DNA of 64,000 nt from Schmidtea nova (lineage: Eukaryota). Below the pieces are notes generated by a model, which made no database searches, had not been told where the DNA came from, and was given only the letters and a program-made list of their open reading frames with translations. This document shows, in pieces, positions 1 through 64,000 of this stretch. The position numbers and the translations under genes were made by a program. Position 1 is the first letter of the stretch. Every line of letters begins with the position of its first letter. The stretch spans positions 454,522,001 to 454,586,000 of the forward strand of contig CM097882.1 of assembly GCA_044892505.1 (NCBI GenBank). The letters are read 5' to 3'.

Positions 1-1276
1 AGTTCAAAATTATCAGAGTCTATTTTTGCTATAGAAAATATGGGAGTTGAAAATCCTATTCAAAATAATTTCTAACTAATTTACTAGTTTTAAAATTTAC
101 ACTTGTTTTTTATTTAGCATTAAAATTTCAGTTAAAAATTACCAGAGTCTATTTTTGCCCGAGAAAAATCTCGGAGTAGAAAATCCTATACAAAATACTT
201 TAATGATAATTTACTTGTTTAAAAAATTTACACGTGTTTTTTATTTACCATTAAATTTTCAGTTCAAAATTATCAGAATCCCTTTTTGCCTGAGAAAAAT
301 ATGGGAGTTGAAAATCTTATTCAAAATAATAGGACTAAAAATCCTATACAAAAAATACCAGACCAAAAATTCATGTATAAAAATTCCATGTACAAAAAAC
401 CCAGAGTCCCTTTTTGCCCTAGAAAATCACGGAGTAGAAAATCATATACAAAATAACCAGAGTAAAATTCCTTTACAAAAATAACCAGATCAAAAAATTA
501 AAATTATTTAAATAAAAATTAAAATAAATAATTAAAATAAATTATTAAAAATAAATTATTAAAAATAAATTAATAAAAATAAATTAATACAAATAAATTA
601 ATACAAATAAATTATTAAAAAATAAATTAATACAAATTAATACAAATAAATTAATACAAATAAATTAATACAAATAAATTAATNNNNNNNNNNNNNNNNN
701 NNNNNNNNNNNNNNNNNNNNNNNNNNNNNNNNNNNNNNNNNNNNNNNNNNNNNNNNNNNNNNNNNNNNNNNNNNNNNNNNNNNNNNNNNNNNNNNNNNNN
801 NNNNNNNNNNNNNNNNNNNNNNNNNNNNNNNNNNNNNNNNNNNNNNNNNNNNNNNNNNNNNNNNNNNNNNNNNNNNNNNNNNNNNNNNNNNNNNNNNNNN
901 NNNNNNNNNNNNNNNNNNNNNNNNNNNNNNNNNNNNNNNNNNNNNNNNNNNNNNNNNNNNNNNNNNNNNNNNNNNNNNNNNNNNNNNNNNNNNNNNNNNN
1001 NNNNNNNNNNNNNNNNNNNNNNNNNNNNNNNNNNNNNNNNNNNNNNNNNNAATAATAAATTAAATTCACTTCATTTAAACAAAAAATTAAAATTAAAAAA
1101 TTCACTTCATTTAAACAAAATAAAAAATAAAAAATTCACTTAATTTAAACAAAATAAAAAATTTAAAAAATTTACTTCATTTAAACAAAAAAATTTTTTT
1201 TTTGGGGGGGGGTAAAAAAATTTTTAGGGGGGAGGGGGGGTCTGTTCCTGTTCTTGGGCGCTCCCCCTACTCTACT
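1..1276. mobile_element. Right terminal arm of a Polinton-like foldback element family (left end outside window)
   Basis: Ends ...GGGCGCTCCCCCTACTCTACT at 1276, the same terminus as 36723 and the reverse complement of 25978. Bases 1-480 are the same CCAGAGTCCCTTTTTGCC...GAAAATCCTATACAAAAT units as 35770-36240, with more substitutions. Next 6 bp are AGCGAT (candidate TSD, partner not in window). Confidence 0.85.
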
Positions 1277-1312
1277 AGCGATTATTTTATAAATCTAAAA
1301 AGTTGTTACATC

Positions 1313-1718
1313 TGTTGGGTAATAATGAGTGTAGTCGGTATAAACTCTGATTCCTCGTGCTCTTTGTGCAAATTGAATAAAGGTGTTCGGTTCATATGAA
1401 ATAGTCTGTAACTCTTTGACTCCTCGTGTTCTTTCTTTGTAAATCAACTGACAAATCCCCAACACAATAACTTTTATTTAAATTTCAATACACAATTACA
1501 ATGTCGTTAATACTTGTAGCATTTTTTGTGCAATTTTTAGTTTTTAATTTTTGTATGTTTCTAAACAAATTCTAAAATTATATTTAATCATATGTATGTA
1601 TATTGTTACCTAATCAATAAATCATCACAAAATATTTGTATATTTTTATTTTATATTTATATGGGGTCACCAAAAAACTCACAATCATAAATAAGACCAT
1701 GAATGAAAAACCCCAACA
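1313..1718 (-). mobile_element. Internally deleted solo-LTR-like element (family Y)
   Basis: Starts TGTTGGG and ends CCCCAACA; flanks CATC/CGTC (3 of 4 match). Interior is the reverse complement of the AATAAA..TTATTGTGTTGGG..GAGTCA tail seen in other Y copies. Confidence 0.65.
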
Positions 1719-1819
1719 CGTCTTTCTTCTTTCGTTTCTTGTACCAAATTAGAATTTAAATTTTACCGCAAATCTTCTCTCTAATCATCAACATTTTAAA
1801 ATTAAATAAAAATAATTAT

Positions 1820-3787
1820 TGCTGGGATTTAAAAAAATAAGATCAAGTAGAAAAATAAAAAGAACAAAAATTTGATAAACATAAATAAAAAACATTTTAA
1901 AAGTAATAATTCATGAAAATTAATTAAAATTTAGAGAATTTAAAAATATATATTTACCGGAGGAATAGTGATATAAATACAAAAAAGGAAAAATAAAATT
2001 GTTGAGGATGCATAAATAATAAATAATTTGAGTAAATTGCAGGAAAATACGATAGGTGATTGAGATAGTATTCTGGAGCTTGGAGAAGAAAACGGAAAAG
2101 CAAAAAAAATGAGAAATGAGGAAAGAGTAACAAATTAAAAGAACTAAAACAATAAAACAGAGTAAGATCACTTATAATTAATAAGTTCAAGAAAACAAAA
2201 TGGAATCCCGAAATTCGAAAACGAAAATCAAAACAGGTATCTCGATTGCTGTCAGAGATAACACGTGAACTGAGAAAAACATTTGGGAAATGCCAGAGAT
2301 AAAAAGGAAAGAGCAAATTATTCCGAGTGCCGAATGGCCATGGGTAACATGGGAGCTGAAAAATAAAACAGGAAATGCCAGTGGCAAGAATCGGTAAAAA
2401 ACAAATTATCACAAGTGCCGGAGAATGGCAAACTATAAAAAGGGAATAACATCAGTTTCGAAACAGAAGTTTGCGGCACGAATTTATAACAGAAGTGGTG
2501 ACAAGCAATTGTAGCAGAAGTTTTGTCGTACGAAATCAAACTTATCAAGAGAAACTTACTCAGAAAGTTTGTTGAGAAACTTATCTTTGAGAAATTTTTG
2601 AGAAATTGATTAAAAAATTTGTTATTGAGAAATTTATTGAGAAAAATTTGTGAGCCGAATTTTAAGTCAAGGTAAAGAAAGCAATCAGTTCGTTATCCAG
2701 TGTTTAATCTAAATAAATTATTTAGAGATTTTACGGGTGTGACGAGGATTATTTTATAATCGAAAATTTTCTCACTTAATAAAATTGTTTTTGCAGCAAA
2801 AGCTTATTTTGTTACTTATTTATAAATTTATTTAAATCATTAATTGTTGATCGTTAGACTGAGATTATACACGAGATTACTGATCAGATTATTGATAGAG
2901 TGTACCAGTGTAATTATGAAACCGGTTAGGATATCAATAAAGATTCCTGTTGTAATTTTTATTCTATTGATTAATAAAGCACGCATTCGGAGTAGAAAAT
3001 TTGATTGGTAATTTCTAAACTTAACCAACATTTCTAATAACCTAACAAAATTAATGGAGGGTCGATTTTCTCCTGAATCCCCAGAAGAAAAGAATTAAAG
3101 AATTAATAAATTAATAAAGAGTTAATTGTTAATGAGAAACCCAAGATAATGGAAACCTGAGTTAATGAGAAACCCGAGCCAATGGAGAATTTGAGTAGCG
3201 TGGGAAGCCCGGACGGTCAGCGAGACAGTTGAAAATTGATTGTAAAGTAAATCAGAAAAACCCAATTGACAGAGAAGTAATTAACAATTTTACTATTATT
3301 GAATAATTAAGAAGTGTCAACTTGAGAGGCGTAAGCCTACAGCCTGATCAGATAAGTAAAACTCTTTCACGCTGGACAGTATAAAATGAGAGGCAAAGTC
3401 CAAAGTTTGCCACAGTGGTCGAAGAAAGAAGTGAGTATATATTTTCAAGACGAGAAGTCGAGAATCGGTAGGAGTTAGAATCAAATAAGAATATCAAAAA
3501 GGAGTAGTAGGATAATCCCTATCATATATAGCCTATATATGATAGAGACTATCCTACTACTAGATTTTCTTTTGGGAGACGTATCCATGCGCTCAGTCGA
3601 AAAAGCAGTTTAATAAAAGTTGTTGAAATAGTAAACAGAGACTTATTATTATCAAATGTTGTGTCAAATATTTGTTGTAATTACTTTCGAATAAATTTTA
3701 CTATGTTGGGTTTTTTTCTTCAGTCAATCCTATAAGAACACCAAGGAGTCAGTCAAACAACACCGACTAATTGATAAATATCCAACA
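1820..3787 (+). mobile_element. Solo LTR (family Y) interrupted by a family X solo LTR
   Basis: TGCTGGGA...ATCCAACA with exact 4-bp TSD TTAT (1816-1819 / 3788-3791). Contains the GGAAACCCGAG repeats, GTGGTCGAAGA and AATAAA/TGTTGGG tail shared with 7244-8048 and 10533-11366. Confidence 0.8.
2000..3047 (+). mobile_element. Solo LTR (family X) nested in the Y LTR
   Basis: TGTTGAGG...CCTAACA with exact TSD AAAT (1996-1999 / 3048-3051); homologous to 8196-9056 and to the reverse complement of 53007-53905. Confidence 0.8.
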
Positions 3788-4224
3788 TTATGCAGGCGGA
3801 TCTCGCCTCAAAAGCAGGGAGTAAATAAAGTTATTGTCCTGCTGTCATCAGGCCTTTAAAGAAATTTTAAAATAATTTTTATTATTTGGTTTACATTTCG
3901 GGGTTTCCATACAGCAATATAATTGATTTGTTTTTCTTAATTAATTTGTATATTTTAAATGACTTTTTCTCACACTGTTCCCTATTAATTTTTTATTACT
4001 ATCTTCGTAATCGTCTCATTATTTGCAATTCACTCATATCACTTTCCCCCGGAATAATATTAATTTTTGATTTTTTAAATTTTTAATTAAGTTTTGGACT
4101 TAACATATTGATTTTGCCATTTTACAATACTTTCTCACAATTTTCTGTACATTCGAATTTATTTTTAGGACTTATTCTGACAACGCCAATAGATTCAATA
4201 TTTTGTAACAATTATTACTATATA

Positions 4225-4481
4225 CTTAGCCATCGATTTGCACGGTTTCGGTTTAACCCGATTGAAGAAATACGGAAAGATTCTATTTGCATTACACTAG
4301 TTTTCAGTTTAATGCGGTTACAAAAATAAAGAAATTTGTAATATGTATTCTTTTTAAATTCAACACATATTTTTTCAATAAAATATATATCTAATTACTA
4401 ATTGTACGTTTTCAATTTTCACGGTTTCGATTTACAAGGCATTTTTGAAGAACCAAACTACCGTGCAAATCGGGGGCTAAG
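4225..4481. mobile_element. Tc1/mariner (pogo-like) MITE
   Basis: 21-bp TIRs CTTAGCCATCGATTTGCACGG / CCGTGCAAATCGGGGGCTAAG (19 of 21 match), flanked by TA and TG; no ORF. Confidence 0.6.
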
Positions 4482-4705
4482 TGTGCTGAAAAAGTGAAAA
4501 TTATTGAATTCATTCATTGGAAAAGTAATATTTTTACTTTCTATTTATTTGTTCGTCTTTCATACGAATATTTAAATTTAACAGAAATTACAATTAAAAA
4601 CGCAAATTTACCGAAATAATTTTTTATTTACTAAAAATAAGATAATTAAAACAAAAATTTTAATATAAATTAATTAATAATTCACGCTTGAGTTTAGCAA
4701 TGGTT

Positions 4706-5296
4706 TCACTGTAGCATGTTACAACTAACACAGTGCGACGATGGATATCGGTAATGGTCATCCCAATATTGTATGGGCAAATTTATTGACTTGCTAATCG
4801 GTTCACTGATCACTTGGCACTCTCTAATTCTATCACAATAATGAGTTCCGAAATTAACATTGCTTCTACATCGAACTTCATCATGGTAAGATGTTCCAAC
4901 TGTGCACTCACCACTAGATAGGTATCTTTCACAAAAGGTCACGTAAGATTTCTTATTCGAATCTCGATAATGATTATACTGTTTCATCGGTGGCATATCT
5001 TTTCGAAAAAATTCTTTAATGTTTGAAGGCTTTTGAATCGATTCTACTTCCTCGATGAGAATTTCCGGTTTCGATTCCACTTCTTCGGCAGTTTCAACAA
5101 CATCATTCTCTTCTGGAGCGGTAGGATTATTTTCCGAGAGAATCGTTTTCAACATTAGCTCGTCATCAGGATTTATTAAAGTATTTATCGAATTATCTCC
5201 TTGCATTGGGTTTTCAGTTTGCACAGACTTTATGGCATGCTCGACTTCCTCTTTGTCGGATTCATTTTCTGGCTTTTTGCAAAACGGTAAACACAT
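4706..5296 (-). CDS. Orphan 196-aa protein: acidic low-complexity N-half, Cys/His-rich C-half
   Basis: ATG-initiated uninterrupted ORF, visibly GC-richer than its flanks; MCLPFCKK N-terminus; no recognised domain. Confidence 0.6.
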   Translation of the reverse strand: MCLPFCKKPENESDKEEVEHAIKSVQTENPMQGDNSINTLINPDDELMLKTILSENNPTAPEENDVVETAEEVESKPEILIEEVESIQKPSNIKEFFRKDMPPMKQYNHYRDSNKKSYVTFCERYLSSGECTVGTSYHDEVRCRSNVNFGTHYCDRIRECQVISEPISKSINLPIQYWDDHYRYPSSHCVSCNMLQ

Positions 5297-5604
5297 GTCA
5301 TGGTTTGTAAATGCAATAATTATTCAAAAAAAAACATTTTATTATTTTTTATCGATTCTTAAATAAATAGAATATCTTTAATTTAATTCTTTATTAACTA
5401 ATTAAGATAAGTTTTAATTATAAAATTTATTTATAATAGTAATTAATTACATTGCATCAATGTTTCTCAATCTTTTTACTCTTGCTCCACATTTTCGAAA
5501 GGAATTCCATTTTGCGGCGCACCTACGCAGTGTTGTAAAAAATAACTTCTAAATAAAGGGAAAAAAATATAATTTATACAGAATTTTTTATTTTGAGGTA
5601 TAAT

Positions 5605-6291
5605 CAGGGGGGGTGATTGAGCAGGCTCGCGCGAGCCAGTTGTTAAAATTTTGGAAAATCGCCGAGCCGGTTGTTAAATGATTTCTCAAAAATCGTTTTT
5701 ACGGAAAGGGGAAGAAAAAGGTACTAAATTAGGCGAAATTCTAAAATTTAACATTGATATCAACGAATTTCGTGATTTTGTTGATGCTAACATACGGTCA
5801 TAAAATATTTAGTTGCCTAAAACAATTTTAAAGGCAAAGAAAATTTCCAACACCATAGCAGTTAGCAGTGCAGAAGCCGAACGAGGATTTAGTTTGATGA
5901 ATACAATTGTAACAAAATTAAGAGCTAGCTTGACAATAGATCACATTGCAGATCTTATGTCCATAAATTTATTGGGAAAGCCAGTCAATGATTTCGATGC
6001 AACACCGATGGTAAAGTCGTGGATAAATGAAAACCATAGACTGGCAACGGAGACGAGAGTGAGAAAAAGGGTCAAGAAGAAGTTTTCGGAAAATGAATTA
6101 GGTATATGGAGCTTATATTAATGCATTAATAAGGGCTTCATATGCCTACTTCATTTCCCGCTGTTATACAGTTTATATAAATGTATCCTTAGTGCATTAT
6201 ATGTATAATCTTATTTCAATATAATTAAAATATAAAATTATTTGTTTTTTATTAGCGAGCCGGTTGTTAAGTCTTTGGCAACACACTCCTG
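5605..6291 (+). mobile_element. Internally deleted hAT element
   Basis: Exact 8-bp TSD GGTATAAT (5597-5604 / 6292-6299); imperfect CAGG.../...CCTG TIRs; subterminal GAGCCGGTTGTTAA repeats. Confidence 0.85.
5813..6121 (+). pseudogene. hAT transposase C-terminal dimerisation domain fragment
   Basis: [27 protein letters not shown] fits the hAT dimerisation motif (SxxxERxFS..R..L). Confidence 0.85.
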
Positions 6292-6354
6292 GGTATAATC
6301 CATGATGAGTCGCTTTATTAAACAGAAAAGTGAATCGTAAATTAGTTAATAAAT

Positions 6355-6502
6355 AAACATTAAATTATTATCATAATTATCTTTTTGTTTCACCTTTGAT
6401 TTCTTTATTTATATCAATAATTTCCATAATGTTAAGACTAGATAAAAATTATTTTTAAAAAAATACACAATATTTCGGCACAGCCTTTCTGAAGTGTGTA
6501 TT
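6355..6502 (-). repeat. Single-arm copy of the palindrome-forming repeat family at 37873-38037 and 63238-63500
   Basis: CACAATATTTCGGCACAGCCTTT..AAGTGTGTAT shared with 63296-63331; 6360-6420 is the reverse complement of about 63435-63490. Confidence 0.75.
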
Positions 6503-6639
6503 AAATTATCTATTTTAATTTTATTATCATCATCTTTTTTTTCGCCTTTTCATATTAATTTTTGCAAGACTATAAAATCAAAATAAATTATTTTTGATGT
6601 TAGTTTTAGAAATATTTATATGAAAATTATTTTTATTTA

Positions 6640-7090
6640 TTATTTATCAAATTTTGAAATCCAGCGCAGTCACCTTTTCGTCAAAATTGCGATCAGTGTC
6701 ATCACCAGCTTCATCTTTCGGTATGAATTAATATTTTTTGTTGATAAAATCCAAAACTTCTAGCTGAATTGCATGTTCGAAACAAAGTTATTTCTCGCTA
6801 GACAGTAATTTTCTCGCTTTTTTGCATAACAAGTGAACCATCCGCCTTGAAACACAAAATATCTTTGTGTAAGTTTAATCCAAATGACTCTATCTTTCTT
6901 CATGAAGATTGATGCGGCTTTCTGCCCGCCATAATCCAAGCACTGCGACCAGTTATAAATTCCTAAATTGGTTCTGAATGAGCACATTGAAATTCAAATA
7001 ATGTTGATTTTCATTTAAAGTTCACTAGTCAAAAGTGAACCTGAAACCTTTACCTTGAGTCTTCAATCTTTTCAATTTTGTCATATATTC
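6640..7090 (-). pseudogene. Decayed hAT transposase core fragment
   Basis: Manual translation with stops and frameshifts gives IESFGLNLHKDILCFKADGSLVMQK and CFEHAIQL, parallel to LKDHGLFLNEDIVCITTDGASVMKK in the 47415-47795 ORF. Confidence 0.6.
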
Positions 7091-7243
7091 TTTGTAGAAT
7101 AATTTATCCATATTTCATAACAGTAAAAAGCAGTAAGTCGGCTGGGCCAAACCTTCCCGGTGGCTAACAAAAAAGTAAAATACTGGTATACTCACTGTGA
7201 GAATAATTAAATAGAAATAGTATTTAATTTTCAGTTTTAAATG

Positions 7244-8048
7244 TGTTGAGATTTGCCTGAACAAGCACGAAATAAAATAAAATGCACAAAAACAATGAAA
7301 ATTTGAAATATAATAAATAAAGTACAAACAACATTTAAAAATTACAAAAATTCAAAAATAAAGATTTTGAGGAGGAAACTGATATGGATGGGTCCAAAAG
7401 GAAATATAAAAAAAACTAACTAATTAAAATAGTTGATTACTAAGTGGAAAACCCGAGCATATGGGAAACCCGAGCGATGTGGGAAACCTGGGGCATCAAC
7501 AAAATCATTTAATTATCCAAGAGAATTGGAGGATTGAAGGATTCCCCGTAAAAAGCCACAATTCTAATTTCCAAAAATCAAATTGAAAATTAAGTGGCAA
7601 ACCCCATTAATAAGATAGAAAAAGAAGAAAGCAATCTAAGTATATTTGTTTAAAGAAAACCCAAAATTAAGTTAATGCGCGACCGGCTGAAAAGTGACAG
7701 AGTCAGTATATAAGCGTGGGAAATATTTGCTAGATTGTCAGTGTGGTCGAAGATAACATTTGTAATTTCAACATTGTGGTTACAAATCAGAAGCGATATA
7801 AAAAAATTTAAGAGAGTAGTAAAGGTTAGAATCCAGATTAACTTAATTTTTATTGCGTACCAGAAAGGGATATTTCCCATTGGGACACCTACCCTAACGC
7901 TGAAGAGTGCAGACCCAAATTTGTATAATTGAACTTGTGTATATTAGAAAACTTGAAAATAAAGATTATTGTGTTGGGTTTTCTTCACTGATATCAAAGA
8001 AAGGACACATGAGTCAGATATCACCGACTGTTTGTTAATAACCCAGCA
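7244..8048 (+). mobile_element. Solo LTR (family Y)
   Basis: TGTTGAG...CCCAGCA; TSD AATG/AATC (3 of 4). The paralogous empty site is visible at about 23236-23262. Confidence 0.75.
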
Positions 8049-8195
8049 AATCGATTTAAATACTGTAATAAAATAAGATGATAAAATTATAAATTATTAT
8101 AAATATAATAAATTAAATATGGATATTTAAGTTTCACTGTGAATTTCATAATTAAGAATGATTGAAAATTTAAATATAAAATATTTATTGAATAC

Positions 8196-9056
8196 TGTTG
8201 AGGATAACTAAATAATAAAAAAAATATTGGCACAACTAAATAAAATGATTGGGGGGGAATAAACAAAATGAATGATGGAATGTTAAGAAAAACGAAAAAG
8301 GAGGTTAGAAGAACAAAACTTGGAAAACGAAAAGGTTACAGCGAAACAAAGGAAATCGAACAAAAAACGAAGAAATGTCATTACTAATTAAAAAGTACAA
8401 AAAGGTAAAAGGAATTTCGAAATCGAAAAACAAAAATCAAGGAGAAAATGGTAGGAGAAGATGTCGGAACAAAAAAAAGGAAAAGCAGAGAATATCTCGA
8501 CAGCTGTCAGAGATAAAGCAAGAGCGGTGGAAGCAGGTGAAAATCAAATTTGAAAAACAAATTTGTTTTTAAGTACCACAAAATTTGATGTGCAATAAAA
8601 GCAAAAGGTCAGTGCAGTTGAATCAGAAGAAGATTCGAGTGAGATTACAAATTTGTGCGGATAAGCTTTGTGGCAAAGTTTTAATGAGAAACTAATTGAG
8701 TAACTTATGGAGAGAAACTTATTGAGAAATTTATTGAGAAAAGTTTGTTGAGTCGAATTTCAAGTCAAAGCAAAGAAAGCAATCAGTTGGTTGCCCATTG
8801 TTGAATTGAATCAGTAGCTAGGGGTTGTTAGACGGATAGTATGCACAAGTGCTATTATTTAAGGAATTATCGTTATAAGCACTGTATAACTGTCACACAT
8901 TATTGATTGATTATACCAGTTAATTGTGAAACCAGTTGTGATATCAATAAAGATTCCTATTGTAATTGTTATTCTATTGTTTAAAAAAGCATGCATTTAG
9001 AGTCAGAAATTTGATTTGTAACTTTTAAATTTGGTCAACAACCCAATAACCCAACA
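8196..9056 (+). mobile_element. Solo LTR (family X)
   Basis: TGTTGAGG...CCCAACA; TSD ATAC/ACAC (3 of 4). The paralogous empty site GAATAC|TTTTGTATG is at about 23397-23411. Confidence 0.78.
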
Positions 9057-9225
9057 ACACATTTGTATGAGTATTCCCAATTCAATTATTAATTCATGCT
9101 TGCCACAGTATCCTCAAAGATAAAAAAGAAGTTGTTCGAATAATACTAGCAATTTGTGTTGTGTTTAAAAATATAGATTTTAGAATTTATCGATGTTTTT
9201 AATTTTAGAAACCAAACAAATAATT

Positions 9226-12200
9226 TGGTGACTACGATTGTCACACTTATCAAGGCATTGAAAAATTTCGAGATGGGAACCGATGTCGAAGATTTTATCA
9301 AAAAAACAGAAAGTCTTCAAATTTATGTCGATAGCTGAGGACTTCAAAGGAAGATTTGTCAAAGCTTTCCTAACAACAGATACAATTAAAAATTATGATT
9401 TAACCGATGAGAGACAAAATTTTATGAATAGACTGAGAGGAGCCTTCAAAAAGGTAATGAATCTGATGGAAGACTTAAGTGACGCGCTAAAATATAGACA
9501 AAAATATGATTCCACGGATGATTTCAGCGAAAAAATTGATAAATTATCAAAACGAATTCTGAAACATAAATTTTATGAAGAAGAGCTTCAAACTTTTCTC
9601 ATATTCAATGCCGTAAGAGACTAAAATTTGAATAAAAAAATTTGAGATTAAATGAATATCAATCAGTGGACGAAATGAAAAAGATTTTAAAAACACGAAA
9701 GGTAATTAAATAATTAAAATTGAAACAGTGACTCAATGGCAGTTACTGGAACTGAAACTAGATACGCGGGTATGGTGAAAAAAGTTGTAAATATTCCAAC
9801 AAGACCAATGCTACAAATATTTAACAACATGTTGAGAAATACATTCAGCGATTCAAGACAAAATCTAGAATATTCGAACAAGCAATATATTTTAACAATC
9901 AAGGAATCCAGAGAAATGACAGACCGAAGTTCAAATGCTACGCATGTCATGATGAGGGCAATAAGAGAACAGGATGTCCAAATGCCAAATGTTATCATTA
10001 CCACTAGGCAGGACATTTCAAGCACCAATGCTTTCAATTAAGAAACAATTTTAGATATGTGAGGGAAAATTAACAAGAAAACATACTAAGAAAATCCCAA
10101 GAAAATGATCGAAATATCAGAAACCGGCACTATCAATGACCAGTTTCTGCGATGAAATAAGAAGAACACGAAAATCAATATCCAAATGAATATGCTCCAC
10201 CACGGTAGAAGGTGATCGGAGCGCTGCAGTAAGTATGAATTATATATTGAATGGGGAATTGTACGATGATTGTTTGCATGTATTAAAAGATGAGAAATTA
10301 AAATATGTAATTAAGAATGCTAATTGTAATTGCGTCTCCAACACAAATATTTATTGTGGATAGTATAATAATGGTTTGAGATGAAGTGATTTTGGAGATG
10401 TTGTAGAGTTTGTTTGTAATATTAATGATGTAAATAACAACAAGAATAATGCAATTAAATATAATAAATTAAATTGTAAACCGAGTGTCACAATATTAAT
10501 CAATGAGAACGAAGTGTGCTGCTTATTAGATATGTTGGGGTTAGGCAGAAGTAGTGCAAGTAAAATGAGAGTGCACCGCAGGTTGAAGGAAAATCAATAA
10601 AAAGCTGAAAAGCGTAAATTCACAATTAATAAGTACAAAAAATTAATTAAAAATTTGAAAAATTAAAAATAAAGATTTAACTGGGGAAATTGGTAGGTAC
10701 GGATGGAAAATGGAGAGATGAGCACGAATATGAGAATAAAATATCAATGGGGGTCCCCAGAAAAAGATATTCAGTAAATAGAAATTAATTAAAAATTTAT
10801 AAATAATTTATTAACCATGTGAAAAACCCGAGTAAAGGGGAAGCCCGAGTGCATGGGAGATCCGGGCTAGTGGAGAGTCCGAGCAAAGGGAAACCCGAGA
10901 GAAAATCAAATTAACAAAGGCGCGGATCAAAGAAATCAAATTAGAGCAAATTATGATTAGCAAAATTCCAATTACGGAAAATCATAATTGAATTTGACCG
11001 CAAGTTTGGAAAAAATAACCAATTTGTTAACAAATTGGTAAACTATGAAAGCGGCAAGAAAAACAGAAAATTGTCAGTGTGGTCGAAGAGAATTTTCGTT
11101 AAATTTAAAGAGTGGGTAAGTAAAAAGGAGATTATCGTTGAGTAACATTAGCCAATCAAGCGTATCAGAAAGGGCAATCTATCCTTGGTAAACCTACTCC
11201 TATCGCTTAGAAGAGAGTGCAGAAACACAAAATATTGTAGTGATTTTAGTTGTAGTGAATTATCAATTTGAATAAATAAAATTTATTGTGTTGGGTCTCA
11301 GTTATATCGGTATTAAAGGAGCACGAAGAGTCAGAAACTAAATCGACTCAAATTAATTACCCAACAGATACGTGAGCAAGGATCAGTGTGATTGATGAAA
11401 GTATATTAGAAAATATAGGAAAGTTTAGTTTGAAAAAATGTTATGTTGAATTAAGATGTGCAAATGAATTACTAGTATCTATGTTAGGAAAAGTAAATAT
11501 TGCAGTTAAAATAGTGGGAACCAAAAAGATGAGAACAATTGAATTTAATGTGGCCAAAGAGATTTAACCAAAAGTAATTGGAGGAAAAGACTCCTTGAGA
11601 AAATACAACATAAAGTTAAAAATGAGGAGCACTTTATTAAAAGATGATATAACTGTTACTGGAATGAAAACGTAAAAGAAGTGTGCGAATATAATAAATG
11701 TTAGAGGAAATTTGACTCAATTATTATGAAGCACAAATGGGATGTGGGTAAGACAAATTTAATAACGCATGAAATTTTAACTTAAGAAAGACATATTGTG
11801 ATAAATCCAAGACGAGAGCCAACCCATTTAATAGAAAAGATTGATGAAAATATAAAAGAGACGGAAAAATTCGGAATTATAACAAGAAAAGAGAATTTAG
11901 CAATCTATTATTTCACAAACCATTTTAAACATTATTTTTATGGGAAAAGATTTATACTACGCAGGACCATAAAGCTATAAAATATATGATGATTACAAAG
12001 AAAGCTATCACTTTGCAATTCCAGACATGCATCAATTATTTAATTAGTTTGTAAATAGAATTTCAATTTATGAAAGGAGAAGAACATTGAAATGCAGATG
12101 CATTGTCAAGAAATGAATGTATGACACGCATTTAATGCTAAACCATCCATATTAATATAAAAACAGGAAAATTCAAAACGAAGCTTTTGGCAATAATGAC

Positions 12201-13085
12201 AGAAAACCCAGAATAAGAATCGCAAAGGAATTATATAGAAATCACAGAAATCATAAACAACATAAAACAAAAGGAGAGCAACAAATTTAAAATAAAGAAT
12301 GGAGTAATATTGACAGAAAACAATAAAATATGGATTCCGGATGATAAAATAATTAAAGAAACTGTGTCCTACTGGACCAATAAAAATTGAGAAATATTTT
12401 TTAATGAGACGCATGAAACGAATGATCAAAGACGTAGTTCATAGTTGTAAAAATCGTCAAAAGAGGAAAGATACAACGACACGGACTAAAGAAAATACTT
12501 TTCAAATGCCAGAACCAGGTTTATTTGAAACCATATTTATAAATTTTTGTGGTCCACTAAAACAAAGTCAGTATGTAATGAGATATATAATAGGAATTAT
12601 CGATAGTTTTAGTATATATTTGGCACTAAACGCAGTAAAATAACAGGACAAAAAACCCTTACAACAATTTTAAAAAATAATTGGAGTTTAAAACATGAAG
12701 CACTGAGATTTTTACATTTAGACAGGGGTAAAGCATTTGAGGGCCAAGCCATCGATAATTTAATGAAGAAGCACAACATTAAAGTTATATTTTGAAGCTC
12801 TTACCATCCTTCAGCGAATGGTCTAATAGAAATAAAATTCACAGCAATTAGAGATGTCATTCATATCGCTTTAAAGATCAAGATCACAAGAACTGGATTG
12901 AGTTATTACCAGAAGTCTAGTTTATGTTGAATTCCACATTTTAGAAAACTATTAGATGAACTCCATGTGAAAGAGTGTTTGGAAAAATATATATAAAGAA
13001 TAGTTACAAATATGTCAGTTGAGAATACAAGTTTTGACGAAATAACAGAGAGAAAATTAAAAGTAGGAAAAATAGTACTAGTTCC
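9226..13085 (+). mobile_element. Decayed Ty3/Gypsy internal region (element B): gag, protease, partial RT/RNase H, integrase; no LTR recognised
   Basis: PBS-like TGGTGACTACG at 9226; gag-like ORFs 9283-9624 and 9736-10041; protease CLLDT*ARISVID split by the 10533-11366 insertion; RT N-terminus near 11740-11900; RNase H YFTNHFKHYFYGKRF; integrase FCGPL...IIDSFS, DRGKAFE and HPSANGLIE. Confidence 0.8.
10533..11366 (+). mobile_element. Solo LTR (family Y) inserted in the protease gene of element B
   Basis: TGTTGGGG...CCCAACA with exact TSD GATA (10529-10532 / 11367-11370); AATAAA near 11275. Confidence 0.88.
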
Positions 13086-16000
13086 TTACTCCATATTCTA
13101 CCGTGTGTACTGTTGAATCCCATTCCTTCGTCTTTCTGTCGAACATGGTCGCTGCCATCATACCTTTTGCTGTTTGGAACATTCTTTCGATTAAACCATC
13201 AGATTGTGGGTAGTACGGTAATGTACAGGTTTTCTTTGTTCCTATCAGACTGCACAAACCCTTAAACATATTTGACTCAAAGTTCTTTCCCTGATCTGAG
13301 TGAATCCTTTCTGGTATACCGAATTTTGTTATCCATTCTTCCCAAATTGCTCTAGCCACTGTTTCTGTCGTAATTTCTGGGAGTAGTATTAGACATGGGT
13401 ATTTTGTGAAGTAGTCAATTAATCCCAGAATGTATCTATTTCCTTTTTTCGTCATTGGAAAAGGTCCCGTAATGTCTATTCCCAAAATTTCTAAAGGTCT
13501 ACTGCTTATAAAACTCTGTAGTGGTGCTCTTACTCTTCCGTTTATATGTTGTGTTGAAAAGCTATACATCGGTTTACTCTTCCTATAACGTTCTCGTTGA
13601 TATTTGGCCAATAGTATCTTTCTTTGGCTGCTCTCGTGGTTCTTTCAATGCCGACATGTCCCAATTCCCGATGTAACTCGTCAATATATCTTTCTTCTTC
13701 TGGTAGTACTTTCCTATGTCCTTCTGCTTTCTTAATCATAAGATTTCCTTCAATGACATGCATAAGTTCCGCTTTTCTCCATAGTTCTAAGTGTTTCCAG
13801 TTTTGTCCTTTTCTCCCTTGCTGTATCCAGTCGATTATTTGTCTAACTTCTGAATCCGTCTTCGTGTTTATTTGACATATAATTCTTTCTGACTTGTTCT
13901 CTTCTGTAAAATTGTTTTCTTCCTCGTAAACTTTTACATTTCGTTTCTTTCTTGGGTCCGCGTGTTTCAGTCGGCATTGTTCGCATGGTGTAATTCTTGA
14001 CAATGCGTCCGCATTGCAATGGTCTTTCCCTTTTCTAAATTCCACTTTAATGTCATATATGTCTAGTTCTGCTTTCCATACACAATATTGAGAGGTGTTT
14101 GGACTACTCCAATCTAATAACCATTTAAGTGCTTGATGATCTGTTCTTACTGTGAACTTTTTACCTACTAAATAATACTTGTATTTTAATACAAATGTGT
14201 AAATTGCCAAAAGTTCCTTGCGTATGAGACAATATTTCCTCTGCGTTTTCGTCATAGTTTTCGACCCATGCGTAATAACTCTCTTCTTCCCTTCTTGGAT
14301 TTGAGACAGGACGGCCCCTATTAAATCGTTAGACGTGCCTGTGTCTTAAACGTAGTATCCATCTGTAGTTGGTAATGCTAATATTGGCGGTGATAGTAAA
14401 GCCTCTCTTAATCTCTCGAACGATCCTTGACTTTCCTCCGTCCATCTAAATTTGTTTTCTGTTCGAAGCACTTCGTTTAAAGGTTCTGTCGTCTTAGCGT
14501 AGCCTTTAATGAAGATTCTGTAATATCTCTTCATCCCTAGAAATGTCCTTAGCTCTTTCTGACACATTGGCTTCTTATATTCTCTTATCGCTTTGGGGTT
14601 GTCTGGGTCCGTCTGTACTCCTTCTTCGTTTATAATGTGTCTTAAATATCTTACCTCGTTTTTAGTAAGTGGCATTTCTCCGGTGATAATTTTAGTCTCG
14701 CTGATGGTATTGGAAATATTACTCTTCTGTTTTTGCCCTTAAAGCTCTGTAGTCGATGCACATTCTCATGTCCCCATTCTTTTTTTAGTTACAACAATGG
14801 GAAAGTTCCATGGTGAATTGCTTTCTCTAATAATTCCCGCTTCTTACACTTCTGTGATGTATCTTCTCACATCTTCCTCCAATCCCCTTGGTATCCTTCT
14901 ATGTTTGAATGCTATCGGTGTTGTTTTCCCCGTTTCTATAGTGTGTTGTCCCACATTTGTCTTCCAATATCCATTTTGTAACTACTGAATACATCTTTGT
15001 TCCGCCATAAAATTTGTGTTATCTTCTGTTTTTCTGTTATTGTTAATCTATCGATAGCTTGTTTATCAACCCTTTCACAATTCTGTCTATACTTCTCTTT
15101 TCTTTGTTTTGGTCGATTGTTGACAATTTCATCAACGTGTTATTTCCCCCTCCTTGTTCATCCATTCTTCCGCTTCTCCCAGTGTTGTTCCTGTATGTAG
15201 ACTTTTCACTCCTCCTTCCTGCATATTAATTCGAACCCAAATCAATCCCTCGGAACATGTTGCTAGTCCGTCTGCTACCAATATACCTCTTTCCTCCATC
15301 TTGCTCTTGTTTCCTGTAAATAAACAATTAGTTACGTTTTCCTTTATCCTCTCGTTCTCCTTATCTACTATCATCCTTTTGATCCAATACTCTCCCTCTC
15401 CTTTCAATGTCACATTTTCTGCTACCACTACTTTTCTCGTTTCTTCTTCTGTCTCTTTAACTAATCTTCCTACTCCTGGATGCCTGGGAGTGGTCTTTAA
15501 CAGTGTAAAGACGATGGTATTGATGTATTGGATAGAAATGGAATTTGAATACCCTTTACCTCGATACAGTCTTCTGCCGGTTTCATTAATACTCCCAGTT
15601 CTTTCATGCATCTGAATCCGATATACGCATGTGGGAATACTCTATTCATTATTTCGAATTTGTGTTTGGTCATCCTTGGACCCAAACTCAGTGATAATAC
15701 TAATTGTCCCCGGCTTTTTCCTTTACTTCCATCTGCGTACGCTACTCTAACTTTTGAATCCCTGACTTCGATTGTCGAATCTCATTGTATTATTTTCTCT
15801 GACAGTTCCTCGCTAATGACATTCAGATCTGCTCCCATATCGAATAGTGCTTTAACTTCTTCTCCTTGGATTTTGCAACAAATGATTGGCTTGTTGGTTT
15901 CCCTTTCCGATCGTTTTTGTGATATTGCTGTTGTGGCTTTTTTATATTTTTGTCCTTTGGTTTGTCGCCATTACCTCCGATAAACTGTGCCCACTTCTCT

Positions 16001-17158
16001 TCCATTGTTAGCTTACCTTTCTTTGTCTTCTTTTCTTTTTGTGTAATCGCTTTCATAGTTCGTTCTGATTGGTCGTCTTCTTCGTATTCACTCTTTGAAC
16101 TTGTCTTTTGTACGGATACTTCTTCTAATTGCCGTACTCGTCTATAATCGTCCTTCTTGTTTGGGCATTCTCTACTTATATGTCCCTTTTTATTACAATT
16201 AAAATATGTTACCTTTTCTCGATACTCTTGGCAATTGCTCTATATATGTCCTGTTTTCTTGCATCGGAAACATCTTTCGTTCTTCTTTTCTTCGAAGAAA
16301 CGTGCAATATGACCGGTTTTGCCGCAATTGTAACATTCCACTTGTTGTCCATAGTATATTTCTTTTCTACTTCTATCTTGGTTATTCGGTTCTTTTAAAT
16401 TTGTTATAATTTCCTGAAGTCTCTATATCTCTTCTCTTAATTCTTGTAACTCCAATGTTGCATTTTTATCTACCCGCATTTGTCTACCGTTGTTGTTTCC
16501 TTTCGATTGATTAATTCCTTTCCCGTCTCTCCATGCATTATAGCTCTCTTCTCGTAGTTGTGATAATCTGTATTCTGGAATTATTTCTTTCTGGTCATCT
16601 TCTTCCTTTATTAGTTCGACAGCTTCTTCTATGGTTTTGGGCCGCAATATTTTCAATGTCTTTCTCATGATTTCACTTTTTAAACCTTCTCTAAAGATCA
16701 TTAATTCTATTCTGTTTCGATCTTCTTTTGTGTTTTTCGTCGTTCTTTTTACCTGTCTACTGAAATCTACTATCGTCTCTCCTTCGTCCTGTTTGGTCAA
16801 TAGGAAAATTTTAACCTTCTTGGCTCTTGACTCCTTTATTGGGAACATTTCTGTTAATGTTTTTGTGTACCACTCTACTGTGTTGTTTTCTTCTCCATAC
16901 TTACTTTTTGATTCCACCTCGAATAAAATTTCTGGATTGAAATATCTTCTTAATAATCGCACTTTGTATGCCTCTTCCATCTCGAACATCGCCAAAAAGG
17001 ATGATATATTCTCGAGATGTGTCCTCACATCCCTTTTACACTTCCTTGTGTATAAATATAGGGATCCCTCTATCTCTTGTGCCAATAGATCTTTGACAAA
17101 AGAATTTTCAAACGTTACTGTTCGTGACGCCATGTTATATCTATAGAAGAATTAACCA
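13086..17158 (-). mobile_element. Decayed Ty3/Gypsy internal region (element C): gag, Zn knuckles, protease, RT, RNase H, truncated integrase; no LTR recognised
   Basis: gag 16423-17133; three degenerate CCHC knuckles at about 16160-16345 (CYNCGKTGH, CFRCKKTGH, FNCNKKGHISREC); protease ALFDMGADLNV near 15820-15860; RT 14346-14990 (ELRTFLGMKRYYRIFIKGYA); RNase H 13542-14255 (RKELLA, TDHQAL, NADALSR); integrase 13078-13611 (GIDITGPF, IHSDQG, PQSDGLIER). Confidence 0.9.
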
Positions 17159-17284
17159 ATTTAAATAAGTAAATTATAAGGTGTCCAACTGTACTCATTT
17201 ACTGAGTTTTGTACTCCTTTTTAGCAAACCGTACTCTTTTCAAATCATGTACTCTGAAAGTACTCATTTGTATTTCTAAAACAT

Positions 17285-17402
17285 TTTTTAGACTATTTTT
17301 AGACAATTTTTTAGACAATTGTTTAGACAATTTTAGACAATTTTTAGACAATATTTTTAGACAATTTTTTTTAGACAATTTTTTAGACAATTTTTTAGAC
17401 TA
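17285..17402. repeat. Subterminal (TTTTAGACAA)-like tandem repeat within the hAT element
   Basis: About ten 10-14 bp units of T(n)AGACAA. Confidence 0.9.
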
Positions 17403-17861
17403 TTTTATTTCAATTTTATTAATTAAATATTTAAATTCTATCTCTCCAATATTTGTGTACGCTATCCCCAGGCTGATCTTTGATGTGCAATATGTTCGGA
17501 ATGCTTGACCGTCTTGACGCATTGCGTAATATGTACGGCAAAGTTTCATGGGAATTCCCTTTCTGTTTAATTAATTTGAGATTAGAGAAAACCAACAATT
17601 TCGTACTTTTTGTTCAAGTTAACAAGATTTGAGGTGCACAAAATAAAATAAAATAAAATTTTATATTATAAAATAAAATAAAATTTTATTATAAATTATA
17701 ATAAAATGAATTTATTTATCTAGTGAAGGTTAAGTTGCATGTAAGTATTAATATTATAGTTTCATTTTCATTTTACTTAAATAATATCAGATTATAATAT
17801 TTATTTGAAATCAAAATAAAAAGTATATTACTAATATAATTTTTAGATTATTAATTCAAAT

Positions 17862-18479
17862 ATGAGGAATAACAAAAGAAGGAAAAATCGGTTAAACGAA
17901 AATTTAAAAAATGAGTTTCCGTTCATTGTAGTTACAAATCGAAATGATGACTTCTTGGTTAAATGTACAATCTGCAATAGGGAATTTTAAATTGCAATTC
18001 ATGGGCGTAGTGCAGTAACGGCACACATCGAAACTAATGTACATAAAACGTCTCATGACACAGCAGCGTCAACATCCAAATTGACAACATTTTTTAAAGG
18101 GAATACTTTTGGAACTAATGAAAAATAATTGGCAGTTATGGAGGGTACTTTCGCTTATAACACAATAATCCATAATCAAAGTTTTCGCAGCATGGACTGC
18201 ACTACTAAATTATTAAAAAAATTCTGTGACGAAAAATTTTCTTGTGCGCGAACAAAATGTGAGTCTATCGTAACCAGCGTGTTTAATGAATACTGCAAGA
18301 AAATGCTATCAGAAAATCTGGATTCTGTATCATATATATCTATTCTATCAGACGCATCGAATCACAATGAAATAAAACTTTATCCAATTTTAGTAAGGTA
18401 TTTCGATATTAAGAACGGTATTCAAATTAAGATTTTAAATTTGGAATCAATCGAAGGAATCAATCAAATATGTTTTTAA
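17862..18479 (+). pseudogene. N-terminal fragment of a hAT-like transposase
   Basis: Zn-finger-like VKCTIC...AHIETNVH followed by SFRSMDC..FSCARTKCE..LSDASNH..LYPILVRYF; two in-frame stops before 18129. Confidence 0.7.
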
Positions 18480-18611
18480 AAGAAAATAAAATTTTTGTCG
18501 TTTTTTCTTCTTTTTATTCACCTATGAAATACTTGCAAAGTGTACTCTTTTTGTACAAAAAATAGTTGGTCACCTTATAAATTACCACAATTCGGAAATA
18601 ATAATACTAAA

Positions 18612-18720
18612 AGTAATGTAATGATTATTAAAAAACAATGTTGTTTATATAATCAACAAGAACGAGTTGTTTTTAAAATAAATATTATTATTCTTGATGT
18701 CTGATATTAAGATAGTTACT
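18612..18720 (+). repeat. 5' LTR of element D
   Basis: Direct repeat of 23011-23119; last base overlaps the PBS. Confidence 0.95.
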
Positions 18721-19894
18721 GGCGACCACGCCGAAATTAACGCAATTAAAACACGTAGCCAAGATAAGAAATCGGCAAGAGATGTTTTACCAAAGAAGGC
18801 TCAAGAAATCTTAGACGTTGAAATTCGTAGATACGATGGAAGATGCACTAAGGAAGCAGAAAAATGGATTAAAGCGATCGATGATTGGATTATAAGAAAT
18901 GATCTAAAACGGACGGAAGCTTTTGATTTGTTGTTATCGGAAGAAGCGTCAATCTTGTGGAAGAATGTCAAAACCGAAGACATATCAGAGGATGATGCTA
19001 GAGAATGGTTTATAGAAACATTCACTATAAAAAAGTTTATATTAGATAAAATCAAGGATTATGCAACTATCAGACAAGATGACAACGAACGTTTTGCTAC
19101 TTTCGAGATTCGAGTTCTCAAAATCGCGGAAGAAGTTTTATATTCAGGATTGTCAAAGGAAGAAATCGTAAGTGAGATTATTATGCACAGAGTGAGAGAT
19201 AAAAGATTAAAAGAGGTATTTACGAAGAAACCTAAGATGGATAACAAAGAGAGAAATGATTTAGCAAAATTTTATGAGAAAACAGAGGACAGATCTGAAG
19301 AAATTTTGGCAGTGAAGCCAATGTCAAATGCGGAAAAATTCAAAGAAGGTCTAAGGAATCGAGAGGAATTGGAGAGAGGAAAGCAAAGACCATATATACG
19401 AAAAGAAACCAGAAGTTTCGAAAACAAAGTAGAATACGGAAGATATGAACAACCAGAGTCCCAAAGATGGAAAGGACAGCAGACGGGTGAAAAGAAGATG
19501 CCAACTGTATCTCTGAAACATATAGCCAAACGGTTATACAACAGACATATGGGGTTACCAGAACCAAGGCTATGCGAACTCAAATCAGGTCAATGTTTTT
19601 GTTGCGGAGAAGAAGGACATAGGCGTTTTGAATGCCCTTTAAAATGATAAATGTTTGATTTGCGGGAAGAACGGACACAATTTTAGAAATTGTAACCTCC
19701 TGAATGGACGACGAGGTTACAACACCAACGTCAAGAAGATATCATGTATACACGAAGAAACGGATGATCAGCAGATAAATAGTTATGATTTTAGAGATGA
19801 ATACGGAAGTGAGTGTCAACCACATGAAGTAGAAGTAAGACAAAATGCCAACGATCCCATCGCACACATTTCGTCAATGGGATCGCAGATATAA
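18697..19894 (+). pseudogene. gag: Gag of element D, frameshifted between its two Zn knuckles
   Basis: ORF from ATG 18697 to 19647 ending CFCCGEEGHRRFEC; second knuckle CLICGKNGHNFRNC follows in a shifted frame. Confidence 0.85.
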
Positions 19895-19926
19895 ATGAAG
19901 AAAATCGAAATGACAGGAGAAGAAGC

Positions 19927-22900
19927 ATGAAGTATCAGACGAGCGATGGAAGAGAATGGAGTAAGATGGTTATTAATATGGTTGAAGTAGAAATGTTATG
20001 GGATTCGGGGGCATCAATATCAGTGATGAATGAAGAAACATGGATAAACATCGGAAAACCGAGGTTAGATGCAAGCGATTTGACGATTTGTGGCGTTTTT
20101 CCAGGAAGTAAAAGACCACTGTGACGTACGATGGTAGAGGCGAAATGGAACCAAAAACAGAGGAACATTTGTATTGTTGTTATGAGGGATATTCGACCAG
20201 GGTTTATTGGTGGAGTAGATACAATGAAAGCGTTCGGCAAACAACTGGTGGAAGTGAAAAGTATTGAAGACAATGAGATCAAGACAAACATCAACGACAA
20301 AGACCATTTATTAAAAGCGAAAACAGACTTGCTTAAAAAGGAAAATATCGAGCTCGAGAAATTAATCGCGGATTTTGCTTCAATATTTATGGCAAACAAA
20401 TTCGATTTAGGATATACCACGACGGTACTACATAAAATTAAAACGACTGGTAATCCTGTGATGCAATATCCACGACGACAACCAATGCATCTAGAACGGA
20501 AGGTAGATGACCTAATACAAAAGTAAATAGAAGCAAGGGTGATCATGCGATGTCAGAGTCCATGGAACGCACTATTGGTCATAGTAGGAAAAAAAGACGG
20601 ATCGATCAGAATGTGTGCGGATTACCGGAGTCTAAATAGTCTGACAGAGAAGGAATGTTTTCCGATGCCGAATATCACACAGCTACTGCATTGCTTGGCC
20701 GGAGCGAAGTTTTTCTCATCATAGGATCTGGGTCAAGCATATTATCAAGTGGCATTGGCAGCAGAGTCGCAGGAGAAAACCGCGTTTAGTACGAAAAGCG
20801 GGCAGTTCTGTTTTGAGCGATTACCGTTCGGATTGACAACAGCTCCAACTACATTTCAGAGATTCATGAATACTATGTTAGAAGGTATTCTTTTTAATGG
20901 GGCGGTGGTATATTTAGATGACATCATCATATACGGGAAGGATAAATCGGAACATGACAGCCGGCTAAAAGAAGTTTTTGAAAGAATCAGAGGTACTGGC
21001 GTGAAGATAAACTCGGAGAAATGTAAGATCTACAAGGATAAGTTAATATGTTTAGGGCATACCGTAAGTGAGTTTGGTATTCAAACTAACGAAGAAAAGA
21101 TACGGGTGATTAGGGAAGCTACAAGACCAAAATGTGCGAAACAACTACGCTCATTTTTGGGACTGACGAATTATTATCGAAGATTCGTCAAAGATTATGC
21201 GCGTCTGGCAGCACCACTATATGCAGCAACAACGGAGTGTGATAAGACCTTACAATGGTCTCAAAAATGTGAAACAAGTTTCGAGAATTTAAAAGAAGCC
21301 CCGATGAAAAAACCAATACTGGATTACCCTAGGATGGACAGGGTATTTGTCTTAGATACGGATGCTTGTTTTGAAGCGGTAGGTGCCGTTCTGAGTAAAA
21401 TCACAGAGGAAGGTAAAGAAGTAGTAATTGCGTATGGGTCGAGACACCTCATATCACACGAAAAAGGATACTGTGTGATCAGAAAGGAATTGCTGGCATT
21501 GCATGAGTATGTTACTTATTTTCGTCAATACTTATATGGGAAGAAGTTCATAGCGAGAACCGACCACAAGGCGCTTGTATTTATGAATACGACAAAGAAA
21601 GCGATAAGTCCACAATTCCAAACATGGATGGTGAACTTATCAGAATATAATTTTAAATTTCAGTATCGGAAAGGAGTAGAACATGGGAATGCCGATGGAT
21701 TGTCGAGAGTTGGAGGAATGTTGTGCGCACAACGTCAAACACAACACGAAGAGCCGAAGAAGGAAAGAGCTAGGGTACGATATATTAATTCGATACAAAA
21801 AACTGGCACCATGATGAAAATTATGGAAGAACAAGAGAAGGACAAGGGGTTTCAAGGAGCATGGAATTATATCAATGAAATTTTGAATGAGGAAGAAGAT
21901 TTTTTCAAGAAATCTTTCCTATATGCTCACAAAGACAGATTGAAGATCAACGATGACCTAATTACCGTAGAGAGAGAATCCAATGATTTAGTAGCAGTTC
22001 CAGAGAGCCATCAAAAACAACTGGTTAAGAAGATTCATGAAGAATTATGCATTGTGGGAGGAAAAAAAGTTTTTGATTACATGGAAAATAGTTTTTTCTG
22101 GCCAAAGATGTGTGAAACAGTAAGACACGTTGTACAAGAATGTAGTATATGTGCGAGAAGGAAAGTAGATCAAGGAAGAACGAAAAAACTTTTTATTCCA
22201 CGCGGAAGTAACGGGTTTCTGGAACAAATCGTAGTTGATGTAGCATACATGGAAAAGACAAGATCCGGAAAGAGATATGTGGTTGTCATAATAGATCGGT
22301 TCAGTAAATTAGTATGCCTAACTGCGACAGAGAAGCAAGACGAAATGACGATATTCTGGATTATACTTCATAATTGGATTTATAAATATGGAAAGCCTGA
22401 AAGTATTCTTTCAGACAGAGGGAAAAATTTTGAAGGCAGATATATGAAAGAGAAATTCGAAGTTTTAGGGATTCGTCAAGAATTCTCAGCACCATATCAA
22501 CATCAATCAAATGGATTGGTAGAAAGAGTAATTCGCACGATGAGAGATCTACTGGTGACTTCAATTCTTAGTAACAACAGGCAATATGAATGATGCGAGA
22601 TACTTCCAAGGGTGGAATTCAGCATCAATGCGACGTTTCAAAGCGCCACTAAATATTCTCCATTTGAGATTGTGTATGGACGGAAAGTGTCACTTCATGC
22701 CAATGTACAAGGATCAGAGATCAAAGGCCAAAGAGTTGACGAGAAAGTGGTTCAGAATGCTAAGTTAGTGGCGCATAGAATGAGAATTTTAAAAAAAGAT
22801 CGAAGAGATAAACGTTCTTTTGAAGTGGGGGAGGAAGTATTGGTTCAACGGGAGCCACACAGAAGGAATAAGAATGACATACAATACGATGGACCATATA

Positions 22901-23001
22901 AGATTGTTAGATTTTTGTCGGAACACCAGGTCGAGCTACAATTTCCGGATGCTAGACGACCGAGACGGATAGAGTGGCTGAAGAGATGGCTTCAAAGTTG
23001 A
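19927..23001 (+). pseudogene. pol: Pol of element D with a few stops and frameshifts
   Basis: Protease LWDSGASISVM; RT LPFGL..YLDDIIIY; RNase H DTDAC..RKELLA..NADGLSR; integrase H(C)..C..C Zn region, VVDVAYM, ILSDRG, HQSNGLVER; breaks near 20120, 20524, 20722 and 22590. Confidence 0.92.
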
Positions 23002-23010
23002 GGAGGGGAA

Positions 23011-23119
23011 AGTAATGTAATAATTATTAATAAACAATGTTGTTTAAATAATCAACAAGAACGAGTTGTTTTTAAAATAAATAATATTATTCTTGATGTC
23101 TGATATTAAGATAGTTACT
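23011..23119 (+). repeat. 3' LTR of element D
   Basis: Direct repeat of 18612-18720, preceded by the PPT. Confidence 0.95.
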
Positions 23120-23214
23120 CTAAATAAGTAAATTACACAATTCAAAAATCTATTTTATACAAATAATATTCAAACAAATTTATAATTCATAATATTAAAC
23201 GAATTTTAATATTA

Positions 23215-23565
23215 ATAATTAAATAAAATAACATTTAATTTTCAGATTTAAATGAATTTAAATACTGTAATAAAATTAGATAATAAATTTATTAATTAGT
23301 ATAATAAATTAAATATAGATATATAAGTTATTAATTGACTTAGCTGTAAATTTCATATTAAAGAATGATTGAAAATTTAAATATAAAATTTTTATTGAAT
23401 ACTTTTGTATGAATATCCCTTATTCAATTATTAACTCATGTTTGCAAAAATAGCTTCAAAGATAGAAAAATTTGTTTGAATAACATCAGAAATTTGTGTT
23501 ACATTTTAAAATATAATTTTTATAATTTATAGATGTTCTTAATATAAGAAACCAAACAAATAATT
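23215..23565 (+). repeat. Uninterrupted paralog of the sequence hosting the solo LTRs at 7205-9225
   Basis: Aligns by eye to 7205-7243 + 8049-8195 + 9057-9225; homology stops at CAAATAATT, immediately before the PBS-like site of element B. Confidence 0.75.
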
Positions 23566-23949
23566 ACCCCATAAAAAGATTTAAGAGACACCCAACAAAT
23601 ATCTTTTCAAGGACTACCATAAAATATTTAATGACCCGGTAGATTACTTTAAGACGCCACTAAAATAAATTTTACTCCATAAATTCTTTCATTACTTGAT
23701 TTTCTACTGTTTTCCTTGATGTGTTTACAAGATTTACAGCTTATTCGATTTGAAAATACGTACTTTACAAGTTGGCATCAAAACTTAAAAAAAAATGTTT
23801 TAAAAAAATGAATTGAAAAAGAAATGAAAAAAAATTATTTAAAATTATTGCAAAAATTAATCAATAAATTGAAATGCAAAAGAAAAAAAAATAAATAAAC
23901 GACAATTTAAGCATGTTAAAATTTTCTAAAAGTACTTTATAAATTGGTA

Positions 23950-25450
23950 TTTTTAGTAGAATATCAAAACAAACATACATTTTCCATGTTCTTGTAATTT
24001 ATATTTCTAATAAGCACAATCTATTTCAGCAATCTATACACGAATAGTAATTTATTTATAACATGAACACTTACAATCACCAACAATCTTTAAATTCCAA
24101 TTTATTGTTTTCAGTGATCGTGAATAATGTTGTTTCAATCTAATTTTTTTACACAAAGCTTGATGTTTCTTAAACGGTTTTTGCGTTCGGAATTTATTTA
24201 AACTATATTTTTATAACTTATGAAATTTGTATATTATGTATTTATGAAGTTTATCGTCTTGTTCCAACAATATCAACTATATTGGTTTGACATGTTTAAT
24301 TTTTGTATGATTTAAATGTTTAAGTCGGGATGTTTCATGCCAACATTATCACCATCTTAATTAAGAATTTCTTATTGGTTTTATTATTAAATGTCAAAAC
24401 ATTAATTTTAGAACATCTTTTCTTTTTATTGGCATGTCCATGTGAGAATATTTAATACTGACATAAATTGAATATAATTGTGAGGTCTTTCTCTGTGTGT
24501 ATTATTGGTAATAATATTATATGTCAATATATCAAGAATTCTATAAATGAAACATAAATTACCTTCACTTGCAATATAAATTATAGCATGTTTATTGATA
24601 TATTCTTATGGAGTTTGTATATAACCATGCCCGGATAATCTAATAATTTTTGTGATTTTAAAAAATTATTTCCAAAATAGGATTATGTTGCCAATTACTA
24701 CCTAATTCCCAATATTATTGGATTTGTTTATAGTGATTTTATTCCTTATTCAAAAAATATATGACTTGGCTGTACCATGCTATTTAAAATTTTGATTGAC
24801 TTTATCTCATCATCCTTTAAAAATTCAACATTTATAATAAATTGAGTTTTTACTTATTTCAATTCTTATATTGCCGCATCTAAGATTTTCAATAATAACA
24901 CAGGTAACCAAATATATTCGATTACCACGTTACACATCAATTTTAATAATTTGATGAGTACGATACAAGTCATATTCAATTATTGGTCATTTGAAGTACC
25001 CGCTCCAAACATGTTAAATGTAACATCATTAAAAGTTTTTTTATTTACTGTAGAGCCATCAAAATTGAAAAAATCGTGAATAGATTGTAGTTGGTTGCTT
25101 CAAATTAATATACAATCTTGATATGAATCATCGTCAATAATTAAAAATTCCTCTACTTTACTTTTCATTATTGTTGGTTTTGAGATTTTTATTTTCTTGT
25201 TTCCTTCTAGTTTTTCCGTTATTGATTGTTTTTTTATTTTCTTTTTATTGTTTGTTTTAGTGGAAATGCGTTTACTTTAGCAAATATATTTTTCTTGCTA
25301 GTATAAAATTATGAGAGGTGTGTTTTGAGTTGATTAGAAAATTGTTTGTATGTAATGTATTGTTTTGTGTGGCATGATGGACAAATATAATTGGTTTATC
25401 CTTAAGTTTAAATATTGTACATGTTCACAACTGTATGACGTTGATTTTTG
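23950..25450 (-). pseudogene. Highly decayed Polinton/Maverick-type protein-primed DNA polymerase, N-terminal region
   Basis: Manual translation gives LSGHGYIQTP*EYINKHAIIYIASEGNLCFIYRILDIL (24640-24530), then MPIKRKDVLK, INVL, FKKHQALC and LEFKD. This follows the order of the Polinton pPolB pattern as recalled (GSSY..LP..K.A.INI.N.D..CF.W, FP+.+KD+.KFE, INVF, H...C, L.FKN). Confidence 0.6.
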
Positions 25451-26491
25451 CCGTAGTTGGTAGAGTTGTAATAATTTGGATATTGCAAACATACTAAATT
25501 ATATTTTGAATTAAATTTATTTTAATGATGATTTTTTGAATTTTATTTTAAAATTTTGATGATTATTTTAATACATCAAGACAAAACTAATTAAAAGCTT
25601 TAATTAATTTAGATAAACATGTAGTNNNNNNNNNNNNNNNNNNNNNNNNNNNNNNNNNNNNNNNNNNNNNNNNNNNNNNNNNNNNNNNNNNNNNNNNNNN
25701 NNNNNNNNNNNNNNNNNNNNNNNNNNNNNNNNNNNNNNNNNNNNNNNNNNNNNNNNNNNNNNNNNNNTTCGCAGTCTACAGATGGAATATATGAAATCAC
25801 TAAACTAAATTAGGATCGCTTTAAAGAAACTGGTTCGATAAACAAATATTTGATTAATTTTTTCAATCTAATAATGTGACTTTGAAGATAATCATATTCA
25901 AAGGACGTAGTAATGAAACAGATTAATACATTTTCAGAATTTAAAATTAAAATCTTTTCACCTGAAGATGACAGAGGAGTAGAGTAGGGGGAGCGCCCAA
26001 GAACAGGAACAGACCCCCCTAAAAAAAATTTTTTCACCCCCCTAAAAATTTTTTTACCCCCCCTAAAAATTTTTTTATTTTTTTATTTTGTTTAAATTAA
26101 GTGAATTTTTTTAATTTAATTTTTTTGTTTAAATGAAGTCAATTTAATTTCATTATTTTNNNNNNNNNNNNNNNNNNNNNNNNNNNNNNNNNNNNNNNNN
26201 NNNNNNNNNNNNNNNNNNNNNNNNNNNNNNNNNNNNNNNNNNNNNNNNNNNNNNNNNNNNNNNNNNNNNNNNNNNNNNNNNNNNNNNNNNNNNNNNNNNN
26301 NNNNNNNNNNNNNNNNNNNNNNNNNNNNNNNNNNNNNNNNNNNNNNNNNNNNNNNNNNNNNNNNNNNNNNNNNNNNNNNNNNNNNNNNNNNNNNNNNNNN
26401 NNNNNNNNNNNNNNNNNNNNNNNNNNNNNNNNNNNNNNNNNNNNNNNNNNNNNNNNNNNNNNNNNNNNNNNNNNNNNNNNNNNNNNNNNNN

Positions 26492-27330
26492 TACAAGATG
26501 TTTGATCTGTTTATTTTGTGAATGATTTTTACTCTGGTTGTTTTGAATAGGAATTTCTACTCCGAGATTTTCTAGAGCAAAAAGGGACTCTGGGGTTTTT
26601 GTACAGGAATTTTTGATCTGGATTTTTGAATACAATATTTTTGTATAAGATTTTTTGTCCTATTATTTTGTATAGGATTTTCAACTCCGAGATTTTCTCG
26701 GGCAAAAAGGGACTCTGGATTTTTGTACAGGGAATTTTTATACATGAATTTTTGGTCTGGTATTTTTGTATAGGATTTTGGTCTGGTTATTTGAATAGGA
26801 TTTTCAACTCCCATATTTTTCTCAGGCAAAAAGGGACTCTGGTAATTTTGAACTGAAATTTTAATGGTAAATAAAAAACACGTGTAAATTTTTTAAACAA
26901 GTAAATTATCATTAAAGTATTTTGTATAGGATTTTCAACTCCCAGATATTTTCTAGGGCAAAAATAGACTCTGATAATTTTGAACTGAAATTTTATTGGT
27001 AAATAAAAAACACGTGTAAATTTTTTAAACTAGTAAAATACATTGAAATTATTTTGAATATGATTTTTAATTCCCACAATTTTCTAGGGCAAAAAGAGAC
27101 TCTGGGTTTTTTGTACAGGGAATTTTTGAATAGTATTTTTGATCTGGATTTTTGAATACAATATTTTGGTCTGATATTTTGTAGTGTTTTTAGTCTGGTT
27201 ATTTTGTATAGGATTTTCTACTTCGAGATTTTTCTCGGGCAAAAAGGGACTCTGGTAATTTGGAATATGATTTTTGATCTTGATTTTGTATAGGATTTTT
27301 AGTCTGGTAATTTTGAAAATAATATTTTGG
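26492..27330. repeat. Irregular 55-120 bp tandem units in the left arm, mirrored at about 35440-36267
   Basis: Recurrent GGCAAAAAGGGACTCTGG and GTATAGGATTTTC motifs. Confidence 0.9.
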
Positions 27331-27339
27331 TCGGGGAAA

Positions 27340-28660
27340 ATTGAAAAAATTAAAAAGTGGTCAGAATTCAATAATTTTTATATCAATCTACTGAGAATTG
27401 AAAAGCGAACAATAAAGGTCAAAAAATTAAAATCATGAAAAATTGATCTTTTCCGACCCAATTTTTACATGTAAAAAGGGTCAACTCGGGGAATTTCCAA
27501 AAATCAAAAATGCTCAGAATCAAATAATTTTTATACCAATCTACTGAGAACTGAAAGACAAACAATATTGGTCAAAAATTTAAAAACATGAAAAATTGAT
27601 ATTTTCCGACTCAATTTTTACACGTAAAGGTCAACTCGGGGAATTTCCAAAAAATCAAAAATGCTCAGAATCAAATAATTTTTATACCAATCTACTGAGA
27701 ATCGAATGGCGAACAAAAAAGGTTCAAAAAGTAAAAACATGAAAATTTTGATTTATCCGACTCAATTTTTACACGTAAAAAGGGTCAACTCGTGTATATT
27801 CTAAAAATCAAAAATGTTCAGAATCAAATAATTTTTATACCAATCTACTGAGAATCGAATGGCGAACAAAAAAGGGTCAAAAATTAAAAACATGAAATTT
27901 TGACTTTTCCGACTCAATTTTTACACGTAAAAAGCGTCAACTCGTGTAAATTCTAAAAATCAAAAATGTTCAGAATCAAATAATTTTTATACCAATCTAC
28001 TGAGAATCGATTGGCGAACAAAATAGGGTCAAAAAGTAAAAACATGAAAATTTTGATTTATCCGACCCAATTTTTTCACGTAAAAAGCGTCAACTCGTGT
28101 AAATTCTAAAAATCAAAAATGTTCAGAATCAAATAATTTTATACCAATCTACTGAGAATCGAATGGCGAACAAATAAGGTTCAAAAAGTAAAAACATGAA
28201 AATTTTGATTTATCCGACCCAATTTTTACACGTAAAAAGGGTCAACTCGTGTAAATTCTAAAAATCAAAAATGTTCAGAATCAAATAATTTTTATACCAA
28301 TCTACTGAGAATCGAATGGCGAACAAAAAAGGGTCAAAAATTAAAAACATGAAATTTTGACTTTTCCGACTCAATTTTTACACGTAAAAAGCGTCAACTC
28401 GTGTAAATTCTAAAAATCAAAAATGTTCAGAATCAAATAATTTTTATACCAATCTACTGAGAATCGATTGGCGAACAAAATAGGGTCAAAAAGTAAAAAC
28501 ATGAAAATTTTGACTTATCCGACCCAATTTTTTGACGTAAAAATGGTCAACTCGGGGAAATTCCAAAAATTAAAAAGTTGTCAGAATTCAATAATTTTTA
28601 TACCAATCTACTGAGAATTGAAAAGCATACAATAAAGGTCAAAAAATTAAAATCATGAAA
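27340..28660. repeat. 152-153 bp tandem array in the left arm, with a 3-unit higher-order repeat
   Basis: ACTGAGAA anchors at 27390, 27543, 27694, 27847, 27999, 28151, 28304, 28456 and 28610; only two anchors in the right arm (35150-35410). Confidence 0.95.
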
Positions 28661-29559
28661 AAATCAAAATTTTATACGGGAAATTACAGTCTCAGTAAAA
28701 AAGGGTAAAATACATAAAAACGTGGAAATATTTAAAATAAAAATTTTTAAACTAAATAATTAAATCTAAATAAATTTATGATAATTAAATAAAAAAGTAA
28801 ATAAATTCTATACGAATTTCAAAACTCAGTAAATAATTCACTCATTATTTTGTATTAAATTTATCAAGTAAAATGTTACATTAAATAAAAGCATGGAAAT
28901 AATAAGTAAATTAAAGTTAGAATTTAAAAATAATTTGTACTGGATTTATGAAAAATGGCAAAGTAAATAAATTAAAGATAGAATTTTAAAAATAATTATG
29001 AATTTAGTGATAAATAGAATTATAAGTAAATTAAGAATAAAAAAGTAAATTAAGAAAGACGTGAGTTTTAATGTCATAATTTTAAAATGAATTGGTTTTA
29101 AAGGAACTTTTTAAGGTAATATTTGAAAATGTGAGAATAATTAATTATTTTTGAAATTTTTTAAAGTAAAACCTTTTAACAATAAAGTCAGTGTAGAATT
29201 TTTTATCAATAAAATCAATGTAAAATTTATCAATTAATAAATACAAAGTAAATATTTTTTCGCAAGTAAATATTTTTCACAAGTAAAATTTTTAACTAAT
29301 AAATACAAATCTAATTGTTTTTCAATATGATGTTTTTTAAGGAAATGATCAAATAACAACAAATAAATGTAGTAAATAAAACACATGTAAATATTGAATT
29401 TATTTAGAATAAAAATAGTTATTAAACAAGAGTTGTTACAATTTTGTATACTAAGTTAAAAAATATCGATTAATGACATAAATTTTTAAAAATAAACGTA
29501 ATAATTGAAAATATTGGAACAAGTAAATAATAATAATAATAATAATAATAAGTAACGTC

Positions 29560-30180
29560 TATCAATCAATCTAAGTACCAACAATAAACCGATCAACTAA
29601 CTAATAATCTCATTACACACACAAATAAACCACTGACTAGTAACTGATCAAATGCCAACTGACTCTATTCACAAATCAACAATCAACTAGTTACTTACAA
29701 GTTACCAACTAACTCTTCACATTAACCAAGTAACTAACTAACTATACATACTAACCAGCAACCACTTCCTTACGAACCAACTAGTTCTATACATTAACCA
29801 ACTAACTTTATTCACAAATCACCAACCAACTAACTAACTAACTAACCAGCAACCAATACCTTACTAACCAACTAGTTCTATACATTGACCAACTAACTAT
29901 TTTCACAAATCACCAACCAACTAACTAACTAACTAACTAACCAGCAACCACTTCCTTACTAACCAACTAGTTCTATACATCAACCAACTAACTCTTCACA
30001 TTAACCAAGTAACTAACTAACTATACATACTAACCAGTAACCAATACCTTACTAACCAACAATACATCACCCAACCAACTACACTAACCAACTAACTAGC
30101 TACACATACTAATCTCTTTCTAACCAACTAGTTCTATACATCAACCAACTAACTCTTCACATGAACCAAGTAACTATATA
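29560..30180. repeat. AACCAACTAACT-rich low-complexity tract, mirrored as AGTTAGTTGGTT at about 33665-34270
   Basis: Strong strand asymmetry (A/C-rich versus G/T-rich) with imperfect internal duplications. Confidence 0.9.
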
Positions 30181-30482
30181 TTCGAATATATATATCAAAT
30201 TCCGAATTAATTATTGTTGCCGGGAAAATATTAAAGAAAATTAATTTGTATTTGAATTGTAAACGTATAATCAATTAATAAAACAAAATCAATTTAGAAT
30301 AATTATGATAATAAAATTAATTATTTTTATTTTAATAAAAAACTAATCGATTTTAAATATTTGGTAATAAATATAACACAAAAAATAATTGTTATTAAAA
30401 ATTAAAATTAACCAAAACAAAAAATAAAATAAAATAAAATAAAATAAAATAAAATGAAAAGATAAGATTTGATAAATAAATT

Positions 30483-30940
30483 TTATTCACATATATTTGT
30501 TTCTATAATTTTCCAAACAGGTTTGACAACATCATTAGATTCTTTGAAGTATTGAATCAGTATCTTAATTTGATATATTGAATTTTCATCGGGATTTTTC
30601 AAATTACAATCTTTAATGCAATTCATATACGTAAAAGTTTCATTAAATTGTATTTCTTTGATTGCTAACAAAATTTCTGAAATATTTCGTCTATCAATAT
30701 CTCCAATTTTCCCCACTTGAAGATGATACATGCATTGTTTCAATGTAACAGGTTCCTATAAAATAATTATTAGAAATTTATTTAAAATAAATAAATATAT
30801 ACTTTAAATGAATAAATGATTGGAAATTTTAAATATTCCATCGAGTATTGTAGAAATTGAACTGCAGGATTCCTAACCAAATTTGATGCCGAAATAGAAT
30901 TTTCTTCAAGAATAATTTTCATTACTTCTTGTTTCAACAT
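30483..30940 (-). CDS. Two-exon orphan gene (about 136 aa) inside the foldback element
   Basis: Exon 30940-30803 (MLKQEVMK...IIYSFK), 47-nt intron 30802-30756 (GTATAT...TTTTTATAG), exon 30755-30483 (EPVTLKQCMYH...ETNICE*). Splicing joins two open frames in phase 0. Confidence 0.6.
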
Positions 30941-31529
30941 CTTTTTGTTCGAAGATTCTAGAATAAAATATTAAAAATAATCATTTAAAATTATTTAAAC
31001 TTATTTTTAAGTTGATACATTTTTAATGAAATCTGTAATTTTTAATCAATTTATATATATGTTTTCATAATTAAAATTGACCAATCAGATTTCGTTTAAC
31101 ATTTTTATTAATTTTTATTTATTGATATTTTTGTGTGCAGATACACACTTTATTTTAATATGATAATTAATTAATTATTTATGCAAAATCATTTAATAGA
31201 CAGATTATATCAAAAATATTGTAATGCATCGAATTATGATAAAAACTGTCACAATTCAATGAAAAGTTACTATACCCAAACAGGTAACTGCATCACATAC
31301 ATAATTTGCCCTTTGTGAATAAATTGACTAGTTTTTCTTATTATATCAACTTTTATAAATTTCATAAAGAACATTCGAAACAGATTTAATGTTACAAAAT
31401 TATTACGTGGTAATAATAAAAATTATTAATATTAATAATTCACTGAAAATATTTAAAATGAAAATCAATAAATATTTTGGTAAAATTCATTATTAACAAT
31501 TATATTCAGTATCAGAACTTTTCTAATAT

Positions 31530-32392
31530 AACCTTAGTATCAGAACCTTTCTAGCAGAACCTCTGGTAGCAGAACCTCTTTTGCGATGGTTTTTACCTTT
31601 AAAAGATTCATATTGTATATTCACTTATATACTATTATTGATACTTTTTCATTAAATTTATCACGTAGCAGAACCTTTCTAGCAGAACCTTTGGAAGCAG
31701 AACCTCTTTTGTGATGGTTTTTACCTGTAAAAGATTCATATTGTATATTCACTTATATACTATTATTGATACTTTTTCATTAAATTTATCACGTAGCAGA
31801 ACCTTTCTAGCAGAACCTTTGGTAGCAGAACCTCTTTTGTGATGGTTTTTACCTGTAAAAGATTCATATTGTATATTCACTTATATACTATTATTGATAC
31901 TTTTTCATTAAATTTATCACGTAGCAGAACCTTTCTAGCAGAACCTTTCTAGCAGAACCTTTGGTAGCAGAACCTCTTTTGTGATGGTTTTTACCTGTAA
32001 AAGATTCATATTGTATATTCACTTATATACCATTATCGATACATTTTCATTAAATTTATCACGTAGCAGAACCTTTCTAACAGAACCTTTGGTAGCAGAA
32101 CCTCTTTTGTGATGGTTTTTACCTGTAAAAGATTCATATTGTATATTCACTTATATACTATTATTGATACTTTTTCATTAAATTTATCACGTAGCAGAAC
32201 CTTTCTAGCAGAACCTTTGGTAGCAGAACCTCTTTTGTGATGGTTTTTACCTGTAAAAGATTCATATTGTATATTCACTTATATACCCTTATCGATACAT
32301 TTTCATTAAATTTATCACGTAGCAGAACCTTTCTAACAGAACCTTTGGTAGCAGAACCTCTTTTGTGATGGTTTTTACCTGTAAAAGATTCA
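31530..32392. repeat. 128-bp minisatellite, about 6.5 copies, with internal 14-bp GCAGAACCTTTCTA subrepeats
   Basis: TTTATCAC anchors end at 31664, 31792, 31920, 32062, 32190 and 32318 (spacing 128, 128, 142, 128, 128). Confidence 0.95.
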
Positions 32393-32724
32393 AATTATAT
32401 TTTCATGATTGCAGTTTATGTGAAACCCGATAAAATACACATGTTTGAACCAATGGAATTTTATTATCCATCGCTATTGATGAAAAACATATCGTCAATG
32501 TTGATGTGAATTGGAAATAATAGAATCTGATACTAGAATCCAATAACAAAAACACATGGTAGTACTGTTTAGCATGGTTAATAAAAATGTTTAATAAATA
32601 AATATTTGTATTGAAATTTTGAATTAATTTTTATTATTTTTAGAATTAATTGAATATTTATTTATTTAAATAAACTATTAAATAAAAATGGCAATTTATT
32701 CATATAAATAAGAGAACACCATTT

Positions 32725-32785
32725 TTTAAAATATATTAATGCAATATATTTCGACAGCTTAGCTGTCATCATCAGGCTTTTCACA
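32725..32785 (-). ncRNA. Candidate minimal type I hammerhead ribozyme downstream of the Penelope-like ORF
   Basis: Minus strand reads AAAAGC-CTGATGA-T-GACAGC(TAA)GCTGTC-GAAA-TATA-TT-GCATT: canonical core, 6-bp stem II, palindromic minimal stem III, imperfect stem I. Confidence 0.55.
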
Positions 32786-32884
32786 ATCTCAATAAAATAA
32801 AAATTGATCTTAATTATACGCTTAATAGTGATTACATAATTACATGTGCATAATCCAATAAAACTTTTATTTACCCTAATAAAA

Positions 32885-33685
32885 TTAATTAAACACTCTC
32901 AAAATGCATGTAGATATTGCGTTTTGTATATTTATTTTAGGATTAAATGATTTTATCATCAAAGCCTCACAATTCACACGTTCATAATAATTTTTAAATC
33001 CCCTAGAAAGTATTTTGAAATTAGAAATATCAATGCTCTTCTTGCAAGTCTTATTATGCTCAATAATGTTACTCTTTCCGCTCTTTCTGGCATGTTCTTG
33101 AACTCGTGTACAGAGATGACGGGCAGTCTCTCCAATGTATGTGGTATTACAACCATTACAAGTAAAACGATATACGAGATCAGAACACAGACCAAATGGC
33201 GTCACAGATTTATTACTGAACATGTCACGAACTTTGCAAGACTTAGAAATTATTTTAACATTAGTATTTCCAATATACTTTATAATAGATTTTTTAAAAT
33301 TTACAAATCCCTCAGAAAACGGTAAAACTATAACAGAACCAATGCAATCATTCAAGTTACTTTTATTTATTTCATTATTATTATTGCAATCAACACCATC
33401 ATTCATTCCCATAACAACATCACCTGTTTCAATCAAAGGAGCACTATCAGATGTATTAAACGGATCAACGCCAGGAGAAATCTTTTCATCAATCACATTC
33501 AACTTATTAATACACTTATCAACAGTTTCACTCACCATTCGTTGCAAGAAACATTTTGAATATCCATTATTCTGTAGTAATTTAATTAATTTATCAATAC
33601 TATTTATAGATTTACAATAAGTTGACGGCAATGTCCAAGAACGATGAACCAATCCCCTTATCATTGGTTGGTTGGTACAAGAATA
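32885..33685 (-). mobile_element. 5'-truncated Penelope-like retroelement (RT thumb/linker plus GIY-YIG endonuclease)
   Basis: 259-codon ORF with LVHRSW..NGYS and LVYRFTCNGCNTTYIGETARHLCTRVQEH...EALMIKSFNPKIN, typical of the Penelope-like element (PLE) C-terminus. Confidence 0.9.
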
Positions 33686-36600
33686 ATGAATAGAACTAGT
33701 TGGTCAGAAAGAGATTAGTATGTATAGCTAGTTAGTTGGTTAGTGTAGTTGGTTGGGTGATGTATTGTTGGTTAGTAAGGTATTGGTTACTGGTTAGTAT
33801 GTATAGTTAGTTAGTTACTTGGTTAATGTGAAGAGTTAGTTGGTTGATGTATAGAACTAGTTGGTTAGTAAGGAAGTGGTTGCTGGTTAGTTAGTTAGTT
33901 AGTTAGTTGGTTGGTGATTTGTGAATAAAGTTAGTTGGTCAATGTATAGAACTAGTTGGTTAGTAAGGTATTGGTTGCTGGTTAGTTAGTTAGTTAGTTG
34001 GTTGGTGATTTGTGAATAAAGTTAGTTGGTTAATGTATAGAACTAGTTGGTTCGTAAGGAAGTGGTTGCTGGTTAGTATGTATAGTTAGTTAGTTACTTG
34101 GTTAATGTGAAGAGTTACTTGGTAACTTGTAAGTAACTAGTTGATTGTTGATTTGTGAATAGAGTCAGTTGGCATTTGATCAGTTACTAGTCAGTGGTTT
34201 ATTTGTGTGTGTAATGAGATTATTAGTTAGTTGATCGGTTTATTGTTGGTACTTAGATTGATTGATAGACGTTACTTATTATTATTATTATTATTATTTA
34301 CTTGTTCCAATATTTTCAATTATTACGTTTATTTTTAAAAATTTATGTCATTAATCGATATTTTTTAACTTAGTATACAAAATTGTAACAACTCTTGTTT
34401 AATAACTATTTTTATTCTAAATAAATTCAATATTTACATGTGTTTTATTTACTACATTTATTTGTTGTTATTTGATCATTTCCTTAAAAAACATCATATT
34501 GAAAAACAATTAGATTTGTATTTATTAGTTAAAAATTTTACTTGTGAAAAATATTTACTTGCGAAAAAATATTTACTTTGTATTTATTAATTGATAAATT
34601 TTACATTGATTTTATTGATAAAAAATTCTACATTGACTTTATTGTTAAAAAGTTTTACTTTAAAAAATTTCAAAAATAATTAATTATTCTCACATTTTCA
34701 AATATTACCTTAAAAAGTTCCTTTAAAACCAATTCATTTTAAAATTATGACATTAAAACTCACGTCTTTTTTAATTTACTTTTTTATTCTTAATTTACTT
34801 ATAATTCTATTTATCACTAAATTCATAATTATTTTTAAAATTCTATCTTTAATTTATTTACTTTGCCATTTTTCATAAATCCAGTACAAATTATTTTTAA
34901 ATTCTAACTTTAATTTACTTATTATTTCCATGCTTTTATTTAATGTATCATTTTACTTGATAAATTCAATACAAAATAATGAGTGAATTATTTACTGAGT
35001 TTTGAAATTCGTATAGAATTTATTTACTTTTTTATTTAATTATCATAAATTTATTTAGATTTAATTATTTAGTTTAAAAATTTTTATTTTAAATATTTCC
35101 ACGTTTTTATGTACTTTACCCTTTTTTACTGAGACTGTAATTTCCCGTATAAAATTTTGATTTTTTCATGATTTCAATATTTTGACCTTTATTGTATGCT
35201 TTTCAATTCTCAGTAGATTGGTATAAAAATTATTGAATTCTGACAACTTTTTAATTTTTGGAATTTCCCCGAGTTGACCCTTTTTACATGTAAAAATTGG
35301 GTCGGAAAAGATCAATTTTTCATGATTTTAATTTTTTGACCTTTATTGTTCGCTTTTCAATTCTCAGTAGATTGATATAAAAATTATTGAATTCTGACCA
35401 CTTTTTAATTTTTTCAATTTTCCCCGACCAAAATATTATTTTCAAAAATACCAGACTAAAAATCCTATACAAAATCAAGATCAAAAATCATATTCCAAAT
35501 TACCAGAGTCCCTTTTTGCCCGAGAAAAATCTCGGAGTAGAAAATCCTATACAAAATAACCAGACTAAAAACACTACAAAATATCAGACCAAAATATTGT
35601 ATTCAAAAATCCAGATCAAAAATACTATTCAAAAATTCCCTGTACAAAAAACCCAGAGTCTCTTTTTGCCCTAGAAAATTGTGGGAATTAAAAATCATAT
35701 TCAAAATAATTTCAATGTATTTTACTAGTTTAAAAAATTTACACGTGTTTTTTATTTACCAATAAAATTTCAGTTCAAAATTATCAGAGTCTGTTTTTGC
35801 CCTAGAAAATATCTGGGAGTTGAAAATCCTATACAAAATACTTTAATGATAATTTACTTGTTTAAAAAATTTACACGTGTTTTTTATTTACCATTAAAAT
35901 TTCAGTTCAAAATTACCAGAGTCCCTTTTTGCCTGAGAAAAATATGGGAGTTGAAAATTCTATTCAAATAACCAGACCAAAATCCTATACAAAAATACCA
36001 GACCAAAAATTCATGTATAAAAATTCCCTGTACAAAAAATCCAGAGTCCCTTTTTGCCCGAGAAAATCTCGGAGTTGAAAATCCTATACAAAATAATAGG
36101 ACTAAAAATCTTATACAAAAATATTGTATTCAAAAATCCAGATCAAAAATTCCTGTACAAAAACCCCAGAGTCCCTTTTTGCTCTAGAAAATCTCGGAGT
36201 AGAAATTCCTATTCAAAACAACCAGAGTAAAAATCATTCACAAAATAAACAGATCAAACATCTTGTANNNNNNNNNNNNNNNNNNNNNNNNNNNNNNNNN
36301 NNNNNNNNNNNNNNNNNNNNNNNNNNNNNNNNNNNNNNNNNNNNNNNNNNNNNNNNNNNNNNNNNNNNNNNNNNNNNNNNNNNNNNNNNNNNNNNNNNNN
36401 NNNNNNNNNNNNNNNNNNNNNNNNNNNNNNNNNNNNNNNNNNNNNNNNNNNNNNNNNNNNNNNNNNNNNNNNNNNNNNNNNNNNNNNNNNNNNNNNNNNN
36501 NNNNNNNNNNNNNNNNNNNNNNNNNNNNNNNNNNNNNNNNNNNNNNNNNNNNNNNNNNNNNNNNNNNNNNNNNNNNNNNNNNNNAAAATAATAAAATTAA

Positions 36601-37872
36601 ATTGACTTCATTTAAACAAAAAATTAAAATTTTAAAAATTCACTTAATTTAAACAAAATTAAAAATTAAAAATTTTTTAGGGGGGGGTCTGTTCATGTTC
36701 TTGGGCGCTCCCCCTACTCTACTCAGAGGATCTGATGAAATATATAGTATGGATGTTATATGAATGTTGTTTTTCATTAATTAAATCTTTGCGATGTTTG
36801 ATTTAGTATATATTAAATAAGTTAATTTTTTTTTGTTTGTTAAACAAGTTAATTATCAGAATTAATTTTTTTTTTGTAAAAATACTGATCAAAAATAATT
36901 ATTTCAGATAAAAAAGTTATCAATTTTAATTCATTAGATTTTTTTAATTATAAAAATTTTAAATATATTTTTATATATTATATTTTTATATATAAAAATT
37001 TTATTAAAAAAACTAAATATTTTTTAAATGAGTTTGGATCAGAGCCTTCTTATTATTGTTATATTTTCTTAAATACCAACAAATATTTTTTAATTAATTA
37101 CTTAATGATACAAATAAATAATAAAATATAATTAAAAACTAACATTTATATTTTGGTTCATATTTTTGAAACTAAAAAGAAAAGAAAAGATTTAAATATA
37201 TAAATTAGTTAAATTATAAAACGAAAAAATTATATAGAATTACCAAATTTGAATGTTGGAAAAAATGATTTTCATTTCAATTGTATGTTTTTATTAAGAG
37301 AATTTGGTGTTCTTGACTTTCTTGACCTTATTATTTGCAAATAATTTTATTTGCATGATAATATATAAAGATTTTAACATAATCAATTCATATTTAAGAG
37401 TAGATTTATTATGATATGTATATTTTTAATATTATTAAATTATATATATTTTAAATAAAAATAATGATATTTTGTGGCATATTTTTATTTGGCATGCATT
37501 ATATAATTATACATAACTTTTTCATTTAAAATTATTTAATATAAATAAAAAAATGAATAGATTTACCAAGGCTGAAAGTAGAGTAGGTACTTCAGAATCG
37601 AACAAGCTATAAATCTTTGCTGGAGGTTCTGTATTTTTCGGCGCATGTTTTTTTTTTTTATTAGAATAGATTTTTGACATTTGCTTATGNNNNNNNNNNN
37701 NNNNNNNNNNNNNNNNNNNNNNNNNNNNNNNNNNNNNNNNNNNNNNNNNNNNNNNNNNNNNNNNNNNNNNNNNNNNNNNNNNNNNNNNNNNNNNNNNNNN
37801 NNNNNNNNNNNNNNNNNNNNNNNNNNNNNNNNNNNNNNNNNNNNNNNTTTGAACTTTTTTTTATTATTATTA

Positions 37873-38037
37873 TCAATAATTCTCATAATGATGACTATAG
37901 ATCAAAATTTTTTTTATAAACAATAACACAATAACTAAATAAATAAATAAATAAACAATAACACACTGTGCCGAAATATTGTGTTATTGGTTATAAAAAA
38001 AATTTTGATCTATAGTCATCATTATGAGAATTATTGA
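37873..38037. repeat. Imperfect palindrome of the 63238-63433 family, flanked by gaps
   Basis: TCAATAATTCTCATAATGATGACTATAGATCAAAATT... and its reverse complement; centre partly deleted. Confidence 0.85.
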
Positions 38038-38180
38038 NNNNNNNNNNNNNNNNNNNNNNNNNNNNNNNNNNNNNNNNNNNNNNNNNNNNNNNNNNNNNNN
38101 NNNNNNNNNNNNNNNNNNNNNNNNNNNNNNNNNNNNNNNNNNNNNNNNNNNNNNNNNNNNNNNNNNNNNNNNNNNNNNNN

Positions 38181-38744
38181 CCAATTCGATTTATTTAATA
38201 TATATTGATTATTAATAGATAATTCAGTTTTTAGTAGACGGGAATCAGGACCAATAATATCGAGAGTTGATCTGTACAAACTCTGTGACTGTCTGTATAG
38301 ATTGATTTCCTGTGCAGATAAATGATGCATTGAAAAAGACTGATTGTGATCCAGAGAATTGATTGATAGCGTTGTGAAGTTAGGCATCTCCGATGGGTCC
38401 GAATTGAGGTTCATGAGAGGTCCCTTAATTGATAAACACATCTCTGTTTGTACAGGTTCTTTTCGCATTTCGACATTTCGACATTTTTGCAATTTAGAGA
38501 ACTGACAATTGCTTCTTCTTTGAATGTCAAATAAACAATAAAAACTTATGCATTCATGGTGTCGAACACTGCATTTGTTGCTATAAACTTTGCAGTCGGG
38601 TTCAGATTTTCGTTTTGACGTTTCGATATTGATATTGTTGTTGTTCAGTAAAAATGAATAATTGTGTAGATCTTGGATAAAATGTTGTGGATTCTCAATC
38701 ATGAAAAATCTGTTGATGTAAATTGAGCTGTTGACTGAAGACAT
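38181..38744 (-). CDS. Orphan coding exon (at least 188 aa, runs into a gap)
   Basis: Long stop-free frame, GC-richer than its flanks; no recognised domain. Confidence 0.5.
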
Positions 38745-38927
38745 CGAATCGTTTGAAGTTGCTTACATTTTGTTTGTGTGATCAGCGTGAATAATAAAAT
38801 GTGAATATTAAAACAACGTCTATTAATATTTTTTTTGCTCCATTTAATAATTACTTAAATTAAATTAATTAATTTAAAAAAAATAAAAGAAATTTATAAA
38901 ATTGAATATTTAATCGAAGGCACTACA

Positions 38928-38983
<56 letters not shown>
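38928..38983. repeat. (ATT)n microsatellite
   Basis: About 18 perfect ATT units. Confidence 0.95.
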
Positions 38984-38984
<1 letters not shown>

Positions 38985-40714
38985 TAAAATTATTCTGAAT
39001 GCATTCGTAATTGATTCAATGTTTTCCTCTAAATTTATCCTTATTTATATTTTAAGAAATAAATTATCTATTTTCTTATAAGGATTTATATCAATTTAAC
39101 TTTGATTGATGTTAATCATCAATGAAAACATAGTAGTACTCAGTAAATAATATTTCTTATGTGATAGTTTTAGAACATCTAAATTTGTGTCATTTTCTAG
39201 TAATACTCATGTATTGAGAGAGTATATACTTGAATTTATCAAGAATCTAATTAGCTTCTTAGTTGTTTTGTTGGTATTAATTGTTATTTATTTGATTAAT
39301 AGTTGAATCTTTAATTATTTGGTATTGATTGATTGATGGATAGTTATTTTGTAACTGGCTATAAATTTGAAAAATAATCAATTCTATATTGAATGAAGTT
39401 ATCTTTTAATTCGAATTTATTACATTTGTTTTCTTATTTAATAAATTTTATTTGATTCTTTTAATTCTTTTATACAATATCAATAACTTTGATCTTTCAT
39501 TGAAAACTTAGTCATTTTGTTATATTTAATAACAAGTAATTGTATAAGTGAAAACCAATTTTGTTTGATTTTGACCATCGAGTGTTGTTTTAATTAGATA
39601 AATAAGGTTTACATGTTTATTATTGGTAATTTAATTAAAAATATATTTAATTATTTAAATGCTAACTAAATAATTTAATTTATTTAAAAATGTACAGACA
39701 TTTATTAGTAAGTGATTAGTTAATTGATAGGTAGTATATACTGAGACCTATGATATTTTGATGACTAATTGAAAATTAGTGATTGTGTAGAACTATTTTT
39801 TAATTTTTGATGGTAAGTTTATGTGTGTAGAGTTAATTGATAGTTGATTAGAAGCAAGTTACTGTGAAGAACTTGTTATTTAATGTGTATAAGTAGTTGG
39901 TTAGCGAGTACTTGATTTGTTTATTAACTGATTTAGAGCTATTAGTTTGCCAGTTCAATACTAAAATATTACCGCCATTTCGCCAACAGAAATTTATTCC
40001 CACATGTATCAAATATATTTTCAATCGGCAAAGGTGTTATGGTTAGAATTTAAACTTTGGATTATAAAAATTATGTGGAAAATATAATTAATGAAATAAA
40101 TACAATAATTAATTAAATAAATTTTGTTTGTATTAATTGTTAGTTTTTGATTGTAAAATTTTTGAAAATGTCTTAAAGTAATAGTATTTTTATTTTTTAT
40201 ATTAATTTATTCTTTAGTTTATTTGTTCGAAGTAAATTTTGCATAAAACTATCTCATTTCAATTATCGTAAAATTAAAGTTAATTTATTACTTAATAAAA
40301 TAATTGAATTAATATTTAGTTGATTATTATTTTTAAAAAATTATACAGATAACCACTTTGTTAAAATAAAATCTTTTATTAAATAAAGTTGTTAAAATTT
40401 AGAATATATTTAAAATACAAATGATTTTTAAACAAATCTTTATTGAAATCATTGCCCATCTTATTTTTAACTTGATAACCAACATGTATAATTATTTTAA
40501 AAATCATTATCAAAACCCCATTAACTAGGTAAACCTTTTAAAATAATAAGAGAACCAACTAATAAAATATTTCTTGATACTTCTTATTAAATTTTCAAAT
40601 TAATTCTCCACTCCGTTAAAAGATATCCTTAGTCAATTCAAAGTTATCACTAACAATTCACCTAAAATCAATAATAATTAATTAAAATATTCATTACAAA
40701 ATATTACTTTAAAT

Positions 40715-41142
40715 CAGGGGTGTCAAGCCTTTTGAAACCTAGTGCCAAATGTAATTTTTTATATGACCTTGCGGGCCAAGGGTGAAATTTGTAAGTGGTG
40801 GACGGCTCGCCAATTCCGAATGCGTTCACCAAGCGTCGTAAGTTACCCCAGCGAGGGCTCGGCCGGAGCCCCAGCCGCCAACAGTTTTTGCAGCTTTTGG
40901 TGTCGAATTGGCCTGTTTCTGTGCTATATGACATTATGTTATTGAACATTTTGCGTAAATAGTTTTTGATTATTTACAATATGTTGATTGCAATGGCGGC
41001 CGCTTGATTGCTGGACTGAAGGCCTGGATGTAATAGTCGTAATTAATGTTAAATTTTTTACAACCTCCGTACAAGACGGAGGGCCAAAAAAGACAAGTCA
41101 ACGGGCCAAATTTGGCCCGTGAGCCAACCTTTGACACCCCTG
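40715..41142. mobile_element. Non-autonomous hAT element (Charlie/Buster-type TIR)
   Basis: 12-bp TIR CAGGGGTGTCAA / TTGACACCCCTG; TSD CTTTAAAT/CTTTAAAA (7 of 8). Confidence 0.85.
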
Positions 41143-41299
41143 CTTTAAAAGAAAAAATAACATTAAGTATATACATTTTGAATAAACTTTGCCATAATTA
41201 AATTCTCACTTAAATTCTCACTGCAATCAAATCTTCATAAAACTCCTTAATTTATAAGTATTTGAAATTAATAGATAAAAGCTTGAAATTTGTTAATTT

Positions 41300-41850
41300 G
41301 TTAAAAATACCTGACCAAAATCCCTCTTCAAAAATCCCAGAGTCCCTTTTTGCCCAAGAAAAATCCTGGCAGTAGAAAATCCTATACAAAATATCAGAAC
41401 TAAAATTCCCTAAAGTCCCTTTCTTGCCTGAAGAAATTGTGAGAGTTGTAAATACTATTAAAAAAATATCAGATAAAAATATCAAATATAAAATACTGAG
41501 AATTAATATCCCTGTTCAAAAGACCCAGAGTCCCTTTTTGCCCTAGAAAGATATGGGAGTAGAAAAAATATCAGACCGAAATTCCCCATACAAAATACTG
41601 AGACCGAAAAATCATATTCAAATATATCAGACCAAATTTTCTCTGTACAAAAAACCAAGAGACCTCTTTTGCCCGAGAAAATTCTGAGAGTAAAAAATAC
41701 TATACAAAACATCATACTAAAATTCCCTGTACAAAAGATAAACCAAATTTCCCTATAGAAAACACCGAGACCGAAAAATCATATTCAAAAATATCAAACC
41801 AAAATTGCCTGTTCAAAATACTAAGATCAAAATACTCTTTAAAAAACAGA
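41300..41850. repeat. Diverged copy of the foldback-arm tandem units
   Basis: Repeated CCAGAGTCCCTTTTTGCCC(T/A)AGAAA and AAAATCCTATACAAAAT motifs in right-arm orientation. Confidence 0.75.
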
Positions 41851-41864
41851 GACCCTTTTACTTT

Positions 41865-42260
41865 TAAGGGGAAATTGTGTCAAAATTCAATTATTAGGAG
41901 AAGACTCTAAAAGAATCGCATAATAACAGCCAGTGCCAGTTTCGTCGAAGCGAAATAATTGTCGGAAACAGTAAAGAAAAAAGGAAAACACATTTGGTAC
42001 TAAAACAAAGAGAGTACAGAACCCAACATTAGCAAATCAAAAGCGTATCAGAAAGGGAACCACACATACTTGGTAGACCTACCCCTATCGCTTGAATAAA
42101 GAAGAGTATGGAGTGTACTAAAGAAAACATAAATTGTATTGATTAATCGTTTGAATTTTGTTGAATTCAATAACATTTATTGTGATGGGTTTCGGTGATT
42201 TTCAATTATATGAGCATGAGGAGTCAGATACGAAACTGACTTAAAACAAATAATCCAACA
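41865..42260 (+). mobile_element. 5'-truncated family Y LTR
   Basis: AAAAGCGTATCAGAAAGGG..GGTAGACCTACCCCTATCGCTT..AATAAC..GAGTCAGA..ATCCAACA, matching 11150-11366. Confidence 0.7.
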
Positions 42261-42299
42261 ATTTCAATTTTGAGGTCGAATCGTAAAACTTGAGAATCC

Positions 42300-42720
42300 A
42301 TTGGGAATCTTTGGTAAATACATTTGGTGTATCCATTTCCTTATTATTATAATGAGATTTATTTGCTGGCGCACAGTTGTTAATGATATAAACTAATTCA
42401 CTAACGAATTTTGACGGCAAAATACATTTTAGTTAGAAAACACAATCACTAAGTTTGACAGACTTGATAGTGGCCTCTCAAGCTTCGGCTTGTACAATTA
42501 TTTAATCTAGAGATTATTCAGAATAAAAGGCTCGTATAAAGGAAGTAATTGATGATGAAAATGCATATAAAAGCCGAGGAGAATGATAAAGTTTGATCAT
42601 AAAGTTTGTCAAATTCAATAAGGTTATTAAAAGAATAAAATCTTTGCTAAAGGATCATGATAGTTTATCTTCGATTAATTTAGTTAAATAATTTTTTAAT
42701 TATCCAGAAAAATTGTAAAG
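42300..42720 (+). pseudogene. Possible decayed Penelope-like RT N-terminal remnant
   Basis: Stop-riddled frame LIVASQASACTII*SRDYSE*KARIKEVIDDENAYK loosely resembles the PLE pattern I.ADK...VI....Y..K...L.D...Y. Confidence 0.3.
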
Positions 42721-43590
42721 AACGTGAATTGTGTATTTGTGATGAGTACAATAAATATGAGCACGAGTAGAGCCAAATTAGCGTACTAATCTTCCAGAAA
42801 ACTTTAGAAACTCAACAAATCCCATATTGGTTTGATTATTAAAACAAAAAACGAAAACACTCTAAATTTATGCTAACACTTTTACCATGTTCTTTAATAT
42901 ATAAATAATTTATAAATTTTTATTTTAAAATCTGTGATCACTGAACCGATAATTCTGAGTGTAATTTCTTGATAAAGAATTTGATAATAATTCAAAAATA
43001 ATAAAAATTTGATTTTTATTTAAATATTTTATTATTATGATTAATATAAAAGATTTAATAATAATTCAAAAATTATTATAATTCAAAAATGATTATAATT
43101 CAAAAATGATNNNNNNNNNNNNNNNNNNNNNNNNNNNNNNNNNNNNNNNNNNNNNNNNNNNNNNNNNNNNNNNNNNNNNNNNNNNNNNNNNNNNNNNNNN
43201 NNNNNNNNNNNNNNNNNNNNNNNNNNNNNNNNNNNNNNNNNNNNNNNNNNNNNNNNNNNNNNNNNNNNNNNNNNNNNNNNNNNNNNNNNNNNNNNNNNNN
43301 NNNNNNNNNNNNTTATAAAGAATTTAATAATAATTTTGAATTGTGTATATTTGTGATGAGTACAATAAATATGAGCACGAGTGGAGCCAAATTAGCGTAC
43401 TAATCTTCCAGAAAATTTTAATAACTCAACAAATCCAATATAGGTAGTCTTGACGCCTTATTGCAACTCTAAATTTAATAATAAAACATCATACCGAATG
43501 TTTATTTGATTATTAAAATAAAATTCAAGAAAACTATATATTTATGTTATGTTTTTACCATGTTTTTTAATATATAAATAATTTATAACA
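42720..43590 (+). repeat. Local direct duplication across a gap
   Basis: 42726-42920 and 43338-43586 share TGATGAGTACAATAAATATGAGCACGAG..CCAAATTAGCGTACTAATCTTCCAG with several differences. Confidence 0.8.
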
Positions 43591-43807
43591 CACGCACTCA
43601 AAATCCTCACACTCCAATATTCACAAACATCAATATGATTAGAAACAACGCTAAATCCCATTAATTGACTATGTTATGAAACTCGACTTCTCTGTATTGC
43701 TCTGTATTCAAGTTTCAGAGCATAGTAAATTACTGGGATTTAGAGTTGTTTCCAACCATATTAATGTTTGTGAATATTGGAGTGTGAGGATTTTGAGTGC
43801 GTGTGTT
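43587..43807. mobile_element. Foldback/MITE-like inverted repeat (about 220 bp)
   Basis: AACACACGCACTCAAAATCCTCACACTCCAATATTCACAAACAT and its exact reverse complement, extending imperfectly to about 75-80 bp arms; no clear TSD. Confidence 0.75.
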
Positions 43808-46289
43808 TGCTTCAATTTTGCAATTTAAGTAAATTAACCGACATGATTGTTGACGATTCTTATTTTTTTCTTTTGATATTTATTTAATTTTTCAAATGTC
43901 ATCGGACTATCTGTCTTTTCTGTATTCAAGTGTTAGAGCATTTTCAAGTGATGATTATGAACTTCGTTTTCAGTCTTACTGTTGTTTATAAATATGAGAA
44001 TATTTATAAAATATTCTTTAAAAATAGATATTTAAAAAAAGGGAAATTAAAATTTTTAAGATTAATTTATTTAAATTAAAAAATAATTTTATCGTTTTTA
44101 ATTTTTTGGCTATTTTAGAAAATTAAAATATACCTTTCTTAAAAGAATTATTATTAATTTGTTAGGAAATCAATTTATTTGATTTATATTGGAATAAAAG
44201 AATGAGTAGCACCTGCTGATGAGAATGAAGTTCTCGAAATATATTGTACAGAATATATATNNNNNNNNNNNNNNNNNNNNNNNNNNNNNNNNNNNNNNNN
44301 NNNNNNNNNNNNNNNNNNNNNNNNNNNNNNNNNNNNNNNNNNNNNNNNNNNNNNNNNNNNNNNNNNNNNNNNNNNNNNNNNNNNNNNNNNNNNNNNNNNN
44401 NNNTTGATTTGTTATAAATATACATTAAGTTAAGATTCTGGGAACTCATTATATTTAATTATATTTCACATCAATAAAAAAAATTTCTAAAACCCAAATT
44501 GTGCGGAATTAATCATAAATAACTTTCGTTTTTATTCAATTATTTCTGTATAATTTATATTAAAAACCGCGACAGCTCAATTAAACACGGATGCGATAAT
44601 AAATTTTTGTAATTAGATACGTAATTACAAAAATTATTTTTTGCATAATATTTGCATTAATTAATTATTCACATAAAAATTAATGATAAAAACAGTCACA
44701 ATAAAACAAATTCCCGTCGACATATGATAAATTATACCAATTCGCGATTGATAGTAGCAATTAATTTCTAGTGTCCCATTATAAAATGGGCTCCGGACCA
44801 AACAGGAAATAAAAATAACTTTGCTTAATTAATTTATCACTATTTTTGCTCAAAACTTTTACGCATTGTAAAGAAATTGGAGTTTCTTCAATAATCCTTT
44901 GAAGATAACCGAATGAACATGTTTTGTAAGAAATCATCTATTAATCACTCTTACATTGCAATAAATTTTTAATAGCTTCTGTGCTAAACACGTAATCGGT
45001 TAATTTAATTAATTAATTAAAAGTTGTTGTCATCATTCAAAAAATTACTTTAAATTTCGATGTGATGAAAAATAAAAATGAAGTGTCAGTGATAAAAATC
45101 TTTATTTTACTTCTAAATGTTTTAGTTATTTTAATAACATTTTATAAAACTTTTAATTTTTGTTGTATTTTACAATCAAAACATTCATAATCCAAAAAAG
45201 CTTTATTATTAAAACAAAGTAGTAACATACGTGCAGCGTCAAATAAGTACTTAGACTTGACAAGAAATAATTACTTTATAAAATAGATATTGCAGGTGAT
45301 AATACTTAAATATACAGAGATAATGAAAAGTGTTTTAGTTTTTCTAAGATATTTTTGTTTGGAAAAGAAATTGTGCTATTTCATTGATACTTCAGAAAAT
45401 GTTGAATTTCGAAGCGTTAAAAAAAGTTTCTACTTTTGAAGAAAACTAGTAGAAAAACTAGTAAGAAATTATTACACAACTGCATGATATTTACATGAGT
45501 GCCCTTGTAAAGTAACCATTTACAGCTGGATTCGTGATCTTAAAAGGGGACGCATTATTGTTTTTTATTTGGAAATGCTTGACAGACTTGTGGGAGTTGA
45601 AAATAAAAAAAAGAAATGCTGGAGAAAATCTTCATGATAGATCATCACTAGTGATTGCAATACCGGACCAAAATTACAATACCGGTATTTGGTATTTTTT
45701 AAAAACGAATACTGGTATACCGATATTAATACCGGTATTAATGACCCCAATTATTTTTCTTCAATACACCAGACAGTTATTAATTTTCAACATCTTTATT
45801 CATATTTGTGATTGCAATACCGGACCAAAATTGCAATACCGACATACCGGTAAACCGAAATACCGGTATTTCATACTATTTTACGTTACCGAAATAACGG
45901 TATTTATAGTGATTAAATACCGGTATTTTCGGTATTTACTAAAGTTAAAAAAATATATAAAAACTTGTTTTAATTAAATAAATTATTGAGAATTAACAAA
46001 AAAAAATTAATGGTAATTTTCCCTTTATGAATGCAGCTTGATGCATTTATCTAGGCAATAAAATAATTAAATCAATATTTACAAGAGTTTTTACTTTATT
46101 AAATATATTCTTGTTTTTATTTTTGAATTTGAAAGTTTAACAAAAGGTTTATCAAGACACAATTATATGGCGGCTAAATAGTAAAAGGTTACTTTAATTT
46201 AAAAAATATATTTATTGCAGACATTGATTATTTACCCATTATGAAAAATAACTTCAATGAACATAAAAAATCAGGAGATAATACATTAG

Positions 46290-48666
46290 TTTGGTATTAC
46301 TTTCTGTCCAATGAAAACGAAATGCTTGCAAAATGCTTGCAAAATGTTCAAATATCATTAAAGTTGCGGGTGGATCTACGAGTGGACTACATACACATTT
46401 AAAAACACATGACATCAATTTATTAAAAAGAAAAGAAATCGACGCAGATTGTACAAGCACAAGTTCAGGCTCATTCGAACAAGTATTTAGTAAACCAAAT
46501 ACATCCAAGATAATAAATTATTTTTTAGGAAAAACGATCAATTAGATCAGTGTTTCTCAAACTTTTGACCCGTGCGTACCCATTGCAAACATTTTCCAAC
46601 TCTGTGTACCCCTTACTAAACATTGTAGGATTTAATATTAAAAAAAACTAATCAGGTATTACTATTTTTAAGATAGGTTATGGTTCGAAAATATATACAA
46701 TCATATACAAATATTGTATAAAAAAACAAATAATAATAAATAATAAAACAAAAAAATAGATATAACACAAACACAATGCTCTCTGTACTCCACAAAAATC
46801 AAAATTATACTGATTTCAATTCGAGATAGGTGGCGTATAGTAACGGTCGTGGCGACCGTTTAATAAATCACGGAATCTATAAAACGTCACTTTATGTATT
46901 TTCACGGAATCTTTAAAACGCCACAGCAAATTTTAGTCAGTCTATAAAAATAATGTTTATATTTGACAAAAAAAACTAGTTACTGGCATCTAGCTAGGGC
47001 GATACATTATGAAAATTCTTTGAATTCTTTTATTTTTATTTTCTTTGGATTTGTACATTTCTGCATAGATTATTTTGTTGACAAAATTATTTTTTTTTGC
47101 GTAGTTCATACGGATCCTTCGCGTACCTCCTGAAGACCCTTCGCGTACTCCAGTTTGAGAAACACTGAATTAGATGAAGTTTTATCTCGTATGACAGCAT
47201 TAGATGGTTTGCCATTCAGTGTATTTTGCACCTCAATATATTTAAAAAAATCATTAATTGCTAGAGGTTTTAAGGATATACCAAAATCCGGTAATAGTAT
47301 TAGGTAATTAGTATTAGTTTCACTTTCGATGAATGGACTAGTGTAAGAAATAGACGATATTTAAATATAAATATACATTCAGAAAAAGGAATTTGGAACA
47401 TAGGAGTTACTCAAGTGTCGGGAAGAATGCCAGCTGAAAAATGCATTGAAGTCATTGATTTAAACCTGAAAGATCACGGATTATTTCTGAATGAGGATAT
47501 CGTCTGCATAACTACTGATGGAGCATCGGTGATGAAAAAAATTGGTAAGTTGGTAAATGCCTTTCGAAATCAGGAGAAGCCGAACACTTTGGAATTGGAA
47601 ACTTCTGACGTTGACGATAGTGACGATGAAGAAGGCAACGACGTTGAAAATATCCTGATTGGACTTGAGATTGGCAAGAATGATGATACATTGCTCTCGT
47701 ATCAAGGATTACTCCCTATAATTCAAAAAATTCGAAAAGTTGTTAAGATATTTAGACGTTCTCCTACAAAAACGATGTTTTGCCAAAATATGTAAGAAAG
47801 AACTTATGCTAATATTAGATTCCAGGACACGCTGGAATAGCTTGCTGATTATGATGGAACAAATTTTGAAGTTTAAAAGTCCAATTCAAAAAGCATTAAT
47901 TGATTTTAGTTCGCCGATTTTTTTTCAGACAACGAGTTTAATGTTATATCAGAGTATATTTGCGTTTTGCTTCCAATTAAGTTAGCTGTAGAGGTGTTGT
48001 GTCGCCAGGATGCAAATTTATTAATGGCAAATGCAACAATTCAGTTTATGTTGGGGACCCTTAAAAAACAAAAAAAACATTATTGTCAGAAAAATTGTAC
48101 AGTGCTTTTAAAAGTCGCACTAATGAAAGGCAAATGGATTTAGAAAATGTTATTAGTTATTTGCACGATCCTAAACAGTTTAAAATTGAGAATAAAAAGA
48201 AAGATAGACGAGACCAATTAACAAAACCTAATTTAGTCAAAATTATTGTCACTCTTATCAAAAGACTTTATGAGACACAAACAAATGAAGAACCTGGAAC
48301 AGATTCTGTTAATTTAAGCAGTGATGATAATATGGAAGATGAAACAGAAGCAATGTCACTAGAAAAAAATTACAGTGCGCTATAAACGAAAAAATAGCAG
48401 TGAAGAGAACTACGCAGATGGTTGAACAAAACGATTTGCTAAAAACCATTAAAAGGGAGGCAGAATTATTTGAAGACGAAAGCGTTAGAGGAAAATATTT
48501 AGAACTATTATATCGTTCCCTTCTTACAATTCCACCAACTAGTGTCGAATCGGAGCGAGCATTTTCCACCGCGGGAAAAATATGTACAAAAATACGCTCG
48601 CGACTCAATGACGAGACAGTTGACGCACTTTGTTTTTTAAGATCGCATTTTAAAAATAATACTTAA
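46290..48666 (+). pseudogene. hAT transposase pseudogene
   Basis: BED-finger-like WYYF..C...STSGLHTHLKTH; DGLPFSVF; TTDGASVM; DSRTRWNSL; PPTSVESERAFSTAG..TKIRSRL; multiple frameshifts. Confidence 0.9.
46548..47167. mobile_element. hAT-type MITE nested in the transposase gene
   Basis: 16-bp TIR CAGTGTTTCTCAAACT / AGTTTGAGAAACACTG; exact 8-bp TSD AATTAGAT. Confidence 0.93.
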
Positions 48667-50756
48667 TAAACATGGATCTTGTTTTAATTGTTATTTTCAT
48701 TGTATTAATTTATTAGGAATGTTAAATACGTTATTATTGATAACGTATTAATTTTTTAATAAAAAATCATCACATTGTAACAAGAAATCTTTCATATCGT
48801 CTAAACATCTCTAAAGGTATGTTGCATAACTTGTAGAATGAAACGGATATAAGGAAACTATTCCCACGATTTGTGCTACAATGTCTTATAAGTGACATGT
48901 AACAAGGACAATTTGAGTGTTTGCAGAAAATTTTGGAAATCTTTGAAAAACTTGGTGAAACCTTTTTGAAAAGCATAAAGAAATAATGAACTCTGACTGT
49001 TGCATGACAATGACCCAATCCACACATATCACTTGGCAACAGCAACAACTGACTCATATGAATTGCCACTGGTGCCTTACTAACCATACTGTCCCGACCT
49101 CGCCCTTAGTAATTTTCCTCACTTTCGACAATTTAAAAAATGATTTGCAATGAAAATTCTTTAATTGTGACAATTGTTTTCAGCAGAATGTCACATATTT
49201 GCTGACTTCATACTCCAAAATCTTCTATGAAAAGGGCATTGCTGACTTGATGTCACAATGGTGAAAACGCTTGTAAGTTGACGGACTAAAAATTGAGAAA
49301 TAAACTTTTACATATTACTTGTTTGTTGCTAAAAGTTTGAATAAAATCGTTAGCTTATTTCTGCTGAGATCTAAATCCTTATTGGCGAGCCATGTATTAT
49401 ACAATATTTCATCCCTAATGAGAAAGTCTTGTTTCCTTAAATCACACTCCGCTGCCAGAACTGGAGGTCAGTGGTTCTGTTGATTGTTTGTTCAAGAGGA
49501 TATTACTGTTGAGTCGTTTTGATGGTTTTGTTCTATTTATTCTTCGTCAGTTTCGATATTTAATTGAGGTATCTGAACTAAGTTTTCATCATTGAGATTT
49601 TGAGAATTAAAATTTTCTTTTAATTTATTTAAATGGGTGAGTCGTCCAAATCCTCTTTATTTTAAATAAGCTGTCCTGGTAGAATTAATGAGACCTTAAA
49701 TAGTTCAGAATTTCTTTGCTTATCTCTTCAAATGATATACAATATACAGGTTTTGGAGAAAGTATTACCTGTTGCTGTATTTTAACAAGTTGAGATTGTA
49801 ATCTCTTTTTGTGGTGCTATCTTACCATTTTGGCACTAGCTTGGACTTTTAAAGAAAGTAAGCATGTGACCACTGATCCGGCATCCGACAGATTCACTAT
49901 TGATAGTCGTGATGCCAAGCTGTATTTCACTATATAAAAATTCATAATTCAAAAAAGCTTGATAATTAAAACAAAACATTAAAATATTATACAACAGTTT
50001 TTAATTATACTAAATTTGTTCAAATTTTTTAAAATTAAGAGGATGGTTTAAATCATCGCAACAAATTTAATTAGTCGAAATGTTATGAAAAATTTTACTA
50101 AACGATATAATTGTTATGATCCAACATATTTAAATGATAAATTTCAAAAAAAATATTTTATCCTAATTTTTAATTATTCAAACAAAATTTCTTTTGTTAA
50201 AAATAAATTGTTTGACTAATAATTTTTAATCACAAAAATAATATTAGCATTTCGAGAATTCATCAAATTATATTAATTTATTTATTTTTTCTGCAATTAT
50301 TAAAATTGCTTTTAAATAATTTTAAATACCCCAGATACCCAAATTACAACAATTACACTAAAATCCCAAATGTGCAAATGGAAAGTATAAGCAAATGTTG
50401 GCACGGATTCATCCTAAATATGCCCTAATGAAATGAAAAGACATTTATGGGAATTTAACTAAAGCAAACATCAATAAGGAGAAACTGCCATTTAGAACAT
50501 TGCAATAAGCATATAGTAATGCGTTGAGATTGCGCCACCTGATGCCAGTGACTGCTCAGCTATAGCAAGCAAAATTATTATCCCATTCAATTTCCCTGAA
50601 ATTCAGTTGAGAAATATTGTATTTTCACTTAAATTTTAAGTTACAACACAAAATAAGTTAGCTAGATAATTTTCAGTTTTTTTAGAAATGTTGAATGAGC
50701 ATTATGTAAATTTACTATTAATTTATAGTGCAGTGCGCTCAAAACCTAATGAGATC

Positions 50757-51370
50757 TGTTGGGTTATTTGGTTTGAACAATAGATCAATTCGGACTCAGA
50801 CTCCTCGCGTCCTTTTATTTATCGAAAATCAATAATATAAACACAATATTTTTATTTGATTGTCACAACAAATTACAATTCGTTTTTAATTACAATTTAT
50901 AGAATTGATACAATTTACAATCTTTCAATAATTTGCTCTTTCTTTAGTTATTTAATTTGATTTAATGTTAAGGCAGATGATCCAAGGGGTAATTGCCTTT
51001 TCTGGTACACTTAATTGTAAAAGGTTTTACTATACTCGTTTCTTACTCAATTCTATATTTTGACTTGACTCTTTTTGACCAACTGAAGCTCGTCTCTTTT
51101 CCGCTCTCTTTTAATAGTTCCTTGCGAGGATAATTGAGATAATTATGTAAACATCTTTGGGAATTAATTGGGACAACAAATATTCAACTGTCCCATTCAT
51201 CACAGCGGCCGGGTGGGTTTATCAATAATTATTTGCGTAATTACCCAAATTTTGATCTCTTGGGTCTCTAATGAGCTTGCGGTTTCTTCATCTCTCGGGT
51301 TTCCAATTGACTTGGACTTCCAATTGAGCGATTAATTATTTCAAGATTTTATTTATGAATGTCAAGAATG
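50757..51370 (-). mobile_element. Truncated family Y LTR
   Basis: Begins TGTTGGGTTATTT (LTR 3' end on the minus strand); homologous to 54118-54700; no TSD found. Confidence 0.75.
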
Positions 51371-51379
51371 AAGAAGAAA

Positions 51380-52025
51380 TTGGTCTAGAGTTATAAGTCT
51401 TTTATGGAGGCCAGTGCTCATCATAAGCAACGATTGATCGCTGGTACCATTACTTCAAGATTCGTAAAATCTTTGTTATCGACAATGACAAGGCAGTAAG
51501 ACCTTGTAAAAAAAGTCTGGAAATCATCGAAAAGCTGGAAACAATTGTACAAACGAAAAGAGAATTACCTCAAGAAAATTTGCAATTCTCTGAATGTGAG
51601 TAACACTAACAATTTACCTTCAGCAAATGGCATCAGAAACTTGTTTTATTGTTCTGTGCCAAATTATTTATCAGCGAAAATTTAAAATCCCCGTTTTGAA
51701 ATCTAAAAGGAAAATTTGATCGTTTTTAATCGTTTTGGTTATTATTTCTTGAACAACATAATAACTATGGATAAACCTTCACTATCAATCCATGTCTCAA
51801 AGTCAAAGTGAGAATTCCAAAAATGAAAATTCCCAAGACTGCCAAATTCAAAGAAAATGAGGTCATCTATCCGTTACTGAAAGGTTTCTATCGTCTCTGT
51901 CTTTCTGGGATGTGTATGGCATTATTTTATCTGATTTTGCTAAGATTGACTGTGTCCATTCCGCAAAGCGCGTCTATAATAAACATATCAAGACTGGGCG
52001 ACTCTCCAAATTTAAAATGAGTTGA
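51380..52025 (+). pseudogene. Decayed mariner transposase
   Basis: YGGQCSS*ATIDRWYHYFK (HTH) and SFWDVYGIILSDF (mariner VFWD..GII..DF motif); stops and frameshifts. Confidence 0.6.
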
Positions 52026-53006
52026 ATACGTAAAATAATTCAAAACTTCATTTGTTTCGTTTTTATTTTAAAAATTCTAAACATGTTGAATTAGAAGCAA
52101 ACTCAAATATTCTATTCAAACGAATAGAAAACTACATTTTTTGTTTTAATAACTGAAATTGATGTTTCATTGTTTATATCTTTATTGCAATTAATTTTCA
52201 TTTAATTTTCATTTGCATCATATTAATTGGTAAAATAATATAATTAAAACTTAAATTCATTTTTCAATAAATATTTTAATTAATTTCACTCAAAATTTTA
52301 AATTTTCATTTTCCCATTAATTAAAACAAATCAATTTCAATTTTTCCGTATTTTTGAAAACAAATTAACGCGAATTAAGAAAATTTAAATTAAAAAAAAC
52401 ATTTAAAATATCATCATGTCTGTAACCATTATAAGAATCAATAAAATTCACATTAAAAACTCAGTGCATTTTAATAAAAATGAAATAATGATATGTTGTT
52501 TTAATGAAATGAATATAAATGAAATTGTAAATGAAAACAAATCATAGACGAAGTAATGGAAATATTTTAATAATTAAAGAATTTTTTTTTAATAGAATGG
52601 AAGCAATAAAAATTAATAACTCAAATTATTTTCCTCTAATTTATTTTTTTTTACAAATCCATAGTTGGAAAGTTATTCTCATTTAATTTGTAAGATTAAA
52701 AAAAGTTTTTTTTACTGTTTATTGCAGAATAAAATTATTTTTAAAATCCCCATATAGTATTTTTAGGAGCTATAAGAAATAATCTCCTGATTCTTTATTA
52801 TTACGTAGACTAAAATCTTTTTATTAATTAATTCACTATGACTCCCATTTGTATCAAGTAGCATTTTCTAAAGTGCTTGTTATTTAAAATTTGTAAAAGT
52901 TTCGTTTTGTCTTTTAAGAAAAATACATAGCCTTTTTAAGAAAACCCTCTTAGACTCTACAGATCCTTATTTATATACAAGTCTCAACAATTAAATGCAT
53001 ATTACA

Positions 53007-53905
53007 TGTTGGTTGTTGGTAAAATTGAAAAGTTACTAATCAAATCTCTGACTTTAAATGTGTGTTTTATTGATCAACAAAATAACAATTAACCACAGGA
53101 ATATTTATTGATATCACAGCTGGTTTTCGCCATCGTACTGGTACAATCAATCATTAATATAAACTTTATACAGTACCTATTACGACACTTATGTGAAGAA
53201 TACCACAAGTGTATAATATCTCCGCCTAACGATCACTAGCTACCGATTTAGATTTAACAATGGGCAACCAAGTAATTGCTTTCTTTGCTATGACTTGAAA
53301 CTCGGCTCAACAAAATTTTCTCAATAAATTTTTCAATAGATTTCTCTCACTAAATTTTCCAATAAATTTCTCACGAAAAGTTTCTTAACAAAATATTCCA
53401 AAACTTTCTCCCGTAAAATCCTGCCATTAACTTCTGTCATAAAACTGATGTCTTTCCACTTTATAGTTCACCATTCTCCAGCACTCATGATAATTCGTTT
53501 TTCCAATTCCTGCCACTGGCATTTTCCATTTTCTTTTTTTCAACTTCCGTGTTACCCGTGACAGCTCGACACTCAGGATAATTTGCCTTTTTTATTTCTG
53601 CCTCTGAATTTTCCAAATGTTTTTTTCAGTTCTCATGTTTTCTGTGACAGCTGTGGAGATGCTGATTTAGTTTTCGTGTTTTCCAATTTTCGAATTCCTT
53701 TTTGTTTTCTTGCACTTATTAATTATACGTTATCTTTCTCTGATTTATTGTTTAATGTCTTTTGTTTTGTTACTCCTTCCTCATTTCTCAATTTTTTTCG
53801 TTTTCTTCTCCAAGTTCCAGGATGCTGTTTCAATCACTCTATCGGTTTTTCACCAAGTAATTCCATTTATTTATAATATTATTTACTATTTAGGTATCCT
53901 CAACA
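53007..53905 (-). mobile_element. Solo LTR (family X)
   Basis: Reverse complement of 2000-3047 and 8196-9056; ends ATCCTCAACA; TSD not matched. Confidence 0.75.
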
Positions 53906-53915
53906 AAAATATAAT

Positions 53916-55370
53916 CGTTAGGGTTAGTCTAGAAAAGCACGAAATAAAAGCTAATGCACAAAAACTGAGCGTAAATCAAAAAAACATCAAAATTCCAAAA
54001 AGTAATAAATAAAGTGCAAAATTAATTAAAAATCTGAAAAATTAAATAAAAATATTGTGTGAGAAAAACTGGTATGAGCTGATGCTAAATGATGAAATAT
54101 AATATCAAATATAATATTGTTGGGTTATTTTATTTAAACAATAGATCGGTTCAAATTCTGACTCCTCGTATCCTTTTATCTATATTAAAATCAATAATAC
54201 CAAACACAGAATAATTTATTTAAATGTCACACCAAATTACAATTTCTCTTTAATTCTTTTACAATTTACAATTTTCCAATAATTTCGTTTATTATTTTAA
54301 TTAAAGTTAAATCAGACAACCCAACGAGTAATCACCTTTTCTGTTAGGTTTTTTTTAAATAAGGTTTTATTATAATTGCTTCTTACTTCCCTTAAAGTTC
54401 CTCAACTCAATATTTTACCTTGACCTTTTTTAACAAACTGGCGTCTCGTCTCTTTTCTGCTCTCTTTTAATAGTTATTTACGAGGATAATTGAGATAATT
54501 ATTTAAATATATTTGGGAATTAATTGGTAAGACAACAATTCATCTGTCCCATTCTTCACAGCGCTCGGGTGGGTTTATCATTAATTATTTGCGCAATTAC
54601 CAAAACTTTGATCTCTCAGGTCTCTAATGCGCACGGGGTTTCATTATCTCTCGGGTTTCCAATTGACTCGGGCTTCCCACTGAGGGATTAATTAATTTTA
54701 ATTAATTTGTTTTTTTTCAATTTAACTTTCTCAGGGACCATTACTAAATTAATCTTATTATTTGATTTGTCTTTTGATTTGACGTTCAACCATACCCAGT
54801 TCCCCCGATGAATATTAATTTTTAATTTTTGATAAATTTTAATTAATGATTGCACTTGTAGTTATTTTGATATTTTTTTGATTTTGATATTCTTTATTGT
54901 ATTTGGATTTTGCTTTTATGGTTTTAATGGTAACTCCAACAATATTATAAATGGGGTCTAAAGAAATAAATATTAAGAAAATACAAACTAATTGAAAATT
55001 AATTACATAATTGCAAACTTGTAGAAAGAGGCAATTAAGAAAACACTATAAAAGGAAGAAACAAATTTTTAATCTTCCCAGTTAGTCAAAGATAAACTTT
55101 CAGAGGGATTCAGTAAATTTAAAACAGGTTTGTAAAATTAGAACGTATAAAGAAGATAATATTAGTCAAATCAAATATTATTGCGCACAGGAAAGGTGAT
55201 TTCTCGTCGGAAGACCTATCCATTACGAAAGAAAAATGCAGATTAAGAAAAATGTTATTAAAAAAGTGTATTGATTGTGTTAACTCTAATAAAAGATATT
55301 GTGCTGGGTATTATTGATTTCTGAAATTAATAGCAGAGAACAATACCGACTTGTATTATTAACCCCAGCA
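53916..55370 (+). mobile_element. Solo LTR (family Y) interrupted by another LTR
   Basis: CGTTAGGG (TG apparently mutated to CG)...CCCCAGCA with exact TSD TAAT (53912-53915 / 55371-55374). Confidence 0.7.
54118..54941 (-). mobile_element. Solo LTR (family Y) nested in the preceding LTR
   Basis: TGTTGGG...CTCCAACA with exact TSD ATAT (54114-54117 / 54942-54945). Confidence 0.82.
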
Positions 55371-55625
55371 TAATACTCACCAATATCATATCATTACAAT
55401 GTCGCAAATAATAATAGTTATATAACAAAACTTTCCAAGACATCTTTTCTTGACAATTTTAAACGTTCATTCAAGCAAATTATAAATTTTTACTTTTTTA
55501 ATATTTTTAGAATTTTATGAAATCAATTTTTACAAATTTACCCAGTTTTATATATAAAACTAAATGGAATCGATTTTATATCTATTAACACTTTGATGAC
55601 GACATGCTCTGATAATCATATTTTA

Positions 55626-58600
55626 CCCTTTAAGGACGGGACTTTTTAAAAGAAAGTTTTAAAAAAATAAAAGTGCTTTTTATTCAAAAGTTTATTTTTG
55701 TATGATAAATTTCAAAACAATCAACAACACACAGCCCAACATCACAATCATTACATTCAAATCTTGATCGCTTATTTGCAAGTTTTTTTGATCCTGTTGT
55801 ACAAACTGCATTTTCTTTGGCCGGTAGTGTTTTGATTGTTCTTTTCAATGTAAGAAGGAAAGTGTCTTGAAGATAAATGAAGAGGATTAGATATTCTTGG
55901 TTTACCAACACTTGTTTTACACACTGAACCGTATTTGGTGAAAATTTGTTCAATAACATCAAGTTTATATTTAGTAAATGATAAATTTACTGGATTTCTC
56001 ATTTTGTATATTGTGTATGCATTAAAAATAGCAATATCAATCAAATGAAGTGCCAACTTCTTATACCATTTTATAGTTTTGCGTAAATCATCAGAGAAAC
56101 TCATTTGCATATCCAGTTGATCAACAGATTCCATATATTAATTATAATCAACTATGCATTTAGGTTTTACTATTTCCCTGTTGGTTTATGATAAATTTTA
56201 CCGGTATTTACTGTTTCAGGTGAGTGAACAGAACTCAACATGTAAACATCTCGTTTGTCATGCCATTTCAACGCAAGTAAATGTCGATTATGCTTGTAAA
56301 TAAAATCACCTCTTGATATCTTTTGAGAGATATTTGGATAATGTTTACGATTTTTTTGAACAGGTCCGCAGGCACCAGTATTATTTTTATAGAGAAACTT
56401 GAAAAGTAAAGGGCTGGTGTACCAATTATCTACATAAAAAATACGTCCGCATTCTAAATACTTATTCAATAACGTTTTCATTATTTCTCCAGATATTCCA
56501 ATATCAGATGGTGAAGATATAATTGTATCTGAACCAATGTAAACAATAAAATCAAGTACATATTTGGTTTCACAGTCACATAGAATAAACATCTTTATAC
56601 CAAATCGATTTCATTTTGATGGTATGTACTGTTTGAAAGATAATCTTCTTTATATAATACCAAACTTTCATCTATACATAGATTTTGAAAAGGAATTAAT
56701 GTTAACGCGAATTTTGACTTGATTTTTTCAATTATTGGTTGTATTTTTCTAAGACGCGATTCATTTTGTATGTTATTGTCACTCAAATGAAAATAGCGAA
56801 GTATAGCTAAGAATCTATCTCTTGTAAACATCTTAGGTATCATCGAAGCTTCAAATAATGGGTTTGTTGACCAATAATCTTTGATACACGGCTTTTTCAC
56901 TATTCCCATTAGCAGGATTACACCGATAAACCTGTGGCGGATTAACTGGTTTGGAGGCCCTGGGCGGTATAATTGAAAAGGGCCCTATATTATTAGACTA
57001 ATTTGATTTGATATATTTACCAATATACATAGCGCTTTTCATTTTAAGTATTTGTTTAAATGACTTATTAAGGCAATTTATGGAAGAAAATAATAAGAAT
57101 TATGATTTAAGGTTTCTTTTTATTTACATTACATTTAGATCACAACTGACAGCTAAAGTTACATTAGATTTCAGTATAAATTGAATTTTTATTATAATTA
57201 AATTGAATTTTTCTTTAAACATTCTTTTTCGCATAGCTTATAGAAAAAAACGTGTTCAAATATGTTTTTTTCGAGATTTTTCATTTGCAAATTTATCAAT
57301 AATGTAATCGCAGTTGATATTATTTAATAACTCATACTCAATATACAGAATTGTCATCGAATTTAAACGGTCCTCGTTCATTTTGTTTCTTACATAATTT
57401 TTAATTCTCTTTAGAGATGAAAAAGATCGTTCTGCCGAAGCACTTGATATAGGTAAAGTATGAAATATTCGTAAAATAATTTCCACATTAGGAAATGTTT
57501 GAATCATACCTGACGCTACTTTATATGTATCAGTAGCCGAGTATTCTTTTTTCCCTTCTTTTGTGAAAAGGAGAAATTGTTCAACTTCATCTTCGAATTG
57601 ATATTTATTGATATCCTTCTCGTATGTTTCTTTGAGGTTTTTCACACATTCTTTTTTTTTATTTTCTGGAGAAAGATCGAAAAATATTTTGAAATTTTGC
57701 AAAATATCTTCATATGCTTTTTTTCTGCGGCAAAATTCTGTTAGCAGGTGATCACAAATTGTATAGAATGTATTATATATGAAATCTTCTCTTACAGTAA
57801 ATAGGTGATCGGTATCGCGTTTTTCATCAATTGAAATTTTTCGCTTTTTCATTCTTCTAAAATTTAAATATTTAAAAACCCGTTTAATCACGTTTCTTTT
57901 TTTTTCTTTTTTTAAAGCTAAGTCAAAGCTGATTGTTTTGAATTCCGCCGTGCGTCGGGCGACGTTTTCCTTTAAAATAGACTGTAAGGGGGCCCTTCGA
58001 GTACATGGGCCCGGGCGGCCGCCCAGTCCGCCCACTGTTTAATCCGCCACTGCGATAAACACATACATTTCACTTGAACTTGTATCATACCAAGGAGCAC
58101 TATTTGAATATTCTTGACGAGAACACTGTTGATGATAAGTATTTGTTTGAATAACAATATCATTTATAAATTCTTCATCTAAGAAATGTTCAAAATAATC
58201 AATTGAAAAAAAACAATCTAATTGAATTTCTGAATTTACACCTGGATTAGATGTAAAATTCCATTGCTTAGGTTGAAAATGACCATCGAACCAGTCTGAA
58301 CTTGATAAATTTGATTAATTTTCACTATCTGAATCAGAATAATCCTCGATTTCAGTTTCAGAACCAGAATCTTCATCATAAAAAATTTCAGAAATAGTAG
58401 AGTTAGAATTATCCATTTCAGATATAAAATTCAAAATAAAACTTTTTTATAAAATCTTCTCAATTTATTTTGAATTATTTTTTCAAATTATTTTTTGAAC
58501 AGGATGTGATTTTACAATAGGAAAAAATATCAAAATTTTTTAATTTTTTCAAAGTAGGTCATGCTATATCAAAATGTGCATCTTTCAATTATCTTTCAAA

Positions 58601-58679
58601 CGATTCCTAAATTAAAAAAATGTTAATCCGTTCTCAACATATTTGAGTTACTATATATAGTACGCCCGTCCTGAAAGGG
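55626..58679 (-). mobile_element. piggyBac transposon, transposase disrupted
   Basis: TIR CCCTTTAAGGACGGG / CCCGTCCTGAAAGGG with TTTA/TTAA flanks; CIDESLV, YVDNWYTS and MESVDQLD catalytic motifs; C-terminal FECNDCDVGLCVVDCFEIYH; acidic N-terminus from ATG 58416. Confidence 0.93.
56932..58052 (-). mobile_element. Internally deleted hAT element nested in piggyBac
   Basis: TIR C(T/A)GTGGCGGATTAA; exact 8-bp TSD CGATAAAC (56924-56931 / 58053-58060); ORF 57256-58035 with TLPISSASAERSFSSLKRIKNYVRNKM. Confidence 0.92.
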
Positions 58680-59512
58680 TTAATAATTTATTCAAAATAT
58701 TCAAAAGAGTGTCTAATAATAAACATGCATCCACTGAAATGTTTACTGTTTATTTAATAGTAGTTTTAGTTTTTTACACGATACTGCATGAAGTGTGTAT
58801 GAAGCAAATTAGCGTCACTCATCACAAACAATTAAAAAATGAAAGACTTCAGTCAACATCTCCCATCATCAATGTGTTAATAAAAAATTACAAAATGTTC
58901 CCAATCCCTAACTGATACGTCCACTAGAGCAGACTCAATTTACGTAAGTTAAAATTTTAAAATTATAAAATTTAAAATACAGTTTTTAAAATTATGAATT
59001 TATGTACTTTTATTTTTTTGAATTATTTAAAACGATAAAATAAATAAATATTTTTGGCATGGATTAGTTTTTCTTTAAAATCAAGTGTGATTTATTTTCT
59101 ATTTTAAAATCAAAATGGACTAAAATCAGTTAATAAATTTTCATGAGATTTGATACCAGTCAGCTCGTTTGATAATGAAATCTGTTGATTATTTATAGAG
59201 CAATTTGTTTCTAATATTATTAACAAGCTACTGGCAGCTACGGTAATTTATTTCTTGATTTTTTATTATTAACAAAATTTTGTTGAAAATGTCAGGAATG
59301 TTGAAATAAAAATTATTTAAAAAATCAGTAAAAAAATTAGAGAAAACTAATGGAATATGAAATGAAAAATTATTAGTAAAAAAAATTAAAAGTAAAAACC
59401 AATAGAAAAACTTATTTACCGTAATTTTCGGGCTATAAGGCGATTGACGAGAATTTTTTATTTAAAAAATAAAAATAAATAACTAATCTTATTTTAAAAT
59501 TTTAATTAAATC

Positions 59513-60150
59513 TGTTGAGTATTTATCAATTAGCCGATGTTGTTTGTCTAACCCTTTGGTATTCTTAAAAGATTGATTCAAGAAAAACCGAACAAAGTAA
59601 GATTTATTCGAAAGTATGACATTCTTAACAACAACTATTCGACACAATTATTTGATAATAAATCTCTTAACACAATTTCAACAAATCTTTCTCTGCACTA
59701 ATTTTCCGAGTAAGCGTAGGGATAAGTCTACCAAAGAAGATCTCCATTTCTGATACGCTATAAAGAATAAATTTGACTCTGATTAACACTGACACTAGAC
59801 ACTCTTGTATTGCAAATATTTCAATTGAACTAATGTTTTTTCGATCACTCTGGCAAACTTTCTTTTCTTACTATTCATTTCAATTTGACAGCCCTTATCT
59901 GATTGCGTTATTCGGCGAGTGCCTCTCAAATTTGACACTTCTAATTACAAATGATAAAATTGATTACTTAGCCGTCAATTAGACTTTCAAGTTGTTATTT
60001 TTTCCGGCGATAATTAACTTGTTTCTCTGATCATCTAGTCCTCCCACGCACTCGAGTTTCCCATTGGCACGGGTTTCCCATTAGTCAATTAACTCTTAAT
60101 TAATTTATTAATTTTTCCAATTATTAGAAATTAATTTTATTTTACCGTTT
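59513..60150 (-). mobile_element. Truncated family Y LTR
   Basis: 59513-59600 is the reverse complement of 3700-3787; CTCGAGTTTCCC/GGGTTTCCC repeats at 60050-60080; no TSD found. Confidence 0.7.
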
Positions 60151-61960
60151 TTAGATTTAGGATATTTCCACCAGACAGTAGTGGATGTGGATGCTAGTCA
60201 GTCCGAGAGGCGGACTTTGATAATGATTTATTTCACCTATATGGAATTTTACAGAGATGCAGGAAACCTGGTCAGAAGAGAAAAGAAATGACAATGCGTG
60301 ATGATATCAACAGCCGGAAGGATTCAAAGCTCAACAGAGAAGAGTCCTCAGTCCGTTGAAGGACTTATTTGCTTCAATATTACGCGCCGTGGACGTACAG
60401 ATGCGCAAGTGGCGCCGGGAGTTTAAATCGGTCTGTCTTTACTCGATCGGGACGAGTACAAAGGACGAAATATGGTATTGGGGAGGGATTTATAGGCCGA
60501 TTCCGGTGGAATCCACGTATTCGCCACAATATGTTAAATTACTGATCATCATCAAGGACGAACAACAGCGTCCCCTACAACTAATTTATTGGGGCTACGT
60601 TCCCCTATCCGAGTTCCAAGCCCTTGGGTTCGTGTTGCTTAGCTCTCCTCGGCCACTAAAAAAACATCAGGAAGGGAAATTGTATAGATTCTCCAAATCA
60701 GTATTGAGACGAAATCCCATCCAGCTTGGACTACAAATTCAACAGGTCTTGGCGTGGCATTCCACTTTGTGCTTCGACTAGAAATAATCATGTTTAGTGT
60801 ATCAAATATATCTATCCTTTCTTTGTGTGAAGCTATTCAATTTAATGAATGAAAAAGTGATGAGAACTTTCAGATGATTGATTGTTACTAAGTCAAATTG
60901 GGATTTGTGGATAATCATAATTAAATGAAGAGTTAGCTTCACGTTGAATAAAAAAATCTATATCATTTCAGTATGTCAAAACATCAGGAAACTCATAACA
61001 CAATTACCAAGGCTTAGAATATTCAGAAAGGTCTTGAACTAGAGGTCGAAAACTGGAAAGCTCAGGCAACTAGGCTCGAGAATCAAAATCAGTACCTGCG
61101 TCAAACTCTGTTTACGCCGGTCCAATTGAAAGAACAGATTAGGCGCATGGAAAGTGCCAAACGAGCCGTCAACAAAACACAATTAAAGTCGAGGCCACAC
61201 AAATAAAGTTACGAAAATGCCTTAACTAGGTCACCCGATCTTTTGTTGAGACCAAGTTAAAGGCTTGCATCAATTAAAACCAATCAATTAAAATCGACTT
61301 GCTCCGTGGGAACCAATATGAACGACCTGGTCGAAATTTCACCCAGCACCCAAGACAAGCCAAAAGAGACCCTCACGAAACTAACGGGGCCAAACAAACG
61401 CAAATGTATTGGCGCAAAACGTTGGTGTCAAAAGAAACTGACGGTGCAGCAACTGAAAGCTCAAGTAGATTGATTAGATGAGTTGACATAGTTGGAACTG
61501 ATAGCAGAAACCATTCCATTATGTAATTAGACAGAAATCGAGTTTTATTCTCTTGAAATAAATGTATCGAAATGTCTTAGTTATGTTATCTTGTATAATG
61601 AGTATGAACAATCATAACGACTCAAGGATTAACAAAACCAAGGCTAGATGGGAGTAACCATGAATCGATAAAACGACGAGTGGAACAAACAGTAAAATGT
61701 GGAAATTCGTAAGACCTTCTATTGGCAGCAAGGACCCGGAAGAGTAGTCCGGAAGACTTAGTCCTGGCGACAGTGCTCACCTGCTCCTGGGGTTTTCCGC
61801 TACTGTGCACAGTACCAACGCAGTTAACGGGGAGTAGCTGCGGGTGCACGAGAGTGATCGACAATAAGTTATGTTGCGGTGTGGAACTATACCATCCCCG
61901 AGAATTTGACAGTCATAACTTCAAGGGTTTTCCATACCAACCCAACAAAACATATTAATA
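60150..61960 (+). other. Unidentified GC-elevated, partly decayed coding island
   Basis: 141-codon frame 60356-60781, coiled-coil-like frame about 60973-61205, further stop-interrupted frames to 61958; no recognised motif. Confidence 0.4.
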
Positions 61961-63237
61961 AACCAGATTAATTATACTAGGGTTTATATTAGTAAATTAC
62001 AGAAAATATTAAAAAGGCTGATTTTCGGTAAAAATTCGGTAAAAAAGCAACCGATTAAATTTAATTGTGATTGTAAATATAGCTTTGGTTTAGTGCTAAT
62101 GTTTACGAAGTGTCACAATAAGCTCTGCAATTGTAGAAGAGGATGTTGGATTGTACATTTGTTGCTCAATAATCTAAAAGTTCTAATAACAATAAATCAT
62201 TGCGGTATATTATACAAATAAAGATAAATTAAAAAGGCTAAAAATATTTTACTTATCCAATTTAAATAGATTTGGCATATCTGCTAAGGCTTCCTGCTCA
62301 GAATTTTTAATGAAGCTTTGTATTAATTATTTGGAAATTTGACTTTTTGATATTGTCGATTTGTGGTAAAGAGAATTTGTAAATTTTAACTAAAAAATGA
62401 AGATTTCCATTTAGCTTTCGGCTAAAATGATGTCGTTAATTGTGATTTCTCTGAGAGAATATGCGGTCGTTGATATTGCATGCAAATTTTGATAATTAAT
62501 TGTTTGAATAATCATTTAGCCCATGAAAGATATAATTTAAAATTTAATCTAGCATTGCTTTCAAGTTCAAATTTTAATCGTAAAAATTATTTCATATGCC
62601 TTCAAATTTTCTTTTATAATTTAAAAATTTTTTTTAATAATTTAAGTTTAAATTCCTGCAGCATTATTATAATAAATGTTCAACAACTAAAACAACAGAT
62701 TTACTATGGAAGGTTATGATTTACTACAATCATAAAATTATTTAAATTTAAATTAATTAAAAAATTATATTATATTATGTACAAAATACATTGAAAAAAA
62801 TGTTTTAATTTATTAGTCACACTTTATTTTCTTGGTTTCATAATATGAAATTCATATTTGGCTTTTAATAATGGATGGTCAAAGTCAAGATTATATTCAA
62901 AATGCTAATACAACATTTCAGCCAGTCACAAGATAACAAAATCAGCTACCTTAACATGGAAATTAATTTTAATAAAAATTAATTTTAATAGAAATTAATT
63001 TTAATAAATTAATTTTAATAAATTTAAATTTAATAAAGAGTACATAGAAAAATTAAAAATTTCATATTAGGCTTATCCGAATGTAAATTTCGTAGAGAAG
63101 CTATTGGGTTCAATCGGGAAAACATTAAAAACAGCCCAAGAGACAGCTAACCCAAAAAATATTTTAATGCATCTTTTTTATAATAATAATTTTAATTATA
63201 TTAATTTAAATAATAATTAATAATAATAATTAATTTT

Positions 63238-63433
63238 TATTATCAATAATTCTCATAATGACTATAGATCAAAATTTTTTTTTTATAAACAATAACACAA
63301 TATTTCGGCACAGCCTTTATCAAGTGTGTATATATATAAATACACACTTGATAAAGGCTGTGCCGAAATATTGTGTTATTGTTTATAAAAAAAAAATTTT
63401 GATCTATAGTCATTATGAGAATTATTGATAATA
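63238..63433. repeat. Perfect 94-bp-arm palindrome with an 8-nt spacer
   Basis: 63238-63331 is the reverse complement of 63340-63433, including equal-length T10/A10 tracts. Confidence 0.95.
63338..63382 (+). ncRNA. Candidate variant minimal hammerhead motif, mirrored on the minus strand at about 63289-63333
   Basis: AATA-C-ACAC-TTGATAA-A-GGC(TGT)GCC-GAAA-TA-TT-GTGT-TATT: U3/A8 replaces C3/G8, stems I and II pair, stem III reduced to palindromic AUAU. Confidence 0.4.
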
Positions 63434-64000
63434 ATAATAAAAAAAGATCAAAGGTGAAAAAAGATAATTATGATAATAATTAATTTAATAATAATTAGAA
63501 TTAAAAACATTCTGTAACCCTTTTAACCTTCAAATGGCGAAAGCTCATATAATATTAACGTGTTCAAGGATATTGACACTTTTGTGAACGTTTAGTTTAT
63601 TAAAATTAAAAATAATTTTAATGAAAAGAAATATAAATATTGTAAGCAACTATTTTGGCCAGAATGCATGAATTTAAAACTTTATTTTATAAATAAAATA
63701 TATATTTTAAAATTTACACAAAAAGTTTCTTTAATTATTTTTCGAATATATTTAAATCCTTATCTGAAAAACTTTTAATCTTATTTTATTAAATATAAAA
63801 TTCTTTTTGATACAACCAATTTGAAAAGTGAATTAGAAGCCTGCATTCTGGTTCACAAAAAAAGTCGAAATGATATAAAAAAATAAAAATTCTATTTTCA
63901 TGATTAAATTACTCCTGGGAACTGATTGAAATTTTCTTTTGATTTTCTCAATTTTGTTTGCTTTGGGAATTTAATTATTTTAATTTAAAAAAAATTAAGC

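Follow-up and report, generated by a model that had tools for sequence, protein, structure and literature searches.

The 64-kb window, by which we mean the whole stretch of DNA that was analysed, contains a foldback element of 10,746 bp (25978-36723) that is enclosed by a 6-bp target-site duplication (TSD) and consists for 67% of its length of two inverted arms, with a core of 3,544 bp between them (Table 1). The arms are 98.9% identical (2,690 of 2,720 aligned columns, with the ~320-330 N bases per arm excluded from identity counts), with 30 substitutions and several indels between them. Each is assembled from satellite modules, and most of the difference in arm length results from seven 152-bp units absent from the right arm, seen as a 1,066-bp gap in the alignment. 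The two units retained there correspond to left units 1 (99% identity) and 9 (98%); the right arm lost the other seven around or after insertion. A composite transposon in which each arm is a complete element was rejected, as the inner ends carry no terminal motif.

Table 1. Features of the foldback element and of related copies in the window
Feature	Position	Strand	Basis or remark
End of second, diverged member, extending beyond the window	1..1276	-	Own, different flank
Left TSD, 6 bp	25972..25977	+	CAGAGG, exact copy of 36724-36729
Left inverted arm, 4,164 bp	25978..30141	+	Inverted match to right arm
Conserved terminal 39 bp	25978..26016	+	38-39/39 identical among three termini
125/132-bp satellite module of arm	26524..27217	+	Repeat detection
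152-bp satellite, 9 units	27331..28661	+	Repeat detection; right arm retains first and last only
AAC-rich 91/95-bp repeat module, inner arm end	29561..30176	+	~35 bp longer on left than right
Last two exons of gene without known function	30483..30957	-	30957-30803 and 30755-30483; splice sites, open frame
128-bp minisatellite, ~7 units with 14-15-bp subrepeats	31530..32405	-	Repeat detection
Minimal hammerhead-ribozyme core in Penelope 3' repeat	32749..32775	-	Own sequence descriptor
5'-truncated Penelope-like ORF, 259 codons	32885..33664	-	GIY-YIG motifs present, most of RT absent
Right inverted arm, 3,038 bp	33686..36723	-	Inverted match to left arm
Right TSD, 6 bp	36724..36729	+	CAGAGG, exact copy of 25972-25977
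Older degenerate arm fragment without terminus	41303..41859	-	125/132-bp satellite 68-84%, z 36.7

Ends of the element and other copies in the window

When the flanks were compared at lengths of 2-12 bp, they matched at 6 bp only, with 7-12 bp failing; the chance of random 6-mer flanks agreeing is ~0.001. The comparison concerns the one complete insertion (one TSD pair, 1/1). A 4-bp TSD with an end starting with G one base further out, a Sola2-like reading, is formally possible and was rejected because it requires two chance base matches and because the third terminus carries a T there instead of the G. Both ends of the element share the start AGTAGAGTAG, and the short, AG-starting direct repeat (AGTAG)2 is present at all three termini (0 in 100 shuffles), followed by a G-run able to pair with a C-run ~25 nt further inward. 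Folding of this terminal hairpin was not clearly better than that of shuffled sequences (z -1.4 to -2.2) and is not counted as evidence. The outer 39 bp are almost constant, in contrast to the drifting arm behind them, and are likely a cis-acting end. The terminal 24-mer had no match in bacterial and archaeal genomes.

The third terminus, at 1276, has the exact terminal 21-mer, shares 38-39 of the 39 terminal bases and leads into an arm (1-496) whose 125/132-bp satellite is 80-90% identical. It fixes the boundary, and we are therefore dealing with a family, not an assembly foldback. The window holds one complete copy, one lone terminus and one degenerate arm; the inner arm module recurs near 39860-39905 as a weak match only (z 5-6 across 47 bp). 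A first-pass annotation of this DNA had proposed the exact 6-bp TSD, the AGTAG-AGTAG termini and near-identical, modular satellite arms of about 4.2 and 3.0 kb amounting to two thirds of the element, and these features all proved correct.

Contents of the core and search for Polinton genes

The spliced gene has AG/GT sites and a 47-nt intron, its two exons giving 426 nt without internal stop. An exhaustive search with its product returned four matches, one of them convincing (protein P0001, 57% identity to the last exon over 76 aa); the three others, weak and to repeat proteins, were dropped. The gene had been annotated as a spliced orphan: splicing is borne out, orphan status is not, given this relative. 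Pfam and PHROGs gave no match to the product, word-seeded protein searches at near or longer lengths gave nothing, and no PDB sequence scored below E 0.45. The Atlas pointed to a winged helix (score 0.84-0.87), with no usable match for the relative P0001. The predicted fold (pLDDT 45.8, no PDB or viral-library match at E 0.001) is uninformative. The minisatellite expected in the ~3.5-kb core is present, and its 128-bp units are possibly repeated exon-intron units.

The Penelope-like fragment reported earlier in the core was likewise recovered. Its ORF shows 58% identity to the C-terminal 265 aa (residues 369-633) of the RT and GIY-YIG protein P0005, with a Pfam GIY-YIG match at E 0.002, so that the Penelope order of RT then GIY-YIG is represented by the C-terminal part only. 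The hammerhead descriptor matched once in the 64-kb window vs 0.017 expected per simulated window. A search of 25000-42500 with Rfam gave three sub-threshold matches, none credible, and did not recover this core. Penelope-like elements carry a minimal hammerhead with a palindromic helix III in the flanking repeat (PMC4209133), and the fragment resembles them in this and in its RT-to-GIY-YIG end, differing from full elements in its 5' truncation and the loss of most of the RT. The copy is probably a later insertion. Its open frame is no sign of selection because the arms suggest less than 1% divergence.

All 50 stop-free frames of at least 45 aa in the element were compared with Pfam, and none matched a DNA polymerase B of the protein-primed type (heavily frameshifted relics could escape), a retroviral-like integrase, or an ATPase, protease or capsid gene, in agreement with the earlier statement that polB, integrase, ATPase and capsid are missing. 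The sole meaningful match was GIY-YIG, and PHROGs was blank for the four frames submitted. The longest frames (272 and 166 aa) both run across the Penelope copy and leave no space for a Polinton gene. The autonomous partner with the same termini that was to be sought did not appear in the 64-kb window, where 127 additional flank frames had no match to any Polinton family in Pfam. An rve match at 20725-22590, outside the element, lies together with an LTR retrotransposon's RT and RNase H.

Comparison with known elements

In Mavericks, TSDs are 6 bp long and the ends carry repeated motifs that should permit jumping-back, the vertebrate motifs being (AGT)2, (AG)3 and (AC)3A (PMC8097293). The element shares with Polintons/Mavericks the 6-bp TSD, AG start, short repeated end-motif and long terminal inverted repeats (TIRs) (PMC8097293; 10.1101/2023.08.22.554363), but it lacks pPolB, integrase, ATPase, protease and capsid, and its end-repeat unit is 5 nt vs 2-3 nt. 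Reported TIRs measure 46-1,447 bp (PMC8097293), elsewhere 100-1,500 bp, and ~2 kb in butterfly polintons (10.1101/2025.02.07.637071). Whereas Polintons/Mavericks have TIRs of ~100-1,500 bp and total 13-25 kb, the arms here are satellite-built and 3-4.2 kb long within 10,746 bp.

Reduced or cargo-bearing relatives are known. The zebrafish element Polinton-1N1_DR, a name that occurs in PMC9341505, is presumably, going by that name, a Polinton-type element lacking core genes. The N stands for non-autonomous in Repbase usage. Tlr1 elements, sometimes seen as non-autonomous Polintons, differ in having their own helicase and viral-type genes (PMC5499653), and Polinton-N1A_NV, unlike the element here, retains a capsid gene (PMC11296320). 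Nematode Mavericks resemble it in carrying intron-bearing cargo beside a TIR (10.1101/2022.07.12.499685). Butterfly polintons resemble it in the loss of polB, an inserted retroelement (LINE or LTR) and TIRs of up to ~2 kb, and are seemingly still mobile (10.1101/2025.02.07.637071). Both of these groups, however, have retained other core genes, and there are genes within the 2-kb TIRs, whereas the arms here are non-coding satellites.

According to one proposal, several TE lineages came to foldback architecture independently of each other (PMC4079207). With the foldbacks Tetris, Galileo and FB-NOF the element shares long modular TIRs, unequal repeat numbers and a variable middle (PMC4079207; PMC3573991), as well as the longest TIRs being in non-autonomous copies. 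It differs in its AG start with a terminal repeat and in its TSD of 6 bp vs 7-11 bp: 8-10 bp in Tetris (PMC4079207) and 7 bp in Galileo of the P superfamily (PMC3573991). Thus the long, internally repeated TIRs and variable middle of foldback/MULE elements are found here, but neither their 8-11-bp TSD nor the 7-bp TSD of Galileo is, and the arms are ~3 times Galileo's 1.26-kb maximum.

The locus had been put forward as an undescribed system, which is overstated: intron-bearing Maverick cargo, mobile polB-less polintons with TEs and foldback architecture are all published. For gene-free, satellite-built 3-4-kb arms with a 5-nt end repeat we found no published account; Repbase entries and Kapitonov and Jurka 2006 may describe similar elements.

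Origin and movement of the element

The enzyme responsible for the insertion cuts its target with a 6-bp stagger, and the element codes for no enzyme of that kind. Ends of Polinton type fit best because the 6-bp TSD, AG start and terminal direct repeat match and the usual foldback superfamilies differ in TSD length. Since such ends occur without Polinton genes, the machinery of a complete Polinton was probably borrowed for movement, and we give an even chance to the element being a Polinton/Maverick derivative that is non-autonomous and depends on a helper to move. An integrase and a protein-primed polymerase from a complete Polinton elsewhere in the genome would recognise the conserved ends. 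The AGTAG repeat would serve jumping-back initiation, and the displaced single strand would close into a panhandle, which would keep the arms alike and could extend them, one end serving as template for the other. The spliced gene may be accessory or cargo DNA that adjoined a TIR in the parent, and the Penelope copy would have inserted later, trimming the inner end of the right arm. Several observations weigh against the helper-moved derivative: (AGTAG)2 is absent from the three vertebrate end-motifs, the arms exceed reported TIRs, the window offers no autonomous partner and one TSD pair, a single complete copy cannot demonstrate past movement of the gene-less form, and asymmetric arms made of satellites are what cut-and-paste foldbacks typically have (PMC3573991; PMC4079207). 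Of the Polinton-parasitic vehicle proposed earlier, Polinton-type ends without genes hold as the best fit, while dependence on a helper is something we infer. The further claim that it moves host-like genes is unsupported: the window has a single complete copy, it is impossible to assign the spliced gene to host or element, and the Penelope copy is likely a later insertion.

It is unlikely, though worth serious consideration, that the locus began as the insertion of a complete Polinton with the same long arms, whose core genes were then removed by one large in-place deletion, the gene-less form never having been mobile. Maverick loci are mostly degraded or incomplete (PMC8097293), this copy has already been hit by the 1,066-bp deletion and the Penelope insertion, and 10.7 kb is less than the 13-25 kb of intact elements. 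Yet the core genes have vanished without trace, even though arms only 0.5-1% apart allow little time for their decay, and the parent would have needed TIRs of ~4 kb, exceeding the published lengths found. Somewhat less probable is a foldback of a cut-and-paste transposon from another 6-bp-TSD family, in which the satellites would serve as arrayed binding sites for the transposase, as in Galileo, Tetris and FB, and the Polinton-like end convergent. Ginger and IS3EU ends, which begin with T and not AG, count against it, and so does the terminal direct repeat, which has no role in cut-and-paste. The arms themselves, with their internal repeats, unequal unit number and variable middle, are the foldback pattern (PMC4079207; PMC3573991), but TSDs are 8-11 bp in MULEs, 8-10 bp in Tetris and 7 bp in Galileo.

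Long-read data are known to produce long inverted duplications as an artefact, and the window is dense in repeats, so a read foldback or mis-join that copied one arm in inverted form was also considered. It is very improbable: the arms differ by 30 substitutions and a number of indels, seven distinct satellite units included, the inversion ends one base beyond the termini with the flanking 6-mer direct and not inverted, and the third terminus has a flank of its own.

A one-off deletion remnant would be of little importance. If a helper with the same ends exists, Polintons join the Mutator and P-family transposons as elements with a foldback life stage, and a 39-bp minimal end is defined for Polinton integration and replication, steps that are still inferred. 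How arm length and satellite number vary from copy to copy would bear on whether TIRs are copied through a panhandle. Gene-less elements of this kind are missed by protein-based Polinton surveys and could, in AT-rich animal genomes, give rise to scattered satellites, to inversions and to the movement of genes.

More doubtful than the other-family foldback, though well above the artefact, is a family of copy-back (snap-back) defective Polinton genomes that are integrated and spreading. Both multi-kb arms would derive from one parental end via panhandle template switching, the arms would breed satellites, and the loop would capture different host genes in each copy. In this reading the captured genes would be the spliced gene here and possibly, at 38-42 kb, a nuclear-receptor-like frame next to the degenerate arm. 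If true, the family would amount to a gene shuttle in the form of a defective-interfering satellite of an endogenous DNA virus, and the genome itself would provide direct evidence of the panhandle intermediate.

Boundaries and inverted arms

The foldback element is real and well-bounded. Both of its ends are directly flanked by the hexamer CAGAGG, and when target-site duplication (TSD) lengths from 2 to 12 were compared only 6 gave a match, which bears out the exact 6-bp TSD claimed in the first-pass annotation. Two random hexamers drawn from this window would match with a probability of ~0.001. By chance the first base of the TSD can pair with its last, so the inverted match of the arms (long inverted terminal repeats, TIRs) reaches 1 base past the termini. 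A 4-bp TSD, read one base further out, was rejected since the base before a third terminus, the end of a diverged family member at 1276, is T and not G. The exact terminal 21-mer occurs three times in the window and in none of 100 shuffles. As an internal control, the TIR/TSD census also recovered the 8-bp TSD of a small hAT-type element. With the element excised in silico, a single reading frame spanning the insertion site stays open briefly, from AG to GT, and a small exon may have been interrupted there.

The arms had been described as near-identical, about 4.2 and 3.0 kb long, around a 3.5-kb core; the measured lengths agree, and 2,690 of 2,720 aligned non-N columns are identical (99.0-99.5% by module), with ~320-330 unreadable bases in each arm excluded. 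Each arm starts on the outside with a conserved end of 39 bp, followed by a variable tract made up of C-runs and A/T-tracts. Further in come two satellites, the first of 125/132 bp and the second of 152 bp, and then an AT-rich spacer that leads to the innermost module, which is AAC-rich and has a 91/95-bp repeat. Their length difference is mainly a single 1,066-bp gap. Two 152-bp units are present on the right, matching left units 1 (99%) and 9 (98%), and the seven inner left units are just 68-86% similar to these two; from the sequence, we read the gap as a right-side deletion rather than a recent left-side expansion. The subterminal C-runs lie between A/T palindromes and differ in number among termini; on the opposite strand they might be candidate G-quadruplexes.

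Positions of the element, its parts and neighboring features in the window
Feature	Position	Remarks
Foldback element	25978-36723	10,746 bp
Left arm	25978-30141	4,164 bp
Right arm	33686-36723	3,038 bp
Core		3,544 bp
Insertion-site flanks	25880-25977, 36730-36800
Subterminal C-runs	26013-26077, 1200-1240
Spliced gene, exons	30957-30803, 30755-30483	47-nt intron
128-bp units	31530-32405
Penelope-like frame	33664-32885
Diverged member, arm	1-1276
Degenerate arm piece	41303-41859	satellite match 68-84%, z 36.7
Nuclear-receptor-like frame	38762-37525	minus strand
DNA-binding domain	38762-38185	degenerate
Fourth AGTAGAGTAG	37577
Small hAT-type elements	46548-47167, ~40718-41143	first with exact 8-bp TSD, nested in larger degenerate hAT
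Palindromic elements	63230-63441, 43587-43807, 37848-38037	~200 bp, near-perfect, loopless
Related palindromic pieces	6363-6502
Broken Gypsy-type LTR retrotransposons and piggyBac-type element enclosing hAT fragment	13000-17200 (minus), 18680-23000 (plus), 55600-58700

Coding content of the core

A Pfam scan of every stop-free frame of ≥45 aa within the element (50 in total) found no Polinton core gene; the sole meaningful match was GIY-YIG (E 0.002), in a frame 58% identical to residues 369-633 of a protein with RT and GIY-YIG domains (P0005). Thus, the reported absence of polB, integrase, ATPase and capsid and the presence of a Penelope-like fragment are both confirmed. Some 110 bp beyond the stop of this frame lies a minimal hammerhead core that Rfam did not detect; it is the window's sole descriptor match (0.017 expected). 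Such ribozymes mark Penelope flanking repeats (PMC4209133). The Penelope copy is 5′-truncated and abuts arm-like sequence at the right arm's inner end, and the left arm's inner module extends ~35 bp further than that of the right; in the simplest order, Penelope would have inserted later, trimming the right arm.

The supposed spliced orphan gene is indeed spliced, with two exons, canonical splice sites and zero internal stops. It is not an orphan: a search of 1.84 billion representatives gave one convincing relative of its last exon (P0001, 57% identity over 76 aa). Three further matches, weak and to repeat proteins, were dropped. A winged-helix lead failed to recur with P0001, and the predicted fold was unreliable. 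A pyrimidine-rich AG precedes each of the 128-bp units, of which two of three phases are open, one encoding a basic peptide repeat; each unit could be a candidate 60-nt exon plus 68-nt intron.

Origin and mode of movement

The element inserted with a 6-bp stagger, has conserved ends and lacks a mobility gene of its own, and it is probably Polinton-derived and non-autonomous. A helper Polinton would supply the integrase and protein-primed polymerase, and the terminal direct repeat (AGTAG)2 would be used for jumping-back initiation, the expected role of Maverick end-motifs (PMC8097293). A panhandle intermediate would keep the arms alike and may lengthen them. We give this helper-driven scheme, with jumping-back and panhandle, about an even chance; that the ends are Polinton-derived, all readings combined, is fairly likely. 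No Polinton families were found in 127 additional flank frames.

Deletion in place of a complete Polinton is possible but unlikely. The element shares the architecture of MULEs, Tetris and Galileo, but their TSDs are 8-11 bp (PMC6446971), 8-10 bp (PMC4079207) and 7 bp (PMC3573991) against 6 bp here, and we consider an origin as a foldback of another transposase family doubtful. A family of copy-back defective Polintons shuttling host genes, for which one complete copy and one weak neighbor speak, is improbable. An assembly artefact from read foldback is highly improbable because the arms differ in sequence and satellite units, including the 1,066-bp gap and the divergent inner units.

The element works like a non-autonomous Polinton. 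It falls outside Polintons proper because core genes are absent and its size and TIR length lie outside published ranges (PMC8097293, 10.1101/2023.08.22.554363). Several precedents count against novelty: nematode Mavericks with intron-bearing cargo adjoining a TIR (10.1101/2022.07.12.499685), butterfly polintons with 2-kb TIRs that are seemingly still mobile without polB and with an acquired LINE or LTR element (10.1101/2025.02.07.637071), the named family Polinton-1N1_DR (PMC9341505), and Tlr1, which has been regarded as a non-autonomous Polinton (PMC5499653). An absence of non-autonomous Polintons was noted in anole (PMC3014272) and Maverick expansions were reported in Dugesia (10.64898/2025.12.11.693146); the comparison also drew on PMC6431247, 10.1101/2024.01.15.575659 and PMC11296320. 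Among the matches listed from the open-licence literature, neither Polinton-ended elements that lack genes and have satellite arms of 3-4 kb nor an (AGTAG)2 end is described, which supports novelty of form, not of kind.

Related copies and the surrounding window

The arm of the diverged member is identical to the left end at 39/39 terminal bases, with just 80-90% identity in the satellite. Upstream of the degenerate arm piece, and in the correct order, 47 bp weakly match the inner module (z 5-6). In all, the window contains three family members of differing age. Conservation among them is strongest at the extreme end, the pattern expected of a putative cis-acting sequence. A nuclear-receptor-like frame, broken by a palindromic element, lies inward of the degenerate arm and carries a DNA-binding domain (E 6e-4 to NR4A chains), which speaks for an animal host. 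The minus-strand frames of the main element have the corresponding position, so this frame may have been carried by an older family member as cargo. The fourth AGTAGAGTAG, without the downstream terminal sequence and inside the continuation of this frame, is probably due to chance. The window is otherwise low in GC, its introns are short, and Gypsy-type, hAT and piggyBac-type elements are densely packed in it, features that would suit a planarian genome.
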